This document shows, piece by piece, positions 1 through 64,000 of a stretch of DNA of 64,000 bases. Position numbers and translations under genes: made by a program. Under the pieces are notes generated by a model. That model searched no databases and was not told the DNA's origin. It was given only the letters and a program-made list of their open reading frames with translations. The stretch is from Methanobacteriota archaeon. Its GTDB lineage: Archaea; Thermoplasmatota; Thermoplasmata; SG8-5; JAGLSY01. Each line of letters opens with the position of its first letter. Positions within the stretch are counted from its first letter, which is position 1. Where the stretch lies: assembly GCA_020696385.1 (NCBI GenBank), contig JAEHCQ010000001.1, forward strand, positions 32,001 through 96,000, written 5' to 3'.

Positions 1-690
1 GAATTCAGCAATATGACGCACTGTATCGGATTCCTCCGCCCTGAAGGCTGGTGCGATCTCGTATATCCTATCGAATCCAGATGCCATGAGCGTCTGCTTA
101 TACAATTGTGATGATTGAGCCAGATAAGCTGGCTTGCCAAAATAATCGAGGGTGAAAAGTGTTGAGCCACCCTCGGCACCCGCGGCGACGATCTTCGGAG
201 TGTTCACTTCATCAAATCCTGCATTATCGAGGAAGGCTCTAATCTCCTTCGTGATGATACGCCTGACCCTGAATATCCTGGATATCTCTTCCTTCCTAAG
301 ATCGAGGAAGCGATTGTTCAGTCTTGTGTCCAGATCTGCGTCCACCTTGTCCACCACACCCAATGGGAGGGGTGCATTGGCCTTGTTCAATACTTCGAAT
401 TCAGTAGGAAGCATCTCGAACCCGGATTTGACCTGGGCATTGGCCTTGATCTCGCCCATCACGACTATCGCGGATTCTCGGACAATACTGGTGATCTCTG
501 CAAATACATCGTCACCCAGCTTCTTCTTCAATGCAGTTACCTGCGTGATCCCTGTCCTATCGCGAACGTGTATGAATGCTATGCCGCCCAGGTTACGGGT
601 GTCCTGCACCCAGCCAGCTATTACGCCCTCTGGTTCAGCTTCCGTGATCTCCGAGCTGAATTTCCTCTTGCTTAGATCGATGCCAGTCAT
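1..690 (-). CDS. aspS: Aspartyl-tRNA synthetase, archaeal type (5' part; runs off the window)
   Basis: Not in the ORF track. Manual translation from ATG at 690 gives MTGIDLSKRK...IAGWVQDTRNLGGIAFIHVRDRTG (OB anticodon domain), RFLDLR, EGGSTLF, YLAQSSQLYKQ and motif 2 FRAEESDTVRH. Confidence 0.95.
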   Translation of the reverse strand, partial: MTGIDLSKRKFSSEITEAEPEGVIAGWVQDTRNLGGIAFIHVRDRTGITQVTALKKKLGDDVFAEITSIVRESAIVVMGEIKANAQVKSGFEMLPTEFEVLNKANAPLPLGVVDKVDADLDTRLNNRFLDLRKEEISRIFRVRRIITKEIRAFLDNAGFDEVNTPKIVAAGAEGGSTLFTLDYFGKPAYLAQSSQLYKQTLMASGFDRIYEIAPAFRAEESDTVRHIAEF

Positions 691-695
691 GAATA

Positions 696-750
696 TCAGT
701 CCTTGAACATTGCATTTGACTTTGAACCAAATGCGAAATTCAAGGACTGA
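696..750 (-). promoter_or_regulatory. Long stem-loop in the putative 5' leader of aspS
   Basis: Perfect 12-bp arms TCAGTCCTTGAA/TTCAAGGACTGA with inner GCATTTG/CAAATGC. It lies between a TATA-like TTTATA (~765-770, minus strand) and the ATG at 690. Confidence 0.5.
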
Positions 751-843
751 GAAACTGCATTCAATATAAAAACCATACTAATGATAAAATGAAGGAATTA
801 TAACATCAAGATACAATAATCATTAAATAGATAAGTCAATAGA

Positions 844-1614
844 TCAGCCAGTATAATATTCCAGTGTCCTAGTGAAGAATTTATCATCTACCACCTGAAC
901 ACCCTCTACAGGCTCATGATCAGATACGAAACCAAACCAGTATACGACAATTCCATTACCAAATATCTCGGTATATGGGATCAATTGCTTCTTCATGTTC
1001 CTTCTAATCTCCACATTATCACCGAAATTCGCCTTGGATTCTATCCAGATGATCTCCACGCCATCTATGGTAATAGGCTCGTCCAGAAGGACATCGGGTG
1101 TCTTCTTGAACTCTCCCTTTAGATCATCCTCATTCCTGTAAGTGAGACCATTGTCATCCAGCCACTTGTTCAGTCTGTCCTCTCCCTTTATTCCTCTAAG
1201 GGTCTGAACTTCCATGCCAGCAGGAGAATACAGGATATCGTTCTGAACCACATCCTGAATCTCATTCCTGAGACGGGCATTCTTTATCTTGGAAGGGTCA
1301 TTGACAAACTTCCAGTAATCCTTGCGAGCATAACCCATGTGCCTCATAAGTATTAGAGACAGAAGTATGGGGGGAAAATCCTCGCGATATGCCAATTGGA
1401 GCAATGGAGTGCCTTTTTTCCACTGCCATTCTAGTTGCTGGGCTTTGTTCTTCACCCTGTAATACCTCTTCGTAGCGTCCCGGACTATGCGATGAGTGTA
1501 TAGAATGAGAAGTAATTCACGATTCCCCTCTATCTCCCTTGCCACCTTGTTGATGTCGGATGGCTTCCGTAGTCTGGATACTAGATCTCTGTATTCTTTA
1601 GTGTTCATTGGCAA
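844..1614 (-). CDS. CDIN1/C15orf41-family (TPD domain) PD-(D/E)XK nuclease-like protein
   Basis: KTPDVLL...WIESKANFG...YTEIFGNGIVVYWFGF motifs preceded by a helical N-terminal region. Confidence 0.85.
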   Translation of the reverse strand: MPMNTKEYRDLVSRLRKPSDINKVAREIEGNRELLLILYTHRIVRDATKRYYRVKNKAQQLEWQWKKGTPLLQLAYREDFPPILLSLILMRHMGYARKDYWKFVNDPSKIKNARLRNEIQDVVQNDILYSPAGMEVQTLRGIKGEDRLNKWLDDNGLTYRNEDDLKGEFKKTPDVLLDEPITIDGVEIIWIESKANFGDNVEIRRNMKKQLIPYTEIFGNGIVVYWFGFVSDHEPVEGVQVVDDKFFTRTLEYYTG

Positions 1615-1739
1615 TACCCTTCTCAGAGTTAGCCTTGTAATGATGGTATTTTATTAAAGAGTTATGCCATCCTTATTTTATTAAATTAATAGAAAAACCC
1701 TTTTATCATGATGACCTTCCATGTTCGGGAGGTAAAATA

Positions 1740-2765
1740 ATGCGTGCAGCAATGTATTATAATAATCAAGATGTCCGAATAGAGGACGTTCCAAAGCCAG
1801 AGATCGGATCAAAGGAGATCATGGTCAAGGTAATGGCCAGTGGCATCTGTGGTTCGGATGTCATGGAATGGTATCGCATTAAAACAGCCCCTCGTGTGCT
1901 CGGTCATGAGATCGCCGGAAAGGTGGTCGAGGTCGGATCAGATGTCAAGAATTTTAAGGTCAGAGATAGGGTCTTCGTATCACATCATGTTCCCTGCGAT
2001 TCATGCAGCCATTGTCAATTAGGAAATCACACGGTCTGCGAACAATTAAGAAGCACGAACTTCGACCCAGGTGGATTCTCGGAATATGTCCGAGTACCGG
2101 AAGTGAACCTGAACAATGGTGTCTTCATACTACCTGATAATATGTCATACCCAGTCGGGACATTCATCGAACCATTGGCCTGTGTTGTCCGCGGCCAGAG
2201 AAGGGCCGAGATGAGAGCTGGGCAAACAGTGCTGGTCATCGGTAGTGGCATATCTGGATTACTGCACATAAAATTGGCACTGGCAAAGGGTGCCGATAGA
2301 GTAATTGCCTCGGACATTGTAGAAAGTCGGATGGAGATGGCTAGAAAGGTTGGAGCAGAGGCAGTTATCGATGCCAGGAGCGACCTTCCAAAAAGATTAA
2401 GATCCTGGAATCGGGGAGAATTGGCAGATCTCGTCATAGTCTGCGCGGGCTCGAAAGCAGCTATTGAGCAGGGATTGAAATGTGTGAATGCCGGAGGAAA
2501 TATCCTTCTGTTCGCCTCCACAAAACCAGAAGTGGAGATATCCATCGAGCCGTGGGAGTTCTGGAAGAATGGAAATAATCTGATCACCACCTATGCGGCA
2601 GCTCCAGAGGATATCGAGGAAGCCATAGAGCTCTTGGATACTGGCGCGGTGCAGGTGAAAGATATGATCACACACAAATTGCCACTTAGAGATGCGGCAA
2701 AGGGATTCCAGCTGATGACGGAAGCCGATAACAGCATGAAAGTTATTATCGAACCGCATAAGTAG
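1740..2765 (+). CDS. Zn-dependent medium-chain dehydrogenase (sorbitol/threonine dehydrogenase-like)
   Basis: GICGSD, GHE, structural Zn site CDSCSHC-x7-C, Rossmann GSGISG; GGAGG ribosome-binding site upstream. Confidence 0.9.
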   Translation: MRAAMYYNNQDVRIEDVPKPEIGSKEIMVKVMASGICGSDVMEWYRIKTAPRVLGHEIAGKVVEVGSDVKNFKVRDRVFVSHHVPCDSCSHCQLGNHTVCEQLRSTNFDPGGFSEYVRVPEVNLNNGVFILPDNMSYPVGTFIEPLACVVRGQRRAEMRAGQTVLVIGSGISGLLHIKLALAKGADRVIASDIVESRMEMARKVGAEAVIDARSDLPKRLRSWNRGELADLVIVCAGSKAAIEQGLKCVNAGGNILLFASTKPEVEISIEPWEFWKNGNNLITTYAAAPEDIEEAIELLDTGAVQVKDMITHKLPLRDAAKGFQLMTEADNSMKVIIEPHK

Positions 2766-2836
2766 GAAGCTATTTCATCTATACCTGGGCATATCTCATA
2801 TACCTAAGAAGAACTCATTTTACCAATGATTAGCCA

Positions 2837-3073
2837 TTATTCATTCTCATCATCATCTGGCCCTTTCTTGGCCAGATAGACTGTGTATGATATTGGGATT
2901 ATCACACTGAGAATAATAAGAACTCCCGCTAGCAAGAAAAGACCATCATGGGCGGCTTCGGACATATCACTATCCAATGAAGCAACTCCCATTATCATAA
3001 GTGCGAGAGCCACGCCAGCTGACGTGGCTATCCTCACTCTTCTGACCGATCTGACAGCGCCTTCCAGTTTCAT
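2837..3073 (-). CDS. Small two-TM membrane protein
   Basis: Two hydrophobic helices and an acidic tail; GAGG RBS; 29 nt downstream of the purP-like gene. Confidence 0.6.
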   Translation of the reverse strand: MKLEGAVRSVRRVRIATSAGVALALMIMGVASLDSDMSEAAHDGLFLLAGVLIILSVIIPISYTVYLAKKGPDDDENE

Positions 3074-3101
3074 GATCTACCTCATTATTGGATCAACTGG
3101 C

Positions 3102-4259
3102 TCACGTCACTATCTCGCCGATCTTGTCCATCTCGATAGCCCTTCTGATCTCCATGGCCATTCGCCTTCCAGTGGACATCTCCTTCCTCCACAGAGCATT
3201 GCCGTATGGGTGACCGACAGCCATGTGGACATTGGTTCCTCCACCCACTCTTGGTGCGACATCGTAAATGTAGAAATTTAAGTCTTTATCAACACAGGTC
3301 TGCAAGCAGAATGGTCCGATCACACCAGGGGCATAATGCTCCTTGCTGGCCTCGATATATTTCTCACCCAGCTCGAATGCTTTTTCCAGGAGTGATTCTC
3401 GGAGAGTTGCGGAGTTGTGGCCGCAAACCGTGTACTCGGGCATCTGTTGTTCACCTTCGAGTGTCATCTGCTGTGGAGCTGGAAGCCTGACATGGCCGTC
3501 CAGTGATGTCTCAAAGCGCCAATCGATCCCAGTCAATTCCAGTGGTGCCATTTCCTTCTCGATAGGTGAATAGAAAAAGTCGAGATTGAACACTGGCCCG
3601 ATAACATATCTTTCAATACGGGCTTCGGCCAGTGCCTCCTCTGTGATTATATTGTTCTTGATAAGCTCGGCAGATTTTTTCTGGAACTCGGAATAACTGG
3701 CAGCTGTGAAGAAACCACGCTCCAACTTCTTGATCTTGTGAGGGAGCTTGACCATGACCAGACCGTCGATATCCTTTGGTCCCTCGAGTTTTTCTGGGAA
3801 TGGAAGACCTCCCTGTTCAAGGAGCCAGTAATAATCCTGAGCCTCGCCACGCTCCTCGCTTCTGAGCATATTTCGACTTCCGAACATAGGTACCTGGAAA
3901 TTGTCCTCGATCTCACCGATCGGCACATATGAAGTGAATGAGCGATTTGGTATGAAAAGAACATTGTCCTCAACCAGCTTCTTCTGATTAACTGGCAACA
4001 TTACCTCATCGAATTTGTCATAAAGATGGAACTCGTCCACCATTCCTCGAATGACCTTGCCGCTTGCATCCCTCTGGGACTTGAAGTACTGGGTGTAGGT
4101 CTTTTCACGACCTTTCTGACAAATGGCCAGTGTTGGTAAGTTCTCGGCAATGGCCCCATCACAGACATCCAGGCCTGAATGGGAGGCGACAACGCCCACC
4201 TTCACCTTATCTAGGTCGTAATTCTCTGCAATTTCTTGTATTTCTTTGCGGTCGATCAT
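3102..4259 (-). CDS. purP: PurP-family formate-AICAR ligase (ATP-grasp; DUF1246/DUF1297)
   Basis: ASHSGLD, PNRSF, ERGFF, GHNSATLRESLL, GPFCLQ, DVAPRVGGGTN, MSTGRR. Start taken at MIDRKE (4259). Confidence 0.9.
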   Translation of the reverse strand: MIDRKEIQEIAENYDLDKVKVGVVASHSGLDVCDGAIAENLPTLAICQKGREKTYTQYFKSQRDASGKVIRGMVDEFHLYDKFDEVMLPVNQKKLVEDNVLFIPNRSFTSYVPIGEIEDNFQVPMFGSRNMLRSEERGEAQDYYWLLEQGGLPFPEKLEGPKDIDGLVMVKLPHKIKKLERGFFTAASYSEFQKKSAELIKNNIITEEALAEARIERYVIGPVFNLDFFYSPIEKEMAPLELTGIDWRFETSLDGHVRLPAPQQMTLEGEQQMPEYTVCGHNSATLRESLLEKAFELGEKYIEASKEHYAPGVIGPFCLQTCVDKDLNFYIYDVAPRVGGGTNVHMAVGHPYGNALWRKEMSTGRRMAMEIRRAIEMDKIGEIVT

Positions 4260-4361
4260 GCTATCACAGAGTCGGGATGACATTTACATATAAATTTGAT
4301 TTGTATCAAAGGACCAAAAATCTTTAAACACTTTCATGCCTTCACAGATATGGAATTTACC

Positions 4362-4952
4362 ATGCTGGACCTATTGAGGGCCATTCTGGCTCTATTGCTG
4401 ATATTCTTTATCCCGGGTTTCATTACAGTGAATGCCATATTCCCAAGAAAGGGGGAACTGGATGTAAAGCTGGACACGCTTTACAGGGTGTCTCTTGGTA
4501 TCGGCATCAGCATCGTGATCACCATCCTTACGGGATTCCTATTGAATTCCTTTGGGCCAAATCCAGATACAGGGATCGGATATTTCACACCAGGATATAT
4601 CATACTGGCATTGGCATTGATCTCCCTCGTATCCTTTTGGATCGGATGGTGGCGCGGGGCATATCAGTTCATGGGGAACTGGCATCCTAAACTCATCAGG
4701 CCCGCACCCAGAGATCCAAGAAGTCTTACAGGGCCCATGTTCAGAGACCAGAAAAGAGGATTCGAGTTCAGGCAATTGGTAGAAAAGAAATACAAGGCCA
4801 TCGATAGGATCAGCGAGCTGGAGAAAAAGGAAAAGATGCACGATGGTGAAACAGCCGATTATTATAGGGAGAAAATATCTGGCATCAAAGAGTCCCTGAG
4901 AGATATAGAGGCGAGAATGATAGAACTGGAGCATGAAGAGGGGCCATTATGA
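4362..4952 (+). CDS. DUF1616-like membrane protein with C-terminal coiled coil
   Basis: FFIPGF...FP...LYRVSLGIGISI pattern, 3 TM segments, charged helical C-terminus. Start uncertain (4350 or 4362). Confidence 0.65.
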   Translation: MLDLLRAILALLLIFFIPGFITVNAIFPRKGELDVKLDTLYRVSLGIGISIVITILTGFLLNSFGPNPDTGIGYFTPGYIILALALISLVSFWIGWWRGAYQFMGNWHPKLIRPAPRDPRSLTGPMFRDQKRGFEFRQLVEKKYKAIDRISELEKKEKMHDGETADYYREKISGIKESLRDIEARMIELEHEEGPL

Positions 4953-4977
4953 AACAAGAACATCTGGAGTCGGTATT

Positions 4978-5343
4978 ATGAAGATCGAAGGCGAATACAA
5001 GATGGTGATAGTCGTCAGGACAGATATCAAGCTCAGCCCGGGGAAGATGGGGGCACAGGTCGCCCATGCTGCCGTGAACTGCGCTTTCTCGGCCAAGAAG
5101 AATCATACCAAATGGTTTCGAAAATGGTATGATGAGGGACAAAAGAAGGTCGTGTTGAAGATCAAGAGCCTGGATGAATTACGAGAATTGCAATATCTGG
5201 CCAAGGATGAGGATCTGCCCAATTCACTGATAACCGATGCGGGACATACTCAACTTCCACCAGGAACGGTCACCTGTTTGGGCATAGGGCCAGGGCCAGA
5301 AAATCTAATTGATAAGGTCAGTGGGGACCTGTCTCTTATGTGA
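4978..5343 (+). CDS. pth2: Peptidyl-tRNA hydrolase Pth2
   Basis: KMVIVVRTD...GKMGAQVAHAA, GQKKVVLK, DAGHTQ, TCLGIGP. Confidence 0.95.
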   Translation: MKIEGEYKMVIVVRTDIKLSPGKMGAQVAHAAVNCAFSAKKNHTKWFRKWYDEGQKKVVLKIKSLDELRELQYLAKDEDLPNSLITDAGHTQLPPGTVTCLGIGPGPENLIDKVSGDLSLM

Positions 5344-5347
5344 AGAA

Positions 5348-5521
5348 TGAGGGCTCCCCAAGGCTAAAGCCTGGGGTATCCCCTCTGATAAATTATTGAA
5401 GATTATCGAGGAATATGAGCCCTTATTGAATACATACCAAGCTAATACCACAGGCGCGCCCTGCGCCCTGCATCCACAAGCATAAATGCTGTGGTATTAT
5501 GGCTTGGAGATTATTCAATAA
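5348..5521 (+). repeat. Structured intergenic element family B, copy 1 (IS200/IS605-like UAAA hairpin in a multistem fold)
   Basis: TGAGGGCTCCC-[CCCCAAGGC TAAA GCCTGGGG]-...-TGAGCCCTTATTGAAT...GATTATTCAATAA; homologous to 41266-41365 on the minus strand. Confidence 0.7.
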
Positions 5522-5540
5522 AATATGAAAAATACAAAAG

Positions 5541-5569
5541 AACATCCAGGGATTTTAGTCCTGGATGTT
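5541..5569. terminator. Hairpin between convergent genes, likely bidirectional terminator
   Basis: AACATCCAGG...CCTGGATGTT flanked by A-rich and T-rich tracts. Confidence 0.55.
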
Positions 5570-5591
5570 TTAATAGATAATTGATGGTCCA

Positions 5592-6005
5592 TCAAGCTTT
5601 AACTTTCTGTCTGGCCATTATGGATAATACCAAACCGATGAATCCCACTCCTACGCCTGTTAAGAAGAGATAATCTCCATCCATGACGCTCAGAACAACC
5701 AGTATTATCAATCCAAATAGACCGAAGCCAGCTCCGATGGTTATCAGTAACTTTCCCAGCTTGATCTTGTCCTTCTTCTTGAACAGCAATGATCCGAATA
5801 TCACCAATAGACCACCGAGTGACCCAAGCAATACCAGCACGGCGAAGACCATCTGAAGTGATTCGCTGTCCGATATCTCGGCCACTGCACTTCCGATAGA
5901 ATCCCAGGCTGCTGCACCAGTGACTCCAGCGATCAACATCAATATCCCGCCGATGATAGCAAATATCATCGCCTGCTCATTATTTTTCAATTTTTTCTTT
6001 GCCAT
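5592..6005 (-). CDS. Four-TM glycine-rich membrane protein of unknown function
   Basis: Start at MAKKKL (6005) after GGAG; four hydrophobic helices. Confidence 0.75.
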   Translation of the reverse strand: MAKKKLKNNEQAMIFAIIGGILMLIAGVTGAAAWDSIGSAVAEISDSESLQMVFAVLVLLGSLGGLLVIFGSLLFKKKDKIKLGKLLITIGAGFGLFGLIILVVLSVMDGDYLFLTGVGVGFIGLVLSIMARQKVKA

Positions 6006-6033
6006 ATTAATCTTCTCCCTTCGATTCCGAAGG

Positions 6034-6120
6034 TCTTGAATGCGCGAATGAATTCGTGCATTCAAAGCTTCGAGTTTTCGAAGCTCTGAATGCAATCACT
6101 TACATTCTCGCATTCAGACT
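6034..6120 (-). repeat. Structured leader element family A, copy 1
   Basis: Three hairpins: CTGAATGC/GCATTCAG, AGCTTCGA/TCGAAGCT, TTGAATGCACGAA/TTCGCGCATTCAA. Homologous to 12021-12106. Confidence 0.75.
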
Positions 6121-6215
6121 TCCCTCCAATACTTTCTTTGAGCCTGAAGATTGAAATGATGCTTATTAATATATTCCCTATAGAAGCATAAATCCAGTAT
6201 GGATATTAGAGCGGA

Positions 6216-7268
6216 TCATACGCCAAGGATACTCTTCAATTTATTGAAATTGTCCGGATTGTCCTTGAGATATTGCCTTGCAGGAGCCAGTATATCCGCA
6301 ATACTGTCAGCCACCCCATTCTTGAGATCCATGGGGTGTAGCTCTCCTTTCGAATAGGCCTGGACAAGATCATCATAGGTCTCGAAATTAAGATCACCGC
6401 CGAACTTCTCCGGCCTCTTGATCTCCATCTTTCCCAGCATGGGGAATACGATAAGCCTGGCATGATCCAGAACTGGATTTGTATCCAAATCATCTGTCGG
6501 GCAATAGGCCTTGTTCAGCTTCTTCCTAATGGCCTTTGGCTCATCATGAATAAAGACGCATGAATTTGGATCAGATTTACTCATCTTGCCCTCTGCGGAA
6601 TCCATCCTGCCGCCGCCCTGAAGACCCATCAACAGTGGCCAATGAAGAGCCACTGGCTTCTTCTCTCCAAGTTTATCTGCGACATCACGTGCCAGCATAT
6701 GCGCGTGCCTCTGGTCCATCCCACCGATTGCCAGATCGACATCCATGTAGAATATGTCCGCGACCTGCATGGCCGGGTATATGAGCTTGGAAGCATCGCC
6801 GTCAGCTTCATCTTCCTGGCGGCCCATTATTGTCATCGCTCTCTTGATCCTGGCCACTGTCGAAGCTTTGGATACACGGAGAACTTTCTCCCAGTATTTT
6901 TCATCATTGGTAAAATCACTGGCATATCTGTAAACGATATTTGGGCCATCGGCTCCAAGTCCTTTCAGGCAGTCTGCGAGGTAATCACCACAGACCTTGA
7001 TATTGTCAAGATCCCCGCCCAACTTGTCATTGACGAAAGCATGCCAGTCAGCCATGAAGACAGTGACTTTAAAACCCAGATCGGAAAGATCCTTCAGCTT
7101 CTGGGCGACCATCAGACCCTGGCCGATATGCAGTAACCCAGATGGTTCCACACCCCAATAGGATACAAGCTCTCGGTCTTTCTCAAAGAGGGCTCTGGTC
7201 TCGGCTTCTGTAACCGCTTCTGTGCAGTTATGGGTCAGTTTCGCATATTTCTCGTCAATGGATGACAT
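6216..7268 (-). CDS. tyrS: Tyrosyl-tRNA synthetase, archaeal type
   Basis: YWGVEPSGLLHIGQ (HIGH), YPAMQVAD, GGMDQ, KMSKS. Confidence 0.95.
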   Translation of the reverse strand: MSSIDEKYAKLTHNCTEAVTEAETRALFEKDRELVSYWGVEPSGLLHIGQGLMVAQKLKDLSDLGFKVTVFMADWHAFVNDKLGGDLDNIKVCGDYLADCLKGLGADGPNIVYRYASDFTNDEKYWEKVLRVSKASTVARIKRAMTIMGRQEDEADGDASKLIYPAMQVADIFYMDVDLAIGGMDQRHAHMLARDVADKLGEKKPVALHWPLLMGLQGGGRMDSAEGKMSKSDPNSCVFIHDEPKAIRKKLNKAYCPTDDLDTNPVLDHARLIVFPMLGKMEIKRPEKFGGDLNFETYDDLVQAYSKGELHPMDLKNGVADSIADILAPARQYLKDNPDNFNKLKSILGV

Positions 7269-7354
7269 ATTCTCTTGGAATACGGCAAAGAATATAGAAG
7301 TTACGGAAGAGAGAAGAAGGCCAATGTGCTTTCATTTAATTACTACAATATGCC

Positions 7355-10300
7355 CTAGCCAGTCATCTCATTGAGGGAATCTTCAGTCTTTTTTGCCCAT
7401 AGCTTCATCCCCATGTCCTTGAACATGCTTTGGGTCTTTTCCAGCTGTTCCCTAGCTCTTTTCGTCTCTCCTATTTTGGACAACATGGTCCCATGATCAT
7501 AGAGCAAAAGGGCCAATTCCTTTTTCATTCCCATACCATCAAGATATTTTATGCCCTTTTCGAACATATCATTGGCCAGTTCCCATTCCTCTTTTGCCGT
7601 GTGAATATTGCCAAGAGTATGGAATTGGAGATCATGATGCTTTTCTCCAAAGTTCTCTTGATTCAGGGCATCAGCCTTCTTCACGTACTCCTCTGCTCGA
7701 TCTATGTCACCCTGCCTCAGCCAGCAATCTGAAAGAAGGTACAAGGTTGAGACCATAATATGGTAGATCTTAATCTCTTCAGCGATGATAAGACTCTCCT
7801 CCAAAAGACCCTTTGCTTTTTCAGGGTCTTCAAAGGTGAGATTGAGCGCCCCCTCCAATAAGAAGATCTCGGCCAGCTGGAACTTGTCCTTGGTGCTGTC
7901 CACCATCTCCCTGACCTTGATGTAGTAATCCATGGAAGTGTCGTAATCGCCTTTGTAATGATAGACAGTCCCCAGATAATTATAGATAAGACTCAGGCCG
8001 TATTTGTCACCCAGATCCTGTTTGATTACCAGACTCTGGCGATAGTATTCCTCTGCGAGGTCAAGCTCCCCTCTTGAAAAATGGACCAATCCTATATTTA
8101 TCAATGATCCGCCAATCGAATATTTAGCTCCTGCCTTTCTTTTTATCTCCAGGCTTCTGCTATGACATTCCAGAGCCTTGTCAAGGTTTCCAATGCTATC
8201 ATGGAGCAAACCCATATTGTTAAGCACCGAGGCTATGCCCATCATATTCTCCATCTCCTCCTCTAGCTCCAGCGATCTGATGTAATGTGGCAGAGCCTTC
8301 ATGTACTGACCTCTCTGATGTCCGATTACCCCGAGGAGCATCTCCGCCATTCCGATCAGACTTTTATCAGATTGTTCTTTGGCAATGGCCAGACACTTGA
8401 TGAAGTATTCTTCAGCGGAATCAAAATCACTCTGCCTCAGCTCGATCCGGCCCATGGAATTGTACAAGAGCGCCTTTACCCGGGATTCACCGCTACCAAC
8501 AAGAGCCAGACCCTTTTCTCCAGCTTCCCTAGCATTATCATATTCGGCCTTGCGAGTGTACACATCCGATATTCTCTCCCAGATAGTGGCCTTCTCCAAG
8601 TTACCGGTCTCTACCTCGAACAGCTTTTGATACTTTTCCAGTGCTTCATCATAATTCCCCAAAAGTGACTGAACGTCCCCCATTCCTTTGATCAGATCGC
8701 GAAGGTCCTCGGGAGAAAGATCAGGAACTTGATGTGATATACTTTCGGCCTGCTGGTAGAATAATAGCGCCTGCTCTGGGGCAAAAGCATTGGCCGCCCT
8801 ATCACCGGCTCTGAAAGAGTATCGGAAGGTCTTATGATATTCCCTCGTATGAGAAAAATGTCTGGCAAGGTCATATGCCACCTCGTCCATCCTGTCGAGA
8901 TAAGTGTCTTCGTAATACTCTCCCAGGCTCTTGTGGTATATGGATTTCCTAATGTCGCCCATTGAGTTGTATACGACATCTTGGATTATGCCGTGCATGA
9001 ACTCGCCATTGTCACCACATTTTTTGATCACCCTGGCCAGTCTAAGCTTTTCGAAGCTATGATCCGGATCTTCCACATTTTTGAAAGCTTGAATGACCGA
9101 TCGGGGAAACACCCTTCCGATACAAGATGCGTATTCTGAAAGGGAAAGGGAATCAGGCTCCAGATTCATTAGTTTGTTTATCACGACCTCTTCGACCGAA
9201 GAAGGGAGAGCTACCTCTTCATTGAGCAACTGGTACTCCTCCTCAATGAAACCGATACTACCATCATCTTTCATCTGCCTGATGACCTCGATCAGGAAAA
9301 ATGGATTTCCGCCACATTGTTCCACGACCTTGTTCACAAAACCAGATTTGAATGAATTGGGGGAACACAGGATATCAAGAAGATCTTTCAGAGATAGGTC
9401 ATCCATTTTATCCAGTTCCAGTAAGGTGGTTCCCTCTCCAGATAGACTTTTGAGGCATGATTTTAGACCACTCTCTTTGGTTGCAGGTGGGCGATTGGTA
9501 CCGACAAGCAATATGTTTTTATCGATCACATTTCTGGCAATGTATTCAAAAGCGAACAGTGAAGGTTCATCAGCCCATTGAAGATCCTCAAGAACAATGA
9601 CCAGTGGTTCGGAACTGGCCAGTTCCACAAGGTGATCCAGTATGAAATTAGATATCCTGTACCTTTCATTAACGAGGTTAACACCTTCCATGTCCCTCCG
9701 TACAAGGAATTTCGTATCTGCCATTATTTTAGTGGCTTCTTCAACTGGAGCCATATCATCAATCTTTCCGGTCCATGAATCGATAAGGGAGCCATGATCC
9801 CTCTCCAGTTCCTGCAGGGTTCGTTTCAGCACCCCCTTCATATCCGGATGCTCCACACCCTGGGTAACGGCGGTCAGGAACAGATGCTCCCCGTGCTCTA
9901 TGAGGATCTTCATGTCTCCATATTCCAGCCTCCCAAGACCTTTGGCCTTATCACCGGTCCGAGAAGGGTCAAAAGAATCCCTTACAAAATTTTGGACAGC
10001 GGACAGCATACCTGCAAAAATGTCAGAATCCAGATCCTTGTCGTCTGATGAGGATTCTCCGATCAGAAGGCCACCACCATTGACAGCAAAGACCTTGGTA
10101 AAAGAAATGTACTCCTCTTCGTGAAATAATGGTCTATCCAATTCATTCTTCAAAAGGCTTGAGAAAAGGTGGAAAGGAATCACCGAATCAGCATCCGCAG
10201 AGCTTACAAGGGTCTTTATCCCATTCTCACAAGTCATAGACTGGAACTCTTCGATCAGTCGGGTCTTTCCAATCCCAGCCTCTCCAGTTATGATTATCGA

Positions 10301-10450
10301 GGAGCCATTACCCTCCATTTGGTTCTGAAGGGCGATGCTGAGAAAACCAATCTCCTCATCCCTGCCAATGATCCTGGATTGGTATGGTTCAGAAACCACT
10401 TTGCAATCGTCGGCATCGACATCAACACATTGATCGCTATTTGACATCAT
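7355..10450 (-). CDS. STAND-like (MalT/AAA_16-type) ATPase with an inserted longin/roadblock-like domain and a C-terminal TPR array
   Basis: IIGRDEE, Walker A GEAGIGKT, Walker B LVIVLEDLQWAD, GGNPFF, LARHF, then about 10 TPR-like repeats. GGAGG RBS before ATG 10450. Confidence 0.8.
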   Translation of the reverse strand: MMSNSDQCVDVDADDCKVVSEPYQSRIIGRDEEIGFLSIALQNQMEGNGSSIIITGEAGIGKTRLIEEFQSMTCENGIKTLVSSADADSVIPFHLFSSLLKNELDRPLFHEEEYISFTKVFAVNGGGLLIGESSSDDKDLDSDIFAGMLSAVQNFVRDSFDPSRTGDKAKGLGRLEYGDMKILIEHGEHLFLTAVTQGVEHPDMKGVLKRTLQELERDHGSLIDSWTGKIDDMAPVEEATKIMADTKFLVRRDMEGVNLVNERYRISNFILDHLVELASSEPLVIVLEDLQWADEPSLFAFEYIARNVIDKNILLVGTNRPPATKESGLKSCLKSLSGEGTTLLELDKMDDLSLKDLLDILCSPNSFKSGFVNKVVEQCGGNPFFLIEVIRQMKDDGSIGFIEEEYQLLNEEVALPSSVEEVVINKLMNLEPDSLSLSEYASCIGRVFPRSVIQAFKNVEDPDHSFEKLRLARVIKKCGDNGEFMHGIIQDVVYNSMGDIRKSIYHKSLGEYYEDTYLDRMDEVAYDLARHFSHTREYHKTFRYSFRAGDRAANAFAPEQALLFYQQAESISHQVPDLSPEDLRDLIKGMGDVQSLLGNYDEALEKYQKLFEVETGNLEKATIWERISDVYTRKAEYDNAREAGEKGLALVGSGESRVKALLYNSMGRIELRQSDFDSAEEYFIKCLAIAKEQSDKSLIGMAEMLLGVIGHQRGQYMKALPHYIRSLELEEEMENMMGIASVLNNMGLLHDSIGNLDKALECHSRSLEIKRKAGAKYSIGGSLINIGLVHFSRGELDLAEEYYRQSLVIKQDLGDKYGLSLIYNYLGTVYHYKGDYDTSMDYYIKVREMVDSTKDKFQLAEIFLLEGALNLTFEDPEKAKGLLEESLIIAEEIKIYHIMVSTLYLLSDCWLRQGDIDRAEEYVKKADALNQENFGEKHHDLQFHTLGNIHTAKEEWELANDMFEKGIKYLDGMGMKKELALLLYDHGTMLSKIGETKRAREQLEKTQSMFKDMGMKLWAKKTEDSLNEMTG

Positions 10451-10554
10451 GATCCTCCAGGCAATGGGAATAGAGAACTGGATAGAAATAATTGTCCCCA
10501 ACTGCCCCCCCTAATTTTTGAGGTTCTCATAATCACTTATTAGGTTCACATTGC

Positions 10555-11871
10555 TCAAAGCCCATCTAAAAATGATGGATCGGAGGCTCTATAGATATAG
10601 GTCATCTTGTCATGCAATTCTATGACCGCACTTCCATTCTCGAACTCACTGGCATAAGGGTTGTCAGGATTATCCAACCAGTTATCGAAGGCCATGTGGA
10701 ATTCATCAACATCCGAATAGAAGTCCCATTCGATGATCCAACAGCTAAGCCAGTCTTCCTGGTTCTCGTAATAAAAGAAGCTATCACCACCCCAGCCAGC
10801 TGCTGCAATTGCGGCCTCAGAGGCAGGGATATAGCGTTCCAACATTATGGAGACCATGTATTCTCCAAGTGTATCATTTAGAGTTAGACCAAGGCCACTA
10901 ATATTGTCTGGAGCGAATATGTTTATTTGTACAGGCATCTCACCTGACTGGTATTTATCAAAATGCAATATCTGTTCTGTGGAGATCGGGGCTGTCTCGT
11001 ACGCTCCGTCAATACCATCCCAACCATTCTGGCCATACAGCTTCTGAGCAAAGGTCATTCCTTCAAGATATGGGAAGGACATGAGTTTCTCAATGGCATA
11101 GGGGATCTCCGGAGTTTCAGTTCCTTCCATGCCATACATGGAAGATGCCAGCTCCAATTGCTCAGATGTAGACAGGGAAAGGATATACTGTATCATCATG
11201 AAGGAAGCATCTCCCTCCACAAGGGCCTCCATGGCCGATGACTCGTCCCATGTATCGCCAGTGAAATTACTTAGATCAAAATGCTGGTCCTGCAAAGCAT
11301 GTGTGAACTCGTGTACCATTATGATGGTATCGAAATCAGAAGAAGAGCCAGTATCAATTATCACCATCTCCTTTGATTCCGAATCATAGTATCCGAGGAC
11401 CTGTTCTGTAAGAGCATCAGTATATGCGGGAGCCAATTCATCAATGGAATCTATCAGGAATATGGAATACAGGACACGCGCGGATTCATTGAGAGCTTCT
11501 TGATCCAGCATATCGCCCATTGCGACCTCCAGATCTTCCTCGGTCATGTATCTGTATGTGATGTCCTCAAGAGCTTCCAAGTCTCTGACCTCGGCAATGT
11601 CCTGGATCGTGATGTCCATTGTATTATCATCATCATCACCCGATGAACCAACACCATCCAGGAGTACCAGGAAAGCAAAGGGTGCGGTGAACAATAATAT
11701 TATTACAATAAGAGCGAGCCAGCTCTTTTTTTTCTTGGAGGGAGGTATGGTTATCCCGGGATATTCAGGATTAAGTGGAGGTTCCGCATTGACCTCCACT
11801 TCCGGTTGTGGCGATGGGTCAATGGATACATTATCTTCGGCCACATGAACAGCCTCATCCCTATTTTCCAT
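10555..11871 (-). CDS. Membrane-anchored extracellular zinc metalloprotease-like protein (Hvo_1808-like)
   Basis: N-terminal TM after KKKK; GYYD, HEFTHALQDQHF, EGDA, FPYLEG, STEQILH, AAAGWGGD. Confidence 0.75.
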   Translation of the reverse strand: MENRDEAVHVAEDNVSIDPSPQPEVEVNAEPPLNPEYPGITIPPSKKKKSWLALIVIILLFTAPFAFLVLLDGVGSSGDDDDNTMDITIQDIAEVRDLEALEDITYRYMTEEDLEVAMGDMLDQEALNESARVLYSIFLIDSIDELAPAYTDALTEQVLGYYDSESKEMVIIDTGSSSDFDTIIMVHEFTHALQDQHFDLSNFTGDTWDESSAMEALVEGDASFMMIQYILSLSTSEQLELASSMYGMEGTETPEIPYAIEKLMSFPYLEGMTFAQKLYGQNGWDGIDGAYETAPISTEQILHFDKYQSGEMPVQINIFAPDNISGLGLTLNDTLGEYMVSIMLERYIPASEAAIAAAGWGGDSFFYYENQEDWLSCWIIEWDFYSDVDEFHMAFDNWLDNPDNPYASEFENGSAVIELHDKMTYIYRASDPSFLDGL

Positions 11872-12020
11872 GGATAATCATTATCCTTTGATATTATAAA
11901 ACTATGTCACCATAAATGATCATTGTTATACATCTAAAATGTCAACTATAGTATTCTATGATAATAACCCTTATTTAGTCCATCAGCATCCCCCACCTTT
12001 AACTACTAATCAAAGGTGGT

Positions 12021-12106
12021 TTTGAATGCGAGAGCAAAGCGATTGCATTCAAAACTTCGAAAGAATCGAAGTTTTAAATACACGAACCGAGTTCGCGTAT
12101 TCAAGA
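12021..12106 (+). repeat. Structured leader element family A, copy 2
   Basis: TTGAATGC/GCATTCAA, AACTTCGA/TCGAAGTT, TTAAATACACGAAC/GTTCGCGTATTCAA. Aligns with the reverse complement of 6034-6120. Confidence 0.75.
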
Positions 12107-12138
12107 GTCCGAGAGATTCAAAATGGAGGAATCTAGAT

Positions 12139-13263
12139 ATGGCAAAATATAAGATAGCTTGGCTACCCGGAGACGGGATAGGTGCAGAGGTTATGGAAGC
12201 GGCCCGTATAGTCCTTGACGAAGTGGGTCTGGATGCGGAGTACATCCCAGGAGATATCGGTTGGGAGTTCTGGAAGTCTGAAGGCAATCCAATGCCTGAT
12301 AGGACCATCGAACTTCTGAGAAGTACTGATTGTTGTCTGTTTGGAGCTATCACTTCCAAGCCAAAAGAGGAGGCAGCCAAGGAACTGGATCCTTCGCTTC
12401 AGGGAAAGGGATTTGTTTATTCCAGTCCAATCGTGGGCATGAGACAATTACTCAATATGCACACAAATATGCGCCCATGCAAAGCATTCCCAACCAATCC
12501 TGCTAACTTTAGAGATGGCATAGACATCACAGTGTTTAGGGAAAACACCGAGGGTCTTTACGCAGGTGTGGAATTCCATCCACTCCCAGAAAACCTGAGG
12601 AACTCGCTGAAGGAACATAATCCAAAGATGGCGAAGTTCGATTTCGCGGCCAATGACGAGATCGCCGTATCACTCAGAATTATTACAAAACGCGGAGCTA
12701 CCAACATTATCACCAGTGCCTTTGAATATGCCAGAAAGATGGGCAAGAAGAAGGTCACTGTGGCTGAGAAGCCAAATGTCATAAGGGAAACATCTGGCCT
12801 GTTCCTGAGGACCGCCAGAGAGATCCATAAGAATTATCCAGAGATCGAGATGGAAGAGAACAATATCGACGCTATCGCAATGTGGCTGGTCAAGAACCCA
12901 GAGGATTATGAGGTTATAGTCACAAGTAATCTGTTCGGTGATATTTTGTCGGATATAACCGGCATGCTGACCGGAGGAATGGGCACAAGTGCAGCGGCCA
13001 ATATTGGAGATGATTATGCGGTGTTCGAACCAACCCATGGTTCAGCTCCGAAATATATCGGAATGTACAAAGTCAACCCGATAGCCCAGATTATGTCAGC
13101 CAAGCTCATGCTGGACTGGCTAGGCGAGACAGAGAAGGCAGATAAGATCTACAATGCGATCGCCAAGGTCATCGTGGAGAAGAAAGTTCTCACATACGAC
13201 ATGGGCGGAACTGCCAGTACACTCGAAGTGGCAAAAGAGATAGCATCAAAGCTGGGTCAGTAA
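12139..13263 (+). CDS. Isocitrate/isopropylmalate (beta-hydroxyacid) dehydrogenase family protein
   Basis: LPGDGIGAEV, RENTEGLY, NLFGDILSD, FEPTHGSAPKY. Start MAKYK after GGAGG. Confidence 0.9.
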   Translation: MAKYKIAWLPGDGIGAEVMEAARIVLDEVGLDAEYIPGDIGWEFWKSEGNPMPDRTIELLRSTDCCLFGAITSKPKEEAAKELDPSLQGKGFVYSSPIVGMRQLLNMHTNMRPCKAFPTNPANFRDGIDITVFRENTEGLYAGVEFHPLPENLRNSLKEHNPKMAKFDFAANDEIAVSLRIITKRGATNIITSAFEYARKMGKKKVTVAEKPNVIRETSGLFLRTAREIHKNYPEIEMEENNIDAIAMWLVKNPEDYEVIVTSNLFGDILSDITGMLTGGMGTSAAANIGDDYAVFEPTHGSAPKYIGMYKVNPIAQIMSAKLMLDWLGETEKADKIYNAIAKVIVEKKVLTYDMGGTASTLEVAKEIASKLGQ

Positions 13264-14070
13264 ATGGCCGGCTTCAGCTATTGCACCCTGGGAAGCGGAA
13301 GCAGTGGTAATTCCCTCGCTGTTTGGGACAGCGAGGGGCTTTTCCTTGTAGATGCGGGCTTCAGTGGAAAGGAGATAAAGAAAAGACTGGATGCAATAGG
13401 CCAGGCTCCGGAAGATATCACCGCCCTTGTCATCACTCATGACCATGGAGATCACGTTAAGGGCGCCGGTGTTCTGAGCCGAAGATATGATATTCCCATC
13501 TATGCCACGAGAAAAGTGCTGGATGGGAAATTTTTCAATAAGGAGAGACTGAGCGCGGAGAAGGAGATCAAGCCCGATAAGAAGTTCACCATTGGTAACT
13601 TCGAGATCCTTGGTTTCGAAGTCCCACATGATGCTAGCCAGACCCTGGGATATAGGATCCAGAGCAATGGCAGTCGCATGGCCATCGCCACTGATATCGG
13701 GCATATGCCAGAGAGAGTGATCCCCATCCTGAAGGGGTGTAATGGACTTGTTCTAGAATCAAATCATGATATCGAAATGCTGAAGAACGGGCCATATCCG
13801 GCTTATCTGAAAAGACGGATATTGAGCGAAACCGGACACTTGCCGAATACCGAGAGCGGTGATGTTCTCATCAAGGTCATCGGACCAGAGACAAAGCATG
13901 TGACACTGGCTCATCTGAGCGAGGAGAATAATACCCCGGAAGTCGCACTGGAAACTGTCAAGACCATCCTGTCAAGCAATAAGGTCAATGAGGTCACGGT
14001 CATCCCGGCCAGCCAGGAAGAGGTTGGCGACGTGGTGGATCTAAGGCGACCCTTTGCCCATTCTTCTTGA
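13264..14070 (+). CDS. Metallo-beta-lactamase-fold hydrolase (YycJ/WalJ-like)
   Basis: LGSGSSGN, THDHGDH, PHDA, LESNHD, AHLSEENN. Confidence 0.85.
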   Translation: MAGFSYCTLGSGSSGNSLAVWDSEGLFLVDAGFSGKEIKKRLDAIGQAPEDITALVITHDHGDHVKGAGVLSRRYDIPIYATRKVLDGKFFNKERLSAEKEIKPDKKFTIGNFEILGFEVPHDASQTLGYRIQSNGSRMAIATDIGHMPERVIPILKGCNGLVLESNHDIEMLKNGPYPAYLKRRILSETGHLPNTESGDVLIKVIGPETKHVTLAHLSEENNTPEVALETVKTILSSNKVNEVTVIPASQEEVGDVVDLRRPFAHSS

Positions 14071-14163
14071 TCATATTATTCAGTAACTTATTTTATCAGG
14101 TTCGTCTATTGTGCTATAACAGATTAAGCTCCAACACTAGAGGGGCCATTGAATGGTGATAAA

Positions 14164-14685
14164 ATGGACAAAGGTATAGAGATCGTTGCAGAGTTGATGA
14201 GGATAGCGGCCATAACCGCGCCAAAGGCCATTGGCCAGGATTATGTCGAGGTCAAGATAGCCACTGAGGAAGAGATCGGTAGGATGGTCGATGACATGCT
14301 GAGGATCGCGAGAGAGGAGAACAGTCCTGGCTTCGAGCGCGATGCAAATAATCTGCTGACATCCGGGGGCCTGGTCCTGATAGGCGTGCGCGATCACAAA
14401 GGAATAGGGCTCAATTGCGGATCATGTGGTTTCGACACATGCGCGGAATTCAATGCCAGACCTCGCACAGACAGAGTGCTCAATGGACCAAATTGCATGC
14501 TGAGACTTCTTGACATGGGCATAGCATTGGGTAGTGCGGCCAAGACCGCGCAAATAAACAATGTGGACAATAGGATAATGTACCGAATTGGAGTCGCGGC
14601 CAAGAACGCTGGCGTGATGGATTCCAATGTCATAATGGGAATACCTCTTAGTGTTAGTAGCAAGAGCATTTATTATGACAGATAA
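14164..14685 (+). CDS. DUF2148 ferredoxin-domain-containing protein
   Basis: AAITAPKA, LNCGSCGFDTC, GPNC, DMGIALGSA, VDNRIMY, KSIYYDR. Confidence 0.8.
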   Translation: MDKGIEIVAELMRIAAITAPKAIGQDYVEVKIATEEEIGRMVDDMLRIAREENSPGFERDANNLLTSGGLVLIGVRDHKGIGLNCGSCGFDTCAEFNARPRTDRVLNGPNCMLRLLDMGIALGSAAKTAQINNVDNRIMYRIGVAAKNAGVMDSNVIMGIPLSVSSKSIYYDR

Positions 14686-14707
14686 TGGATGATAGAAAAA
14701 TAGCGGA

Positions 14708-15508
14708 TCATGTTCTTTCATGTCTTGTTTTATTACGCTTGAACTCCCTATCCAGCTTAACGAGATTATCCTTCACCTTTCCAACATTGGTGCCGTCAAG
14801 CAAGTACATGGATGACTTTTTCATGTCGGCCAGTTGATTTCTCATCACCACTCCAAACCAGCTTCTCTTCTCATTGATATAAGTTCCACCACAAAGATCA
14901 TTGAAGGCGGGCATCATGATGTACTTGCCACCTATTTCATCATACCTATCCGCGCACTTCTTCTTATCCCATTCACCACGTAGCCAGCACTTCATCGTGC
15001 CGCGTGTTTCCAGATTGTCAAGAAATAGGGTCGTTGGGTGGTAGTGACCGAATATCACAGTCTCGGAGGCCATGACCTCCTCCAAGGGCCATGCATGGCC
15101 ATGCCATATTCCGATGTCGGCATCATCCAGTTTCATCCCGCTGGATGGGTGCACCTTCACCCCGGATGGCACGAAATGTTCAATATTGCCGTCGTGGTTT
15201 CCCTTTGTTATGTGAAGCTCATCGACATGAGCCAGTATGTCCCGGAAGAACAAGGGAAGCTCCCTCTCTTCCTGGTAGCTGTGGCCTGGAACCTGGTGTT
15301 TCACATCACCAGCCAGTACAAGCCTTTTAACATCATTGTCCTTCAGGAGCTGAAGTATCTTCTTCTTCAGCTCATTTGTGCCACTGGGTATCTCCGCCCC
15401 GGCCTTGAATATCTCATATTCGATACCGATGTGAATGTCGGCAATTATCATGGTCGACAGTTCTTCAATCAAAAGAACTGGTTCGCCATGGATCGGCATG
15501 ATGTCCAT
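14708..15508 (-). CDS. Calcineurin-like metallophosphoesterase (COG1407-like), paralog 1
   Basis: ADIHIG, GDVKH, GNHD, HGH, GHYHP, MPAFN. Confidence 0.85.
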   Translation of the reverse strand: MDIMPIHGEPVLLIEELSTMIIADIHIGIEYEIFKAGAEIPSGTNELKKKILQLLKDNDVKRLVLAGDVKHQVPGHSYQEERELPLFFRDILAHVDELHITKGNHDGNIEHFVPSGVKVHPSSGMKLDDADIGIWHGHAWPLEEVMASETVIFGHYHPTTLFLDNLETRGTMKCWLRGEWDKKKCADRYDEIGGKYIMMPAFNDLCGGTYINEKRSWFGVVMRNQLADMKKSSMYLLDGTNVGKVKDNLVKLDREFKRNKTRHERT

Positions 15509-15582
15509 GATTCATGGAAAGCCAGATTCTCATTAAAACTCTTTGCCCTATATCACAAACAGTAGCCAGGCCATAAGATCGT

Positions 15583-16347
15583 TCAATAGCCCCTGATGTC
15601 ATCATCCTCATCGATATGATCCCCGACCATTCCAAAATCCATTATCTCGCCCTCGCCAGTAGCATATATCCTGGCTTTCGAAACATCCAGCTCCCGCAAT
15701 TCCTCTATCATGAAATTGCGGTTTGGTGCTATGACGTTTGTACCGGATGCCAGCGGACTGAAAGCAGGCATGATAATAAATTTATTTGTTTTGCCATATA
15801 AAAAGCAAGGCATGGTTATTCTGGCTCCGATCTCATCTCTAAGTCTAAGGACTGGATGCTCGTGACCGTATATGGTGATTATACTTTCATCATAGGTAGC
15901 CAATGACTTACTGGAAAGGTGTCCATGAGTTATCTGAAAGTTATCTATACTGTAACTGTCAGCCATCTCCACATCGCGTTTACTGATTATCGTCTTCAGG
16001 AAATTATCATGGTTTCCCCTGACAAATTTGACACTGGCTCCCTTATCATTTATGAAGTCAATTAGCTGGAATACCTCATCCCATTCCTGCCCCAGATTCC
16101 TCGCAAATTCGTGTTTGATATCGCCATTTATGATGACCTGGCTCGGAGAAAAATGATCCATCGCATTACCGAGAGTTTCCAGGATCTGTTTGAACTGGAA
16201 ATCTGGTATGGCCACTCCCTCAGCCCTCATGGATGCCTCATATCCCACATGCAGATCGGAGATCACCATGGTCTCGGATCTGGGGATGAGGATCGTATTG
16301 TACGAACTGAGGATGATACCATTTGGGAGTTTGATCTCAGTTCTCAT
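15583..16347 (-). CDS. Calcineurin-like metallophosphoesterase (COG1407-like), paralog 2
   Basis: SDLHVG, GDIKH, GNHD, THGH, GHEHP, MPAFSP. Start MRTEIK. Confidence 0.85.
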   Translation of the reverse strand: MRTEIKLPNGIILSSYNTILIPRSETMVISDLHVGYEASMRAEGVAIPDFQFKQILETLGNAMDHFSPSQVIINGDIKHEFARNLGQEWDEVFQLIDFINDKGASVKFVRGNHDNFLKTIISKRDVEMADSYSIDNFQITHGHLSSKSLATYDESIITIYGHEHPVLRLRDEIGARITMPCFLYGKTNKFIIMPAFSPLASGTNVIAPNRNFMIEELRELDVSKARIYATGEGEIMDFGMVGDHIDEDDDIRGY

Positions 16348-16441
16348 ATTATCCCATAATGGAACAATGGTAAAAAACCTTAAGTGCATAATTATATATG
16401 TTGGAGCAGCAATAATTGAAATATATCACTGGTGGAACAAG

Positions 16442-18025
16442 ATGGAAGTCGAAGAAAGATTGACCAAGCTGAAGCAGGCTTATGCAAATGGAAAGGTCAG
16501 GAAAGAGATATATGATGAGAACCTGGCCAAGCTGGAAGCAGAGCTTGCACAATTGAAAAAAGCTGAAATCGAAGCTGCTAAAGAAAAGCAGCTTGACATG
16601 GTCGATTGTTCCGTATGTGGTGCACCGAATCTGAAATCCGCAATATTCTGCAATGAATGCGGTATGGAGACAGGTGTGAAGTCAGAAGAATCTATCAAGA
16701 AAGAGGAAGGAATGGATGATCTTCTAGAAGATATCCTTCAAAGCGAGATCATCGAGGATAAGAAGGTGGATGCGAGCCTGGGTCTGGTTTCACAAAGTCC
16801 AGTGGCAGAGGGTGAGGATGAGGATGATCTTCTTCTGGATGATCTATTTGATTCACTTGTTCTGAAAGAGGAAGAGATCGAATGTCCATTATGCGGGACC
16901 AGTCTTCCGATGGGAACCCAGCTATGTCCCAATTGTGATGCCCAGATGACTGAGACTGGAGAATTGGTAGAAGAGATCTCCTTTGAATCACTGGCAGATT
17001 CAATAGAAGATGGATTATCCGAGCTGGAAGACATGGCGGAGGATCTCGCACTGGATGATGAGGTGGGAGAAGAACTTGATGATCTTTCCGATATCATGGG
17101 AAGTGTGGATACGGAGATACCACAAGCTGAAAAGGTTGCAATTGCAGAGCCAGCCCCCGAGCCAGTGACTCCGAAGCCTATGGCAAAAACCAAAAGAGTT
17201 GTGAAGTCAAAATCTGTAGCAAAGACCAAAAGTGCTGCGAAGCCAAAACCTGCTGTTCAAAAATCAGAGCCAACCCCGATAGAAGAGGACATCGATGTCG
17301 TACCAGGTGACATCGATGAAGAAAAGGTTTCCAAACTCCACCTGATAGGAATGCGGGTGATCGATCTGATAGTAATCATAACACTGATTGGCTTAATCGG
17401 TGTCTTCCTGGGATTCAAATTATATTATATCGAGAATTTCAATTCAATGAGTACTGGACTCTTCTTCGGAGTGGCACTTGGAGGAATGCTGGCAACATTT
17501 ATCTTATTCAGAATGAACACCTCGGCAGTTGCGGAAGGTGACCGGCTTTTCAAGGCTGGCAAATACGAGGAGGCTCTGGGATATTATGAGAGGGCCTGCA
17601 AACTGAGCAATAAGCCAGCCACTGCCTGGACAAGCAAAGGTGTCACACTCAAAAGATTAGGCGACCATGGTGGTGCACTTAGGAGCCACAATATCGCCAT
17701 AAAGCTCAACCCGAAAAATGAGATCGCCTGGAGCAATAAAGGAGATCTTCTGTTCAGGCTGAACAAGCATGATGAAGCACTTGAATGCTATGAGAATGCC
17801 CTTGATCTCAATTCAAGATATGCGATCGCCTGGAACAATAAAGGGACCACATTGGCAAGGATGGGGCGCTATGAAGAGGCTAAGGTATGCCAGGACATGG
17901 CAACACGCCTCAGGCCAAGGTATGCCGCGGCTTGGGTTAATAAGGGAGAGATATTGGCCAATCTCGGAAGGCGAGATGAGGCAATAGTCTGCTACAAGAG
18001 AGCGAAGAAGCTCATAGCAGCTTGA
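16442..18025 (+). CDS. Membrane protein: SHOCT-like N-terminus, two zinc ribbons, acidic linker, 2 TM helices, about 5 TPR repeats
   Basis: MEVEERLTKLKQAYANGKVRKEIYDENL; CSVC-x10-CNEC and CPLC-x10-CPNC; two TM segments; AWxxKG TPR repeats. The track's start (16190) overlaps the neighbouring gene, so 16442 is preferred. Confidence 0.8.
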   Translation: MEVEERLTKLKQAYANGKVRKEIYDENLAKLEAELAQLKKAEIEAAKEKQLDMVDCSVCGAPNLKSAIFCNECGMETGVKSEESIKKEEGMDDLLEDILQSEIIEDKKVDASLGLVSQSPVAEGEDEDDLLLDDLFDSLVLKEEEIECPLCGTSLPMGTQLCPNCDAQMTETGELVEEISFESLADSIEDGLSELEDMAEDLALDDEVGEELDDLSDIMGSVDTEIPQAEKVAIAEPAPEPVTPKPMAKTKRVVKSKSVAKTKSAAKPKPAVQKSEPTPIEEDIDVVPGDIDEEKVSKLHLIGMRVIDLIVIITLIGLIGVFLGFKLYYIENFNSMSTGLFFGVALGGMLATFILFRMNTSAVAEGDRLFKAGKYEEALGYYERACKLSNKPATAWTSKGVTLKRLGDHGGALRSHNIAIKLNPKNEIAWSNKGDLLFRLNKHDEALECYENALDLNSRYAIAWNNKGTTLARMGRYEEAKVCQDMATRLRPRYAAAWVNKGEILANLGRRDEAIVCYKRAKKLIAA

Positions 18026-18160
18026 ACACATCATCCTATGCCGGAAATTCCATAATGTCAGATTCTAAAATATTCCGGTTTATTCAATTGACAATTGCAC
18101 AAAACACATGCTGTTTGTAACTGGCCAGCATGAGAATCGAATATGAATAAAAACCCATTG

Positions 18161-18176
18161 GGAAGGTTTTTAAACA
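18161..18176 (+). promoter_or_regulatory. Putative BRE/TATA promoter of the KaiC-like/GTPase operon
   Basis: GGAAGG followed by TTTTTAAA, about 22 nt before ATG 18196. Confidence 0.45.
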
Positions 18177-18195
18177 TAAATGAGCATATGGGGGA

Positions 18196-18918
18196 ATGGT
18201 AGTCATGGTGGAAAGATTTAGAACATATATTGAAGGATTCGATGACAAGCTCGGAGGTGGGGTTCCAGATGAAAGCATCATCCTACTGGTCGGTGAGCCA
18301 GGGACCATGAAGTCCTCTGTTGCCTTCAATATGCTTTTCAATAATGCCAAGCAGGGTGGCTTGAATTCAGTCTACCTCACCCTGGAACAGAATACTGGCA
18401 GCCTGTCCAGACATATGAGAAGTATGGGCATGGACCCAGACCAGGTCTCGGATCATCTGGAGATCGTGGACATTGGCATTATAAGACAGCAACTGACGGA
18501 TATCAAGAAAGATACCTGGATCCAGGTTCTCAAGATGTACATTAAGAACCTGAAAGAAAAACTAGATTATGATGTTCTGGTGATAGATTCCTTACCAGTA
18601 CTGGATGTTCTGGCAAAGTTCGAGGATCCGAGAGAGGAGCTATTTCACTTCTTCGAATGGCTAAGAGGTCTGGGAATAACGACATTATTGATATCGGAAA
18701 TGGATCCAGATTCCAGATCATATGCTAAATACGATGAGGACTTCCTTGCAGATGGCATCATCTACCTGAGGATGGTGGAAAGCGGCGGAGTCAGCGTCCA
18801 GAGACAGATCAGATGTGTGAAGATGCGTGCGACCAACCACAATACGGATTTCTACACATTGATGTTCGATGGCGGCAAGTTCAAGATTACCAGAGTGATA
18901 GGAGATTCAAAGAAGTAG
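18196..18918 (+). CDS. Single-domain KaiC/RecA-superfamily ATPase (COG0467-like)
   Basis: TYIEGFDDKLGGGVP, variant Walker A GEPGTMKS, YLTLEQ, VLVIDSL, LLISE, ADGII, VKMR. Confidence 0.9.
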   Translation: MVVMVERFRTYIEGFDDKLGGGVPDESIILLVGEPGTMKSSVAFNMLFNNAKQGGLNSVYLTLEQNTGSLSRHMRSMGMDPDQVSDHLEIVDIGIIRQQLTDIKKDTWIQVLKMYIKNLKEKLDYDVLVIDSLPVLDVLAKFEDPREELFHFFEWLRGLGITTLLISEMDPDSRSYAKYDEDFLADGIIYLRMVESGGVSVQRQIRCVKMRATNHNTDFYTLMFDGGKFKITRVIGDSKK

Positions 18919-18928
18919 GGGATATAGT

Positions 18929-19465
18929 ATGACAGATAGAAAATACAAAACAAAGATATGCCTTGTAGGCGAAAGCGGTGTTGGCAAGACCAGCCTGATC
19001 AAGAAATATGTATTGGATATCTTTGATGACAAGTACATCACCACTATCGGGACCAAGGTTTCGAAAAAATCCCAGACCATTGATGTAGAAAATGAAAAAG
19101 TGGATATTGACATGATGATATGGGATATCATGGGCCAGTCAAGCTTCAGAGTTCTTCTTCAGGATGCTTATTTCTATGGAGCCCATGGAATAATCGCAAT
19201 ATGTGATGCAACAAGGCCAGAGACACTTCAAGACATTCATTCCTGGATAGACTCGACAAAGGAGGTCATCGGCGATGTTCCCATCGTTTTCCTTGCAAAC
19301 AAGAGTGACCTTGGTGATGAAGTGAAGATCACCAAGGAAATGATGGATAAGGAGCTGGAAAGATACAATATGCCAGCGATGATGTCAAGTGCCAAATCTG
19401 GCGAGAATGTGGAGAATGCCTTTAATACTCTTGGAAAGATGATCATCACCAATATATCGGATTGA
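18929..19465 (+). CDS. Rab/Ras-like small GTPase 1
   Basis: G1 GESGVGKT, G2 YITTIG, G3 WDIMGQ, G4 NKSD, G5 SAK. Confidence 0.92.
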   Translation: MTDRKYKTKICLVGESGVGKTSLIKKYVLDIFDDKYITTIGTKVSKKSQTIDVENEKVDIDMMIWDIMGQSSFRVLLQDAYFYGAHGIIAICDATRPETLQDIHSWIDSTKEVIGDVPIVFLANKSDLGDEVKITKEMMDKELERYNMPAMMSSAKSGENVENAFNTLGKMIITNISD

Positions 19466-19487
19466 TACACAGGTCGGGAGAGATGGG

Positions 19488-20300
19488 ATGCAAAAGAAAA
19501 TAATAAAAAAGATATGCCTCCTTGGCGATAACTCGGTTGGCAAGACCAGTCTGATCAAGAAATTTGTTTTCGACACCTTTGATGACAAGTACATTGCGAC
19601 CATCGGGACCAAGACAGTGAAGAAAGAAATGGAAGTGGATTATTTCGGAAAGCCATTGAACCTGACACTGATGATATGGGATATCATCGGGCAGAAGGAA
19701 TATCGCAATCTTCAGAACATGAGCTTCGAGGGAACCAGTGGCGCACTGGTCGTTTGTGATATGACACGACCAGAGACATTGAAAAGCCTGGAAGAATACT
19801 GGATAAGTGCATTGAAGGATATTGCAGGCAATGTCCCTATCGTCTTTCTGGCGAATAAATGCGATCTCGTGGACGAGGCAAAGGTTACCAGAGAAGAACT
19901 CATGGAAACATCAAAGCGCCATTCGGCCAATTTCTTCATGACCAGTGCCAAGACAGGAGAGAATGTTGAGACGGCTTTCAAGCTTCTCGGCAAGAAGGTC
20001 GTGGCCGGGAAAACTGATGGAGCAGTGGATGTAAAGGCCAAGGAAAACAAGATGAGCCCTGTGGAGGTGATGGACAATATAGTCGCCCACTTCTGCAAGA
20101 ATTCCAAGCAGGAAACTGATTATGCCATGTCCATAATCAGAAAACAATGCCAGGTTATTGGCCTGAATATAAACAACCCCACAAAGCAGTCCATGTTACA
20201 GCTGATTGAAAAGCTGGCAACAGTGGAGACCGATTTCTTATCCACATTCGAGGTCAATAAGAACAGGATCGAGAGAAAGGGTTTTGTTGCCAAGATGTGA
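19488..20300 (+). CDS. Rab/Ras-like small GTPase 2 with a ~90-aa helical C-terminal domain
   Basis: G1 GDNSVGKT, G2 YIATIG, G3 WDIIGQ, G4 NKCD, G5 SAK, plus an extra C-terminal domain. Confidence 0.92.
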   Translation: MQKKIIKKICLLGDNSVGKTSLIKKFVFDTFDDKYIATIGTKTVKKEMEVDYFGKPLNLTLMIWDIIGQKEYRNLQNMSFEGTSGALVVCDMTRPETLKSLEEYWISALKDIAGNVPIVFLANKCDLVDEAKVTREELMETSKRHSANFFMTSAKTGENVETAFKLLGKKVVAGKTDGAVDVKAKENKMSPVEVMDNIVAHFCKNSKQETDYAMSIIRKQCQVIGLNINNPTKQSMLQLIEKLATVETDFLSTFEVNKNRIERKGFVAKM

Positions 20301-20358
20301 GATCCCACTTTTTTCTTTTATTCAAGCCCCAACCTGCTCGCTCGGGCATTATGTATAT

Positions 20359-20949
20359 CTATGCTCGACCGTGGCTTTCACCCTTCACAAAAGCCGCTCC
20401 GATAAGGTGAGCCAGCCTTATCGCCTCAGGAAGCGCACCCCTCAATGTCGCATTGGCCAGCAATTCTTTAAGATCATCATATTCAATACCAGCGAAGCTT
20501 ACATAAACAGGTTTATTTTCCGTGTCAAATTCATGAATTTCCGAGGCTTTCATAAGCTTCAATCTGTACTCCCAATCATCAAAATGAGAACGCAATGCCT
20601 TCTCGATCTCGGAAAAGTCTGGCTTGTAGCGTGTTATCGTCGCAACCGCGATGCCAGTATCTGAATGGATACGCTTGATATCAACAACATTGAAGCCTCC
20701 AAGAGCTGCACCATCAATGACTATGAGTTTGAGCTGGCGCTTGTATCTGGAACGATTGACCATGCGTATCACCGCATCGGTGGAATCTAGACCATCGATG
20801 GTGATATCCGACATCATCACACCCTCGACATACCCTGGACAGCGAACGACCACACCCACCGCCTTTGTCTTGTCCTCGCCAAAGGTGAAGGATGCATCGT
20901 CAATGCCCAGAATCCTAACCTGGCTTTTTTGGGTCTTTCGGCCTTCCAT
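20359..20949 (-). CDS. DUF99 / UPF0215 endonuclease V-like protein
   Basis: RILGIDD, IDGLDSTD, DGAALGGFNVVD, PEAIRLAHLI. Start MEGRK. Confidence 0.85.
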   Translation of the reverse strand: MEGRKTQKSQVRILGIDDASFTFGEDKTKAVGVVVRCPGYVEGVMMSDITIDGLDSTDAVIRMVNRSRYKRQLKLIVIDGAALGGFNVVDIKRIHSDTGIAVATITRYKPDFSEIEKALRSHFDDWEYRLKLMKASEIHEFDTENKPVYVSFAGIEYDDLKELLANATLRGALPEAIRLAHLIGAAFVKGESHGRA

Positions 20950-21079
20950 GAATAGCCATATGATGTCCAATGAAATAAAAATATCGAATTGAAAATATGA
21001 TCGAAAAGAAGGGGAAGATATGTGAGCCATTGAAAGGCTCACATCCTCATGGTCTTGATTTCTACCATATGACGCAGAT

Positions 21080-22048
21080 CTAAGGGGTCATGAACTGGCC
21101 AACATCTCCGGTCATGGAAATGAACTCTCCAGTTGGGACATAAAATGCCTTAAGTGAATACAATGTATTTGATCTAAGGCCAGTCAATGATATGTAATCT
21201 CCAGGGTTTATCAAACCACCTGCTGCATTGTAATCAAAGTATGTAGCCTGGATCCCATTCGAATTACCGAAGAACATCACCGACTGTGGTGTCGGGGCAG
21301 TATTGCTGGGAATGGACATATATCCCAAATAAGTACCATTGGCATATACATAGATCCTGACATCTCTGGGTGCAATATCTGAGGTAAAACTAGCGAATAT
21401 AGCCCTGCCAGATGTTTGTGAGGTTGCTTCCACAACATTCCAGGAGCCTGCTGGCGTAGATACAGGGGTTAGTGTAGGGGAGGATGATAGGAAATAATCT
21501 TCCAGGGTCACATACCACTGTCCTCCAACATTATAGCATATCATAGATCCCTGATCCACTTCACCTCCAAAATCGCATTCATATACCACGACACAGAAGT
21601 CATCAATGGTTATACCAAATTGGTCAGCGATAAAATCCGCTCTCTGCTGAATATTATCCTGATCCCCAGTGGCCATATCTTCTCTGTAAAATACTTCAGT
21701 TTCCAGAACTGTGATGACATTGTCCTCGATCTCGCCTTCAAATTCAGTAACTATCTGTTCATATTGATCAGAGAAATAGTAAATAGTAAAATCTGTCATT
21801 GTCCTGGCATCACCTGCATTGTAGGCATCGAATAATCCAATGAATGAGCCATCTGGCGTGTATGAAATAACAGAGCTTGTCGGCGTCCCATCATCATCAT
21901 TCAAGGTCACAAAGGCAACGGCCAATGAACCAATAAGAACTACCACCACGAAAATAGCTGGCAGTATGCTTCCCAATTGGGATTTTGTAAACGATCTCGC
22001 AGGCCCCTGGCCCTCCGGCTGTACATCTAAATTATCTTCCACAGGCAT
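21080..22048 (-). CDS. N-terminally anchored extracellular protein (NTF2-like region plus beta-rich C-terminal domain)
   Basis: Single TM near the N-terminus, a Ser/Thr/Pro linker and a C-terminal GLINPGDYISL beta domain. Domain calls are tentative. Confidence 0.6.
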   Translation of the reverse strand: MPVEDNLDVQPEGQGPARSFTKSQLGSILPAIFVVVVLIGSLAVAFVTLNDDDGTPTSSVISYTPDGSFIGLFDAYNAGDARTMTDFTIYYFSDQYEQIVTEFEGEIEDNVITVLETEVFYREDMATGDQDNIQQRADFIADQFGITIDDFCVVVYECDFGGEVDQGSMICYNVGGQWYVTLEDYFLSSSPTLTPVSTPAGSWNVVEATSQTSGRAIFASFTSDIAPRDVRIYVYANGTYLGYMSIPSNTAPTPQSVMFFGNSNGIQATYFDYNAAGGLINPGDYISLTGLRSNTLYSLKAFYVPTGEFISMTGDVGQFMTP

Positions 22049-22114
22049 CTCATTCCCTCGTAAATGGGAATGAGTTCGTGATATATAACCTTAAGTTAAC
22101 AAGTTAAAAACAGA

Positions 22115-22139
22115 TCAAAGTGGTCGTCTCTCGACCTCC
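22115..22139 (-). repeat. Diverged duplicate of the radical SAM gene 3' end
   Basis: Encodes EVERRPL-stop versus the gene's EVERQPL-stop (22172-22196). Confidence 0.7.
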
Positions 22140-22171
22140 TTCTCAAAGAGGTCGGTATACAGCAGCCTCAT

Positions 22172-23239
22172 TCAAAGAGGCTGCCTCTCGACCTCCAATC
22201 TGTCAGCGGTCGGATATTCCTCCACAATAAAGCATTGGCAATCGATCTCTTCGGCTATCTCTTCCAACACCCAGGCAGCCAGTTCGATTCGATGCTTCTT
22301 AACATCGAATCTGATCAGATCATCAGGTATCTCGAATTCCTCCGAAATATCCTTCAATAGACCTTCAGGATCTTCGCACTCGATAACACCTTTGATAAAT
22401 GTCCCTTCATCACTGATGATCTCCAAAGGCGTCGCGGTGTTCTCCGCCCGGCGCATGATACGCCTCCGGAGCTGAATACCGTCTTTGAAGCTGGCGGAGC
22501 AGTAGTGGATGGTCATCGACCCTTCATGCTCTTTAATGATCTTACAGGCCATTTCCTCACTACCCTTTGCGGCACTTGATACATCATCCTTTATCTCATA
22601 CCCGTGGGCTTTCAGTTCCTGCCAATTGGACTCGGAGAACTCCAGCTCATTAAGATTTATGAAATCCACATCACATTCCTCTGCAAATCTCATGAGGGAT
22701 GTGGTCTCGGCCAGCATATCGGGAAGGGTGGGTATTTCCAGACCAGTATGCAATCCGTGTTTCTTCGCAGCCTCGATAGCAGACGGATAGCTCGTATAGG
22801 GGAACTTATCCCAGGCAGAAGGTGGTGGATGGAACCTTATTTCATCCAGACCAGCTTGAGCCAATTGGATTATCTTATCAATGTCAGGGGTAGCGGTGTA
22901 GAGATGTATATGATGGGATATTCCGAATGTATTCTTCAGTAATTTGATAAAGCGGATCGTCTGTTGAATGTCATCCATGGGATCACCTCCAGTTATGCCA
23001 GTCCCTTCAGCACCTATGGCCCTCGCCTCCAATATCAGATCACTATCATCTTCGGCTTTTAGTTCATCGGCATAAACAACCTTCTTGCCCTGCTTCTCCT
23101 CAGATAATGGACAGTAGAAACATTTGAAAAAGCACTGGCCAGTGACAAGGAGAACCATTTTTGAGCCGCGCTCGCACATGATGCATCCGGTCGGGAGTTC
23201 TCCCTTGAATAGAGAGCCATTATCCATCTCTTTTAACAT
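22172..23239 (-). CDS. Radical SAM protein (archaeal COG2108-like)
   Basis: GCIMC, TGQCFFKCFYCP (CxxxCxxC), GITGGDP, LDEIRFHP, FINLNELE. Confidence 0.88.
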   Translation of the reverse strand: MLKEMDNGSLFKGELPTGCIMCERGSKMVLLVTGQCFFKCFYCPLSEEKQGKKVVYADELKAEDDSDLILEARAIGAEGTGITGGDPMDDIQQTIRFIKLLKNTFGISHHIHLYTATPDIDKIIQLAQAGLDEIRFHPPPSAWDKFPYTSYPSAIEAAKKHGLHTGLEIPTLPDMLAETTSLMRFAEECDVDFINLNELEFSESNWQELKAHGYEIKDDVSSAAKGSEEMACKIIKEHEGSMTIHYCSASFKDGIQLRRRIMRRAENTATPLEIISDEGTFIKGVIECEDPEGLLKDISEEFEIPDDLIRFDVKKHRIELAAWVLEEIAEEIDCQCFIVEEYPTADRLEVERQPL

Positions 23240-23377
23240 ATGCCACCTGATTGGTCTTTATATATTAGTGAATTTGGTTAACACTCTACGAATTTGGAAT
23301 TTTTAGGCTCAGTATAATCACATTGTTTTTGAGCCTGAAAGTTCCAGCATAGTATTTATTTACAAGAAGGATTTGTA

Positions 23378-24454
23378 GTGGATTGGATGCAAGCCATTGA
23401 AGGCGATATGGTTGGAGACCATATCATCATAAAAGATGAGGCTGAGGCCAGCCAGATATATAGCAAGGGCTATTTTGGAATAAATCAGTCAGGCGGTTCT
23501 CTCAAGCTGGATATCATCGAGGCCATATATCTTGTTGAGATCGGAAAGCTGGAAGTGAAAAAAGGCAAAAGCCAGATCGACCTGGAGAAATTGTACAGGC
23601 TTGGTCACAGCACGATCGAGAATTTTGAGATTAAATATCTCGTTTACCGAGATATTAGGCAAAGAGGATACGTGGTAAAGCCAGGCTCAAAGCCTCTGGA
23701 CTTCAGAGTACTGCCAAGAGGTGGTGTTCCGGGCAAGAACCCATCCAAATTCTGGGTGCTAGCCATCTCGGAAAGAGAGAAGTTCGAACTGGAGGAGATC
23801 ATAGATATCGTCAAGAGGGTGAGGAAGGTGAAAAAGGACCTTCTGATAGCCGTGGTTGATGAAGAGAGTGATCTGACATATTACAAATCGAAAGTCATCA
23901 TACCCAAAGGACACATAGAACCAACAGCGGATTTTCATATCGCTGATGCCTTATTCCTGATGGATAGGGTACTGATACTTGACAAGAACCAGGCAACGAT
24001 GTTACATTCAATAGAGTTCTTTGGAAAACCCATAGGTGATTATCTGCAATTATCCCTTCTTGAGACCGCACATCTCATGGATCGTGGTATCATAAAGGTA
24101 AAATCCTCGACAACCAGCCGCGCGATATCCAATAAAAAATTCAAGGAAGAGGCCAGGAAGGTACAGGGTGATTTCGATCTGAGGTTCGAAATATACAATG
24201 ACCTCAAAAAATGCGGTCTGCTTGTCAAGACCGGATTCAAATATGGCTCACACTTCAGAGCTTATGAAGGCGATCCAGATCACAACCATGCCAAATACCT
24301 GATACATGGCATGCCCCAGGATTTTGTGGGCATGTGGGCGGAGATTAGTAGAGCTGTGAGACTGGCACATGGTGTTAAGAAAGACATCTTACTTGCAAGG
24401 AAGAAGGGCAAGGAAGATGCAGAATACTTGAGATTGCGCAGAGTGAGACCATAG
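23378..24454 (+). CDS. endA: tRNA-intron endonuclease, homodimeric alpha2 type
   Basis: Two tandem EndA units; the C-terminal unit has KTGFKYGSHFRAY...H and RLAHGVKK catalytic motifs. Confidence 0.93.
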   Translation: MDWMQAIEGDMVGDHIIIKDEAEASQIYSKGYFGINQSGGSLKLDIIEAIYLVEIGKLEVKKGKSQIDLEKLYRLGHSTIENFEIKYLVYRDIRQRGYVVKPGSKPLDFRVLPRGGVPGKNPSKFWVLAISEREKFELEEIIDIVKRVRKVKKDLLIAVVDEESDLTYYKSKVIIPKGHIEPTADFHIADALFLMDRVLILDKNQATMLHSIEFFGKPIGDYLQLSLLETAHLMDRGIIKVKSSTTSRAISNKKFKEEARKVQGDFDLRFEIYNDLKKCGLLVKTGFKYGSHFRAYEGDPDHNHAKYLIHGMPQDFVGMWAEISRAVRLAHGVKKDILLARKKGKEDAEYLRLRRVRP

Positions 24455-24474
24455 TTGATCTTTCACCTTCCCTA

Positions 24475-26400
24475 TCATTTGCCTTTGCCATATTTTTCCT
24501 TTAGCTTTAGATAAGTATCCTCGGATATCTCTCCTTTAGAATACCTATGATCTACTCTCAACATGATATCTATTGGGAGTTCTTCTGGGCCGGGTATCTC
24601 TGGTTCACCACTGTAGGTTGAAGATTTTTCCCTTGATCGGAATATTAGAAGCACTGCCAAGAGGATCAGTACTCCCATGAGAGCGAATATCCAGATATAA
24701 TCCATGATGCCATCACTATGAACACCATTTTCAGATATATCTACCAGAACTTTGGTGCTTTTCTCTACACCATTGGAATTAATGGTCTTCAGTATAACGG
24801 AATAATTTCCAGGTGTCCAGAAATGGAAACAGCAGGAATGACCATAGAGAGTTGTTGAAGTTCTGTTGTATTCAAATGTCCAGGTACAATTGACGATATT
24901 TGAGTCATCAAAGGAATCGGCACAATTGAAGGTGACTGGCTCTCCACACTTTGTCAGAATGGTGACATATTCCATGGCATCATCACTCATGACCAGTTCC
25001 CAAGAATGGAGAACTGGAGATCTTAGACTATTGCTTTTGAACTGGGCCACCAACTGCAGATTGGGATGATCCAAACAGCTGATATTGGATATGTCTATAT
25101 CATCCCCTTCCAGATCTGCGAAGCTTTCAATAATTGATCCTGAATCGGCGTCCCGGATGGATACTGATATTGTATTGTCTGTATCTATCCCAGACTTACT
25201 GATGTTCAGAGAGACCCAGGCTTTGTTCTCCGGGATCTGGATCGGCTTGGTGATGATCTCACCTTGTGAGATATAGAATTCAGATAGGTAATCCGTCTCG
25301 GCGTAGTGGACCAAATGGGAAGTATTGAATCCATAATACCATAATCTTACTAAGCCTCCATCATCGATCATCACATTAGGTCCGCCTAATCTTCTGGAGT
25401 CAGTAACAAGGCTTGGGCTCAAAACCTCTCCATGTTTTGTCCAGTTATTTCCATCGGTCGATGTTGCGAAGCATATGACTGTTTGTCCATAGTAGGGATA
25501 TCCAGAATACCAAAGCAGAAAAGTATCGTTATGATAGACCATGAATGGTTCGGTCAACCACATGAAGTCCGGGGATCCTGGGCCACTGGTGTTTAGGAAC
25601 ATGCCCTCTTTCTGCCAATTTACACCATCGCTGGAGGTGGCCATGTGCAGCTTCTTTGTCACGCCATCATATCCAACGTACACCATTTTGTATGTCCCGT
25701 CAGGCATTTTGATGACCTTGCCATTTTCCAGTCCCATAAAGTCTGTTGTGCCATAGGGTCCATTACCCAGGATCTTTCCCTGATCTATCCAGTTTAGACC
25801 ATCATCGGAGGTGGCCATATACATCTCAAAATAATTGGTGTCAGCATCCTGTCCGCTGTAGTACATCTTGTAACCATCATCATCTTTCAAAACACAAGGA
25901 ACAGCTATACCGCGCATATTGTTCTTCATGGTGACCGAGTCGGGTCCGAATGCCACGCCTTGCTTTGTCCAATTCTCTGCATCTGTCGAAGTAGCGTACA
26001 TTATACTGTAAGTGTAGTCCGGGTGTGGATTCCTGTAGCCAGTGTACCACATCTTGTAGATACCGTCATCTTTCAACACGAAAGGTTGCATCGTCCATTT
26101 ACAGTCAATGTCAGTTGCCGTTCCATTGGGTACTGCCACACCCTTCTTGTCCCAGGCCAGAGGATCGAAACCAATATTGAGCAGGCTGGCTTCCCCATTC
26201 TCGATCCTTAAGTTGTCATAATGATCTATTCCAGATGAGTCATCAAGATCATCAGACCAAACGGAAGTCGAATCAGAAATATCCACGATCTCCGTACTGG
26301 ATACTATATTAAAGGGCTGAAAAATATTGAGCAATAAAACTATAGAAATGACCAATGTCATGCTCCATGTAAGTTGCCCACGATGAATGCTTACTCTCAT
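24475..26400 (-). CDS. Surface protein: one GH43/GH130-like five-bladed beta-propeller, PKD domain, TM, SHOCT-like tail
   Basis: Signal peptide; five repeats of P.V......KMWY.G....I..A.S.DG..W.K.G; PKD (CTWTF...PGNYSV); TM; tail RYSKGEISEDTYLKLKEKY. Confidence 0.8.
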   Translation of the reverse strand: MRVSIHRGQLTWSMTLVISIVLLLNIFQPFNIVSSTEIVDISDSTSVWSDDLDDSSGIDHYDNLRIENGEASLLNIGFDPLAWDKKGVAVPNGTATDIDCKWTMQPFVLKDDGIYKMWYTGYRNPHPDYTYSIMYATSTDAENWTKQGVAFGPDSVTMKNNMRGIAVPCVLKDDDGYKMYYSGQDADTNYFEMYMATSDDGLNWIDQGKILGNGPYGTTDFMGLENGKVIKMPDGTYKMVYVGYDGVTKKLHMATSSDGVNWQKEGMFLNTSGPGSPDFMWLTEPFMVYHNDTFLLWYSGYPYYGQTVICFATSTDGNNWTKHGEVLSPSLVTDSRRLGGPNVMIDDGGLVRLWYYGFNTSHLVHYAETDYLSEFYISQGEIITKPIQIPENKAWVSLNISKSGIDTDNTISVSIRDADSGSIIESFADLEGDDIDISNISCLDHPNLQLVAQFKSNSLRSPVLHSWELVMSDDAMEYVTILTKCGEPVTFNCADSFDDSNIVNCTWTFEYNRTSTTLYGHSCCFHFWTPGNYSVILKTINSNGVEKSTKVLVDISENGVHSDGIMDYIWIFALMGVLILLAVLLIFRSREKSSTYSGEPEIPGPEELPIDIMLRVDHRYSKGEISEDTYLKLKEKYGKGK

Positions 26401-26498
26401 TCAATACCCAATACTACAATATAATTATAGTATTTAAGAATAGAACAGAGCTTTTAATGATTAGGTATCCCATGTTAATGGAAGTTACCACTGTGGCA

Positions 26499-29400
26499 TT
26501 AAGGCTTACTGTACTTTTCTTTTAGCATCTGATAAGTTTCTTCAGATACATGTCCCTCTGCATGTCTCAGCTCCAGTTTATCCAGCATTTCTTGGTTCTC
26601 GGGAGAGATTGGAGGTGGTGGAGCTACATAGTCAGATGGTGGAGGGGGAGGCGAAGGAGCTATACCTGATGGTGGAGGAGACTGCTGTTGTGGTGCCTGA
26701 GGCGGTTGCTGAACTTGAGCAATGGGTGGAGCAGGTTGAGCATGGATCCTCACAGGCTCTTTATCTTTCTTTCTCCTGGATGCCATTATCAAGATCAAAG
26801 CAAGCACTATGACAATTATGAGTAGCAGGATCAACCATGTCCAATCAAAACCACCATCATCTCCTTCGGCCAAGACCTCGATTATGACAGAATCAGTATC
26901 CCAATTACCTTCAATATCCGAGGCATTCAAGGAGACGATATAGGTTCCCTCATCCATGAATGTGAAGGTGGGGTTCTCACCATATAATTTGATCTCTTCG
27001 TCATCATAAGTGAAGGTCCAGGTATAATTGGATATGTCAAGGTCACCGGATGAGCCAGAACCGTCGAATTGGAAGATTGTTCCACATATGCAGTCTTTAT
27101 TACTCCCTGCATCTGCTTCTATGCTTGAAGGATCAGCATCTTCACCTTCTACCTTGATAGTTAATCTATCCGTAGCAGAATTGCCAGAGGAATCTATGAT
27201 ATTCAAGGTAATAAGATATGAACCTGGCAGCAAGAATTCGTATGAGAAAGAAGAACCGGCAAACACACGCTCCTGGCCATCATAGGTGAAGTTCCAGGAA
27301 TATGTCGATATGCCTATATTATCCATAGAGCCATTAGAGCTGAAATACAATAAGGGAACGGACTTGTCATCCACCAAGGCATGTACCTCGGGAATATCAT
27401 TGTCTATAACATCCAGAGATATCTGGGCAGTACTATTCCAATTGCCCAGAACATCACAGACTGAGATATAATAGATGAATTCCAGCGCATTGTCCGGCAT
27501 GGAAAGTTCGAGATTGTAATTGCTCAATCCAAATATGGACATTGTGTCATTATGCCAGCTTCCCAATCCAGTGGTCAGTTCATATCTGAAATTCAAATAG
27601 ACATCATCGATCCCGATGAGATCCTGCACGACACAGGTAGCTGTGAGATCATCACCTGTGGAAGGAGAGCCGGATGTAAGATCCAGTATCTCGGGCAATA
27701 GCTTGTAGCAGCCTTCGACATCAGCTACGGTTGAAACGGATTCGTACAGCAATGTGGTCGCATTGCCAGAGCGAGAATAGAATTGGTAATAGCCTTCGCC
27801 ATCAGCTGCATCGAAGTTCATTGAGAATGGGTAGGTCGTATCATTCGAGTATATCGACCATGCTCCCCATGTTGAATCATCTGAAGAGAAACTGTACCAG
27901 AACTCGACATATTCAGACCCAACGGCAGTAGCAGAAAGAGTCAGTGGAATGCTCATCCAATAATATTCTGATAGTGGTAGCATATCGGAAACTGGCTCGA
28001 TGACACCAAGGGCCACGACCTCGTCAGCATTGCCCAGATTGACCTCGACTTGATCCAATTTATCTGTCGCGATAGTGTAGAATTGATAAAATCCAGCATT
28101 TGTATAACTGAAGTTCCAGAAATATGGGGAGATAGTGGCATTCCCATAGGAACTCCAGGCACTCCAAGATAGATTATTGAGCGAGGAGCGATAGAATAAT
28201 TCCACCTGCTTTATGCCTACACCAGTATCGTTCGCTGTGGCATTTATGACCAGAGGATCATCGAAATTCCAGTATGGATTGATCACGTCTACTTGACTTG
28301 AAGGAAGTGTGATATCATAACCAACTGATGTATCCGACACTCCGGGAGCGACCTCATATGCACCAGAGGTCACATTTCCAGCCCTTGAGTAGAACTCGTA
28401 ATAGCCTTCACCATCGGGGAAAGTGAAGCTAGAGGTCCAGCTTGCATCAGAAGTGTCATTGGAATATTGAGACCAGGCACTCCATGTTGAATTATCAGAG
28501 GCGAAATGATACCAGAATTCCACGTATTCAGAACCAAATGCGGTTGCTGTTAATGCAAGTGGGCTTGTATTATGCCAGTAAGGAATAATTGAATCAGCCC
28601 ATGATACTGGCGATATTATATCATACATCGCCAGAGCATCTGCAGCTGCGGGCGCGACCTCATATACACCAGAGGTCACATTTCCAGCCCTCGAATAGAA
28701 CTCGTAATAGCCTTCACCGCCAGGGAAGGTGAAACTGGAGGTCCAGCTTGCATCAGAAGTGTCATTGGAGTATTGTGACCAGGCACCCCATGTTGAATTA
28801 TCAGAGGCAAAACGATACCAGAATTCAACATATTCCGCATCTGATGAGGTTGCTGTCAGTGGAAGTGGACCTGTATTATGCAGATATGGAGATACCGCAT
28901 CGATAGATGAGGCAATTGAAGTACCGTCGGTCCAGTTCACATTCCAATCATGGAGCTCGGGGCTGGCACTTCCATTTCCTGAAATGATCCCATGCAATCG
29001 TATAGATGGATACGCTGTAGAGTCCAGTCCAGAAATATCAATATTCGTGCCTGCCATATTTACAAAGCCAGATATGGGATCTCCAGTCACAACATCAAGT
29101 ATTGTGACTGTGATATTGTTCTCCGCACTAGGTTCGGATTTGGATATATCGAGGCTGTCCCATATCTTTCCAGCAGGCAGAGATATGGATTCTGAGGTGA
29201 TATTGCCTTTGGCAAAGTATGAAAGGGGCATTGTGGCCCAGTGTATCCGATATTGACCAGCTGTATTTCCAGCATACCACATCTTTGCATACCCATCCGT
29301 ATCAATAATTACAGATGGGTTGGTCACTGCTGTATCATCGGTGCCAGAAGAACTTTGTGGCAGGCTGAGACCATGCTTGGTCCAGTTATCACCATCAGAG

Positions 29401-32063
29401 GAAGTTGCATACAATATCTCTGCACCATTGGCACTGCTGGAGCCAGTGTAGAACATGTAATACAGGTCATCGATCTCAATTATATTTGGACATGCGGCTG
29501 AATTCTCATCACGGTCCCCAGGAGATCCTATATCGACAATCACGCCTATTTTTGTCCAGGCGATTCCATCAGGTGAAGTTGCCAGGTGAATCCTGAATAT
29601 ATTGGATGTATCAGAACCTCCATAGAACATTCTATATTCGCCATTGGACTTGAGCACGGACTTAAAGGCCGTGTGCTTATCATCAGTACCTCCTGGCAAT
29701 CCACCAAGAGGTATAACAACACCATATTTTGTCCAGGTGATACCATCGGTAGAAGTTGCATAATGGATCTTCCATTCAGTACCATCATGCCCATCATACC
29801 ACATCTTATAGATTGAATCTTCTTTGATGACATATGGATACCCAGTATGTCTATCATCTGAACTGCCAGAGCTGCCCAATGGCACAACAGATCCAAGCTT
29901 AGTCCATGCTATACCATCGGTAGAAGTTGCATAACATACACGATAGGTCATTGACAGATCAACACCAGTATACCACATTTTATAAATGCCATCATCCTTG
30001 ATCACATAAACCCCCAGGTTCATATGTCTGTCATCTCCAACTGCACTCAGATCAAAAGCTAAATTCTGCTTATCCCATGTATCAAACTCAATATGGAATG
30101 GTGTTTTGGCATAATGGATCCTGTAAGCACTGCCATCATGGCCCGTGTACCACATCTTGATATAGCCATCTGAGTCTAGTAGGACTCTGGGAGCTATGAG
30201 CCGATCATCATCTGAATCTCCGGGAGCCCCTGGCACTACTGCTTGCCCTTGCTTTGTCCATGTCAAACCATCAGAAGAGCTTGCATAAAGGACATAACTC
30301 ACACCGAATGAAGGAGCTCCTCTGTACCACATATGGTATTCACCATTTAGCTTGAGAACAGACGGTTCGCCTGAGATCAGCATGTCGTATGTTCCACCAT
30401 TGGGAACTGCGATTCCTTGTTTTGTCCATGACAGACCATCAGCAGATGTCGCATAGATAACGTCCCCACTTGTCGAGCTGGAGAGACCGAAATACCACAT
30501 TTTATAGATCCCATCTTCTTTGATTATCGATGGAGAACTTAATCCAAAATCATCATACGAGCCACCAGTTCCCAGATTCAGACCTGTGGCAACACCTTGC
30601 TTACTCCATGTCATTCCATCTGCAGAAGTAGCATAATGCATCCTGTAATTACTACCATCATGTCCGCCATACCACATTTTGTAGGTCGCGCCTTCTTTCA
30701 TCACAAAGGGACTGGATATATGGGCATCATCTGTTGCCCCAGAGGTCCCAATGTCTAGTACAAGGCCCTGCTTGTTCCAGGTCACCCCATCAGAGGAGTC
30801 TGCATAAAGTACACGATTATTACTGCCGTCATAGCCAGTATACCACATCTTGTATGTGGATCCATCCTTAATTATTCCAGGGGCAGTTGTCCAAGTAGAA
30901 TCCTGTGAATAAGTACCTATGTCAACTGCAACACCCTGCTTGTCCCAACTCATGGGCTCGAATGATCTGGGGTTCATGGTGGCTAGGAGCAATCTATACT
31001 TGTTAACAGGAGCCCAGTTAGTTCCACTGTACCAATGCTTTAAGGAGCCATCAGAATCTATAATGACATGTGATTGAGATACACTCTGATCTTCTCCAAC
31101 CACATCCCCATAGTTTATGTCGAGACCTTTCTTATCCCAGTTGATACCATCTATTGATGTTGCATATAGGATGGTGAGGCGAGAGCCCGTATCTCTACCA
31201 CTGTACCACATGTTATATATGCCCCCCAGCCTGATGACACTTGGAAAGTATACTCCTGTTGCTTCATAGGATGATGACCCATAGTCTATGACACGCCCCT
31301 GCTTGACCCAGGTAATTCCATCTGTAGAAGTAGCATGGAATATTCTCAAACCAGATCCATCATAGCCAGTATACCACATTTTGTAAGTGCCGCCTTCTAT
31401 TAACACAGTGGGTGATGAAACAAATACATCCTCCTGCGAGCCCCCTATATCAAGAGCTATACCCTGTTTGGCCCAGGTGATCCCATCAGGCGAAGTGGCA
31501 TATAGTATCCTATAATTACTACCATCACCACCAGCATACCACATCTTGTAAATGCCGCTGTCCTTCAGAACATATGACATTCTAATATCGTTGCTGTCAT
31601 ATACTCCGCCTGGACTCAAGACAACACCTTGCTTGTTCCAATTCTCCCCATCAGTAGAGGTGGCATATATTATTTTGAAGGTTACACCTCCATCATTACT
31701 CCCACTATACCACATCTTGTAAATTCCATTATCAGTGATCACACATGAGTACATGGCATGGTCACTATCACTAGCTGTGTCAGTATCCACAACAATACCC
31801 TGCTTAACCCAATCTTTCCAGTATATGGAAGTGTTCAATGATACATCATGATCGATTCTGACATCATTGTATTCAGAGACACGAGTAATATTCTCAAAAG
31901 TATCATTCCACCCATCACCAGCTGCATAGACCACCGCTGGTACATCCTCGGCCATTGCCGAGCCCATTGGTACGATCAAAGATGATAGCATTATGCTCAA
32001 TGCCATAAGAAAACAAACTTGCTTTTTTATTATGCTCATATGCCCACTTCCACCACATATCAC
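26499..32063 (-). CDS. Large surface protein: three five-bladed propellers, Ig-like repeats, 2 PKD domains, TM, Pro-rich linker, SHOCT-like tail
   Basis: About 15 propeller-blade repeats; four ~100-aa VEFWY...YYEFYSRA-type modules; PKD domains; TM; PPPPP; tail RHAEGHVSEETYQMLKEKY. Confidence 0.8.
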   Translation of the reverse strand: MICGGSGHMSIIKKQVCFLMALSIMLSSLIVPMGSAMAEDVPAVVYAAGDGWNDTFENITRVSEYNDVRIDHDVSLNTSIYWKDWVKQGIVVDTDTASDSDHAMYSCVITDNGIYKMWYSGSNDGGVTFKIIYATSTDGENWNKQGVVLSPGGVYDSNDIRMSYVLKDSGIYKMWYAGGDGSNYRILYATSPDGITWAKQGIALDIGGSQEDVFVSSPTVLIEGGTYKMWYTGYDGSGLRIFHATSTDGITWVKQGRVIDYGSSSYEATGVYFPSVIRLGGIYNMWYSGRDTGSRLTILYATSIDGINWDKKGLDINYGDVVGEDQSVSQSHVIIDSDGSLKHWYSGTNWAPVNKYRLLLATMNPRSFEPMSWDKQGVAVDIGTYSQDSTWTTAPGIIKDGSTYKMWYTGYDGSNNRVLYADSSDGVTWNKQGLVLDIGTSGATDDAHISSPFVMKEGATYKMWYGGHDGSNYRMHYATSADGMTWSKQGVATGLNLGTGGSYDDFGLSSPSIIKEDGIYKMWYFGLSSSTSGDVIYATSADGLSWTKQGIAVPNGGTYDMLISGEPSVLKLNGEYHMWYRGAPSFGVSYVLYASSSDGLTWTKQGQAVVPGAPGDSDDDRLIAPRVLLDSDGYIKMWYTGHDGSAYRIHYAKTPFHIEFDTWDKQNLAFDLSAVGDDRHMNLGVYVIKDDGIYKMWYTGVDLSMTYRVCYATSTDGIAWTKLGSVVPLGSSGSSDDRHTGYPYVIKEDSIYKMWYDGHDGTEWKIHYATSTDGITWTKYGVVIPLGGLPGGTDDKHTAFKSVLKSNGEYRMFYGGSDTSNIFRIHLATSPDGIAWTKIGVIVDIGSPGDRDENSAACPNIIEIDDLYYMFYTGSSSANGAEILYATSSDGDNWTKHGLSLPQSSSGTDDTAVTNPSVIIDTDGYAKMWYAGNTAGQYRIHWATMPLSYFAKGNITSESISLPAGKIWDSLDISKSEPSAENNITVTILDVVTGDPISGFVNMAGTNIDISGLDSTAYPSIRLHGIISGNGSASPELHDWNVNWTDGTSIASSIDAVSPYLHNTGPLPLTATSSDAEYVEFWYRFASDNSTWGAWSQYSNDTSDASWTSSFTFPGGEGYYEFYSRAGNVTSGVYEVAPAAADALAMYDIISPVSWADSIIPYWHNTSPLALTATAFGSEYVEFWYHFASDNSTWSAWSQYSNDTSDASWTSSFTFPDGEGYYEFYSRAGNVTSGAYEVAPGVSDTSVGYDITLPSSQVDVINPYWNFDDPLVINATANDTGVGIKQVELFYRSSLNNLSWSAWSSYGNATISPYFWNFSYTNAGFYQFYTIATDKLDQVEVNLGNADEVVALGVIEPVSDMLPLSEYYWMSIPLTLSATAVGSEYVEFWYSFSSDDSTWGAWSIYSNDTTYPFSMNFDAADGEGYYQFYSRSGNATTLLYESVSTVADVEGCYKLLPEILDLTSGSPSTGDDLTATCVVQDLIGIDDVYLNFRYELTTGLGSWHNDTMSIFGLSNYNLELSMPDNALEFIYYISVCDVLGNWNSTAQISLDVIDNDIPEVHALVDDKSVPLLYFSSNGSMDNIGISTYSWNFTYDGQERVFAGSSFSYEFLLPGSYLITLNIIDSSGNSATDRLTIKVEGEDADPSSIEADAGSNKDCICGTIFQFDGSGSSGDLDISNYTWTFTYDDEEIKLYGENPTFTFMDEGTYIVSLNASDIEGNWDTDSVIIEVLAEGDDGGFDWTWLILLLIIVIVLALILIMASRRKKDKEPVRIHAQPAPPIAQVQQPPQAPQQQSPPPSGIAPSPPPPPSDYVAPPPPISPENQEMLDKLELRHAEGHVSEETYQMLKEKYSKP

Positions 32064-32123
32064 ATCTTATGATATATTGTATAGATGAAAGTGTTAAGAA
32101 TATATAAGCTTTCTGAGTAGGTA

Positions 32124-32155
32124 TGAAATATCAGACTTATTAGTCTGATATTTCA
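32124..32155 (-). terminator. 14-bp perfect hairpin overlapping the stop codon of the 1643-aa gene
   Basis: TGAAATATCAGACT-TATT-AGTCTGATATTTCA. Confidence 0.5.
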
Positions 32156-35100
32156 CATTTTCTTCTTCATTTCTCTTATGTATTCTTCTTCCGTTATCTC
32201 TCCTGATATCAGCTTTCTGTCCAATTCGCTCATACCATCAGTATCCCCGGTACCCTTCTTTTTCTTAATCTCCGAAGTGACCACAGTGCCTGTTAATAGC
32301 ACTATCACCACAAGGCCGATCAAGAACAAGCCAACAAATGATGGAGCATAGTTTTTCTGAGATTTGGAGTTCTCCATCTGCTCTGTTTCCAGGTCGTATA
32401 GCCCTTCATCACCATTTTCCTTAAGGATCAATAGGTCTACGCCTGGAGGTGTTGTGATAGCAAGAGAAGGCAGGAGGTTTGTATCATCCTCCAGTTCCCC
32501 TCCTTCAATGGCTATCACGGTTATCATGGGCGTGGGCCCGACTAGCAATCCTTCCCCGTCGATCGCATCATTGCCGGTAACCCAAGCCCCATCATTGAGA
32601 GAATATATGCCGGGGGATGTGAATTCCTGTTTCCCGGCTGGGTTTGGTTTTGTGGATATGATCAGGTCAAGAGTTTGAACCTCTCCTGCCACCATGGTCC
32701 CGATGTTCCATGTCAAATGTGTTGAGCCAGCTCTTCCGACTCCATTCTGCCCATGGATGAAGGAACCGTTCGATGCTGAATAATTCACCAGCTCAAGCTC
32801 AGCTGGAAGAACATCATGAACTACCACAACCAATACATCTGAATCGCCCTCATTGGCGACTGTTATGCGCAATACCCATCCGTATTTCGTATGGGTGTAA
32901 ACGACATCAGGGCCAGATGTCTTAACCTTGTCAATTGTCAGAACTCCGCCAATTGGTTCTATCGGCGGCTCCTCTGGCTCGAATACCGTTATCTGGCATT
33001 CGTCAGAGGCTACATGGCCATCATTATCAATTACTGTAAGAATTACGGTGAAATTGCCAGCCGTGGTATATCTATAGGATGGCATCAGACCATTGATTAT
33101 TGATCCATCTCCAAAGTCCCAGGAATAGGAAATTATTGTTCCATCTGGGTCATAGCTGCCAGAGGCATCGAACTGAACATCAGTGTTAAGGCAAACCATC
33201 TGATCGAGTCCTGCGTCTGCAACTGGTGGTAGATTAGGTAGAATAAATGGATTAATAGTCATTTGACCACTAGCCTGATTATTTGTGAGGTCTATATCAC
33301 CAGGAACGACATCAGAGGCAACTACTATCACAGAATGATCGCCAAGCTGATCTGCAAGCCAACTTGTAGATACTGTTGTAGCTCCATCAGCAGGAACAAA
33401 GATGCCATACTGCCTGTCGATAAGAGTTGCTTCTGAAACTGTATCAAGATAGAAAGATACAGTAGAATTTGCATCCTGACCGACCTTTGCAGCTGGTTTC
33501 TCGGCATAGAAAAGACGATTATGGCTACCATCGTAGCCAGTATACCAGGTCTTCATGGTATCACCCTCTATTGACACCTGACCAAATCCTATCGCACTGG
33601 TCTCCAAAGGCAGGGAGCCTTCAAGGACTATGCCAGTCCGGGTCCAGGAAATACCGTCTGGTGAAGAGGCATGTAATATCCTGCAGGGACCCGGGTATGC
33701 AGCGTAGCCTGTGTAATACATATCATATCCAGTGGCTGTTGGTATGATCCAAGGGAATGAAGCTGCTGGATAATCATATTGCCCATCATTGTTCAGAACG
33801 ACACCGTCCTTTATCCAGGGATCAGATAATTGAGCTTTGTGAGCGTGGCATATCCTGCCTTCGTTCGGAGAGCCCCAATCAGTCCCCCCATACCACATAT
33901 GCCATTCAGTCCCATCATAGAGAACAAAAGGAACGGTTACACCATCAGGATCCGCGGGAGTTCCATAGTCCATATCCATACCTAATTTCTGCCATGTTAT
34001 ACCGCTATCATAGGATATGGCCTTGTGAATATATCCACGGTAGCCGCCATTGGAGCCTATGCCAGTGTACCACATATGATAGATGCCACTGTCGTCCACC
34101 ATTACATATGGATGAAGGACACCGTACTCTTCATACGCATTGCCAAAATCAAGAGCCATTCCCTGCCTCTGCCAGCTTATTCCATCCTGGCTTGTGGCGC
34201 GGAATATTCTATATCTATATGTCAGGCTATCGTCCCCATCTCCATTGTACCACATGACATAACTTCCATCATCCAACTTCAGGACACATGGCTTTCCAAC
34301 ATGAAGATCCTCACCAGCTCCACCAAGATCGAGGATCACACCACTCTTATTCCAGGAACTGCTTTGACTCTGATCTCCAAGAATATCAACATCGATGGTG
34401 ATAATATCATTTTCAATGGCTTGATTATTTGATAAGGCCAATGAGTCCAATGAGATATCCACACCCACCAAAGGTGTGGTAATAGCATCAACACTTATCT
34501 GGACAACTGCCATATCATTGGAATTGTCCATATCAGATGGGGCGGAGTTGGTTATATCTGCTATAATGTCATAGTCTCCAGGGACAGCTGTCCAGTCAAA
34601 TGATATGATAGTATTGGAATCTGCTGGAACAAAGACATTTGTCTGCCTGTATATCAAATTTGAAGCAGATATTGTATCTAAATATAGAGATACAGTACAA
34701 TTTGCATCCTGGCCAACATTTCCAGCTGGTTTCTCTGCATAGAAAAGGCGTTGATGACTTCCATCATAGCCTGAATACCAACACTTCATGGTATCACCCT
34801 CAATCGACATCTGACCAAGTCCTATCATATTGGCCTCCAAAGGCAGGGAGCCTTCAAGGACTATGCCAGTCTTTACCCAGGTAAGACCATCTGATGAGGT
34901 CGCATGCAATATTCTAGAGGGGCCAGTGTATGGTATGGAACCAGTGTAGTACATCTCATAACCCGTATTTGTTGGTATGATACTGGGTGATACTGCGGAT
35001 GGGTAATCATATGGCCCATCATTGTTCAGAACGACACCGTCCTTTATCCAGGCATCAGATAACTGTGCCTTGTGAGCATGGCATATTCTTCCCTCATTCG

Positions 35101-37084
35101 GAGAGCCCCAATCGATTCCATCATACCACATATGCCATTCTGTTCCATCATAATGAACATAAGGGGATCTAACACCATCTGGGTCTGCAGCGGTTCCATA
35201 ATTTAGCTCCATACCCAATTTCTGCCATGTTATGCCGTTATCATAGGATATGGCTTTGTGGATATATCCACGGTAGCCACCATTGGAGCCTATGCCAGTG
35301 TACCACATATGATAAATTCCATTATCATCTATAATGACATTAGGAGTAAGAACACCGTATTCTTCATACGCATTTCCATAATCAAGAACCATTCCCTGTT
35401 TCTGCCATACTATACCATCTGGGCTTGTGGCTCTGAATATTCTATGCCTGTACACCAGATTGTCATCTCCATCTCCATTGTACCACATGACATAACTGCC
35501 ATCATCCAGCTTCAGGACACATGGACTTGTTATATGAAGATCCTCGCCAGTTCCACCAATGTCAATTACAACACCACTCCGAACCCAGGAACTGTTTTGG
35601 CTCTGGTCTCCAAGAATGTCAACATCGATGGTTATGATATCATTTTCAATGGCTTGATTACTTGATAAGGCCAGTGAATTCAATGAAATATCCACACCCG
35701 CAGAAGGTATGGAAATAGCAGCAGCAGATATCTGGACAATTGCCATGTCATTGGTATTATCCATATCAGGTGGGGCGGAGTTGGTTATCTCTGCTATAAT
35801 ATCATAGTCTCCAGGGATAGCTGTCCAGTCAAATGATATGATAGTATTGGAATCTGCTGGAACAAAGACATTTGTCTGCCTGTATATCAAATTTGCAGCA
35901 GATATTGAGTCTAAATATAGAGATACAGTACAATTTGCATCCTGGCCGACCTTTGCAGCTGGTTTCTCTGCATAGAAAATACGATGATTGTTACCATCTG
36001 ATCCGGCATACCAACATTTCAAGATATCACCATCCATCAATACATGACCACTACCCACCTCATCACCCTCTAGAGGCATGGTACCCTCAATAGCTATGCC
36101 GGTCTTGACCCAGGCAATACCGTCGGGTGAGGTCGCATGCAATATTCTGGCAGTTGCAATAGAAGGCATGTAACCAGTGTAATACATCTCATACCCTCCA
36201 TTTATTGGTATGATCCGGGAATTTGAGGCGACTGGATAATCGTATGGTCCATCATTGTTCAGAACGACACCGTCCTTTATCCAGGCATCAGATAACTGTG
36301 CCTTGTGAGCATGACATAATCGAGCCTCATTTGGAGAGCCCCAGGAAATACCAGTATACCACATATGCCATTGGGATCCATCATAATGAACGAAAGGAGC
36401 AGTAGCGCCGTCGGGGTCTGCGGCAGTTCCATAGCCGACATCCACTCCCAATTTTTGCCATGTTATACCATCATCATAAGATATCGCCTTGTGAATATAT
36501 GCTCGATAGCCTCCATTGTAGCCTATTCCAGTGTACCACATATGATAGATATTGTTATCATCCACCATAACATTGGGAAAGTAAACGCCATTCTGCTCAT
36601 AAGCATTACCATAATCAAGAGCCAATCCTTGTTTCTGCCATGTCATACCATCCGAGCTTGTAGCTCTGAATATTCTGTAATTGTATACCGAACTGTTAGT
36701 TCCAAACCCTGCGTACCACATTGCATAGCTACCATCATCCATCTTCAGAACACTTGGATTTATTACATAAAGATCCTCATAAGCCCCGTCTACATCGAGT
36801 ACAACTCCACTCTTGTTCCAGGAACTGTTTTGGCTCTGGTCTCCAAGAATATCAACATCAATGGTTATAATATCATTTTCAATGGCTTGATTACTTGATA
36901 AGGCCAGTGAATTCAATGAAATATCCACATCGGAAGATAGTGGAGCATCCTGAATTGAAGATGAGGCTGTTATAATAGGTATAGAGATATCATCATTATG
37001 AACAGGATCTACCAATACCACAAATGATACTGTGAACATCAGGCATGCGATAGCAAGGGTCATTAGGGTATTTTTACGGTTCAT
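32153..37084 (-). CDS. Large surface protein: three CARDB-with-inserted-propeller modules, PKD, DUF11-like domain, TM, SHOCT-like tail
   Basis: Signal peptide; three ~410-aa repeats; PKD (FDASGSYDPDG...WDFGDG); DVLPAEL DUF11-like domain; TM; tail LDRKLISGEITEEEYIREMKK; GGAG RBS. Confidence 0.8.
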   Translation of the reverse strand: MNRKNTLMTLAIACLMFTVSFVVLVDPVHNDDISIPIITASSSIQDAPLSSDVDISLNSLALSSNQAIENDIITIDVDILGDQSQNSSWNKSGVVLDVDGAYEDLYVINPSVLKMDDGSYAMWYAGFGTNSSVYNYRIFRATSSDGMTWQKQGLALDYGNAYEQNGVYFPNVMVDDNNIYHMWYTGIGYNGGYRAYIHKAISYDDGITWQKLGVDVGYGTAADPDGATAPFVHYDGSQWHMWYTGISWGSPNEARLCHAHKAQLSDAWIKDGVVLNNDGPYDYPVASNSRIIPINGGYEMYYTGYMPSIATARILHATSPDGIAWVKTGIAIEGTMPLEGDEVGSGHVLMDGDILKCWYAGSDGNNHRIFYAEKPAAKVGQDANCTVSLYLDSISAANLIYRQTNVFVPADSNTIISFDWTAIPGDYDIIAEITNSAPPDMDNTNDMAIVQISAAAISIPSAGVDISLNSLALSSNQAIENDIITIDVDILGDQSQNSSWVRSGVVIDIGGTGEDLHITSPCVLKLDDGSYVMWYNGDGDDNLVYRHRIFRATSPDGIVWQKQGMVLDYGNAYEEYGVLTPNVIIDDNGIYHMWYTGIGSNGGYRGYIHKAISYDNGITWQKLGMELNYGTAADPDGVRSPYVHYDGTEWHMWYDGIDWGSPNEGRICHAHKAQLSDAWIKDGVVLNNDGPYDYPSAVSPSIIPTNTGYEMYYTGSIPYTGPSRILHATSSDGLTWVKTGIVLEGSLPLEANMIGLGQMSIEGDTMKCWYSGYDGSHQRLFYAEKPAGNVGQDANCTVSLYLDTISASNLIYRQTNVFVPADSNTIISFDWTAVPGDYDIIADITNSAPSDMDNSNDMAVVQISVDAITTPLVGVDISLDSLALSNNQAIENDIITIDVDILGDQSQSSSWNKSGVILDLGGAGEDLHVGKPCVLKLDDGSYVMWYNGDGDDSLTYRYRIFRATSQDGISWQRQGMALDFGNAYEEYGVLHPYVMVDDSGIYHMWYTGIGSNGGYRGYIHKAISYDSGITWQKLGMDMDYGTPADPDGVTVPFVLYDGTEWHMWYGGTDWGSPNEGRICHAHKAQLSDPWIKDGVVLNNDGQYDYPAASFPWIIPTATGYDMYYTGYAAYPGPCRILHASSPDGISWTRTGIVLEGSLPLETSAIGFGQVSIEGDTMKTWYTGYDGSHNRLFYAEKPAAKVGQDANSTVSFYLDTVSEATLIDRQYGIFVPADGATTVSTSWLADQLGDHSVIVVASDVVPGDIDLTNNQASGQMTINPFILPNLPPVADAGLDQMVCLNTDVQFDASGSYDPDGTIISYSWDFGDGSIINGLMPSYRYTTAGNFTVILTVIDNDGHVASDECQITVFEPEEPPIEPIGGVLTIDKVKTSGPDVVYTHTKYGWVLRITVANEGDSDVLVVVVHDVLPAELELVNYSASNGSFIHGQNGVGRAGSTHLTWNIGTMVAGEVQTLDLIISTKPNPAGKQEFTSPGIYSLNDGAWVTGNDAIDGEGLLVGPTPMITVIAIEGGELEDDTNLLPSLAITTPPGVDLLILKENGDEGLYDLETEQMENSKSQKNYAPSFVGLFLIGLVVIVLLTGTVVTSEIKKKKGTGDTDGMSELDRKLISGEITEEEYIREMKKKM

Positions 37085-37098
37085 TTTGATTTCTCCTT

Positions 37099-37125
37099 AT
37101 TTAGGACATGTTAAAGTCCATAAAT
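37099..37125. promoter_or_regulatory. Imperfect inverted repeat, candidate operator in the divergent promoter region
   Basis: ATTTAGGAC-N8-GTCCATAAAT between the surface-protein cluster and the wHTH gene. Confidence 0.3.
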
Positions 37126-37220
37126 ATGTGTTTTTAGAAAAATTAAATAGACTTTTCCCAATATTTAGTAGATAAATACCAAAGTAAATTTAAAATACTA
37201 TGTCTCACTTCTAACTATGG

Positions 37221-37655
37221 ATGAGAGAGAGAAGTGCGGCAATAATGAAGCATATGTCCTCGGAGACATGCAATAAGATCCTGCAAAGTTTGCGAGAGGA
37301 GCTGGATCACCCGGATGATATTTCCAAGAAATTGAAGGTTGTTCGGCAAACTGTGGATTGGCATCTATTGCGGCTCAGTGCCCTGGGAATCGTGGATAGG
37401 ATCCCTATTTCCTCACTTAGCGGGCGGCCAAAGATCATATACCGACTATCCAAAGATGGAGAGAATATGATAGACACCATTGATGATGCGGTCTTCAAGC
37501 ATTATTCTAAAATAAAGAAGGCATATCAGGACGATATCAAGGATCTGGACATGAAATTGGCTATGGGGCAGATCAGTGAAGATGCCTACAAAGAAAAGAT
37601 AAAGAAAACAGAAAAGGACCTAGGCATACTTAATGGGTCTGGATCCACTAAATAA
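37221..37655 (+). CDS. ArsR-like winged-HTH transcription regulator with C-terminal SHOCT-like motif
   Basis: KILQSL...ISKKLKVVRQTVDWHLLRLSALGIV...GRPKIIYRLS; tail LDMKLAMGQISEDAYKEKIKK. Confidence 0.85.
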   Translation: MRERSAAIMKHMSSETCNKILQSLREELDHPDDISKKLKVVRQTVDWHLLRLSALGIVDRIPISSLSGRPKIIYRLSKDGENMIDTIDDAVFKHYSKIKKAYQDDIKDLDMKLAMGQISEDAYKEKIKKTEKDLGILNGSGSTK

Positions 37656-37697
37656 AATCATATATCCTTATAATCAAACTTAAAAAATGAAAGAGAG

Positions 37698-37720
37698 GCC
37701 AGGCCCTTCAAAGGCCTGGC
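37698..37720. terminator. GC-rich hairpin between the convergent wHTH and tfb genes
   Basis: GCCAGGCC-CTTCAAA-GGCCTGGC. Confidence 0.5.
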
Positions 37721-37746
37721 ATTTATGTCTTTTCAAGGATCACTGT

Positions 37747-38679
37747 TCAAAGCTGGATCTCGATACCCAACTTTTCTGTGAGTTCCTTGTACCTGTTCCT
37801 GATGGTAACTTCAGTAACTCCAGCAACATCAGCAACTTCCCTCTGTGTCCTTCTCGCATTGCACAGGATGGAAGATACATATATTGCGGCCGCGGCCACA
37901 CCAGTTGGTCCTCTACCAGAGGTCAGCTCCTTCTCGGCTGCCTGCTTCAGTATCTCCAGTGCTTTCTGCTGAACATCTCCAGCCAGCTTCAATTCACTGC
38001 AGAACCTTGATATGTAATCTTCTGGCTTGGTGGGCATGAGCTTAAGCTTGAGCTCACGGGTCATGAACCGGTATGTCCTGCCGATCTCTTTTCTACCAAC
38101 ACGGCTGGCACCAGCGATCTCATCCAGTGTTCTTGGAACATTACACTGTCTGCAAGCAGCATAAAGGGATGCCGCAACGACTCCTTCGATGCTTCTGCCC
38201 CTGATAAGATTCTTATTAACTGCCTTTCGGTAGACCATGGCTGCGGTTTCCCTCACATTCCTTGGGAGACCCATTCCGGAGGCCATTCTGTCCAGCTCGC
38301 TAAGTGCGAAGGCCAGGTTCCTCTCGGTTGCATTGGAAACTCGTATTCTCCTCTGCCACTTTCTCAATCTGTAAAGCTGGGCTCGATTCCTTGTTGGAAT
38401 GCTCTTCCCATAGGAATCCTTGTTCTTCCAGCCGATCTCGGTGGAAAGACCCTTGTCGTGAATGGTATAGGTCATTGGTGCACCGGTTCTTGCACGTTTT
38501 TCACCCTGTTCCGAGTCAAATGCCCTCCATTCCGGACCCTGGTCTATCAATTGCTCATCGATAACCAAACCACAGTCCTCGCAAACAAGTTCTCCACGAT
38601 TATAGTCCCTGACAAGATGGCTTCCAGAACATTCTGGACACGCCACTACATCATCTGGTCCTTCTCTTTTTTTTGCCAT
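37747..38679 (-). CDS. tfb: Transcription initiation factor IIB
   Basis: Zn ribbon CPEC...CEDC, GPEWRAF, two cyclin folds, [12 protein letters not shown]. Confidence 0.97.
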
Positions 38680-38965
38680 GCTTACTACCCCTTTTTATAT
38701 TCCTGAATTTTGATTCCAGTTCCTTGTCAGAGAAGATCTCGTTATTTATGAAATGCATCCTCTCACTCTCTGGAATACCAGATACTTTCACTATGAGATA
38801 TGGTGATGAGACCGGCCCTATGGTCTTGACCACATGCCCGATCTTTACCTTACTTCTGTCAAACACCCATGTGCCAGGCCTATGTGCCTCGCTGGTCTTG
38901 ACAAGGAGCTCTCCCTTGTGATTCATATCATTGACTGTACCCAGGGATTTCATCTCCAACCTCAT
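38651..38965 (-). CDS. gar1: H/ACA RNP Gar1/Naf1-like protein
   Basis: LGTV...VFD...[14 protein letters not shown]; typical position directly upstream of tfb. Confidence 0.8.
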
Positions 38966-39140
38966 CGTCTAAGTAATTTTGGAAACCTCCCTAAGAAAAA
39001 GTCATATATATACTTTTCGCAATCACTTATATTCTTTATTGTGATTTTCACGAAAGGTTTTTATATCTTTCGTTAGGGACTTATATCGATATATTATATT
39101 GGGCAATAGATCGTACATAATATTGCACATATGAAAGGTA

Positions 39141-39162
39141 TCCCAAGCCTAATGGCTTGGGA
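39141..39162. terminator. Hairpin downstream of the aminopeptidase gene
   Basis: TCCCAAGCC-TAAT-GGCTTGGGA; also resembles an IS200/IS605-type end hairpin. Confidence 0.4.
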
Positions 39163-39197
39163 CATTTCTACAGATGGAAGATATCCATCTTCGCGAT

Positions 39198-40631
39198 CTA
39201 CAATTCCTTCTCAGCAAAGAAAGCACTGTAAGCTCTGTATGTATTGTAGATATCAGCCTTACTGCCTATCTCGAAAGGCGAGTGCATGCTTATCAAAGCC
39301 GGACCACAGTCAACAGTTTCCATACCATATTCTGCAAGGAAGCGAGCGACTGTTCCGCCACCGCCTTCATCCACCTTACCAAGCTCGGCAGACTGCCATG
39401 GAACTTTATTCTTATTGAAAAGGTTCCTGACCTGTCCCATGTACTCGGCTGTCGCGTCATTGGAGCCGCCTTTTCCTCTGGCTCCTCCGAATTTACATAT
39501 GACGATACCGCGTCCGATCCTGGCTGCATTATTGGCCTCATGGACATCCTTGAAAACAGGGTGTATGGCTACATCGACATCAGCTGAAAGGGCGTGGCTA
39601 TTGGCCATCACACTCTTTAATTCTGAATATTTGAAATCGGGGTTCATCTTACTCATCAGCTCAGATACCGAGAGTTCGATGTAATTAGACTGGGCACCTG
39701 TAGCGCCTATGCTTCCAACTTCTTCCTTGTCGAAGAAATAGCAGATAGCAGTTCTCTCCGGTGTCTTGGCATCGAATAATGCCATCAGAGAAGTGTAAGC
39801 GCATGCGCGGTCATCCTGTCCGTATGCGCCGACCATGCTTCTGTCAAGGCCGACATCTCGGGGATTCATGGCCGGAACTGCCTCCAGTTCCGCACTTACA
39901 AGGTCTTCCTCAGTTATTCCATATTTCTCATTGAGTAATTTCAGGATATGTAATTTTATCTTGTTCTTGGCGTCCTTTTCCTCGGATAATGGGATGTGGC
40001 CAGCCAATATGACAAGTTCCTCTCCCTTGATCCCTTCGAAAAGGGTTCTGGTTCCCTGGGTCTTGTGAGCCAGATGAGGTAATAGATCACCTATGACGAA
40101 AACAGGGTCGGATTCATCCTCGCCTATAACGACATTGATCTTCTTTCCATCAGCTCTCATGATGACACCATGAATAGCCAGTGGTATGTTCACCCACTGG
40201 TATTTCTTTATGCCACCATAATAGTGGGTCTTGAAAAGTGCCAGTTCGATGTCCGTATCTTCATAGAGCGGCTTCTGTTTCAGATCGATCCTAGGGCTAT
40301 CGATATGAGATGCGATGAGCCTGAATCCATCATCCAGCTTCTTCTTACCGATGACCGCCATTGAAAGAACACGGCCCTTACTAACCTGGTACACCTTGTC
40401 ACCAGGCTTCAGCTTCTTGTATTTGTCAATGGATTTGAAGCCTTTCTTCTCAATAAGCGGGATAACATAGTCCACGACCTCTCTTTCTGTTTTGCATATT
40501 GTCAGGAACTTCTTGTAGCCTTCTGAAAAATCATGAATGGCCTTGATGGTCTTCTTATCTGCGTTTGCCCAGGAGCTTTCTCCCTTCATCGTTAGCTTTT
40601 CTTCTAAACTAGATGTTTTCTTCTTCGCCAT
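39198..40631 (-). CDS. M18-family aminopeptidase
   Basis: SHIDSPRIDLK, HYYGGIKKYQW, GQDDR, DKEEVGS, SADV, MHSPFE. Confidence 0.92.
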   Translation of the reverse strand: MAKKKTSSLEEKLTMKGESSWANADKKTIKAIHDFSEGYKKFLTICKTEREVVDYVIPLIEKKGFKSIDKYKKLKPGDKVYQVSKGRVLSMAVIGKKKLDDGFRLIASHIDSPRIDLKQKPLYEDTDIELALFKTHYYGGIKKYQWVNIPLAIHGVIMRADGKKINVVIGEDESDPVFVIGDLLPHLAHKTQGTRTLFEGIKGEELVILAGHIPLSEEKDAKNKIKLHILKLLNEKYGITEEDLVSAELEAVPAMNPRDVGLDRSMVGAYGQDDRACAYTSLMALFDAKTPERTAICYFFDKEEVGSIGATGAQSNYIELSVSELMSKMNPDFKYSELKSVMANSHALSADVDVAIHPVFKDVHEANNAARIGRGIVICKFGGARGKGGSNDATAEYMGQVRNLFNKNKVPWQSAELGKVDEGGGGTVARFLAEYGMETVDCGPALISMHSPFEIGSKADIYNTYRAYSAFFAEKEL

Positions 40632-40756
40632 TACCTACACCCCTTAAATGTATGATACCTGGATAGTTATTAAGTATATATCGGTTTTGCCATATTTAGC
40701 AGTAACAATTGTTTAAGATGTGCGATAATATACGACAAGATAAGATTTTAGAAAGT

Positions 40757-40938
40757 TTGACCTCCCCGCCCTCCGTTTCACTACAGACGAGGGTTCAAAT
40801 ATCAAAGCACTCTGTGACTGTCACTCGAATATTTTTTGAATATAAGACCACGCCCAATTCAAAATTGGGCTAGTTCGCAACTGACGTTGCTCACCCCGCC
40901 CGCCAGCTGAGAATACACTGTAATTTAGACGGGGCATG
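40757..40938 (-). mobile_element. Non-autonomous IS200/IS605-derived element (PATE/MITE-like), family C copy 1
   Basis: Two CCCCGCCC...GACG(A/G)GGG end hairpins around core AAGCACTCTGTGACTGTCACTCG; the minus strand ends GGGGAGG-TCAA. Homologous to 45807-45984. Confidence 0.6.
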
Positions 40939-40973
40939 ACGCTGTGAAATCAATGGCCTTTGGCCTATTGATT

Positions 40974-41116
40974 TCAGTACTCAAGATCTTCATCAGTAAG
41001 CCTTTTCTTTTTACCTCGCTGCGCTGGCCAGGCTCTAAAGAAAAGGGTTACCGTCCAAAAGAAAGTCGCCTGGCGCTGCTCGCTTGGGATTTTATCAGTA
41101 CTCAAGATCTTCATCA
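40974..41116. repeat. ~100-bp palindromic insert flanked by 22-bp perfect direct repeats (family D)
   Basis: TCAGTACTCAAGATCTTCATCA at 40974-40995 and 41095-41116; inner hairpin GTAAGCCTTTTCTTT...AAAGAAAAGGGTTAC. Confidence 0.75.
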
Positions 41117-41265
41117 TGGAAAAATTGACAAGTCAACATTTCTCAGCAAGAGTTCAATCATCACAGAATCACTAATTCCATTTCATTATTAAAATCCTTT
41201 GCATAGAATTAGTCTATCTGCTCGTGTAAGCCATATCCTATCAATGCGGCGTTTCAATCGCCGCA

Positions 41266-41365
41266 TTATTGAATCATCCCTAAGCTTAGGTTGGATTCAA
41301 TAAGGGCTCAGGAAATGCAGAAATATCTGCATTTACTCCCGCCCTTTAGGGTTAGGGAGCCCTCA
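41266..41365 (-). repeat. Structured intergenic element family B, copy 2
   Basis: Minus strand reads TGAGGGCTCCCTAACCC TAAA GGGCGGGAGTA...TGAGCCCTTATTGAAT...GATGATTCAATAA. Confidence 0.7.
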
Positions 41366-41401
41366 CTTTACTGGTTTTCTTACGGATACGGCAGTATTTT
41401 A

Positions 41402-42025
41402 CTAGTGCTGATGTTTAAAACTTTCCTCAAGGATAGCGAGGATATCAGCCAGCACCTCCTCAGCCGGCTGTTTTGCATCAATAATCTTTATACGGCTCTC
41501 AGTCTCCGCGATCCTAAGATAATTCGCCCTCACTTTTTCGAGATAATTATGCTTCTCGAACTTGGAAAGCTCCTCCCTGACCTTCAGTCGCTCCAGGGAT
41601 GTTTCCGAGTCAATGTCGAGAAGGAATGTGATGTCTGGCTCGCGAATGACTGTTGCATTCATCCGCGTTATCCAATCCACCGAGTCAATGCCCTGCTTGG
41701 CCAGTGGTTCCTCAAGGGATGCGCCCTGATAAGCGGTGCTGGAATCGCAATATCGGTCAGAGATCACTATCTGGCCGTCTGCCAGCTTCTTTTTTATTTC
41801 TTCAGTGTGCGTCGCCCTGTCTGCCAGGAAAAGAAAGACCTCTGTGAAGGGGCTTATCTCTTCGGTGTAGCTACGGCGGACTGCCTGGCCGAGCCAACTT
41901 TCGGAGGGTTCCAGGGTGTGGTGTACCTTGTGTCCTTTGTCTCCCAGGACACGAGCCAGTTCCTTGGATGCTGTACTTTTCCCACAGCCGTCAATGCCTT
42001 CCAGGGTGATGAATATGCCTGTCAT
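41402..42025 (-). CDS. tmk: Thymidylate kinase
   Basis: FITLEGIDGCGKST, LFLADR, SDRYCDSSTAYQG, PDITFLLD. Start MTGIF. Confidence 0.93.
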   Translation of the reverse strand: MTGIFITLEGIDGCGKSTASKELARVLGDKGHKVHHTLEPSESWLGQAVRRSYTEEISPFTEVFLFLADRATHTEEIKKKLADGQIVISDRYCDSSTAYQGASLEEPLAKQGIDSVDWITRMNATVIREPDITFLLDIDSETSLERLKVREELSKFEKHNYLEKVRANYLRIAETESRIKIIDAKQPAEEVLADILAILEESFKHQH

Positions 42026-42111
42026 CGGAACAAGGAAGGCTTTGTGGTCAAAATAGTTTTTGTTTTCATATTTACCCAAACTACTTATCATAGAACAAAA
42101 ATCCTGAACAC

Positions 42112-42738
42112 GTGTTCGCAAAGAAATGTAGCCACATCATCGCCCTGCCATTCGTACTGGCAGGCCTTATCTACTTCGTGATAGGGATAGTGTGCTGGCT
42201 AGTACCTTGGCTTCTTCTATTCGGCATCATCATGCTGATATTCTTCCGAGACCCAGAGCGGAAGATCGGGGATGGAATTGTTGCTGCGGCCGATGGCGTC
42301 ATCAGGGAGATAACTGATGACGACCAGTTCCTTAATATATCGACATTCATGAACGTGCACAATGTTCATGTCAACCGCGCTCCCATAAGCGGCAAGGTCA
42401 CTGCGATCGAGCGCGTGAAGGGAAGTTTCTCTCCGGCTTTCATGGGAAATGCTGGCGAGAATTCTCGTGTGATGATCGACCTGGATACCGATATCGGCCC
42501 GGTTCGTATCATACAAATTGCAGGAATATTCGCCTACAGGATCATGCCCTATATCTCGGTTGGCCAGCAGGTGGAGAAAGGTGATAAGATCGGGATCATC
42601 AGATTCGGATCCCGAGTGGATGTCATATTCCCTTCCAGAACCGTGAACCACACTGTCGAGATAGGGCGTAAGATGAAGGCTGGAATGACAACACTGGCAT
42701 ATCCGATCACTAACTTTCGCGAGGAGGAAAGCCAATGA
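42112..42738 (+). CDS. psd: Phosphatidylserine/archaetidylserine decarboxylase proenzyme
   Basis: FFRDPER, AADG, FMNVHNVHVNRAP, QIAG, IRFGSRVD (pyruvoyl cleavage site). Confidence 0.9.
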   Translation: MFAKKCSHIIALPFVLAGLIYFVIGIVCWLVPWLLLFGIIMLIFFRDPERKIGDGIVAAADGVIREITDDDQFLNISTFMNVHNVHVNRAPISGKVTAIERVKGSFSPAFMGNAGENSRVMIDLDTDIGPVRIIQIAGIFAYRIMPYISVGQQVEKGDKIGIIRFGSRVDVIFPSRTVNHTVEIGRKMKAGMTTLAYPITNFREEESQ

Positions 42739-43511
42739 GATGGATGAGCCGCATTTCCGCAGCTGATATCGTCACCCTCCTCAATGGATTGTCAGGATTG
42801 TTGGCTATCACATATATTCTTGATGGGGAGATGATGATCGCCTCCTGCTTGATCATACTGGCTATCGTGTTCGATGGTGTCGATGGAGCTGTTGCCAGGA
42901 AGTTCGGCACTTCCCATGATTTCGGTCGTTTTCTGGATTCAATATCTGATTCTATTTCCTTCTGTTTCGCGCCCGCCTTACTGGTGTATGGCAATCTTTA
43001 TGACAAAGATCTCGGCAGTGCGTGGACGAATATGCCGAATGCACTGGCTGTTATTGCCACTATGTTCTTAGGTTCCTTCGGAATACTCAGGCTGGCCAGA
43101 TTTTCCAGCAAGGACTTCAAGCAGGGACATTTCCTTGGATTTCCAACCCCAGCTGCTGCGCTTGGTATCGTGATGTTCTGCAGCATCTTCGGAAATCCGG
43201 AGCTCAATCCCTTATCCAGTGGCTTCGAGCCCACCTTCATTTTCATATTCGCGATGGTACTGGCCTTCCTCATGGTGAGTGACATACCTTACCCGAAGAT
43301 GAACAGAATATTCTTCGTATTAGCGGGTATGACCGGACTACTCATCTCACTTCCATTCTTGATGTATCTTATGGACATCGACATCTTCTCCGAGGCCACA
43401 CTCGGTAATATTGAACTGCTGGCAGTAATCCCATTCTCCGGATATCTTATCGGAGGGCCATTCATATCTAGCTGGATGCGATGGAAGAGGAAGAAAAATA
43501 GAGCTGTTTGA
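42735..43511 (+). CDS. pssA: CDP-alcohol phosphatidyltransferase (archaetidylserine synthase)
   Basis: DGVDGAVARK...GRFLDSISD, RLARF, FLGFPTP, LMVSDIPYPK; 4-nt overlap with psd. Confidence 0.88.
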   Translation: MRWMSRISAADIVTLLNGLSGLLAITYILDGEMMIASCLIILAIVFDGVDGAVARKFGTSHDFGRFLDSISDSISFCFAPALLVYGNLYDKDLGSAWTNMPNALAVIATMFLGSFGILRLARFSSKDFKQGHFLGFPTPAAALGIVMFCSIFGNPELNPLSSGFEPTFIFIFAMVLAFLMVSDIPYPKMNRIFFVLAGMTGLLISLPFLMYLMDIDIFSEATLGNIELLAVIPFSGYLIGGPFISSWMRWKRKKNRAV

Positions 43512-43590
43512 TCCTATTTTATCAATATTAGATAATTTACAAACTGGTCAGTAATTTCCAGTTCTATTATATACTCAAATCTGTATTTTC

Positions 43591-44565
43591 ATGATATCGA
43601 AGGTGAGAATGTTGAATAATAACAATAACAATGAGATCGCGATAGAGGTCAAAGGCGTGGCCAAGACCTATGATAAGAAGGTGGAAGCACTCAAAGGTGT
43701 GGACTTCACGATCAATAAAGGCGAGGTCTTCACACTCCTTGGACCAAATGGTGCTGGCAAGACCACTTTTATCAGGATACTATGCACCCAGCTCATGCCA
43801 TCAAGAGGAGATATCCTGATACTTGGTGATAGTGTGGTAGATGACCCAAATGCAGTTAGAGAGAATATCGCCATGGTTCCACAGGATGCCATGGCTTACT
43901 CGAATTTCACACCCTGGGACTATGCATACGCCTTCTGCCTGCTCAGGGGCATGGACAAGATAACTGCCAAGAAAAAGGCGGAAGAATCCCTGAGGGCGGT
44001 TCTCATGTGGGATATGAAAGACAAGCCTTGCCAGGAGATGTCTGGTGGTGAGAAGAAGAGAGCTCTCATAGCGGCAACTATTGCCAGTGATGCTCCGGTC
44101 CTAGTATTGGATGAACCAACTTCCGGCTTGGATGCAATAGGCAGACGAAATGTCTGGTCTGCTTTGAGAGATCGGGCCGCGCAAGGTAAGACCATTATCC
44201 TATGCACTCACATGATGGATGAGGCCGAGATGGTATCGGACAGACTGGCTATCATCAAAGGAGGAGAACTTGTGACCATTGGCAGCACCCATGAGATCAA
44301 GCAGTCAGTTCCATTCAAATACCGCGTCATAGCCCCGGAGGAGGCCATTGACAAGACCAAGTACAAGGAGGTCACCAAGATAGGTGACAGGGCGGTCGTC
44401 TACCTGACCAGCGACACGGAGGCCATCCAGATGGTCTCAGACATGTTGAAGAAAGGCGTGAACGCAGAAGCTTCACCAGTCACTCTGGAGGACGCCTTCG
44501 TAAGATTAGCCGGAGGCGATATCTACGAGCTTAGTGAAGAAGAGAAGAAAAAGGAGGTGAAATGA
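43591..44565 (+). CDS. ABC-2-type exporter, ATP-binding subunit
   Basis: GPNGAGKT, MSGGEK, LDEPTSGLD, THMM, TLEDAF. Confidence 0.92.
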   Translation: MISKVRMLNNNNNNEIAIEVKGVAKTYDKKVEALKGVDFTINKGEVFTLLGPNGAGKTTFIRILCTQLMPSRGDILILGDSVVDDPNAVRENIAMVPQDAMAYSNFTPWDYAYAFCLLRGMDKITAKKKAEESLRAVLMWDMKDKPCQEMSGGEKKRALIAATIASDAPVLVLDEPTSGLDAIGRRNVWSALRDRAAQGKTIILCTHMMDEAEMVSDRLAIIKGGELVTIGSTHEIKQSVPFKYRVIAPEEAIDKTKYKEVTKIGDRAVVYLTSDTEAIQMVSDMLKKGVNAEASPVTLEDAFVRLAGGDIYELSEEEKKKEVK

Positions 44566-45329
44566 TGGACTTTAAGAAGATGATCAGAGACACCATAACG
44601 ATCACCTGGCTCAAATCAGTTCCTGACCTGAAGCGCCAACCTGGCATGCTGGTCATATTGATCGGATTCGCAGCCATTCCTCTGTTCTTCATCACCCTAT
44701 TCGGAGGAGAGGGCATGATGGATGTTGGATTGATAGGTGTCATAGTATCCAGCGTTGGCTTTATCGGGATATCGGCATCCATCCAGGATCTGACTTGGGA
44801 TCGCTATGTCAAGCTCAAGGAGATGGTTGTGGCTATGCCAGTTCATCCAGTTGCCTATGCAATGGGTCTGACCCTGGCAGCCCTGGTCTTTACCATTCCA
44901 GGTGCAGTGGCCTTCACTGCTTTTGGTCTTTACCGAGGTCTTTTCGATCTGCCATCCATAATCATGATGATCGGCTCCCTCATCCTTTGCTGGGGCGGGC
45001 TATCTGTCATGGGATTCACCGTGGCCACTTACCTTCACAAATCCAGCCCCAATTCATTAGGTGTGCTGGCCAACCTTCTGAGCATGGGTTTCGTGTTCCT
45101 GCCACCAGTATATTATTCGGAAGAGATGCTGGTGAACATCGGAGGCTTTGACCTATCCTGGGTCGTCTACCTATTACCTACTACCAATTCCGCGGCCATA
45201 ATCAGATACGCCACTGGCTTGACAGAATGGAATGCCAGTGCTTTCATGCTTCACTGGATCGCTTTGGTCATCATACTGATCTTGTTCAGCGTACTGGTCA
45301 TAACAAAGGCCAGGTGGAGAGAGCCATAA
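44562..45329 (+). CDS. ABC-2-type exporter, permease
   Basis: Six TM helices, PPVYY, LPTT; overlaps the ATPase stop codon. Confidence 0.85.
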   Translation: MMDFKKMIRDTITITWLKSVPDLKRQPGMLVILIGFAAIPLFFITLFGGEGMMDVGLIGVIVSSVGFIGISASIQDLTWDRYVKLKEMVVAMPVHPVAYAMGLTLAALVFTIPGAVAFTAFGLYRGLFDLPSIIMMIGSLILCWGGLSVMGFTVATYLHKSSPNSLGVLANLLSMGFVFLPPVYYSEEMLVNIGGFDLSWVVYLLPTTNSAAIIRYATGLTEWNASAFMLHWIALVIILILFSVLVITKARWREP

Positions 45330-45419
45330 TTTCGCACAAGTTATGGCTTGATCATCATCCAATAAAAATATCAGAAACAATTATTAGCCAACATGCTGAT
45401 TCATATTCCGGGTAATACG

Positions 45420-45743
45420 ATGGTAAAACCACCGGAATATGAAGCAATGGACGAGGCAAGGGTGTTTGAAGTACCCAGAGCGTTCCAGCAGGTATTTGGA
45501 AAAGATAGTGGATTCGAGCTTGAGAAAGAGGAGCCACGAAGAGATCCAAATCCGCCAGCTGGCCCCAGGGAATTCTCAACATATCATGTGATGAAGGGGA
45601 ATGAAAGGATAGCGACCATCCATTACAATGGGCATATATCCTGCCTTGACCCCGATATCCAGGACAAGATGGATCAGATATCCGAGATACTGGAGAAGCA
45701 TGCGAATGAGGCCTATCGCAGAGTGAAAAGTGGTGGGTATTAG
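45420..45743 (+). CDS. Hypothetical protein
   Basis: Open ~107-codon frame with plausible composition and no competing gene; no recognisable motif. Confidence 0.55.
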   Translation: MVKPPEYEAMDEARVFEVPRAFQQVFGKDSGFELEKEEPRRDPNPPAGPREFSTYHVMKGNERIATIHYNGHISCLDPDIQDKMDQISEILEKHANEAYRRVKSGGY

Positions 45744-45806
45744 TCACCACATATTTTTCAAAAACAGGATATTATCCTGCCAAGATGTTTAGGGGGTTTA
45801 GAGAGG

Positions 45807-45984
45807 ATGATACCCCCGCCCATCGCTCTTAGTTCGAATCGCTTTGCGTCTCGAACTAATTATTTGCGAAATTTACGCAAATAAGGACTCCTGACGGGGT
45901 TCCGAATCAGAAGCACTCTAGACTGTCACTCGCTAACACATCGAATATAGTACCCCGCCCCTGCGTCACTCGGGACGGGGCATG
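45807..45984 (-). mobile_element. Non-autonomous IS200/IS605-derived element, family C copy 2
   Basis: CCCCCGCCC...GACGGGGTT, core AAGCACTCTAGACTGTCACTCG, CCCCGCCC...GACGGGGCATG. Confidence 0.6.
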
Positions 45985-46009
45985 CTTGCATAGATTAAGC
46001 CTGTGAACC

Positions 46010-46047
46010 TTACTGCTTCATCAACAGATCCATTACTGCCATTTCCG
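46010..46047 (-). repeat. Diverged duplicate of the argF 3' end
   Basis: Encodes EMAVMDLLMKQ-stop versus argF EMAVMDLLMK-stop (46091-46125). Confidence 0.8.
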
Positions 46048-46090
46048 GCCGGAAGCCTTTTCTTTTGCGCTCGCTGTGCTGGCTTGTTGT

Positions 46091-47008
46091 TTACTTCATC
46101 AACAGATCCATGACCGCCATCTCCGCCCACATACGATTTTCTGCTTCGTCGAAAACCCTGGAATTTGGAGAATCGATTATCTCGTCAGTGACTTCCTCAT
46201 TCCTGTGCGCTGGCAGGCAGTGCAGGAATACATAATCAGATTTGGCCAGTGCTACAAGTTCCGCATTCACCTGGAAGGGTGGGAACACCTTGTTCCTCTG
46301 CTCCTTCTCGGCCTCGTCACCCATGGACACCCATGTGTCCGTGTAGATGACATCCGCGTCCTTTACCGCGTATATTGGGTCTGACGAATGCTCAATCGTG
46401 CATCCGCGCTCTGCCCCCAGAGCTTTTGCCTTGGCCAGTACTTCCTGATTTGGCTCATATCCTGCAGGACAGGCAGCCACCATGTGCATACCCACTGCCG
46501 CGCTTCCCAGTAAAAGTGAATTACAGACATTGTTCCCATCACCCAGATACACCATCTTCAAACCCTTCAAGCTTCCTTTCTGCTCCTTGATGGTTTGGAA
46601 GTCAGCGAGTATCTGGCATGGGTGCTCGAGATCATCTAATCCATTGATAACTGGTACATCCGCGTGCTCGGCCAGTTGCTGCATGATCCTGTAATCGAAG
46701 GCGCGGTACATTATTCCGTCAACATACCTGGAAATAACTTTCGCCACATCGTACACGCTCTCTCTCTTTCCGACCTGGATCTCATTTGGTGATAGGTAAA
46801 GGCCAGTTCCACCAAGATGGTGCATTCCGATCTCGAAGGATACACGTGTTCTCAAGCTGGGCTTCTCGAAGATCATGCCAAGAACCTTCTCTTTCAATGG
46901 TTTCTCGCCATTGCCAGCCTTCTGCTTTGCCTTCAGTTCAATTGCCCTATCCAGCAAAATATCGATCTCATCTTTGACGTCCAGTATGGAAATTAAATCA
47001 CGCTTCAT
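46091..47008 (-). CDS. argF: Ornithine carbamoyltransferase
   Basis: FEKPSLRTR, HPCQ, GDGNNV, DTWVSMG, HCLP, AENR. Confidence 0.96.
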   Translation of the reverse strand: MKRDLISILDVKDEIDILLDRAIELKAKQKAGNGEKPLKEKVLGMIFEKPSLRTRVSFEIGMHHLGGTGLYLSPNEIQVGKRESVYDVAKVISRYVDGIMYRAFDYRIMQQLAEHADVPVINGLDDLEHPCQILADFQTIKEQKGSLKGLKMVYLGDGNNVCNSLLLGSAAVGMHMVAACPAGYEPNQEVLAKAKALGAERGCTIEHSSDPIYAVKDADVIYTDTWVSMGDEAEKEQRNKVFPPFQVNAELVALAKSDYVFLHCLPAHRNEEVTDEIIDSPNSRVFDEAENRMWAEMAVMDLLMK

Positions 47009-47081
47009 TCACTCACCTTCTGCGATGTATAGCAGGGCTATAGAAAAGCCTTTTTATTTATTCAATATAGAATAATAAAGA

Positions 47082-48491
47082 TCACTTACTATCAGATGCT
47101 GTTTCCCCAGTCCAGCAATACAGGCATAAATTTTCCCTGGGCAGACCGATTGCCTCTATCATATCATCCACGATTTGGAACCTCAAGGTTGTCACATCAA
47201 TATCTTTTCTGATCCACTCCAACATCTTTTGATATTTTTCCGTGGTGTGATCAACATATTCTGATACATCCTCAATATCGTTCCCCTCCAGATCGAATAT
47301 CGCCTTCCTGGCCGATAGTTCATGAATACTTCTTGTGGAAAGATTGAATTTGCACGGGAACAACAAAGGCGGACAGGCAGGTCGGACATGGATCTCCTTG
47401 GCCCCTCTGTCCCATAATTTCTTCACAGTGAAGTTCTTTAGCTGGGTTCCCCTGACAATGGAATCCTCACAGACGAGTATGCTATTGCCCTTTATGATCT
47501 CTTTTATTGGCACGAGCTTCATCTTGGCAATTAAATCCCTGGTTGTCTGAGCTGGAGGGGTATAGCTCCTGCCATAGCCTGGCGTGTATTTGACCAAGGG
47601 CCTTCGATAGGGCTTACCGGATTCATTTGCATATCCAATAGCATGGGCGATACCAGAATCTGGAATTCCAGCGACAAGGTCAATATCGATGTCCTTGTCC
47701 CGCCTTGCTAAGGCTGCACCACATTTTTCCCTGACGATCTCGGCATTGATCAATTCATAATTCGAGGCTGGAAATCCTGTGTATATCCATAAGAATGTGC
47801 ATGTCTGAGCCTGATTTTTTCCTTCCTTCTGGACATGGATGCCACCCTCATTGATCATGGTGATCTCACCAGGATCCAGATGCTTGACGACAGTGAACTC
47901 GATATTTGAAAAGGCTGCGGTCTCCGATGTCACCGCCCACTCATCATCCTTCTGACCTATGATAAGAGGCCAGTGTCCATTCTTACCCCTGGCGCAATAA
48001 ATGCCATCCTTGTGAAGTAGCAAAAGGGAGCATGATCCTTCAATGGCTTCGAACATCCTTTCCATGCCGTCGATAAGGTCTTCTCCCTGAGTTATCATCT
48101 TGGCCACAAGTTCTGTTGGATTAGTTGTATGAGTTCCCATCTCACTGAAGCATATGCCCTTCTTCATAAGCATATTTGAGAGCTCTTCGACATTCTCTAT
48201 GAGGCCATTGGTCACGATGCAGAAAGGACCGAATTTGGAATTGATGTAAATTGGTTGCTCCTCAAAGGCACTGATAACACCAATGCCCTTATTGCCCTTC
48301 ATCTCCGTCAAACTATCAAAGAACTTGGATTTGAATTGGCTCTGGCTTATGTCCCGGATCTGACGATTTATCTCATCTCCATATACAGCCATCCCACCAT
48401 ATTGGGTTCCAAGATGGGTGTGATAGTCCGTTCCATACAATAACATCTCTGCACAATCGTCTTTAGAAACAATTCCAAAAATTCCGCTCAA
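47082..48491 (-). CDS. PurF-like amidophosphoribosyltransferase paralog lacking Cys1
   Basis: TTG start MSGIFG after GGAGG; GTDYHTHLG, PDSG, GRSY, EDSIVRGTQ, CLYCW. Confidence 0.85.
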   Translation of the reverse strand: MSGIFGIVSKDDCAEMLLYGTDYHTHLGTQYGGMAVYGDEINRQIRDISQSQFKSKFFDSLTEMKGNKGIGVISAFEEQPIYINSKFGPFCIVTNGLIENVEELSNMLMKKGICFSEMGTHTTNPTELVAKMITQGEDLIDGMERMFEAIEGSCSLLLLHKDGIYCARGKNGHWPLIIGQKDDEWAVTSETAAFSNIEFTVVKHLDPGEITMINEGGIHVQKEGKNQAQTCTFLWIYTGFPASNYELINAEIVREKCGAALARRDKDIDIDLVAGIPDSGIAHAIGYANESGKPYRRPLVKYTPGYGRSYTPPAQTTRDLIAKMKLVPIKEIIKGNSILVCEDSIVRGTQLKNFTVKKLWDRGAKEIHVRPACPPLLFPCKFNLSTRSIHELSARKAIFDLEGNDIEDVSEYVDHTTEKYQKMLEWIRKDIDVTTLRFQIVDDMIEAIGLPRENLCLYCWTGETASDSK

Positions 48492-48588
48492 TAAGAAGCC
48501 TCCACTGACCCTTAATAAGCAGATTGATATTTAGTATTATTGAATATGATCAAAACCAGATCAGAGTATTCTTTTCTCACTATCAATC

Positions 48589-48612
48589 TCAATCAAACAT
48601 ATCAAGGATATG
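48589..48612 (-). repeat. Diverged duplicate of the purF 3' end
   Basis: Encodes HILDMFD-stop versus purF HTLDMFD-stop (48630-48653). Confidence 0.65.
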
Positions 48613-48629
48613 ATTGTATATTTCTACTA

Positions 48630-50084
48630 TCAGTCAAACATATCAAGTGTATGCTGATCTCTTTCTCTTTCCCCAGATATAGGTAGTGGATATTCCGAGG
48701 TCACACATCCCAGACAGAGATTATCATACTCTATCTGAAGTGCCTCGACCATTCCGTCAATAGATATGTAACCAAGACTGTCCGCGCCTATAGCCTCACC
48801 AATATCCTTGACCTCTTTATGATTTGCAATGAACTGATCCCTGGTGGTCATATCAATACCTAGGTAACAAGGAGCGATGATCGGGGGCGATCCAATTCTG
48901 ACATGCACCTCTACAGCTCCGGCATTCCGGAGTATCTGGATTATGGTCTTCATCGTCGTGCCCCTGACAATGGAATCATCCACCAAGACCACACGGCGGC
49001 CTTCAACGACAGCCCTTACGGGATTTAATTTATCTTTAATACTTACATCTCTCAGATACTGGCTTGGCATGATGAATGTTCTCTGAACATAGCGGTTCTT
49101 CATTATCCCTTCACTGAGCTTGATACCAGAACCCATTGAGAAACCATATGCATGACCTCTGCCAGAATCCGGAATAGCGATGACAACATCCGCATCGACA
49201 GGATGTTCCTTAGCAAGCCTCCAGCCGATCCTCTTTCGAGCATGATATACACTTAATCTATCTATTATCGAATCCGCCCTGGCGAAATACACCCACTCAA
49301 AAAAGCAATGGGCGCGCCTCTTACTGCTGGCCAGCTTGAAACTGTCCACCTTATCATGGAAAAGCTCCACGGCCTCTCCGGGCTGAATGTCCCTTATCAA
49401 TTTGGCTCCGATGACATCCAATGCGCCAGTCTCGGATGCGACGATGTAGCCACCATCGAACTGCCCAAGACACAGAGGCTTGAGACCTAGAGGATCTCGC
49501 ATCGCGAAAACCCTGCCATTGATCATAAGTGTAAATGAATAAGAGCCAATAAGCTTTTTAGCCACGACCTGGAGGGCCTTTTGAACATCTTTATGTTTGC
49601 TCATCTCGGTATTGAGTATGAGAGCAAAGGCCTCTTCCTCACTTGATTTGGTGAATTGATAACCCTGAGATTTCATCTCTTTGACTATCTCAGGAGCATT
49701 GACAATAATACCATTATGAGCAATGGCAATATCCCCAATATCGGTCTTCAATGTGAAGGGCTGAGCATTCTCTGGCTGGGATACTTTTATGGAATAATAA
49801 GTGTGGCCGATACCCATATTGCCCTTTAGCCTTTTAAGATCTGCTTCGGAGAATACCTGATCTACAAGGCCAATGCCTTTCTTCATCTTCTGCCTTTTAT
49901 CAAAAGTGACCATGCCAGAGGCTTCCTGGCCACGGTGCTGTAAAGCTCTCAATGCATAGTACATGTGAGATGAGAGGTCGCCCTTGCACGCAATGGCGAC
50001 TACTCCGCACTTCTCCTTTGGCTTATCATTATCGAAATAAGAATGATTGTCGCTGAATTCTTCATAGGATCCAGGCGGCAACAT
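48630..50084 (-). CDS. purF: Amidophosphoribosyltransferase
   Basis: Propeptide then EKCGVV, LQHRGQE, AHNG, CFFEWVYFARADS, PDSG, VDDSIVRGTT, PCYLGID, CLGC. Start moved to 50084 because rpl37e occupies the upstream part of the track ORF. Confidence 0.92.
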   Translation of the reverse strand: MLPPGSYEEFSDNHSYFDNDKPKEKCGVVAIACKGDLSSHMYYALRALQHRGQEASGMVTFDKRQKMKKGIGLVDQVFSEADLKRLKGNMGIGHTYYSIKVSQPENAQPFTLKTDIGDIAIAHNGIIVNAPEIVKEMKSQGYQFTKSSEEEAFALILNTEMSKHKDVQKALQVVAKKLIGSYSFTLMINGRVFAMRDPLGLKPLCLGQFDGGYIVASETGALDVIGAKLIRDIQPGEAVELFHDKVDSFKLASSKRRAHCFFEWVYFARADSIIDRLSVYHARKRIGWRLAKEHPVDADVVIAIPDSGRGHAYGFSMGSGIKLSEGIMKNRYVQRTFIMPSQYLRDVSIKDKLNPVRAVVEGRRVVLVDDSIVRGTTMKTIIQILRNAGAVEVHVRIGSPPIIAPCYLGIDMTTRDQFIANHKEVKDIGEAIGADSLGYISIDGMVEALQIEYDNLCLGCVTSEYPLPISGERERDQHTLDMFD

Positions 50085-50088
50085 GTGC

Positions 50089-50256
50089 CTAATGCTCCTT
50101 GGCCCAGGCGTAATTTCTAAGTTTAGCACTGGCTCCGAAGCCGCATGATGCGCATCTCTTTTTTCTAACATGATATGCATGCTTACCGCATCTTCGACAT
50201 ACTATGTGCGTTTTCTTGGAGCTGTGTTTACCCCTTGACGGTGTACCTTTTGACAT
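50089..50256 (-). CDS. rpl37e: 50S ribosomal protein L37e (missed by the ORF track)
   Basis: Manual translation [55 protein letters not shown]; follows the LSm gene as usual in archaea. Confidence 0.96.
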
Positions 50257-50292
50257 GTTCACCAACCTTCCTTAATTTTAATTATACTTTAT

Positions 50293-50508
50293 TCAAGGTG
50301 AGATATATATGACGTTGTCACCCCTAACGATCGCTAGATCATGCTTGCGGATTGTCTTTCCCTCATCCAGTTCTTCGGCATTGCGAAGCACTAAGTTAAG
50401 GTGAGGGTCGAAGCCGTCCAGAATTCCTCTGTATGACTTGCCTCCGCGCAATTCGACCATTACAGGCTTGTTTAGGTACTTGCCCAATATTGAGAGTGGC
50501 TTACTCAT
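50293..50508 (-). CDS. Sm-like (LSm/SmAP1) protein
   Basis: MSKPLSIL...VELRGG...GFDPHLNLVL...VRGDNVIYISP. Confidence 0.93.
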   Translation of the reverse strand: MSKPLSILGKYLNKPVMVELRGGKSYRGILDGFDPHLNLVLRNAEELDEGKTIRKHDLAIVRGDNVIYISP

Positions 50509-50618
50509 AGATTCACCATTTCTGAGTCCGATATCGGATACAATACTTAAAGGTTTCACCCTATTAATAGTTTAGATTGCCATTATAGTGTAAATAGTTA
50601 CTATATATACCAAATATT

Positions 50619-53600
50619 TCAGTCATCCTTGCCCAAGCTATTCTCTGATCTAAACCATTTCCTATCCTGATTCTTATCGTTTCTCCGGTCCAGTACATTG
50701 AAGTATAGCGCGACAAACAATGCCATCAATACAATGATAGCAAGTGTTCCCATAGACATCATACCAGATGTAACCATGCTATAATGAGCTACAATGTCGG
50801 TATCGTCATCAAATGCATCAGTTTCACTAGTCGAGGTGGTTGATGGGCTTTCGATTAGAGAGGCCATATCAATATCAGACCCACCACGGGTGGATATGTC
50901 ATCGGGCAATGAATTCCGCATGCCCATATCGACAGGGGAAGGAACGGACATGATGACATTCCAGACAATATCACTTGGAACATGCACCCAGTAACCAGCT
51001 CCTGGAACCATGACATGAGTGTCTGGAAGTGCTTCCAGATCGTAAGGAGATAGAGCATTGAAACCCTCTATCTTGTCATAGCCTGTACCGGCAAGGGCAG
51101 TACCGATGGTGACAGTGCTATTCAGGGTTGGATAACCAATGAGGTTCCAACCAGCATGAAGTGTCATGTGCTCATTGTTCGGACGGTCGCCACTAACATT
51201 CAAAGTAGAAGCACTGATCATATTGATCCAGAAACCCATTGAATGATCTATATCGAATAGATCATTCAATGCAACGGGCTTTGATGTGGAATAAGATTTC
51301 CAATGATCAAAGGTATCTGTTGAATTGTAATACATGACCTGATCCCAATCGCCACTTATCGAAGATAGCACAGATAGGATGGAAGTATCGGACATGATCA
51401 ATGGTATCGAGATAAGATTCCAACCAATATCAAGATCAATGGTGAACCTGTTCTGCTCAACGGTCACAAGGGAAGTGTCGGTCAATGTGCCATAGGACAG
51501 CGTGACAGTGCCAGATGTAGGGGTCATTGGTGCGGTGAAGAAACCAGTAGCATCAATGGTGCCAACAGTCGTGCTCCATATGAAATCAACACCCAGGATC
51601 ACATTGTCAAAGACATCGTAGGCAGTGCCAGTGAAATCCTGTGTCAGGCCAACTGGAATTGTCAAGACCGAGGGAGTTAGTTCAATGTGATCAATCGATA
51701 TATCAACGATATCGGCATTTGTTGAGCCGACAACTAAACTATTCAAAGCCGCGATGAAGCCAAAGCCAGCTGTGGATTGAGCAGTAAGTAGGCCATTCGT
51801 ATCAATAGCACCGATACTGGTACCCCATATGAAGGTTAGGCCAGGAATTACATTATTGTAAATATCATAGCCAGTGGCAGTGAATTGAACAGTGCCTCCA
51901 ACAATTATGCTTATCAAAGGACCTGGGGAGATCATGATATGATCAATCGCTCCGGGAAGGATGGTGACAAGGGCAGAGACATTCGCAAAGCCAAGAGAAG
52001 CGGTCACCACACCAGATCCAGTTATTGTCTGGGCAGTGAAAAGACCAGTGGAACCTATTGATCCAACATCAGTGATCCATGTGAAAGATGCACCGATTGC
52101 CACATTATTGTACTGATCATATGCAACGGCACTGAAAGACTGGAGAGTGCCAACGACCACGGAAATCGAATTTGGGGTGATATCGATATGGTCGATATCA
52201 CCTATCAGGATATTCACAACTGCAGAAGCATTGATAGTGCCATTACTAACAGTGATGGAACCCATGCCGGGAATGATCTGTGCGGTGAAATTACCAGTGG
52301 CATCAACACTTCCAACATCAGAGGCCCACACAAGACCAATACCAGGAATGGCATTATTGTAAACATCAAGGGCGGTCGCAGTGAATTGCTGAAGGTCTCC
52401 AACTTGAACTGAAGCAGGATCAGGTGATATCGATATGTGATCGAGAGATCCGGGCAGAATATCCACCACGGCGGAGCTTGTGACTGCACCAAATGTCACA
52501 TTCACAAAGCCATTTCCAGTGGTTGTCTGGGCAGTGAAGATACCTGTAGCAGTAATAGAACCAATATCAGTACTCCATACAAAGGTCGCCCCAATGATCT
52601 CATTATTATAAGCATCATAGGCAATTGCACTGAAGAATCCGATACCGCCAACAGATAGAGAAAGAGATGCCGGGGTCATGATGATATGATCAACACTTCC
52701 GATGGTGACATCAACATTCACAGAATCACTTACAGATCCATTGGTTGCAGTTACTGAACCAATTCCAGGAATGGTCTGGGCCAAAAAGAGGCCACTGTTA
52801 TCTACGGATCCCACATCCGTACTCCATGAGAATCCGACACCAGATATCTCATTGTTATACAGATCATAGGCAATGGCGCTGAAAGCCTGAGTATCACCAA
52901 CACTAACTGTCGCAGAGTTAGGGGATATGACAATATGATCGATTGGGCCAGGAGTGACTGTGATATTGACGGAGTAGCTGAAAGTATCATTGGTAGCTGT
53001 AATAATGCCTGTACCTGGAACTGTCTGGGCGGTGAATGATCCGAAAGCATCCACAAAGCCAATATCAGTACTCCATATGAAATCCACTCCAGGTATTACA
53101 TTATCCATCACATCATAGGCTACTGCGGTGAATAGCATATTGGAGCCTACAATGATAGATACTTGATTAGGGGTGACCTGGATATGATCTATTCCGCCGA
53201 CCATGACATCGACCACTGTGAAACCACTTATCGTGCCATTGGTGGCTGTGGCAGTACCGGAGCCAGTAATTGATTGGGCTGTCAGCAGACCAGAAGCATC
53301 GATGGATCCAACATTTGTATTCCAGGTGAAAACCACTCCAGGTATCTCATTATCATAAACATCATAGGCAATTGCAGTAAGCTGGAGAGAGGCATCGACT
53401 ATCATGGCAGCTGGATCGGGAAGGACTGTAATATGATCTAGGGGACCGATAAATACGGTAATTGGAACAGAATAGCTTACGGAATTGTTTGTAGCGGTGA
53501 CAATTCCAGCTCCTGGAGTTGTCCGAGCAGTGAAGAGACCAGTGCCATCGATGGTACCGATATTGGTGGTCCATGTGAAAACAGTTCCCGGGATAGCATT

Positions 53601-56600
53601 ATTGTAAGAATCATAACCAACTGCAGTGAATGACTGGGTATCTCCAACTTGTAGTGAGACTGGATCTGGTAGAACTATGATATGATCGATAGCTCCATAG
53701 ACGATATCGACATTCGAAACTCCACTTATGCTACCATTGGTCGCGGTTACATTACCAGAACCAGGGGCTGAAGAGGCGGTGAAGAGACCAGTGGCATCCA
53801 CGGAGCCAATGTCCGCACTCCAGGAGAACTCGACACCAACGATCACATTATCATACACATCATAGGCTATTGCGGTGAATAGTTGAGTAGAGCCTACGAT
53901 GACACTGGCCGGAGATGGTAGAACATCAATATGATCCATGATATTAGGAACAATATCGACCACGGCGGAATAGCTGGAAGAGTCGTTAGTGGCTGTCACA
54001 ATACCAGTTCCGATCATGGTCTGGGCAGTAAATAGACCAGTACCATCGACAGTGCCGACATCGGAGGTCCATATGAACTCAACACCCACTATGACATTGT
54101 CAAGGGAATCGTAGGCAGTTGCGATGAATTGCTGAGTATTGCCAGCAGCGATAGAGATCGGATCAGGAACTATCAATATATGGTCGATATTCCCAATTAC
54201 CACATCCACGATTACGGAACCACTGGCGGTTCCATTGCTAACAGTGACTGAACCGATTCCTGGAGTGGTGAAACTCATGAAGAAGCCGGTGGCATTGATA
54301 GTGCCTACATCGGAGGTCCATATAAGATCCGCACTTGGCACAAGATTATTGAAGATATCGTAGGCAATAGCAGTGAACTGCTGGCTGGCATCAACAACAA
54401 TGACCAGAGAATCCGGGGAAATATCTATATGATCGACAAGACCAGGAACTATCGTGACAATGGCAGTGTCACTGATCGTACCATTGGTGGCTGTCACGAC
54501 ACCAGTACCCGGTGTGGTCTGGGCGATAAAGTTACCAGAAGCGATGGTACCAATATCAGAGGACCAAACGAAAGTCGTCCCAGGGATCACATTATTGTAA
54601 ACATCATAAGCAATAGCTGAGAAGGACTTCGTAGCTCCAGCCATCACAGTCACAGGGTTCGGAAGAACCTCGATATGGTCAACAGCACCTGGGATGATAT
54701 TCACAATGGCCGAATCGGAGATCGTGCCATTGGTAGCTGTGACAATGCCAGTGCCTGTCATTGCCTGGGCGGTGAATAGGCCAGTTGCGTCGATAGTACC
54801 GACATCAGTGCTCCAATCACGATCAGCGTTCGGGATGATATTATTGTAAACATCGTAAAGAATGATCGTGAATTGTTGAGTTTCACCTGCAACAATATCG
54901 ATCGGATTAGGAAGGACCTCGATATGATCAAGGCTATCTATCAAGATCTCAAGATCAGACTGGCCGCTTATGGTTCCATTGGTCGCGGTGACTGAACCAG
55001 TTCCTGGTGTTGTCCGAGCGGTGAATAGGCCAGTTACATCGATAGTACCAGCATCTGTACTCCACACAAATCCAATACCGGCGATGACATTGTCATAGAT
55101 ATCATATCCAGATGCGGTGAAGGTCTGATCATCACCAACAATTACAGTTGCAGGGTCTGGCATGACCTCGATATGGTCAAGTGGACCTGGAACTATATTG
55201 ACGTCTGCGAAATTGGAGATCGTTTCATTCACAGCAGTGACAGTTCCGGCCCCCGGAACTGTCACTGCTGTGAATAATCCACTATTATCAACAGTACCCA
55301 GATCGGTGGACCAATCATAACCAATACCAACTATCACATTATCGTAGACATCGTAGGCAGTGGCAGTGAAGACCAACGAAGCTCCTGCTACTATGGTCTT
55401 CGGATCTGGAGTAACAAGAATATGATCTAGAGCGCCAGGAACTATATTGACCGTCGAAGATGAGCTTACAGAACCATTGGTAGCGGCCACATATCCGCTA
55501 CCTGGAATGGTCTGAGCGGTGAAAGACCCTGATGCATCTACCAGGCCAGCATCAGTTGTCCAGATAAGATCCACGCCAGTGATCTCATTATTGTAAACAT
55601 CATAGGCCATGGCCATAAATAGTTGGACATCGCCAACGATAATAGTTGCCGTTGCCGGAGACAATACGATATGATGTACAGGACCGACAATGATTGTTAC
55701 ATCTGCTGTATCACTGATTGTGCCATTGGTAGCAGTTACAGTTCCAGTGCCTGGGGTGGTCTGGGCGGTAAGAAGACCTGCGACATCGATAACACCGACA
55801 TCGGTGGACCAGTCAAATCCAATGCCTGTTATCTCATTATTGTAAACATCATAAGCTATCGCGGAGAATAATCTAGCTTCGCCCACTACCACAGTTACAG
55901 GATCTGGCATAACCCCGATATGATCAAGAGCACCAGGAGTAAGAGTGATAGGTACGGAGCACTCGACTGAACCATTGGATGCGGTGACCACACCAGTACC
56001 TGAAATTATCTGGGCGGTGAAGGATCCTGCGACATCGATAATTCCAATATCAGTGCCCCATACAAGATCCACACCTGGAATGATATTATCATAAGCATCA
56101 TAGACCACTGCAGAGAAAGACTGTGTGGTTCCAACAAGCATGCTGACCGTATTAGGTGTAACGACTATGTGATCCACAGCACCAAGAACGACAAACACAT
56201 TGGCCACATCGCTGACCGTACCATTGGTAGCGGTCACGATACCGGTTCCTGGAACTGTCTGGGCAATGAACTCGCCGATGGAATTTATGGAGCCAATATC
56301 AGTGCTCCAGATAAAGTCCGCATTGGGGACGATATTATTGTAGATATCATAGGCAGTTGCAGTGAAAGCCAGTAATTCACCAACAGGCACAGTACAAGGA
56401 TCTGGACCCAGGATGATATGATCTATCGGGCCAGGTATGACATCGACAAGAGCGACTGAGCTGATAGTGCCATTGGAAGCGGTCACGGTTCCGGAGGCTG
56501 TGATGCTCTGGGCTGTGAAGTTTCCAGTAGCATCGATGGTACCGATATTGGTTGTCCAATCAAAACCAATACCAGATAAGGCATTGTTGAATTGATCGAA

Positions 56601-59600
56601 GGCAATGGCCACAAATGTCTTGGTGTCGTCAACGACAACATTGAAGACATCGGGTATGACGACTATGTGATGGATAGAGCCAGGAATGACAATGACACTG
56701 GCCAGACCAGAGACTGTGCCATTGGTCGCTGTCACAGTTCCAATACCAGTGAACGTCGGGGCAGTGAGGTCACCGGAACCATCAATGGTTCCGATATCAG
56801 TACTCCAGGTGAAAGTCACACCAGAGATAGGATTATCAAATTCATCATATGCAATTGCTGTGAATGTCCGAGTTTCTCCGACCTCCACCATACCAGGATT
56901 TGGCAGAACGATGATATGATCGATGGTCAGGATCACATCAATACCAGCTACACCGGAGATGGTGCCATTGGTGGCAGTTATCGTACCAGAACCAAGGGTG
57001 GATTGTGCAGTGAAGAAGCCAGTGGCATCCACGGAGCCAATATTCGTGCTCCAGGTGAAAGTCACGCCAGGGATCTCATTATTGTAAATATCATAGGCAG
57101 TGGCGATGAACAAGTGGCTGGCATCGATAATTATACTTGCGGGATCTGGGGTTATCATGATATGGTCTATCGGTCCGATGACCGTAGTGACTGTCGCAGA
57201 GGCACTTACAGAGCCATTGAAAGCGGTGATGGAGCCAGTTCCAGGAATGGTCTGAGCGGTCAGAAGACCAGTACCATCGACAGAACCAATATCCGTGCTC
57301 CAATCAAAGATTATGCCAGATATCTCATTATCGTAAACATCATAACCAAGGGCAGTGAATAGCTGGGTTCCGCCCACAACGATATCCGAGGGGTCAGGGG
57401 CCACGATAATGTGGTCTAGTTCTCCAGCGACCACATTTACAATCGCAGACCCGGAGATGGTACCATTGGTCGCGATCGCAGAGCCAGTTCCAGGAACCGT
57501 CTGCGTGGTCAAAAGACCAGCGGCATCGATAGAACCAATATCCGTACTCCAGGTGAAGTCAATGCCCGGTATCTCATTATTGTAAATATCGAAGGCGGCG
57601 GCAGTGAAGGATTGATCATCACCAACCGCGATAGTGATTGGGGTTGGATCAACAATTATGTGATCGATCGGTCCTATTATGATATCGACCGTGGCAGAAT
57701 ATGTCACCGTGCCATTGATAGCTGAAACAATTCCAATTCCTGGGACGGTCTGGGCAGTTAGCAAGCCAAAGATATCGATCGATCCAATATCTGTCGCCCA
57801 GATGACATCGGTCGCAGGTAGTGGATTGTCGTACATATCATAACCAGTGGCTGTGAAGACCTGTTGGGTTCCAACTATCACCGTGGCGGGATCTGGACTT
57901 ATGGTCAAGTGATCAAGAGCTCCGATAATGATAGTGATATCTGCTGAATCACTTATTGTGCTGTTCATGGCAGATATGATTCCAATACCTGGAGTTGTAT
58001 CAGCAGTGAACAGACCAGTATCATCAACAGAGCCTACATCGGTTGTCCAGATAAAGTCAACGCCGGGTATGGCATTGTTGTAAACATCATAGGCCATGGC
58101 CGTGAATTGTAAATTGCTTCCAACGACCACGGTAGATGGATCTGGCATAACAACAATATGATCGATACTTCCAGGCAGGACATTCACGGTAGATGAATAG
58201 CTGGCAGAACCATTGGTCGCGGTCACTATACCAGTTCCTGATATGGTCTGTGCCGTGAACAGGCCAGAAGTATCGACCGAGCCAATATCCGTGCTCCAGT
58301 CGAAAGTAACTCCAGAAACCACATTTCCATAAACATCGAAAGCAACGGCAGTGAATGCCTGAGTGCCTCCGACAACGAGTGAAACGGGATCTTGGAGCAT
58401 CACGATGGAGTCTATGGCTCCGGCAATGATGATCACGGTCGCGGAACCTGAGACCGTTCCATTGGTAGCTGTAACAACTCCAATGCCCAATGCGATCTGG
58501 GCAGTGAAGAATCCAGTAGCATCCACCGAACCGATATCCGTGCTCCAGGTTAGGTCGATACCGACTATCGGATTATTGAAAGAATCATAAGCGGTGGCTG
58601 TGAATGTTTGTGTTTCACCAGCCACGATCGAAACCGGATCAGGCATAACAACAATATGATCGATGGTCACAGAGAATACATCAACGACAGCAGAACCAGA
58701 GACCGTTCCATTGGTAGCTGTAACAACTCCAATGCCCGGTATCATCTGAGCGGTGAATGATCCGCTTGCACCAATGGAGCCGACATCCGTGCTCCAAACA
58801 AAGTCAACTCCCATGATCTCATTATTGAGGATATCATAAGCGGTGGCTGTGAAGGATCTGGAGGTCCCGACTATTAAAGATACGGGATCTGGCAGAACCA
58901 CAATATGATCTATCACTACATCGATGACATCGACAATTACAGAATAAGACACGGTTCCATTGGTTGCCGTGACACTTCCTGTTCCAGGTGATGACTGGGC
59001 CGTGAGCTGGCCAGTCATATCTATTATTCCAATATCAGTGCTCCAGACAAGGTCAATACCAGATATCTCATTATTATAAACATCATAGGTCTGGGCAGTG
59101 AATGCCAGGTTACCATTCACGATTATACTTACTGGGTCTGGAGTGACCACGATATGGTCAAGAGCCCCTACCAATATCTGCACACTCGCACTATCAGATA
59201 TCGCACCGCTGGTTGCGGTCACTGTGCCAACTCCAGGAGTTGTCTGGGCTGTGAAATAGCCTGTTGAATTGACAAAGCCAGCATCAGTGGCCCATGTGAA
59301 GAAAGTGCCACTTATGGGATTATTGTAGATATCATAAGCAATGGCAGTGAATTGGACATCACTGCCAACCATTGTCGATACAGGGTCTGGCAATACGATG
59401 ATATGATCCATACTGCCCACGATGATCGTGACCGAAGCAGAATCACTCAATGTTCCATTCGATGCGGTCACAATTCCCACCCCCGTGGTGGTCTGAGCTA
59501 TAAGCATGCCACTGATACCGATAGAACCAACATCAGTGGTCCAGATAAGATCCGCACCTGAAATTGCATTATTATAGATATCATAGACCGTGGCCGCGAA

Positions 59601-62600
59601 AGCCTGGAAGGTTCCAGCCTCGACAGTGGCCGGGTCTGGTGATACTATGATATGATCTGGAGCTCCAGGGATGACATTGACAGTTGCCGAATAGCTTACA
59701 GTTCCATTGGTCGCGGTCACAATACCGATCCCTGCCGTGGTCTGAGCAGTGAGGAGGCCGGACATATCCACAGAACCAATATTTGTCGTCCATACGAAGT
59801 TCATACCTGATATTTGATTATTGTAAATGTCATAGCCAGTTGCTACGAATACCTGAGTCTGACCAACTATCACCGTCGCTGGATCGGGTAAGATAATGAT
59901 ATGATCCAGCTCATCTGTGATGATGTCAACAACCGCGGAATACGAGATCGTACCATTTGTGGCAGTCACGATTCCCGAACCTGGCAGGGTCTGGGCAGTT
60001 AATTGACCATTTTGATCAATGGATCCTATGTCTGTCGTCCATACGAAGGCCATACCCGGGATCTCATTATCGAAGATATCATAGCCAATTGCAATAAAGG
60101 ACTGGCTATGTCCTGCTATTATGGTGATCGGATCAGGCAGGACGATGATGTGATCCAATGAACCGGGGATCACATTCACAATGGCAGAATCATTGATCGT
60201 GCCGTTCATTGCCATGATGGTTCCAGCACCTGGAATCGTCATGGCAGTGAACTGACCAGATGCGTCAATAAAGCCCACATCCGTTGTCCATGTGAAGGAC
60301 ACGCCTGGTATGATATTATTAGATAAATCATAGGCAACCGCAGTGAATACCTGAACGCCTCCTGCGAAGATGGTGACTGGATCCGGTGTGACGATGATAT
60401 GATCGACCATCGCGATGATTATATTGACATTCGCAGAACCGGATACGGTTCCATTTGTTGCAGTAACCGAGCCTGTTGCGGGGGATGATTGAGCTGTGAA
60501 ATAACCGGTCTCATTCACAGAGCCAATACCTGTGGACCAGGTGAATTCAACACCGGGTATCTCATTATTATAGATATCATAGGCAACTGCACTGAAAGGT
60601 GCCTCTCCATCAATGATCATGGTGATCGGTGTGGGTGAAACAATTATGTGATCTACAGGACCCAATATTATTTCGATACTGGCATTGGCCAAGATGCCAC
60701 CGCTGACAACATTAATAATACCCATTCCTGGGGTCGACTGGGCTGCCAGATATCCTGTGGAATTTATCACACCGACATCGGTACTCCAGCTCATTGGAGC
60801 ATTTGAAATGACATTGTTATAGACATCGTAGGCAGTGGCTGTGAATTGATAGAACTCACCCACTGTCACAATAGCTGGATCTGGTAATATGATGATATGA
60901 TCAACTGGGCCAGCGATGATGTCTATGACAGCAACACCAGCCACACTGCCATTTGTGGCTGTGGCAATTCCTGAGCCGGGTACTGTCTGGGCAGTGTACA
61001 GACCGAATGAGTCCATGGAGCCCACATCAGTGGTCCAGGTGAAAATCACACCCGGAATAAAGTTATTATAGATATCATAAGCCATGGCCACGAAGGACTG
61101 ATTATCACCAACAGCGATAGTGGCTGGGTCGGGCATCACCATGATATGATCGACTGGGCCCAGTATGATATTCACAATTACGGAATAACTTACTGTACCA
61201 TTCTCGGCAGTGACCGTCCCAGAGCCTGGGATGGTAGGTGCGGTGAATTGGCCATTGCCATTTATTGCACCAATTGTCGTGGACCAATTGAATTCAACAC
61301 CAGATAGAACATTATTGAAGACATCATATGCTATACCGATGAAGGATTGTGTACCTCCCACGGTCACCGTGGCTGGGTCGGGCACGACGATGATATGGTC
61401 GATGCCGGCATTGATAACATCAATATCTGCAGAATCCGAGAAAGTTCCATTGATAGCGGTTATTGTTCCAATTCCTGGTGAGTTCTGAGCAGTGAAATAA
61501 CCAGTTGCATTCACAGATCCAACATTTGTTATCCATACAAAATCCACTCCGGATATAGGATTATTGAAGATATCATAGGCAATAGCTGTGAATTGAAGGT
61601 CTCCATTGATTATCACATTCACTGGATCAGGAGTGACCATTATGTGGTCCAATGCCCCAGGTATTATGTCTACCAAAGCAGTGCCAGTGACCGAACCACT
61701 CGTGGCATTGACAAAGCCAGTTTGCGGAACAGTGAATGCTGTGAAGAATCCTGTTGAGTTCACAACACCCAGACTAGTGTTCCAAAAGAAGGAAACTCCA
61801 GGGATCGTATTATTGTAAGCATCATAGGCAGTGGCTGTGAACTGCTGGAAATCACCAACAGTGATCGATGCGGGGTTAGGAAGCACGATGATGTGATCCA
61901 GATCACCTACGATCACATTCACATTTGATGAATCGCTGAATGTTCCGTTCATTGCTGATACAATCCCAGTGCCGGGAGTTGTATCGGCAATGAAACTACC
62001 AAATGCATCGACAGAACCAATATCCGTGGACCATGTGAAAACCACACCGATGATAATATTGTTGTAAGCATCATAGGCCGTGGCAGTGAAGGACTGAAGA
62101 TCGCCAACAGTGATGTTCAGTAGATCTGGCGTGATATCCACCCTATCAATTGCCCCGGCTACGATATTGACAATGGCCGTGCTCGTGACAGTTCCATTGG
62201 CCGCAGTGACGACCCCAGAGCCTGAAATGGTCTGGGCTGTGAAAAGACCTGCATTGTCGATCGAGCCAACATCCGTGCTCCATATGAGGCCAACTCCTGG
62301 AATTGAATTATTATAGACATCATAAGCAGTTGCGGTGAAAGACTGGGTCTGGCCAACTACAATGGTCACAGGATCGGGTACAATGACGATATGATCGATC
62401 GGGCCCTGTATGATCGTGATGCTGGAGGTTCCAGATACTGAGCCATTAGTGGCCGATACTATTCCTGTGCCAGGAATTGTATCGGACATTAGCAGACCAG
62501 ATGCGTCCACTGAACCGATATCCGTCGTCCATGAGAATACAAGACCTGCGATAGTGTTATTGTAAATATCATAGCCAGTCGCAGTAAAGGCCTGAGTATC

Positions 62601-64000
62601 GCCAACGATCATGGTCAATGGATCTGGAGATACCACGATATGGTCAAGGGAGCCTGCCACTATCTGCACAGTGGCAGAGGCATTTATCGTGCCATTCATT
62701 GCCATGACATATCCACTACTGGGGATCGTCTGGGCGATGAACTGACCGGATGCATCCACGGATCCGGAATCCGTTGTCCAGACAAAGTCAATACCGGGCA
62801 TGATATTATTGTAAATATCAAAGCCAATAGCGGTAAATAGCAGGGTGTCTCCAGCCTCAACGATAGCTGTGTTCGGCACGATGCTGATATGATCGAGAGC
62901 TCCAATTAAGATCTCCACATTGGAAGTTCCGCTCATCGTATCATTGGTCGCGGTCACCAAGCCTATTCCTGGAGTGGTTCCTGCAGTGAAATAACCAGTT
63001 GCATTTATGGTTCCAATATCAGTGGTCCAGACAAAATCATAGCCTGGCATGATATTGTTGTAAACGTCATAGGCAATTGCCGTAAATTGCCTAGTTCCTC
63101 CTACGATGATGTTCAATGGATCAGGGGTCACATCGATATGATCCACAACACCCATGGTTATTTCCACATTGGCAGTTGCTGATACTCCTCCGCTTGTGGC
63201 ATTGACCCAGCCGATTGCTGGATTTGTCTGAGCAGTGAACCAGCCAGTTGCATTTGCAACCCCCACAGTCGTACTCCAAAGGATTGTCGCATCAGGTATG
63301 AGATTATTGTAAACATCATAGGCAGTTGCCGTGAACTGAGTGCTCTCACCAACAGTCACATTGACAAGGATCGGAGTGATTATCATGGAATCAACAGGCC
63401 CAACGACAATGTCCACGCTGGCAGTATCAGAAACAGAGCCATTGGTCGCTGTCACGATGCCAGAGCCAGGAGTGGTCTGGGCAGTGAAGAGGCCGAAGCC
63501 ATCTATTGAACCAGAATCCGTGGTCCAGATGAGATCCACTCCCAATACTACATTATTGAAAGTATCATAGCAAATGGCAGTGAAAGCATTGGTCTCACCC
63601 ACCACCACGGTTGTCGTGTCTGGAGATATGATGATATAAGCCAATGCACCTGCCGCGACACTCACCGTGGCGGAGTATGTCACTGTATTGTTCCTGGCAG
63701 TGACTATTCCAACTTCGGGTAATGCCTGGGCTGTGAAAAGACCAGATGCATCTATTGTTCCCACGTCCGTGGTCCAGGTGAAATCCACACCTGAAAGAAC
63801 ATTGTTAAAGACATCGTAGGCAATTGCGGTAAAGGTCTGTGTGCCTCCGACCATGACTGAAACAGGATCTGGATTAACAATGATGTGATCGACAGACCCG
63901 GTAACGACATCGACTACCGCGGTGGCCGATACAGAGCCATTGGTAGCTGAAACAATGCCTGCGCCAGGTACGGTCTGGGCAGTTAGAGTGCCAGTTCCAT
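50619..64000 (-). CDS. Giant surface protein with tandem ~83-aa Ig-like (Big_2-like) repeats, a GWNL-type C-terminal domain and TM anchor (5' end beyond the window)
   Basis: Repeat unit DHIxVxPDP...FTAxxYDxYxN...WSTDIGSID.xGxFTAQT.PGxGxVTATNGT. The frame stays open from 63854 to 64000. C-terminal GWNLISIP/GWNLIGYP domain, then TM and a charged tail. Confidence 0.9.
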   Translation of the reverse strand, partial: GTGTLTAQTVPGAGIVSATNGSVSATAVVDVVTGSVDHIIVNPDPVSVMVGGTQTFTAIAYDVFNNVLSGVDFTWTTDVGTIDASGLFTAQALPEVGIVTARNNTVTYSATVSVAAGALAYIIISPDTTTVVVGETNAFTAICYDTFNNVVLGVDLIWTTDSGSIDGFGLFTAQTTPGSGIVTATNGSVSDTASVDIVVGPVDSMIITPILVNVTVGESTQFTATAYDVYNNLIPDATILWSTTVGVANATGWFTAQTNPAIGWVNATSGGVSATANVEITMGVVDHIDVTPDPLNIIVGGTRQFTAIAYDVYNNIMPGYDFVWTTDIGTINATGYFTAGTTPGIGLVTATNDTMSGTSNVEILIGALDHISIVPNTAIVEAGDTLLFTAIGFDIYNNIMPGIDFVWTTDSGSVDASGQFIAQTIPSSGYVMAMNGTINASATVQIVAGSLDHIVVSPDPLTMIVGDTQAFTATGYDIYNNTIAGLVFSWTTDIGSVDASGLLMSDTIPGTGIVSATNGSVSGTSSITIIQGPIDHIVIVPDPVTIVVGQTQSFTATAYDVYNNSIPGVGLIWSTDVGSIDNAGLFTAQTISGSGVVTAANGTVTSTAIVNIVAGAIDRVDITPDLLNITVGDLQSFTATAYDAYNNIIIGVVFTWSTDIGSVDAFGSFIADTTPGTGIVSAMNGTFSDSSNVNVIVGDLDHIIVLPNPASITVGDFQQFTATAYDAYNNTIPGVSFFWNTSLGVVNSTGFFTAFTVPQTGFVNATSGSVTGTALVDIIPGALDHIMVTPDPVNVIINGDLQFTAIAYDIFNNPISGVDFVWITNVGSVNATGYFTAQNSPGIGTITAINGTFSDSADIDVINAGIDHIIVVPDPATVTVGGTQSFIGIAYDVFNNVLSGVEFNWSTTIGAINGNGQFTAPTIPGSGTVTAENGTVSYSVIVNIILGPVDHIMVMPDPATIAVGDNQSFVAMAYDIYNNFIPGVIFTWTTDVGSMDSFGLYTAQTVPGSGIATATNGSVAGVAVIDIIAGPVDHIIILPDPAIVTVGEFYQFTATAYDVYNNVISNAPMSWSTDVGVINSTGYLAAQSTPGMGIINVVSGGILANASIEIILGPVDHIIVSPTPITMIIDGEAPFSAVAYDIYNNEIPGVEFTWSTGIGSVNETGYFTAQSSPATGSVTATNGTVSGSANVNIIIAMVDHIIVTPDPVTIFAGGVQVFTAVAYDLSNNIIPGVSFTWTTDVGFIDASGQFTAMTIPGAGTIMAMNGTINDSAIVNVIPGSLDHIIVLPDPITIIAGHSQSFIAIGYDIFDNEIPGMAFVWTTDIGSIDQNGQLTAQTLPGSGIVTATNGTISYSAVVDIITDELDHIIILPDPATVIVGQTQVFVATGYDIYNNQISGMNFVWTTNIGSVDMSGLLTAQTTAGIGIVTATNGTVSYSATVNVIPGAPDHIIVSPDPATVEAGTFQAFAATVYDIYNNAISGADLIWTTDVGSIGISGMLIAQTTTGVGIVTASNGTLSDSASVTIIVGSMDHIIVLPDPVSTMVGSDVQFTAIAYDIYNNPISGTFFTWATDAGFVNSTGYFTAQTTPGVGTVTATSGAISDSASVQILVGALDHIVVTPDPVSIIVNGNLAFTAQTYDVYNNEISGIDLVWSTDIGIIDMTGQLTAQSSPGTGSVTATNGTVSYSVIVDVIDVVIDHIVVLPDPVSLIVGTSRSFTATAYDILNNEIMGVDFVWSTDVGSIGASGSFTAQMIPGIGVVTATNGTVSGSAVVDVFSVTIDHIVVMPDPVSIVAGETQTFTATAYDSFNNPIVGIDLTWSTDIGSVDATGFFTAQIALGIGVVTATNGTVSGSATVIIIAGAIDSIVMLQDPVSLVVGGTQAFTAVAFDVYGNVVSGVTFDWSTDIGSVDTSGLFTAQTISGTGIVTATNGSASYSSTVNVLPGSIDHIVVMPDPSTVVVGSNLQFTAMAYDVYNNAIPGVDFIWTTDVGSVDDTGLFTADTTPGIGIISAMNSTISDSADITIIIGALDHLTISPDPATVIVGTQQVFTATGYDMYDNPLPATDVIWATDIGSIDIFGLLTAQTVPGIGIVSAINGTVTYSATVDIIIGPIDHIIVDPTPITIAVGDDQSFTAAAFDIYNNEIPGIDFTWSTDIGSIDAAGLLTTQTVPGTGSAIATNGTISGSAIVNVVAGELDHIIVAPDPSDIVVGGTQLFTALGYDVYDNEISGIIFDWSTDIGSVDGTGLLTAQTIPGTGSITAFNGSVSASATVTTVIGPIDHIMITPDPASIIIDASHLFIATAYDIYNNEIPGVTFTWSTNIGSVDATGFFTAQSTLGSGTITATNGTISGVAGIDVILTIDHIIVLPNPGMVEVGETRTFTAIAYDEFDNPISGVTFTWSTDIGTIDGSGDLTAPTFTGIGTVTATNGTVSGLASVIVIPGSIHHIVVIPDVFNVVVDDTKTFVAIAFDQFNNALSGIGFDWTTNIGTIDATGNFTAQSITASGTVTASNGTISSVALVDVIPGPIDHIILGPDPCTVPVGELLAFTATAYDIYNNIVPNADFIWSTDIGSINSIGEFIAQTVPGTGIVTATNGTVSDVANVFVVLGAVDHIVVTPNTVSMLVGTTQSFSAVVYDAYDNIIPGVDLVWGTDIGIIDVAGSFTAQIISGTGVVTASNGSVECSVPITLTPGALDHIGVMPDPVTVVVGEARLFSAIAYDVYNNEITGIGFDWSTDVGVIDVAGLLTAQTTPGTGTVTATNGTISDTADVTIIVGPVHHIVLSPATATIIVGDVQLFMAMAYDVYNNEITGVDLIWTTDAGLVDASGSFTAQTIPGSGYVAATNGSVSSSSTVNIVPGALDHILVTPDPKTIVAGASLVFTATAYDVYDNVIVGIGYDWSTDLGTVDNSGLFTAVTVPGAGTVTAVNETISNFADVNIVPGPLDHIEVMPDPATVIVGDDQTFTASGYDIYDNVIAGIGFVWSTDAGTIDVTGLFTARTTPGTGSVTATNGTISGQSDLEILIDSLDHIEVLPNPIDIVAGETQQFTIILYDVYNNIIPNADRDWSTDVGTIDATGLFTAQAMTGTGIVTATNGTISDSAIVNIIPGAVDHIEVLPNPVTVMAGATKSFSAIAYDVYNNVIPGTTFVWSSDIGTIASGNFIAQTTPGTGVVTATNGTISDTAIVTIVPGLVDHIDISPDSLVIVVDASQQFTAIAYDIFNNLVPSADLIWTSDVGTINATGFFMSFTTPGIGSVTVSNGTASGSVIVDVVIGNIDHILIVPDPISIAAGNTQQFIATAYDSLDNVIVGVEFIWTSDVGTVDGTGLFTAQTMIGTGIVTATNDSSSYSAVVDIVPNIMDHIDVLPSPASVIVGSTQLFTAIAYDVYDNVIVGVEFSWSADIGSVDATGLFTASSAPGSGNVTATNGSISGVSNVDIVYGAIDHIIVLPDPVSLQVGDTQSFTAVGYDSYNNAIPGTVFTWTTNIGTIDGTGLFTARTTPGAGIVTATNNSVSYSVPITVFIGPLDHITVLPDPAAMIVDASLQLTAIAYDVYDNEIPGVVFTWNTNVGSIDASGLLTAQSITGSGTATATNGTISGFTVVDVMVGGIDHIQVTPNQVSIIVGSNMLFTAVAYDVMDNVIPGVDFIWSTDIGFVDAFGSFTAQTVPGTGIITATNDTFSYSVNITVTPGPIDHIVISPNSATVSVGDTQAFSAIAYDLYNNEISGVGFSWSTDVGSVDNSGLFLAQTIPGIGSVTATNGSVSDSVNVDVTIGSVDHIIMTPASLSLSVGGIGFFSAIAYDAYNNEIIGATFVWSTDIGSITATGIFTAQTTTGNGFVNVTFGAVTSSAVVDILPGSLDHISISPDPASVQVGDLQQFTATALDVYNNAIPGIGLVWASDVGSVDATGNFTAQIIPGMGSITVSNGTINASAVVNILIGDIDHIDITPNSISVVVGTLQSFSAVAYDQYNNVAIGASFTWITDVGSIGSTGLFTAQTITGSGVVTASLGFANVSALVTILPGAIDHIMISPGPLISIIVGGTVQFTATGYDIYNNVIPGLTFIWGTSIGAIDTNGLLTAQSTAGFGFIAALNSLVVGSTNADIVDISIDHIELTPSVLTIPVGLTQDFTGTAYDVFDNVILGVDFIWSTTVGTIDATGFFTAPMTPTSGTVTLSYGTLTDTSLVTVEQNRFTIDLDIGWNLISIPLIMSDTSILSVLSSISGDWDQVMYYNSTDTFDHWKSYSTSKPVALNDLFDIDHSMGFWINMISASTLNVSGDRPNNEHMTLHAGWNLIGYPTLNSTVTIGTALAGTGYDKIEGFNALSPYDLEALPDTHVMVPGAGYWVHVPSDIVWNVIMSVPSPVDMGMRNSLPDDISTRGGSDIDMASLIESPSTTSTSETDAFDDDTDIVAHYSMVTSGMMSMGTLAIIVLMALFVALYFNVLDRRNDKNQDRKWFRSENSLGKDD

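What the first reader, a model, noticed from the sequence alone, without database searches (positions are those of the whole stretch)
16442..20300. Candidate eukaryote-like signalling module: membrane TPR scaffold, KaiC-like ATPase and two tandem Rab-like GTPases
Seen: four co-oriented genes. The last three are separated by only 10 and 22 nt. Both GTPases have complete G1-G5 motifs, the catalytic Gln (WDIxGQ) and a Rab-like switch I (F.DKYI.TIG). They lack the RabF1 IGVDF motif and any C-terminal prenylation cysteines. Established: single-domain KaiC-like ATPases have been proposed as archaeal signalling hubs, and Ras-superfamily GTPases occur sporadically in prokaryotes. Inference: without lipidation, the 2-TM TPR/zinc-ribbon protein may recruit the GTPases to the membrane and the KaiC ring may act as regulator or effector. 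That would be a Rab-like circuit in an apparently non-Asgard archaeon. I am not aware of an experimental description.
Basis: partly seen in the sequence, partly recalled or inferred. Interest (0 to 1): 0.88.

Follow-up and report, generated by a model that had tools for sequence, protein, structure and literature searches.

The report
KaiC ATPase with two Rab-like GTPases
An uncultured, non-Asgard sediment archaeon (class Thermoplasmata) keeps a KaiC-type ATPase gene packed against two Rab-like small GTPase genes, which points to KaiC-type proteins as working partners of these switches.

Summary
Four co-oriented genes lie at 16442-20300: a zinc-ribbon/2-TM/TPR protein, a single-domain KaiC-like ATPase, and two Ras-family GTPases of 178 and 270 aa. 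The gaps between the last three are 10 and 22 nt. The GTPases have complete G1-G5 motifs and no C-terminal cysteines, and their closest solved relatives are Rabs.

The organism is a Thermoplasmata MAG from the order that holds 'Ca. Proteinoplasmatales archaeon SG8-5', so it is not Asgard.

The conserved unit is KaiC plus a short GTPase, usually followed by G2. A KaiC ortholog sits beside a short Ras-family GTPase in 18 of the 22 order genomes looked at. The flanking genes differ between families.

The TPR gene is adjacent only in the window's own family. It looks like a separate transcription unit, so it is at best a lineage-specific accessory.

G2 carries a confidently modelled four-helix C-terminal domain. 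It has no Pfam or PDB match and is almost confined to this GTPase clade.

Elsewhere in the genome, a paralogous GTPase pair precedes a V4R-DUF835 protein. DUF835 is published as an inactivated KaiC domain. Across the phylum, 52 of 54 such loci have an adjacent small GTPase.

Function is inferred from gene context only. I found no description in the papers I could search, and Makarova 2017 was not readable.

The parts
16442..18025 (+). Zinc-ribbon x2 / acidic linker / 2-TM hairpin / 5xTPR protein (527 aa). It is a neighbour found only in the window's own family and is probably a separate transcription unit.
   Evidence: Pfam TPR_1 8.7e-34 and DZR. Hydropathy and CxxC pairs. Adjacent only in f1.
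18167..18174 (+). TATA-like TTTTTAAA, 22-31 nt upstream of the two candidate KaiC start codons (18196 and 18205). Inferred promoter of the KaiC-G1-G2 operon.
   Evidence: Sequence read. This is inference only: no archaeal promoter tool was available, and the sigma-70 scan does not apply to archaea.
18196..18918 (+). Single-domain KaiC-like RecA-superfamily ATPase (240 aa). Its Walker A reads GEPGTMKS, with Met where Gly is usual. TLEQ and Walker B VLVIDS are present.
   Evidence: Pfam KaiC 1.6e-41. PDB profile hits: KaiC 3.4e-38 and PH0186 7.3e-30. The motif is conserved in 12 of 12 full-length orthologs and in 9 of 17 own-genome KaiC paralogs.
18929..19465 (+). G1: short Rab-like small GTPase (178 aa). 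It belongs to the 'A-short' orthologous clade that sits next to KaiC.
   Evidence: Pfam Ras 7e-34. Best PDB hit Rab8A 2e-28. Clade support 99 SH-aLRT.
19488..20300 (+). G2: long Rab-like small GTPase (270 aa). GTPase domain residues 1-174, linker 175-187, four-helix C-terminal domain 191-269 (nt 20043-20297).
   Evidence: Pfam Ras 1.5e-38. AF2 models with pLDDT 84.4 for the whole protein and 95.8 for the domain. No fold match at E<=0.001. The domain profile finds 208 representatives, and in most rows listed the domain lies at the C-terminal end.
20309..20322 (+). T-rich tract (TTTTTTCTTTTATT) 9 nt after the G2 stop. Inferred archaeal oligo-T terminator. The next gene is convergent (Endo_dU, 20359-21042, - strand).
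   Evidence: Sequence. Pfam Endo_dU 4.3e-56. The terminator role is inferred.

Best explanation
KaiC, G1 and G2 (18196-20300) form a conserved operon-like cassette of an order of sediment Thermoplasmata. A KaiC-superfamily P-loop protein is the dedicated partner of a Rab-like small GTPase switch.

The core pair is KaiC plus the short GTPase G1. G2 is a specialised paralog that usually follows. Its clade-specific four-helix tail is most likely an adaptor or output surface.

The cassette is an order-specific offshoot of a phylum-wide pairing of a short Rab-like GTPase with a V4R-DUF835 protein (sensor plus inactivated KaiC).

Proposed working: the KaiC-type protein acts as an oligomeric platform that binds the GTPase in a nucleotide-dependent way. 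It either regulates the GTP/GDP cycle or is the GTPase's effector. This links a small-GTPase switch to the KaiC-based signalling network proposed for archaea.

Shown here: gene order, its conservation, motif integrity and orthologous clades. Inferred: physical interaction, the direction of regulation, and the cellular output. The TPR membrane protein is a family-level accessory at most.
For: Conservation of the cassette:
- A KaiC ortholog lies beside a short Ras-family GTPase in 18 of the 22 order genomes looked at, own genome included.
- The full KaiC-G1-G2 order occurs in 14 of them.
- Two genomes (G010, G013) keep KaiC-G1 only.
- Gaps between the genes in the ORF tables are mostly 0-24 nt.

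The flanks differ, so the cassette is kept on its own: MCM, DUF424 and NMD3 lie upstream in f4, against the TPR protein in f1.

Orthology:
- KaiC orthologs at >=62% identity occur only in families f1-f4, among 151 class genomes searched.
- The cassette positions are separate orthologous clades: A-short 99, A-long 98, B-long 87-95, B-short 88 SH-aLRT.

Independent second link to the KaiC superfamily:
- At G000:C44 a long GTPase and a short GTPase precede a V4R+DUF835 protein.
- DUF835 is listed as 'iKaiC' in Galperin 2018 (table passage read).
- 28 of 30 class-level loci (one of them partial) and 24 of 24 full-length phylum-level loci have an adjacent small GTPase.

All GTPase motifs, including the catalytic Gln, are invariant in the alignments.

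The flanking genes are housekeeping and there are no defence-system hits beyond P-loop noise.
Against: - There is no experimental or expression evidence.
- G009 has the KaiC ortholog and the G1-G2 pair on different contigs. In G006 the KaiC pair sits beside paralogous short GTPases, while the G1-G2 orthologs lie elsewhere.
- No cassette was seen in G014, G020 or G021. These are 59-85% complete, and G020 and G021 were not examined specifically.
- All genomes are related MAGs of one order, so shared synteny is partly inheritance.
- The profile comparison of KaiC with V4R-DUF835 was not significant (hhalign probability 0.16; BLASTP nothing). The KaiC-DUF835 kinship therefore rests on the literature, not on my test.
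- The Met in Walker A leaves ATPase competence open. It is a trait of 9 of 17 paralogs, so it is not specific to this cassette.
Confidence: 0.6

Rival explanations
1. The 2-TM TPR/zinc-ribbon protein recruits the unlipidated GTPases to the membrane, KaiC regulates them, and together they form a Rab-like membrane-identity system.
For: - TPR-KaiC-G1(-G2) order in all 5 f1 genomes.
- The hairpin topology places the TPRs and zinc ribbons on the same side of the membrane.
- The own genome encodes an HhH-TPR-KaiC fusion of the same P-loop subfamily. This is a fusion-type hint that TPR and KaiC cooperate.
- The GTPases lack lipidation sites.
Against: - The TPR gene is not adjacent outside f1.
- Homologs of its N-terminal part lie on other contigs in f2, f3 and f14, and none was found in 13 of 13 f4 genomes with this query.
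- A 170-nt gap with a TATA-like box separates it from KaiC.
- A second TPR-GTPase adjacency in the genome is kept in only 3 of 20 loci.
- There is no evidence of internal membranes or of any trafficking component.
Confidence: 0.15
2. Conserved synteny without functional coupling. The genes are neighbours by descent in a young clade of expanded GTPase and KaiC paralogs.
For: - The genome holds 10 Ras-family genes and 17 KaiC-like genes, so chance adjacencies are likelier than usual.
- All the cassette genomes belong to one order.
- Exceptions exist (G009, G006).
Against: - The adjacency survives a complete change of flanking genes and identity down to about 54-65%.
- The gaps are tiny and the genes are co-oriented.
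- Loss of G2 leaves KaiC-G1 intact.
- An independent paralogous GTPase/iKaiC pairing is kept in 52 of 54 loci across the phylum.
Confidence: 0.12
3. An NTPase-based antiviral or conflict system.
For: Small GTPases and KaiC-like ATPases do occur in some conflict systems, as a general statement. One paper from the search listing mentions KaiC-like proteins in the Asgard defensome (listing only).
Against: - No PADLOC family apart from weak P-loop-level matches, E >= 1e-4.
- No effector domain is present.
- The flanks are housekeeping genes.
- Inheritance looks vertical, with stable orthologous clades, and there are no mobile-element genes nearby.
Confidence: 0.04

Closest known systems
Archaeal 'Rab-like' GTPases (Surkont & Pereira-Leal 2016; Thorarchaeota Rab, PDB 7ezb)
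   Same: - Ras-superfamily fold with complete G1-G5 motifs and the catalytic Gln.
- The best PDB hits are Rab-family proteins. The Thorarchaeota Rab is the top hit for G2 (2.8e-27).
- No C-terminal prenylation cysteines, as that paper reports for all archaeal Rab-like proteins.
   Different: - Here there are about 10 copies per genome in a non-Asgard lineage, arranged as specialised short/long tandem pairs.
- One form has a four-helix C-terminal domain.
- The genes are operonic with KaiC-superfamily genes.
- That paper reported single copies in a Thermoplasmatales archaeon and in Aciduliprofundum, and in the passages I read it discussed no gene context (the terms 'neighbo', 'operon' and 'KaiC' occur 0 times).
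KaiC-like ATPases as archaeal signalling hubs (Makarova, Galperin & Koonin 2017), including DUF835/MEDS 'iKaiC' domains
   Same: A single-domain KaiC-family protein, expanded to 17 paralogs in this genome. It is linked to sensor and adaptor domains: V4R, TPR and HhH.
   Different: A dedicated link to Ras/Rab-like GTPases is not mentioned in what I could read (Galperin 2018 has 'GTPase' 0 times). The 2017 paper and its supplements could not be read, so it may already list this neighbourhood.
MglA/MglB and Rup small-GTPase modules of prokaryotes (Wuichet & Sogaard-Andersen 2014)
   Same: A prokaryotic single-domain Ras-superfamily GTPase encoded beside a cognate non-GTPase partner.
   Different: - The partner here is KaiC or iKaiC, not a Roadblock/MglB protein. 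The genome's two Roadblock genes are not adjacent.
- The GTPases keep the Ras-type DxxGQ motif.
- That paper reports no KaiC link ('KaiC' 0 times).
TRAPP (Bet3/TRAPPC3-containing GEF) with Rab1/Ypt1 in eukaryotes; Asgard TRAPPC3/V4R proteins (Podar 2008; Tran 2024)
   Same: This applies to the paralogous cassette, not to the window itself. A Rab-like GTPase is encoded beside a V4R domain protein, and V4R is the published prokaryotic relative of Bet3/TRAPPC3.
   Different: - The V4R domain is fused to an inactivated KaiC domain, and no longin-type subunits were seen.
- GEF activity is untested.
[quoted passage not shown] Here the pairing is operonic and lies outside Asgard.

Membership tests
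Ras superfamily small GTPase (Pfam PF00071) | G1 P-loop GxxxxGK[ST], switch-I Thr, G3 DxxG(Q), G4 NKxD, G5 SAK | tested here: met
   All five motifs are present in G1 and G2. They are invariant in 76 G2-family sequences and 15 G1 orthologs. Pfam Ras 117 and 132 bits, against a cut-off of 21.6.
Rab family proper (eukaryotic sense) | C-terminal prenylatable cysteines with a hypervariable tail | tested here: not met
   The C-termini are ...IITNISD and ...GFVAKM. G2 has a folded helical domain instead of a tail.
Rab family proper (eukaryotic sense) | RabF motifs (RabF1 IGVDF and others; the consensus is recalled, not from a call) | tested here: not met
   The RabF1 position reads TIGTKV or TIGTKT. 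Only partial matches occur elsewhere (YFYGA in G1).
Rab family proper (eukaryotic sense) | Closest similarity to Rabs rather than Ras, Rho, Ran or Arf | tested here: met
   The best 60 PDB sequence hits of each GTPase are Rab-family proteins (Rab, Ypt, Sec4 or the Thorarchaeota Rab). The Foldseek top 50 are all Rabs. Pfam scores run Ras > Roc > Arf.
Rab family proper (eukaryotic sense) | Phylogenetic placement inside the Rab clade against Ras, Ran, Rho, Arf, MglA, Rup and Asgard sequences | not tested
   No eukaryotic or Asgard reference sequences could be obtained.
KaiC family (Pfam PF06745), archaeal single-domain type | RecA-like KaiC domain with Walker B and a catalytic Glu | tested here: met
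   Pfam 142.6 bits. PDB KaiC 3.4e-38 and PH0186 7.3e-30. TLEQ and VLVIDS are conserved.
KaiC family (Pfam PF06745), archaeal single-domain type | Canonical Walker A GxxxxGK[ST] | tested here: not met
   G[EQ]PGT[ML]KS in 12 of 12 full-length orthologs. The same Met occurs in 9 of 17 paralogs. Lys and Ser are kept. The effect on activity is unknown.
Circadian KaiC (KaiABC clock) | Double KaiC domain of about 500 aa | tested here: not met
   A single domain of 240 aa. It scores below the NCBIfam cut-offs for circ_KaiC (53.7 against 546 bits). KaiA and KaiB were not searched for.
MglA/MglB module | Adjacent Roadblock/LC7 (MglB) partner | tested here: not met
   PF03259 has 2 matches in the genome, at C11:18492 and C11:371359. 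Neither is adjacent to any of the 10 GTPase genes.
Roc-COR GTPases | COR domain following the Roc domain | tested here: not met
   Roc scores lower than Ras. No COR match was found, and the G2 tail has no Pfam hit.
Known anti-phage defence systems (PADLOC-DB v2) | A match to a system component model | tested here: not met
   Only weak P-loop matches at E 1e-4 to 8e-4, and none for KaiC, TPR or V4R-DUF835.

The most novel reading that the evidence does not exclude
Across Thermoplasmatota, Rab-like small GTPases have KaiC-superfamily proteins as dedicated partners. These are either an active-looking KaiC, as in this window, or a V4R(Bet3/TRAPPC3-like)-iKaiC fusion. The V4R-containing partner would act as a ligand-gated exchange factor or effector. 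That would make it a non-Asgard, operon-encoded analogue, possibly a relative, of the TRAPP-Rab relationship, and it would give the first tractable cognate GTPase-regulator pairs in archaea.
Probability: 0.15. Interest if true: 0.9.

Novelty: new variant of a known kind. Interest (0 to 1): 0.66.

Why it matters
Archaeal Ras/Rab-like GTPases are central to debates on how eukaryotic membrane signalling arose. Their partners are unknown, however. In the cultured Asgard archaeon MK-D1 the GTPase genes are generally not in operons with candidate regulators, which makes it hard to match GTPases to GAPs or GEFs (Tran 2024, passages read).

Here a non-Asgard lineage supplies tight, conserved gene pairs: KaiC-G1(-G2), and a short GTPase with V4R-iKaiC. 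These name specific candidate partners that can be made and assayed in vitro. If the link holds, it also gives a concrete output or input to the KaiC 'signalling hub' hypothesis, and it shows that multi-paralog Rab-like systems are not confined to Asgard archaea.

Tried and rejected
- Co-folding of KaiC (alignment A2) with G1 (alignment A4): score 0.00, 'no answer', controls not run. This is not evidence either way.
- RNA runs: none was listed for 18196-20300.
- C-terminal domain of G2: no Pfam hit, no usable Atlas hit, and 0 Foldseek PDB matches at E<=0.001. Its fold stays unassigned.
- KaiC against V4R-DUF835: BLASTP gave nothing and hhalign probability was 0.16. I could not confirm the published iKaiC kinship myself.
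- Roadblock/MglB partner: not adjacent.
- Defence system: rejected.
- tRNA and Rfam scans of the window: 0 hits.
- The sigma-70 promoter and terminator scan does not apply to archaea and was not used as evidence.
- TPR429-GTPase adjacency as a second TPR link: only 3 of 20 loci, so it was dropped.
- Literature: three searches found no description of the linkage. 'KaiC-like ATPases' + 'small GTPase' gave 0 papers. 'small GTPases' + 'Thermoplasmatota' gave 4 papers, judged from the listing only. 'KaiC' + 'GTPase' + 'archaea' + 'gene neighborhood' gave 1 paper, on PIN domains.
- In papers where I read passages, the link is not mentioned: Wuichet 2014, Podar 2008, and the V4R/GTPase/archaea set. 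Supplements were closed and may bear on this.

Rows dropped:
- The tree left out L072, which duplicates the own genome, and also left out identical sequences.
- Alignment A3 holds 15 of the 18 rows first sent.
- Alignment A1 used 75 of the 120 listed hits, chosen to thin out near-duplicates.

Full report
**What is in the window**

Searches confirm four co-oriented genes.
- 16442-18025 encodes a 527-aa protein. It has an N-terminal coiled region, two CxxC...CxxC zinc ribbons (residues 56/70 and 148/162) and a long acidic stretch followed by a Lys/Pro-rich stretch. Two hydrophobic segments follow (296-331 and 336-358), separated by only a few residues, and then about five TPR repeats.
- 18196-18918 encodes a 240-aa single-domain KaiC-family protein (Pfam 1.6e-41; PDB profile hits KaiC 3.4e-38 and PH0186 7.3e-30).
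- 18929-19465 (G1, 178 aa) and 19488-20300 (G2, 270 aa) are Ras-family GTPases (7e-34 and 1.5e-38).
- The gaps are 170, 10 and 22 nt.
- A TATA-like TTTTTAAA lies at 18167-18174, and a T-rich tract follows the G2 stop. The next gene is convergent. I therefore infer a three-gene KaiC-G1-G2 transcription unit with the TPR gene transcribed separately. This is inference; no RNA run was listed.
- The surrounding genes are housekeeping: two metallophosphoesterases, Endo_dU, a radical SAM protein and tRNA intron endonuclease.

**Who carries it**

Close homologs of G2 come from MAGs titled Thermoplasmata archaeon, Methanobacteriota archaeon and 'Candidatus Proteinoplasmatales archaeon SG8-5'. The 18132-base contig recorded for the SG8-5 protein matches the contig of genome G017, which is labelled 'same order'. 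The genome is 2.28 Mb and 94% complete. It is not an Asgard archaeon.

**The GTPases**

- Both have complete G1-G5 motifs with the DxxGQ glutamine. These motifs are invariant across 76 G2-family sequences and 15 G1 orthologs.
- The best 60 PDB sequence hits of each are Rab-family GTPases. The Thorarchaeota Rab (7ezb) is first for G2 and Rab8A is first for G1. The structural neighbours of the G2 model are Rabs as well.
- They lack terminal cysteines and the RabF1 motif (consensus recalled). They are therefore 'Rab-like' in the sense of Surkont & Pereira-Leal 2016. That paper had already found such proteins, singly, in a Thermoplasmatales archaeon and in Aciduliprofundum.
- The scale is new relative to that paper. 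This genome has 10 Ras-family genes, and 38 of 41 related genomes have matches, up to 41 in one genome.
- G2 carries a C-terminal four-helix domain, modelled at pLDDT 95.8.
- That domain has no Pfam hit, no Atlas hit and no PDB fold match.
- Its profile finds only 208 representatives among 1.84 billion proteins. In most rows listed, the domain lies at the C-terminal end of proteins of about 265-300 aa or of shorter, probably truncated, proteins.
- Nine atypical hits were scanned against Pfam. Four showed a Ras domain and five showed nothing.

**What is conserved**

I fetched the neighbourhoods of G2 and KaiC orthologs.

| Family | Arrangement seen |
|---|---|
| f1 (own genome and 4 others) | TPR-KaiC-G1-G2; in G001 the cassette is split at a contig end |
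| f2 | KaiC-G1-G2; in G008 an extra GTPase sits between KaiC and G1 |
| f4 | KaiC-G1-G2 in G007, G011, G012, G015, G016, G017 (KaiC interrupted by a stop), G018, G019; KaiC-G1 alone in G010 and G013 |
| f3 | G006 has two KaiC orthologs beside two paralogous short GTPases, with the G1-G2 orthologs elsewhere; G009 has the KaiC ortholog and G1-G2 apart |

- Altogether a KaiC ortholog lies beside a short Ras-family GTPase in 18 of 22 order genomes. The full triad occurs in 14.
- Nothing was seen in G014, G020 or G021. These are 59-85% complete, and the last two were not examined specifically.
- Upstream genes in f4 are MCM, DUF424 and NMD3, so the flanks are not conserved while the cassette is.
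- KaiC orthologs at >=62% identity occur only in these four families among 151 class genomes.
- In a tree of 85 GTPases, the cassette positions form separate supported clades.

**The TPR protein**

- Its non-TPR part has homologs in f2, f3 and f14, but on contigs other than the cassette. None was found in 13 of 13 f4 genomes with this query. It is therefore not part of the conserved core.
- Two observations keep a looser link alive. The own genome encodes a 456-aa HhH-TPR-KaiC fusion whose KaiC domain belongs to the same Met-P-loop subfamily. Another KaiC paralog lies about 1 kb downstream of co-oriented TPR genes, with an opposite-strand ORF between them.
- A second TPR-GTPase adjacency, at G000:C33, is kept in only 3 of 20 loci.

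**The KaiC protein**

All 12 full-length orthologs read G[EQ]PGT[ML]KS in Walker A, with Met or Leu where the P-loop glycine normally stands. They keep Lys-Ser, TLEQ and Walker B. The same Met occurs in 9 of the genome's 17 KaiC-like ORFs, and canonical GTGKT paralogs also exist. The Met is thus a subfamily trait, not a cassette-specific inactivation. Whether the protein hydrolyses ATP is open.

**A second, wider link**

- At G000:C44 a long GTPase and a short GTPase are followed by a 319-aa protein with V4R and DUF835 domains.
- Its N-terminal 140 residues match the PoxR and MJ1460 V4R domains (4.4e-4 and 1e-3), and four cysteines are invariant in the alignment.
- DUF835 is listed as an inactivated KaiC-like domain in Galperin et al. 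2018, citing Makarova 2017. My own profile comparison did not detect that relationship.
- Around 30 orthologs in the class, 27 have a short GTPase immediately adjacent. One more has a partial GTPase at a contig end, one locus ends at the contig end, and one has none.
- Around 24 full-length orthologs from other classes of the phylum, all 24 have an adjacent GTPase, often with an extra stand-alone V4R gene.
- V4R is the published prokaryotic relative of Bet3/TRAPPC3.
- Pairing of Rab-like GTPases with KaiC-superfamily proteins is therefore phylum-wide. The window's cassette is an order-level variant in which a full KaiC domain takes the place of V4R-iKaiC.

**Interpretation**

- The best reading is a dedicated KaiC-GTPase module. 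G1 is the core switch and G2 is a specialised paralog whose tail provides an extra interaction surface.
- Interaction, direction of control and output are all inferred.
- Alternatives are the four-gene membrane-recruitment circuit, mere synteny, and a conflict system. They are weighed in the fields above.
- Roadblock/MglB partners are not adjacent, and PADLOC gives nothing meaningful.

**Novelty and limits**

- I found no description of the linkage in three searches, nor in the passages I read of Wuichet 2014, Surkont 2016, Podar 2008, Tran 2024 and Galperin 2018.
- Makarova 2017 and all supplements were unavailable and may already list it.
- No phylogeny against eukaryotic or Asgard references could be made.
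- Co-folding gave no verdict.
- All genomes are MAGs of related lineages, so counts across them are not independent.

Noticed in passing
G000:C44:30759-33085 (- strand; same genome, outside the window); loci L072-L101 and L109-L132: Paralogous cassette: long GTPase, short GTPase, then a V4R+DUF835 (iKaiC) protein. The short GTPase/V4R-DUF835 pair is kept in 52 of 54 loci across the phylum, often with an extra stand-alone V4R gene. V4R is the published relative of Bet3/TRAPPC3.
   Followed up: yes
G000:C11:717280-718650 (- strand; same contig, outside the window), L158: A 456-aa HhH-TPR-KaiC fusion protein whose KaiC domain has the same Met-containing Walker A (GRAGSMKS).
   Followed up: partly
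L044:2715-3263 (G008) and G000:C33:166608-167243: A third GTPase type ('X') sits between KaiC and G1 in G008. Its own-genome ortholog (100 SH-aLRT) lies beside a 429-aa TPR protein, an adjacency kept in only 3 of 20 loci.
   Followed up: partly
L034 (G017:C98, 'Ca. Proteinoplasmatales archaeon SG8-5'): The KaiC ortholog of the cassette is interrupted: 1 TAG inside the match, and only a 137-aa ORF covers its C-terminal half. This is either a pseudogene or an assembly error.
   Followed up: no
window 50619-63854, 26499-32063 and 32153-37084 (all - strand): Three giant ORFs of 4411, 1854 and 1643 aa. They were not examined.
   Followed up: no
G000:C49:34179-36003: Two tandem, closely related GTPases of about 300 aa. 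They are preceded by a 432-aa protein with no Pfam match and form a long-branched clade with the C46 GTPase.
   Followed up: no
G023 (same class, 3.7 Mb): 41 matches to the G2 query in one genome, several in tandem on contig C35. This is a much larger GTPase expansion than in the window's genome.
   Followed up: no
window 14708-15508 and 15583-16389 (- strand): Two tandem paralogous calcineurin-like metallophosphoesterase genes, divergent from the TPR gene.
   Followed up: no
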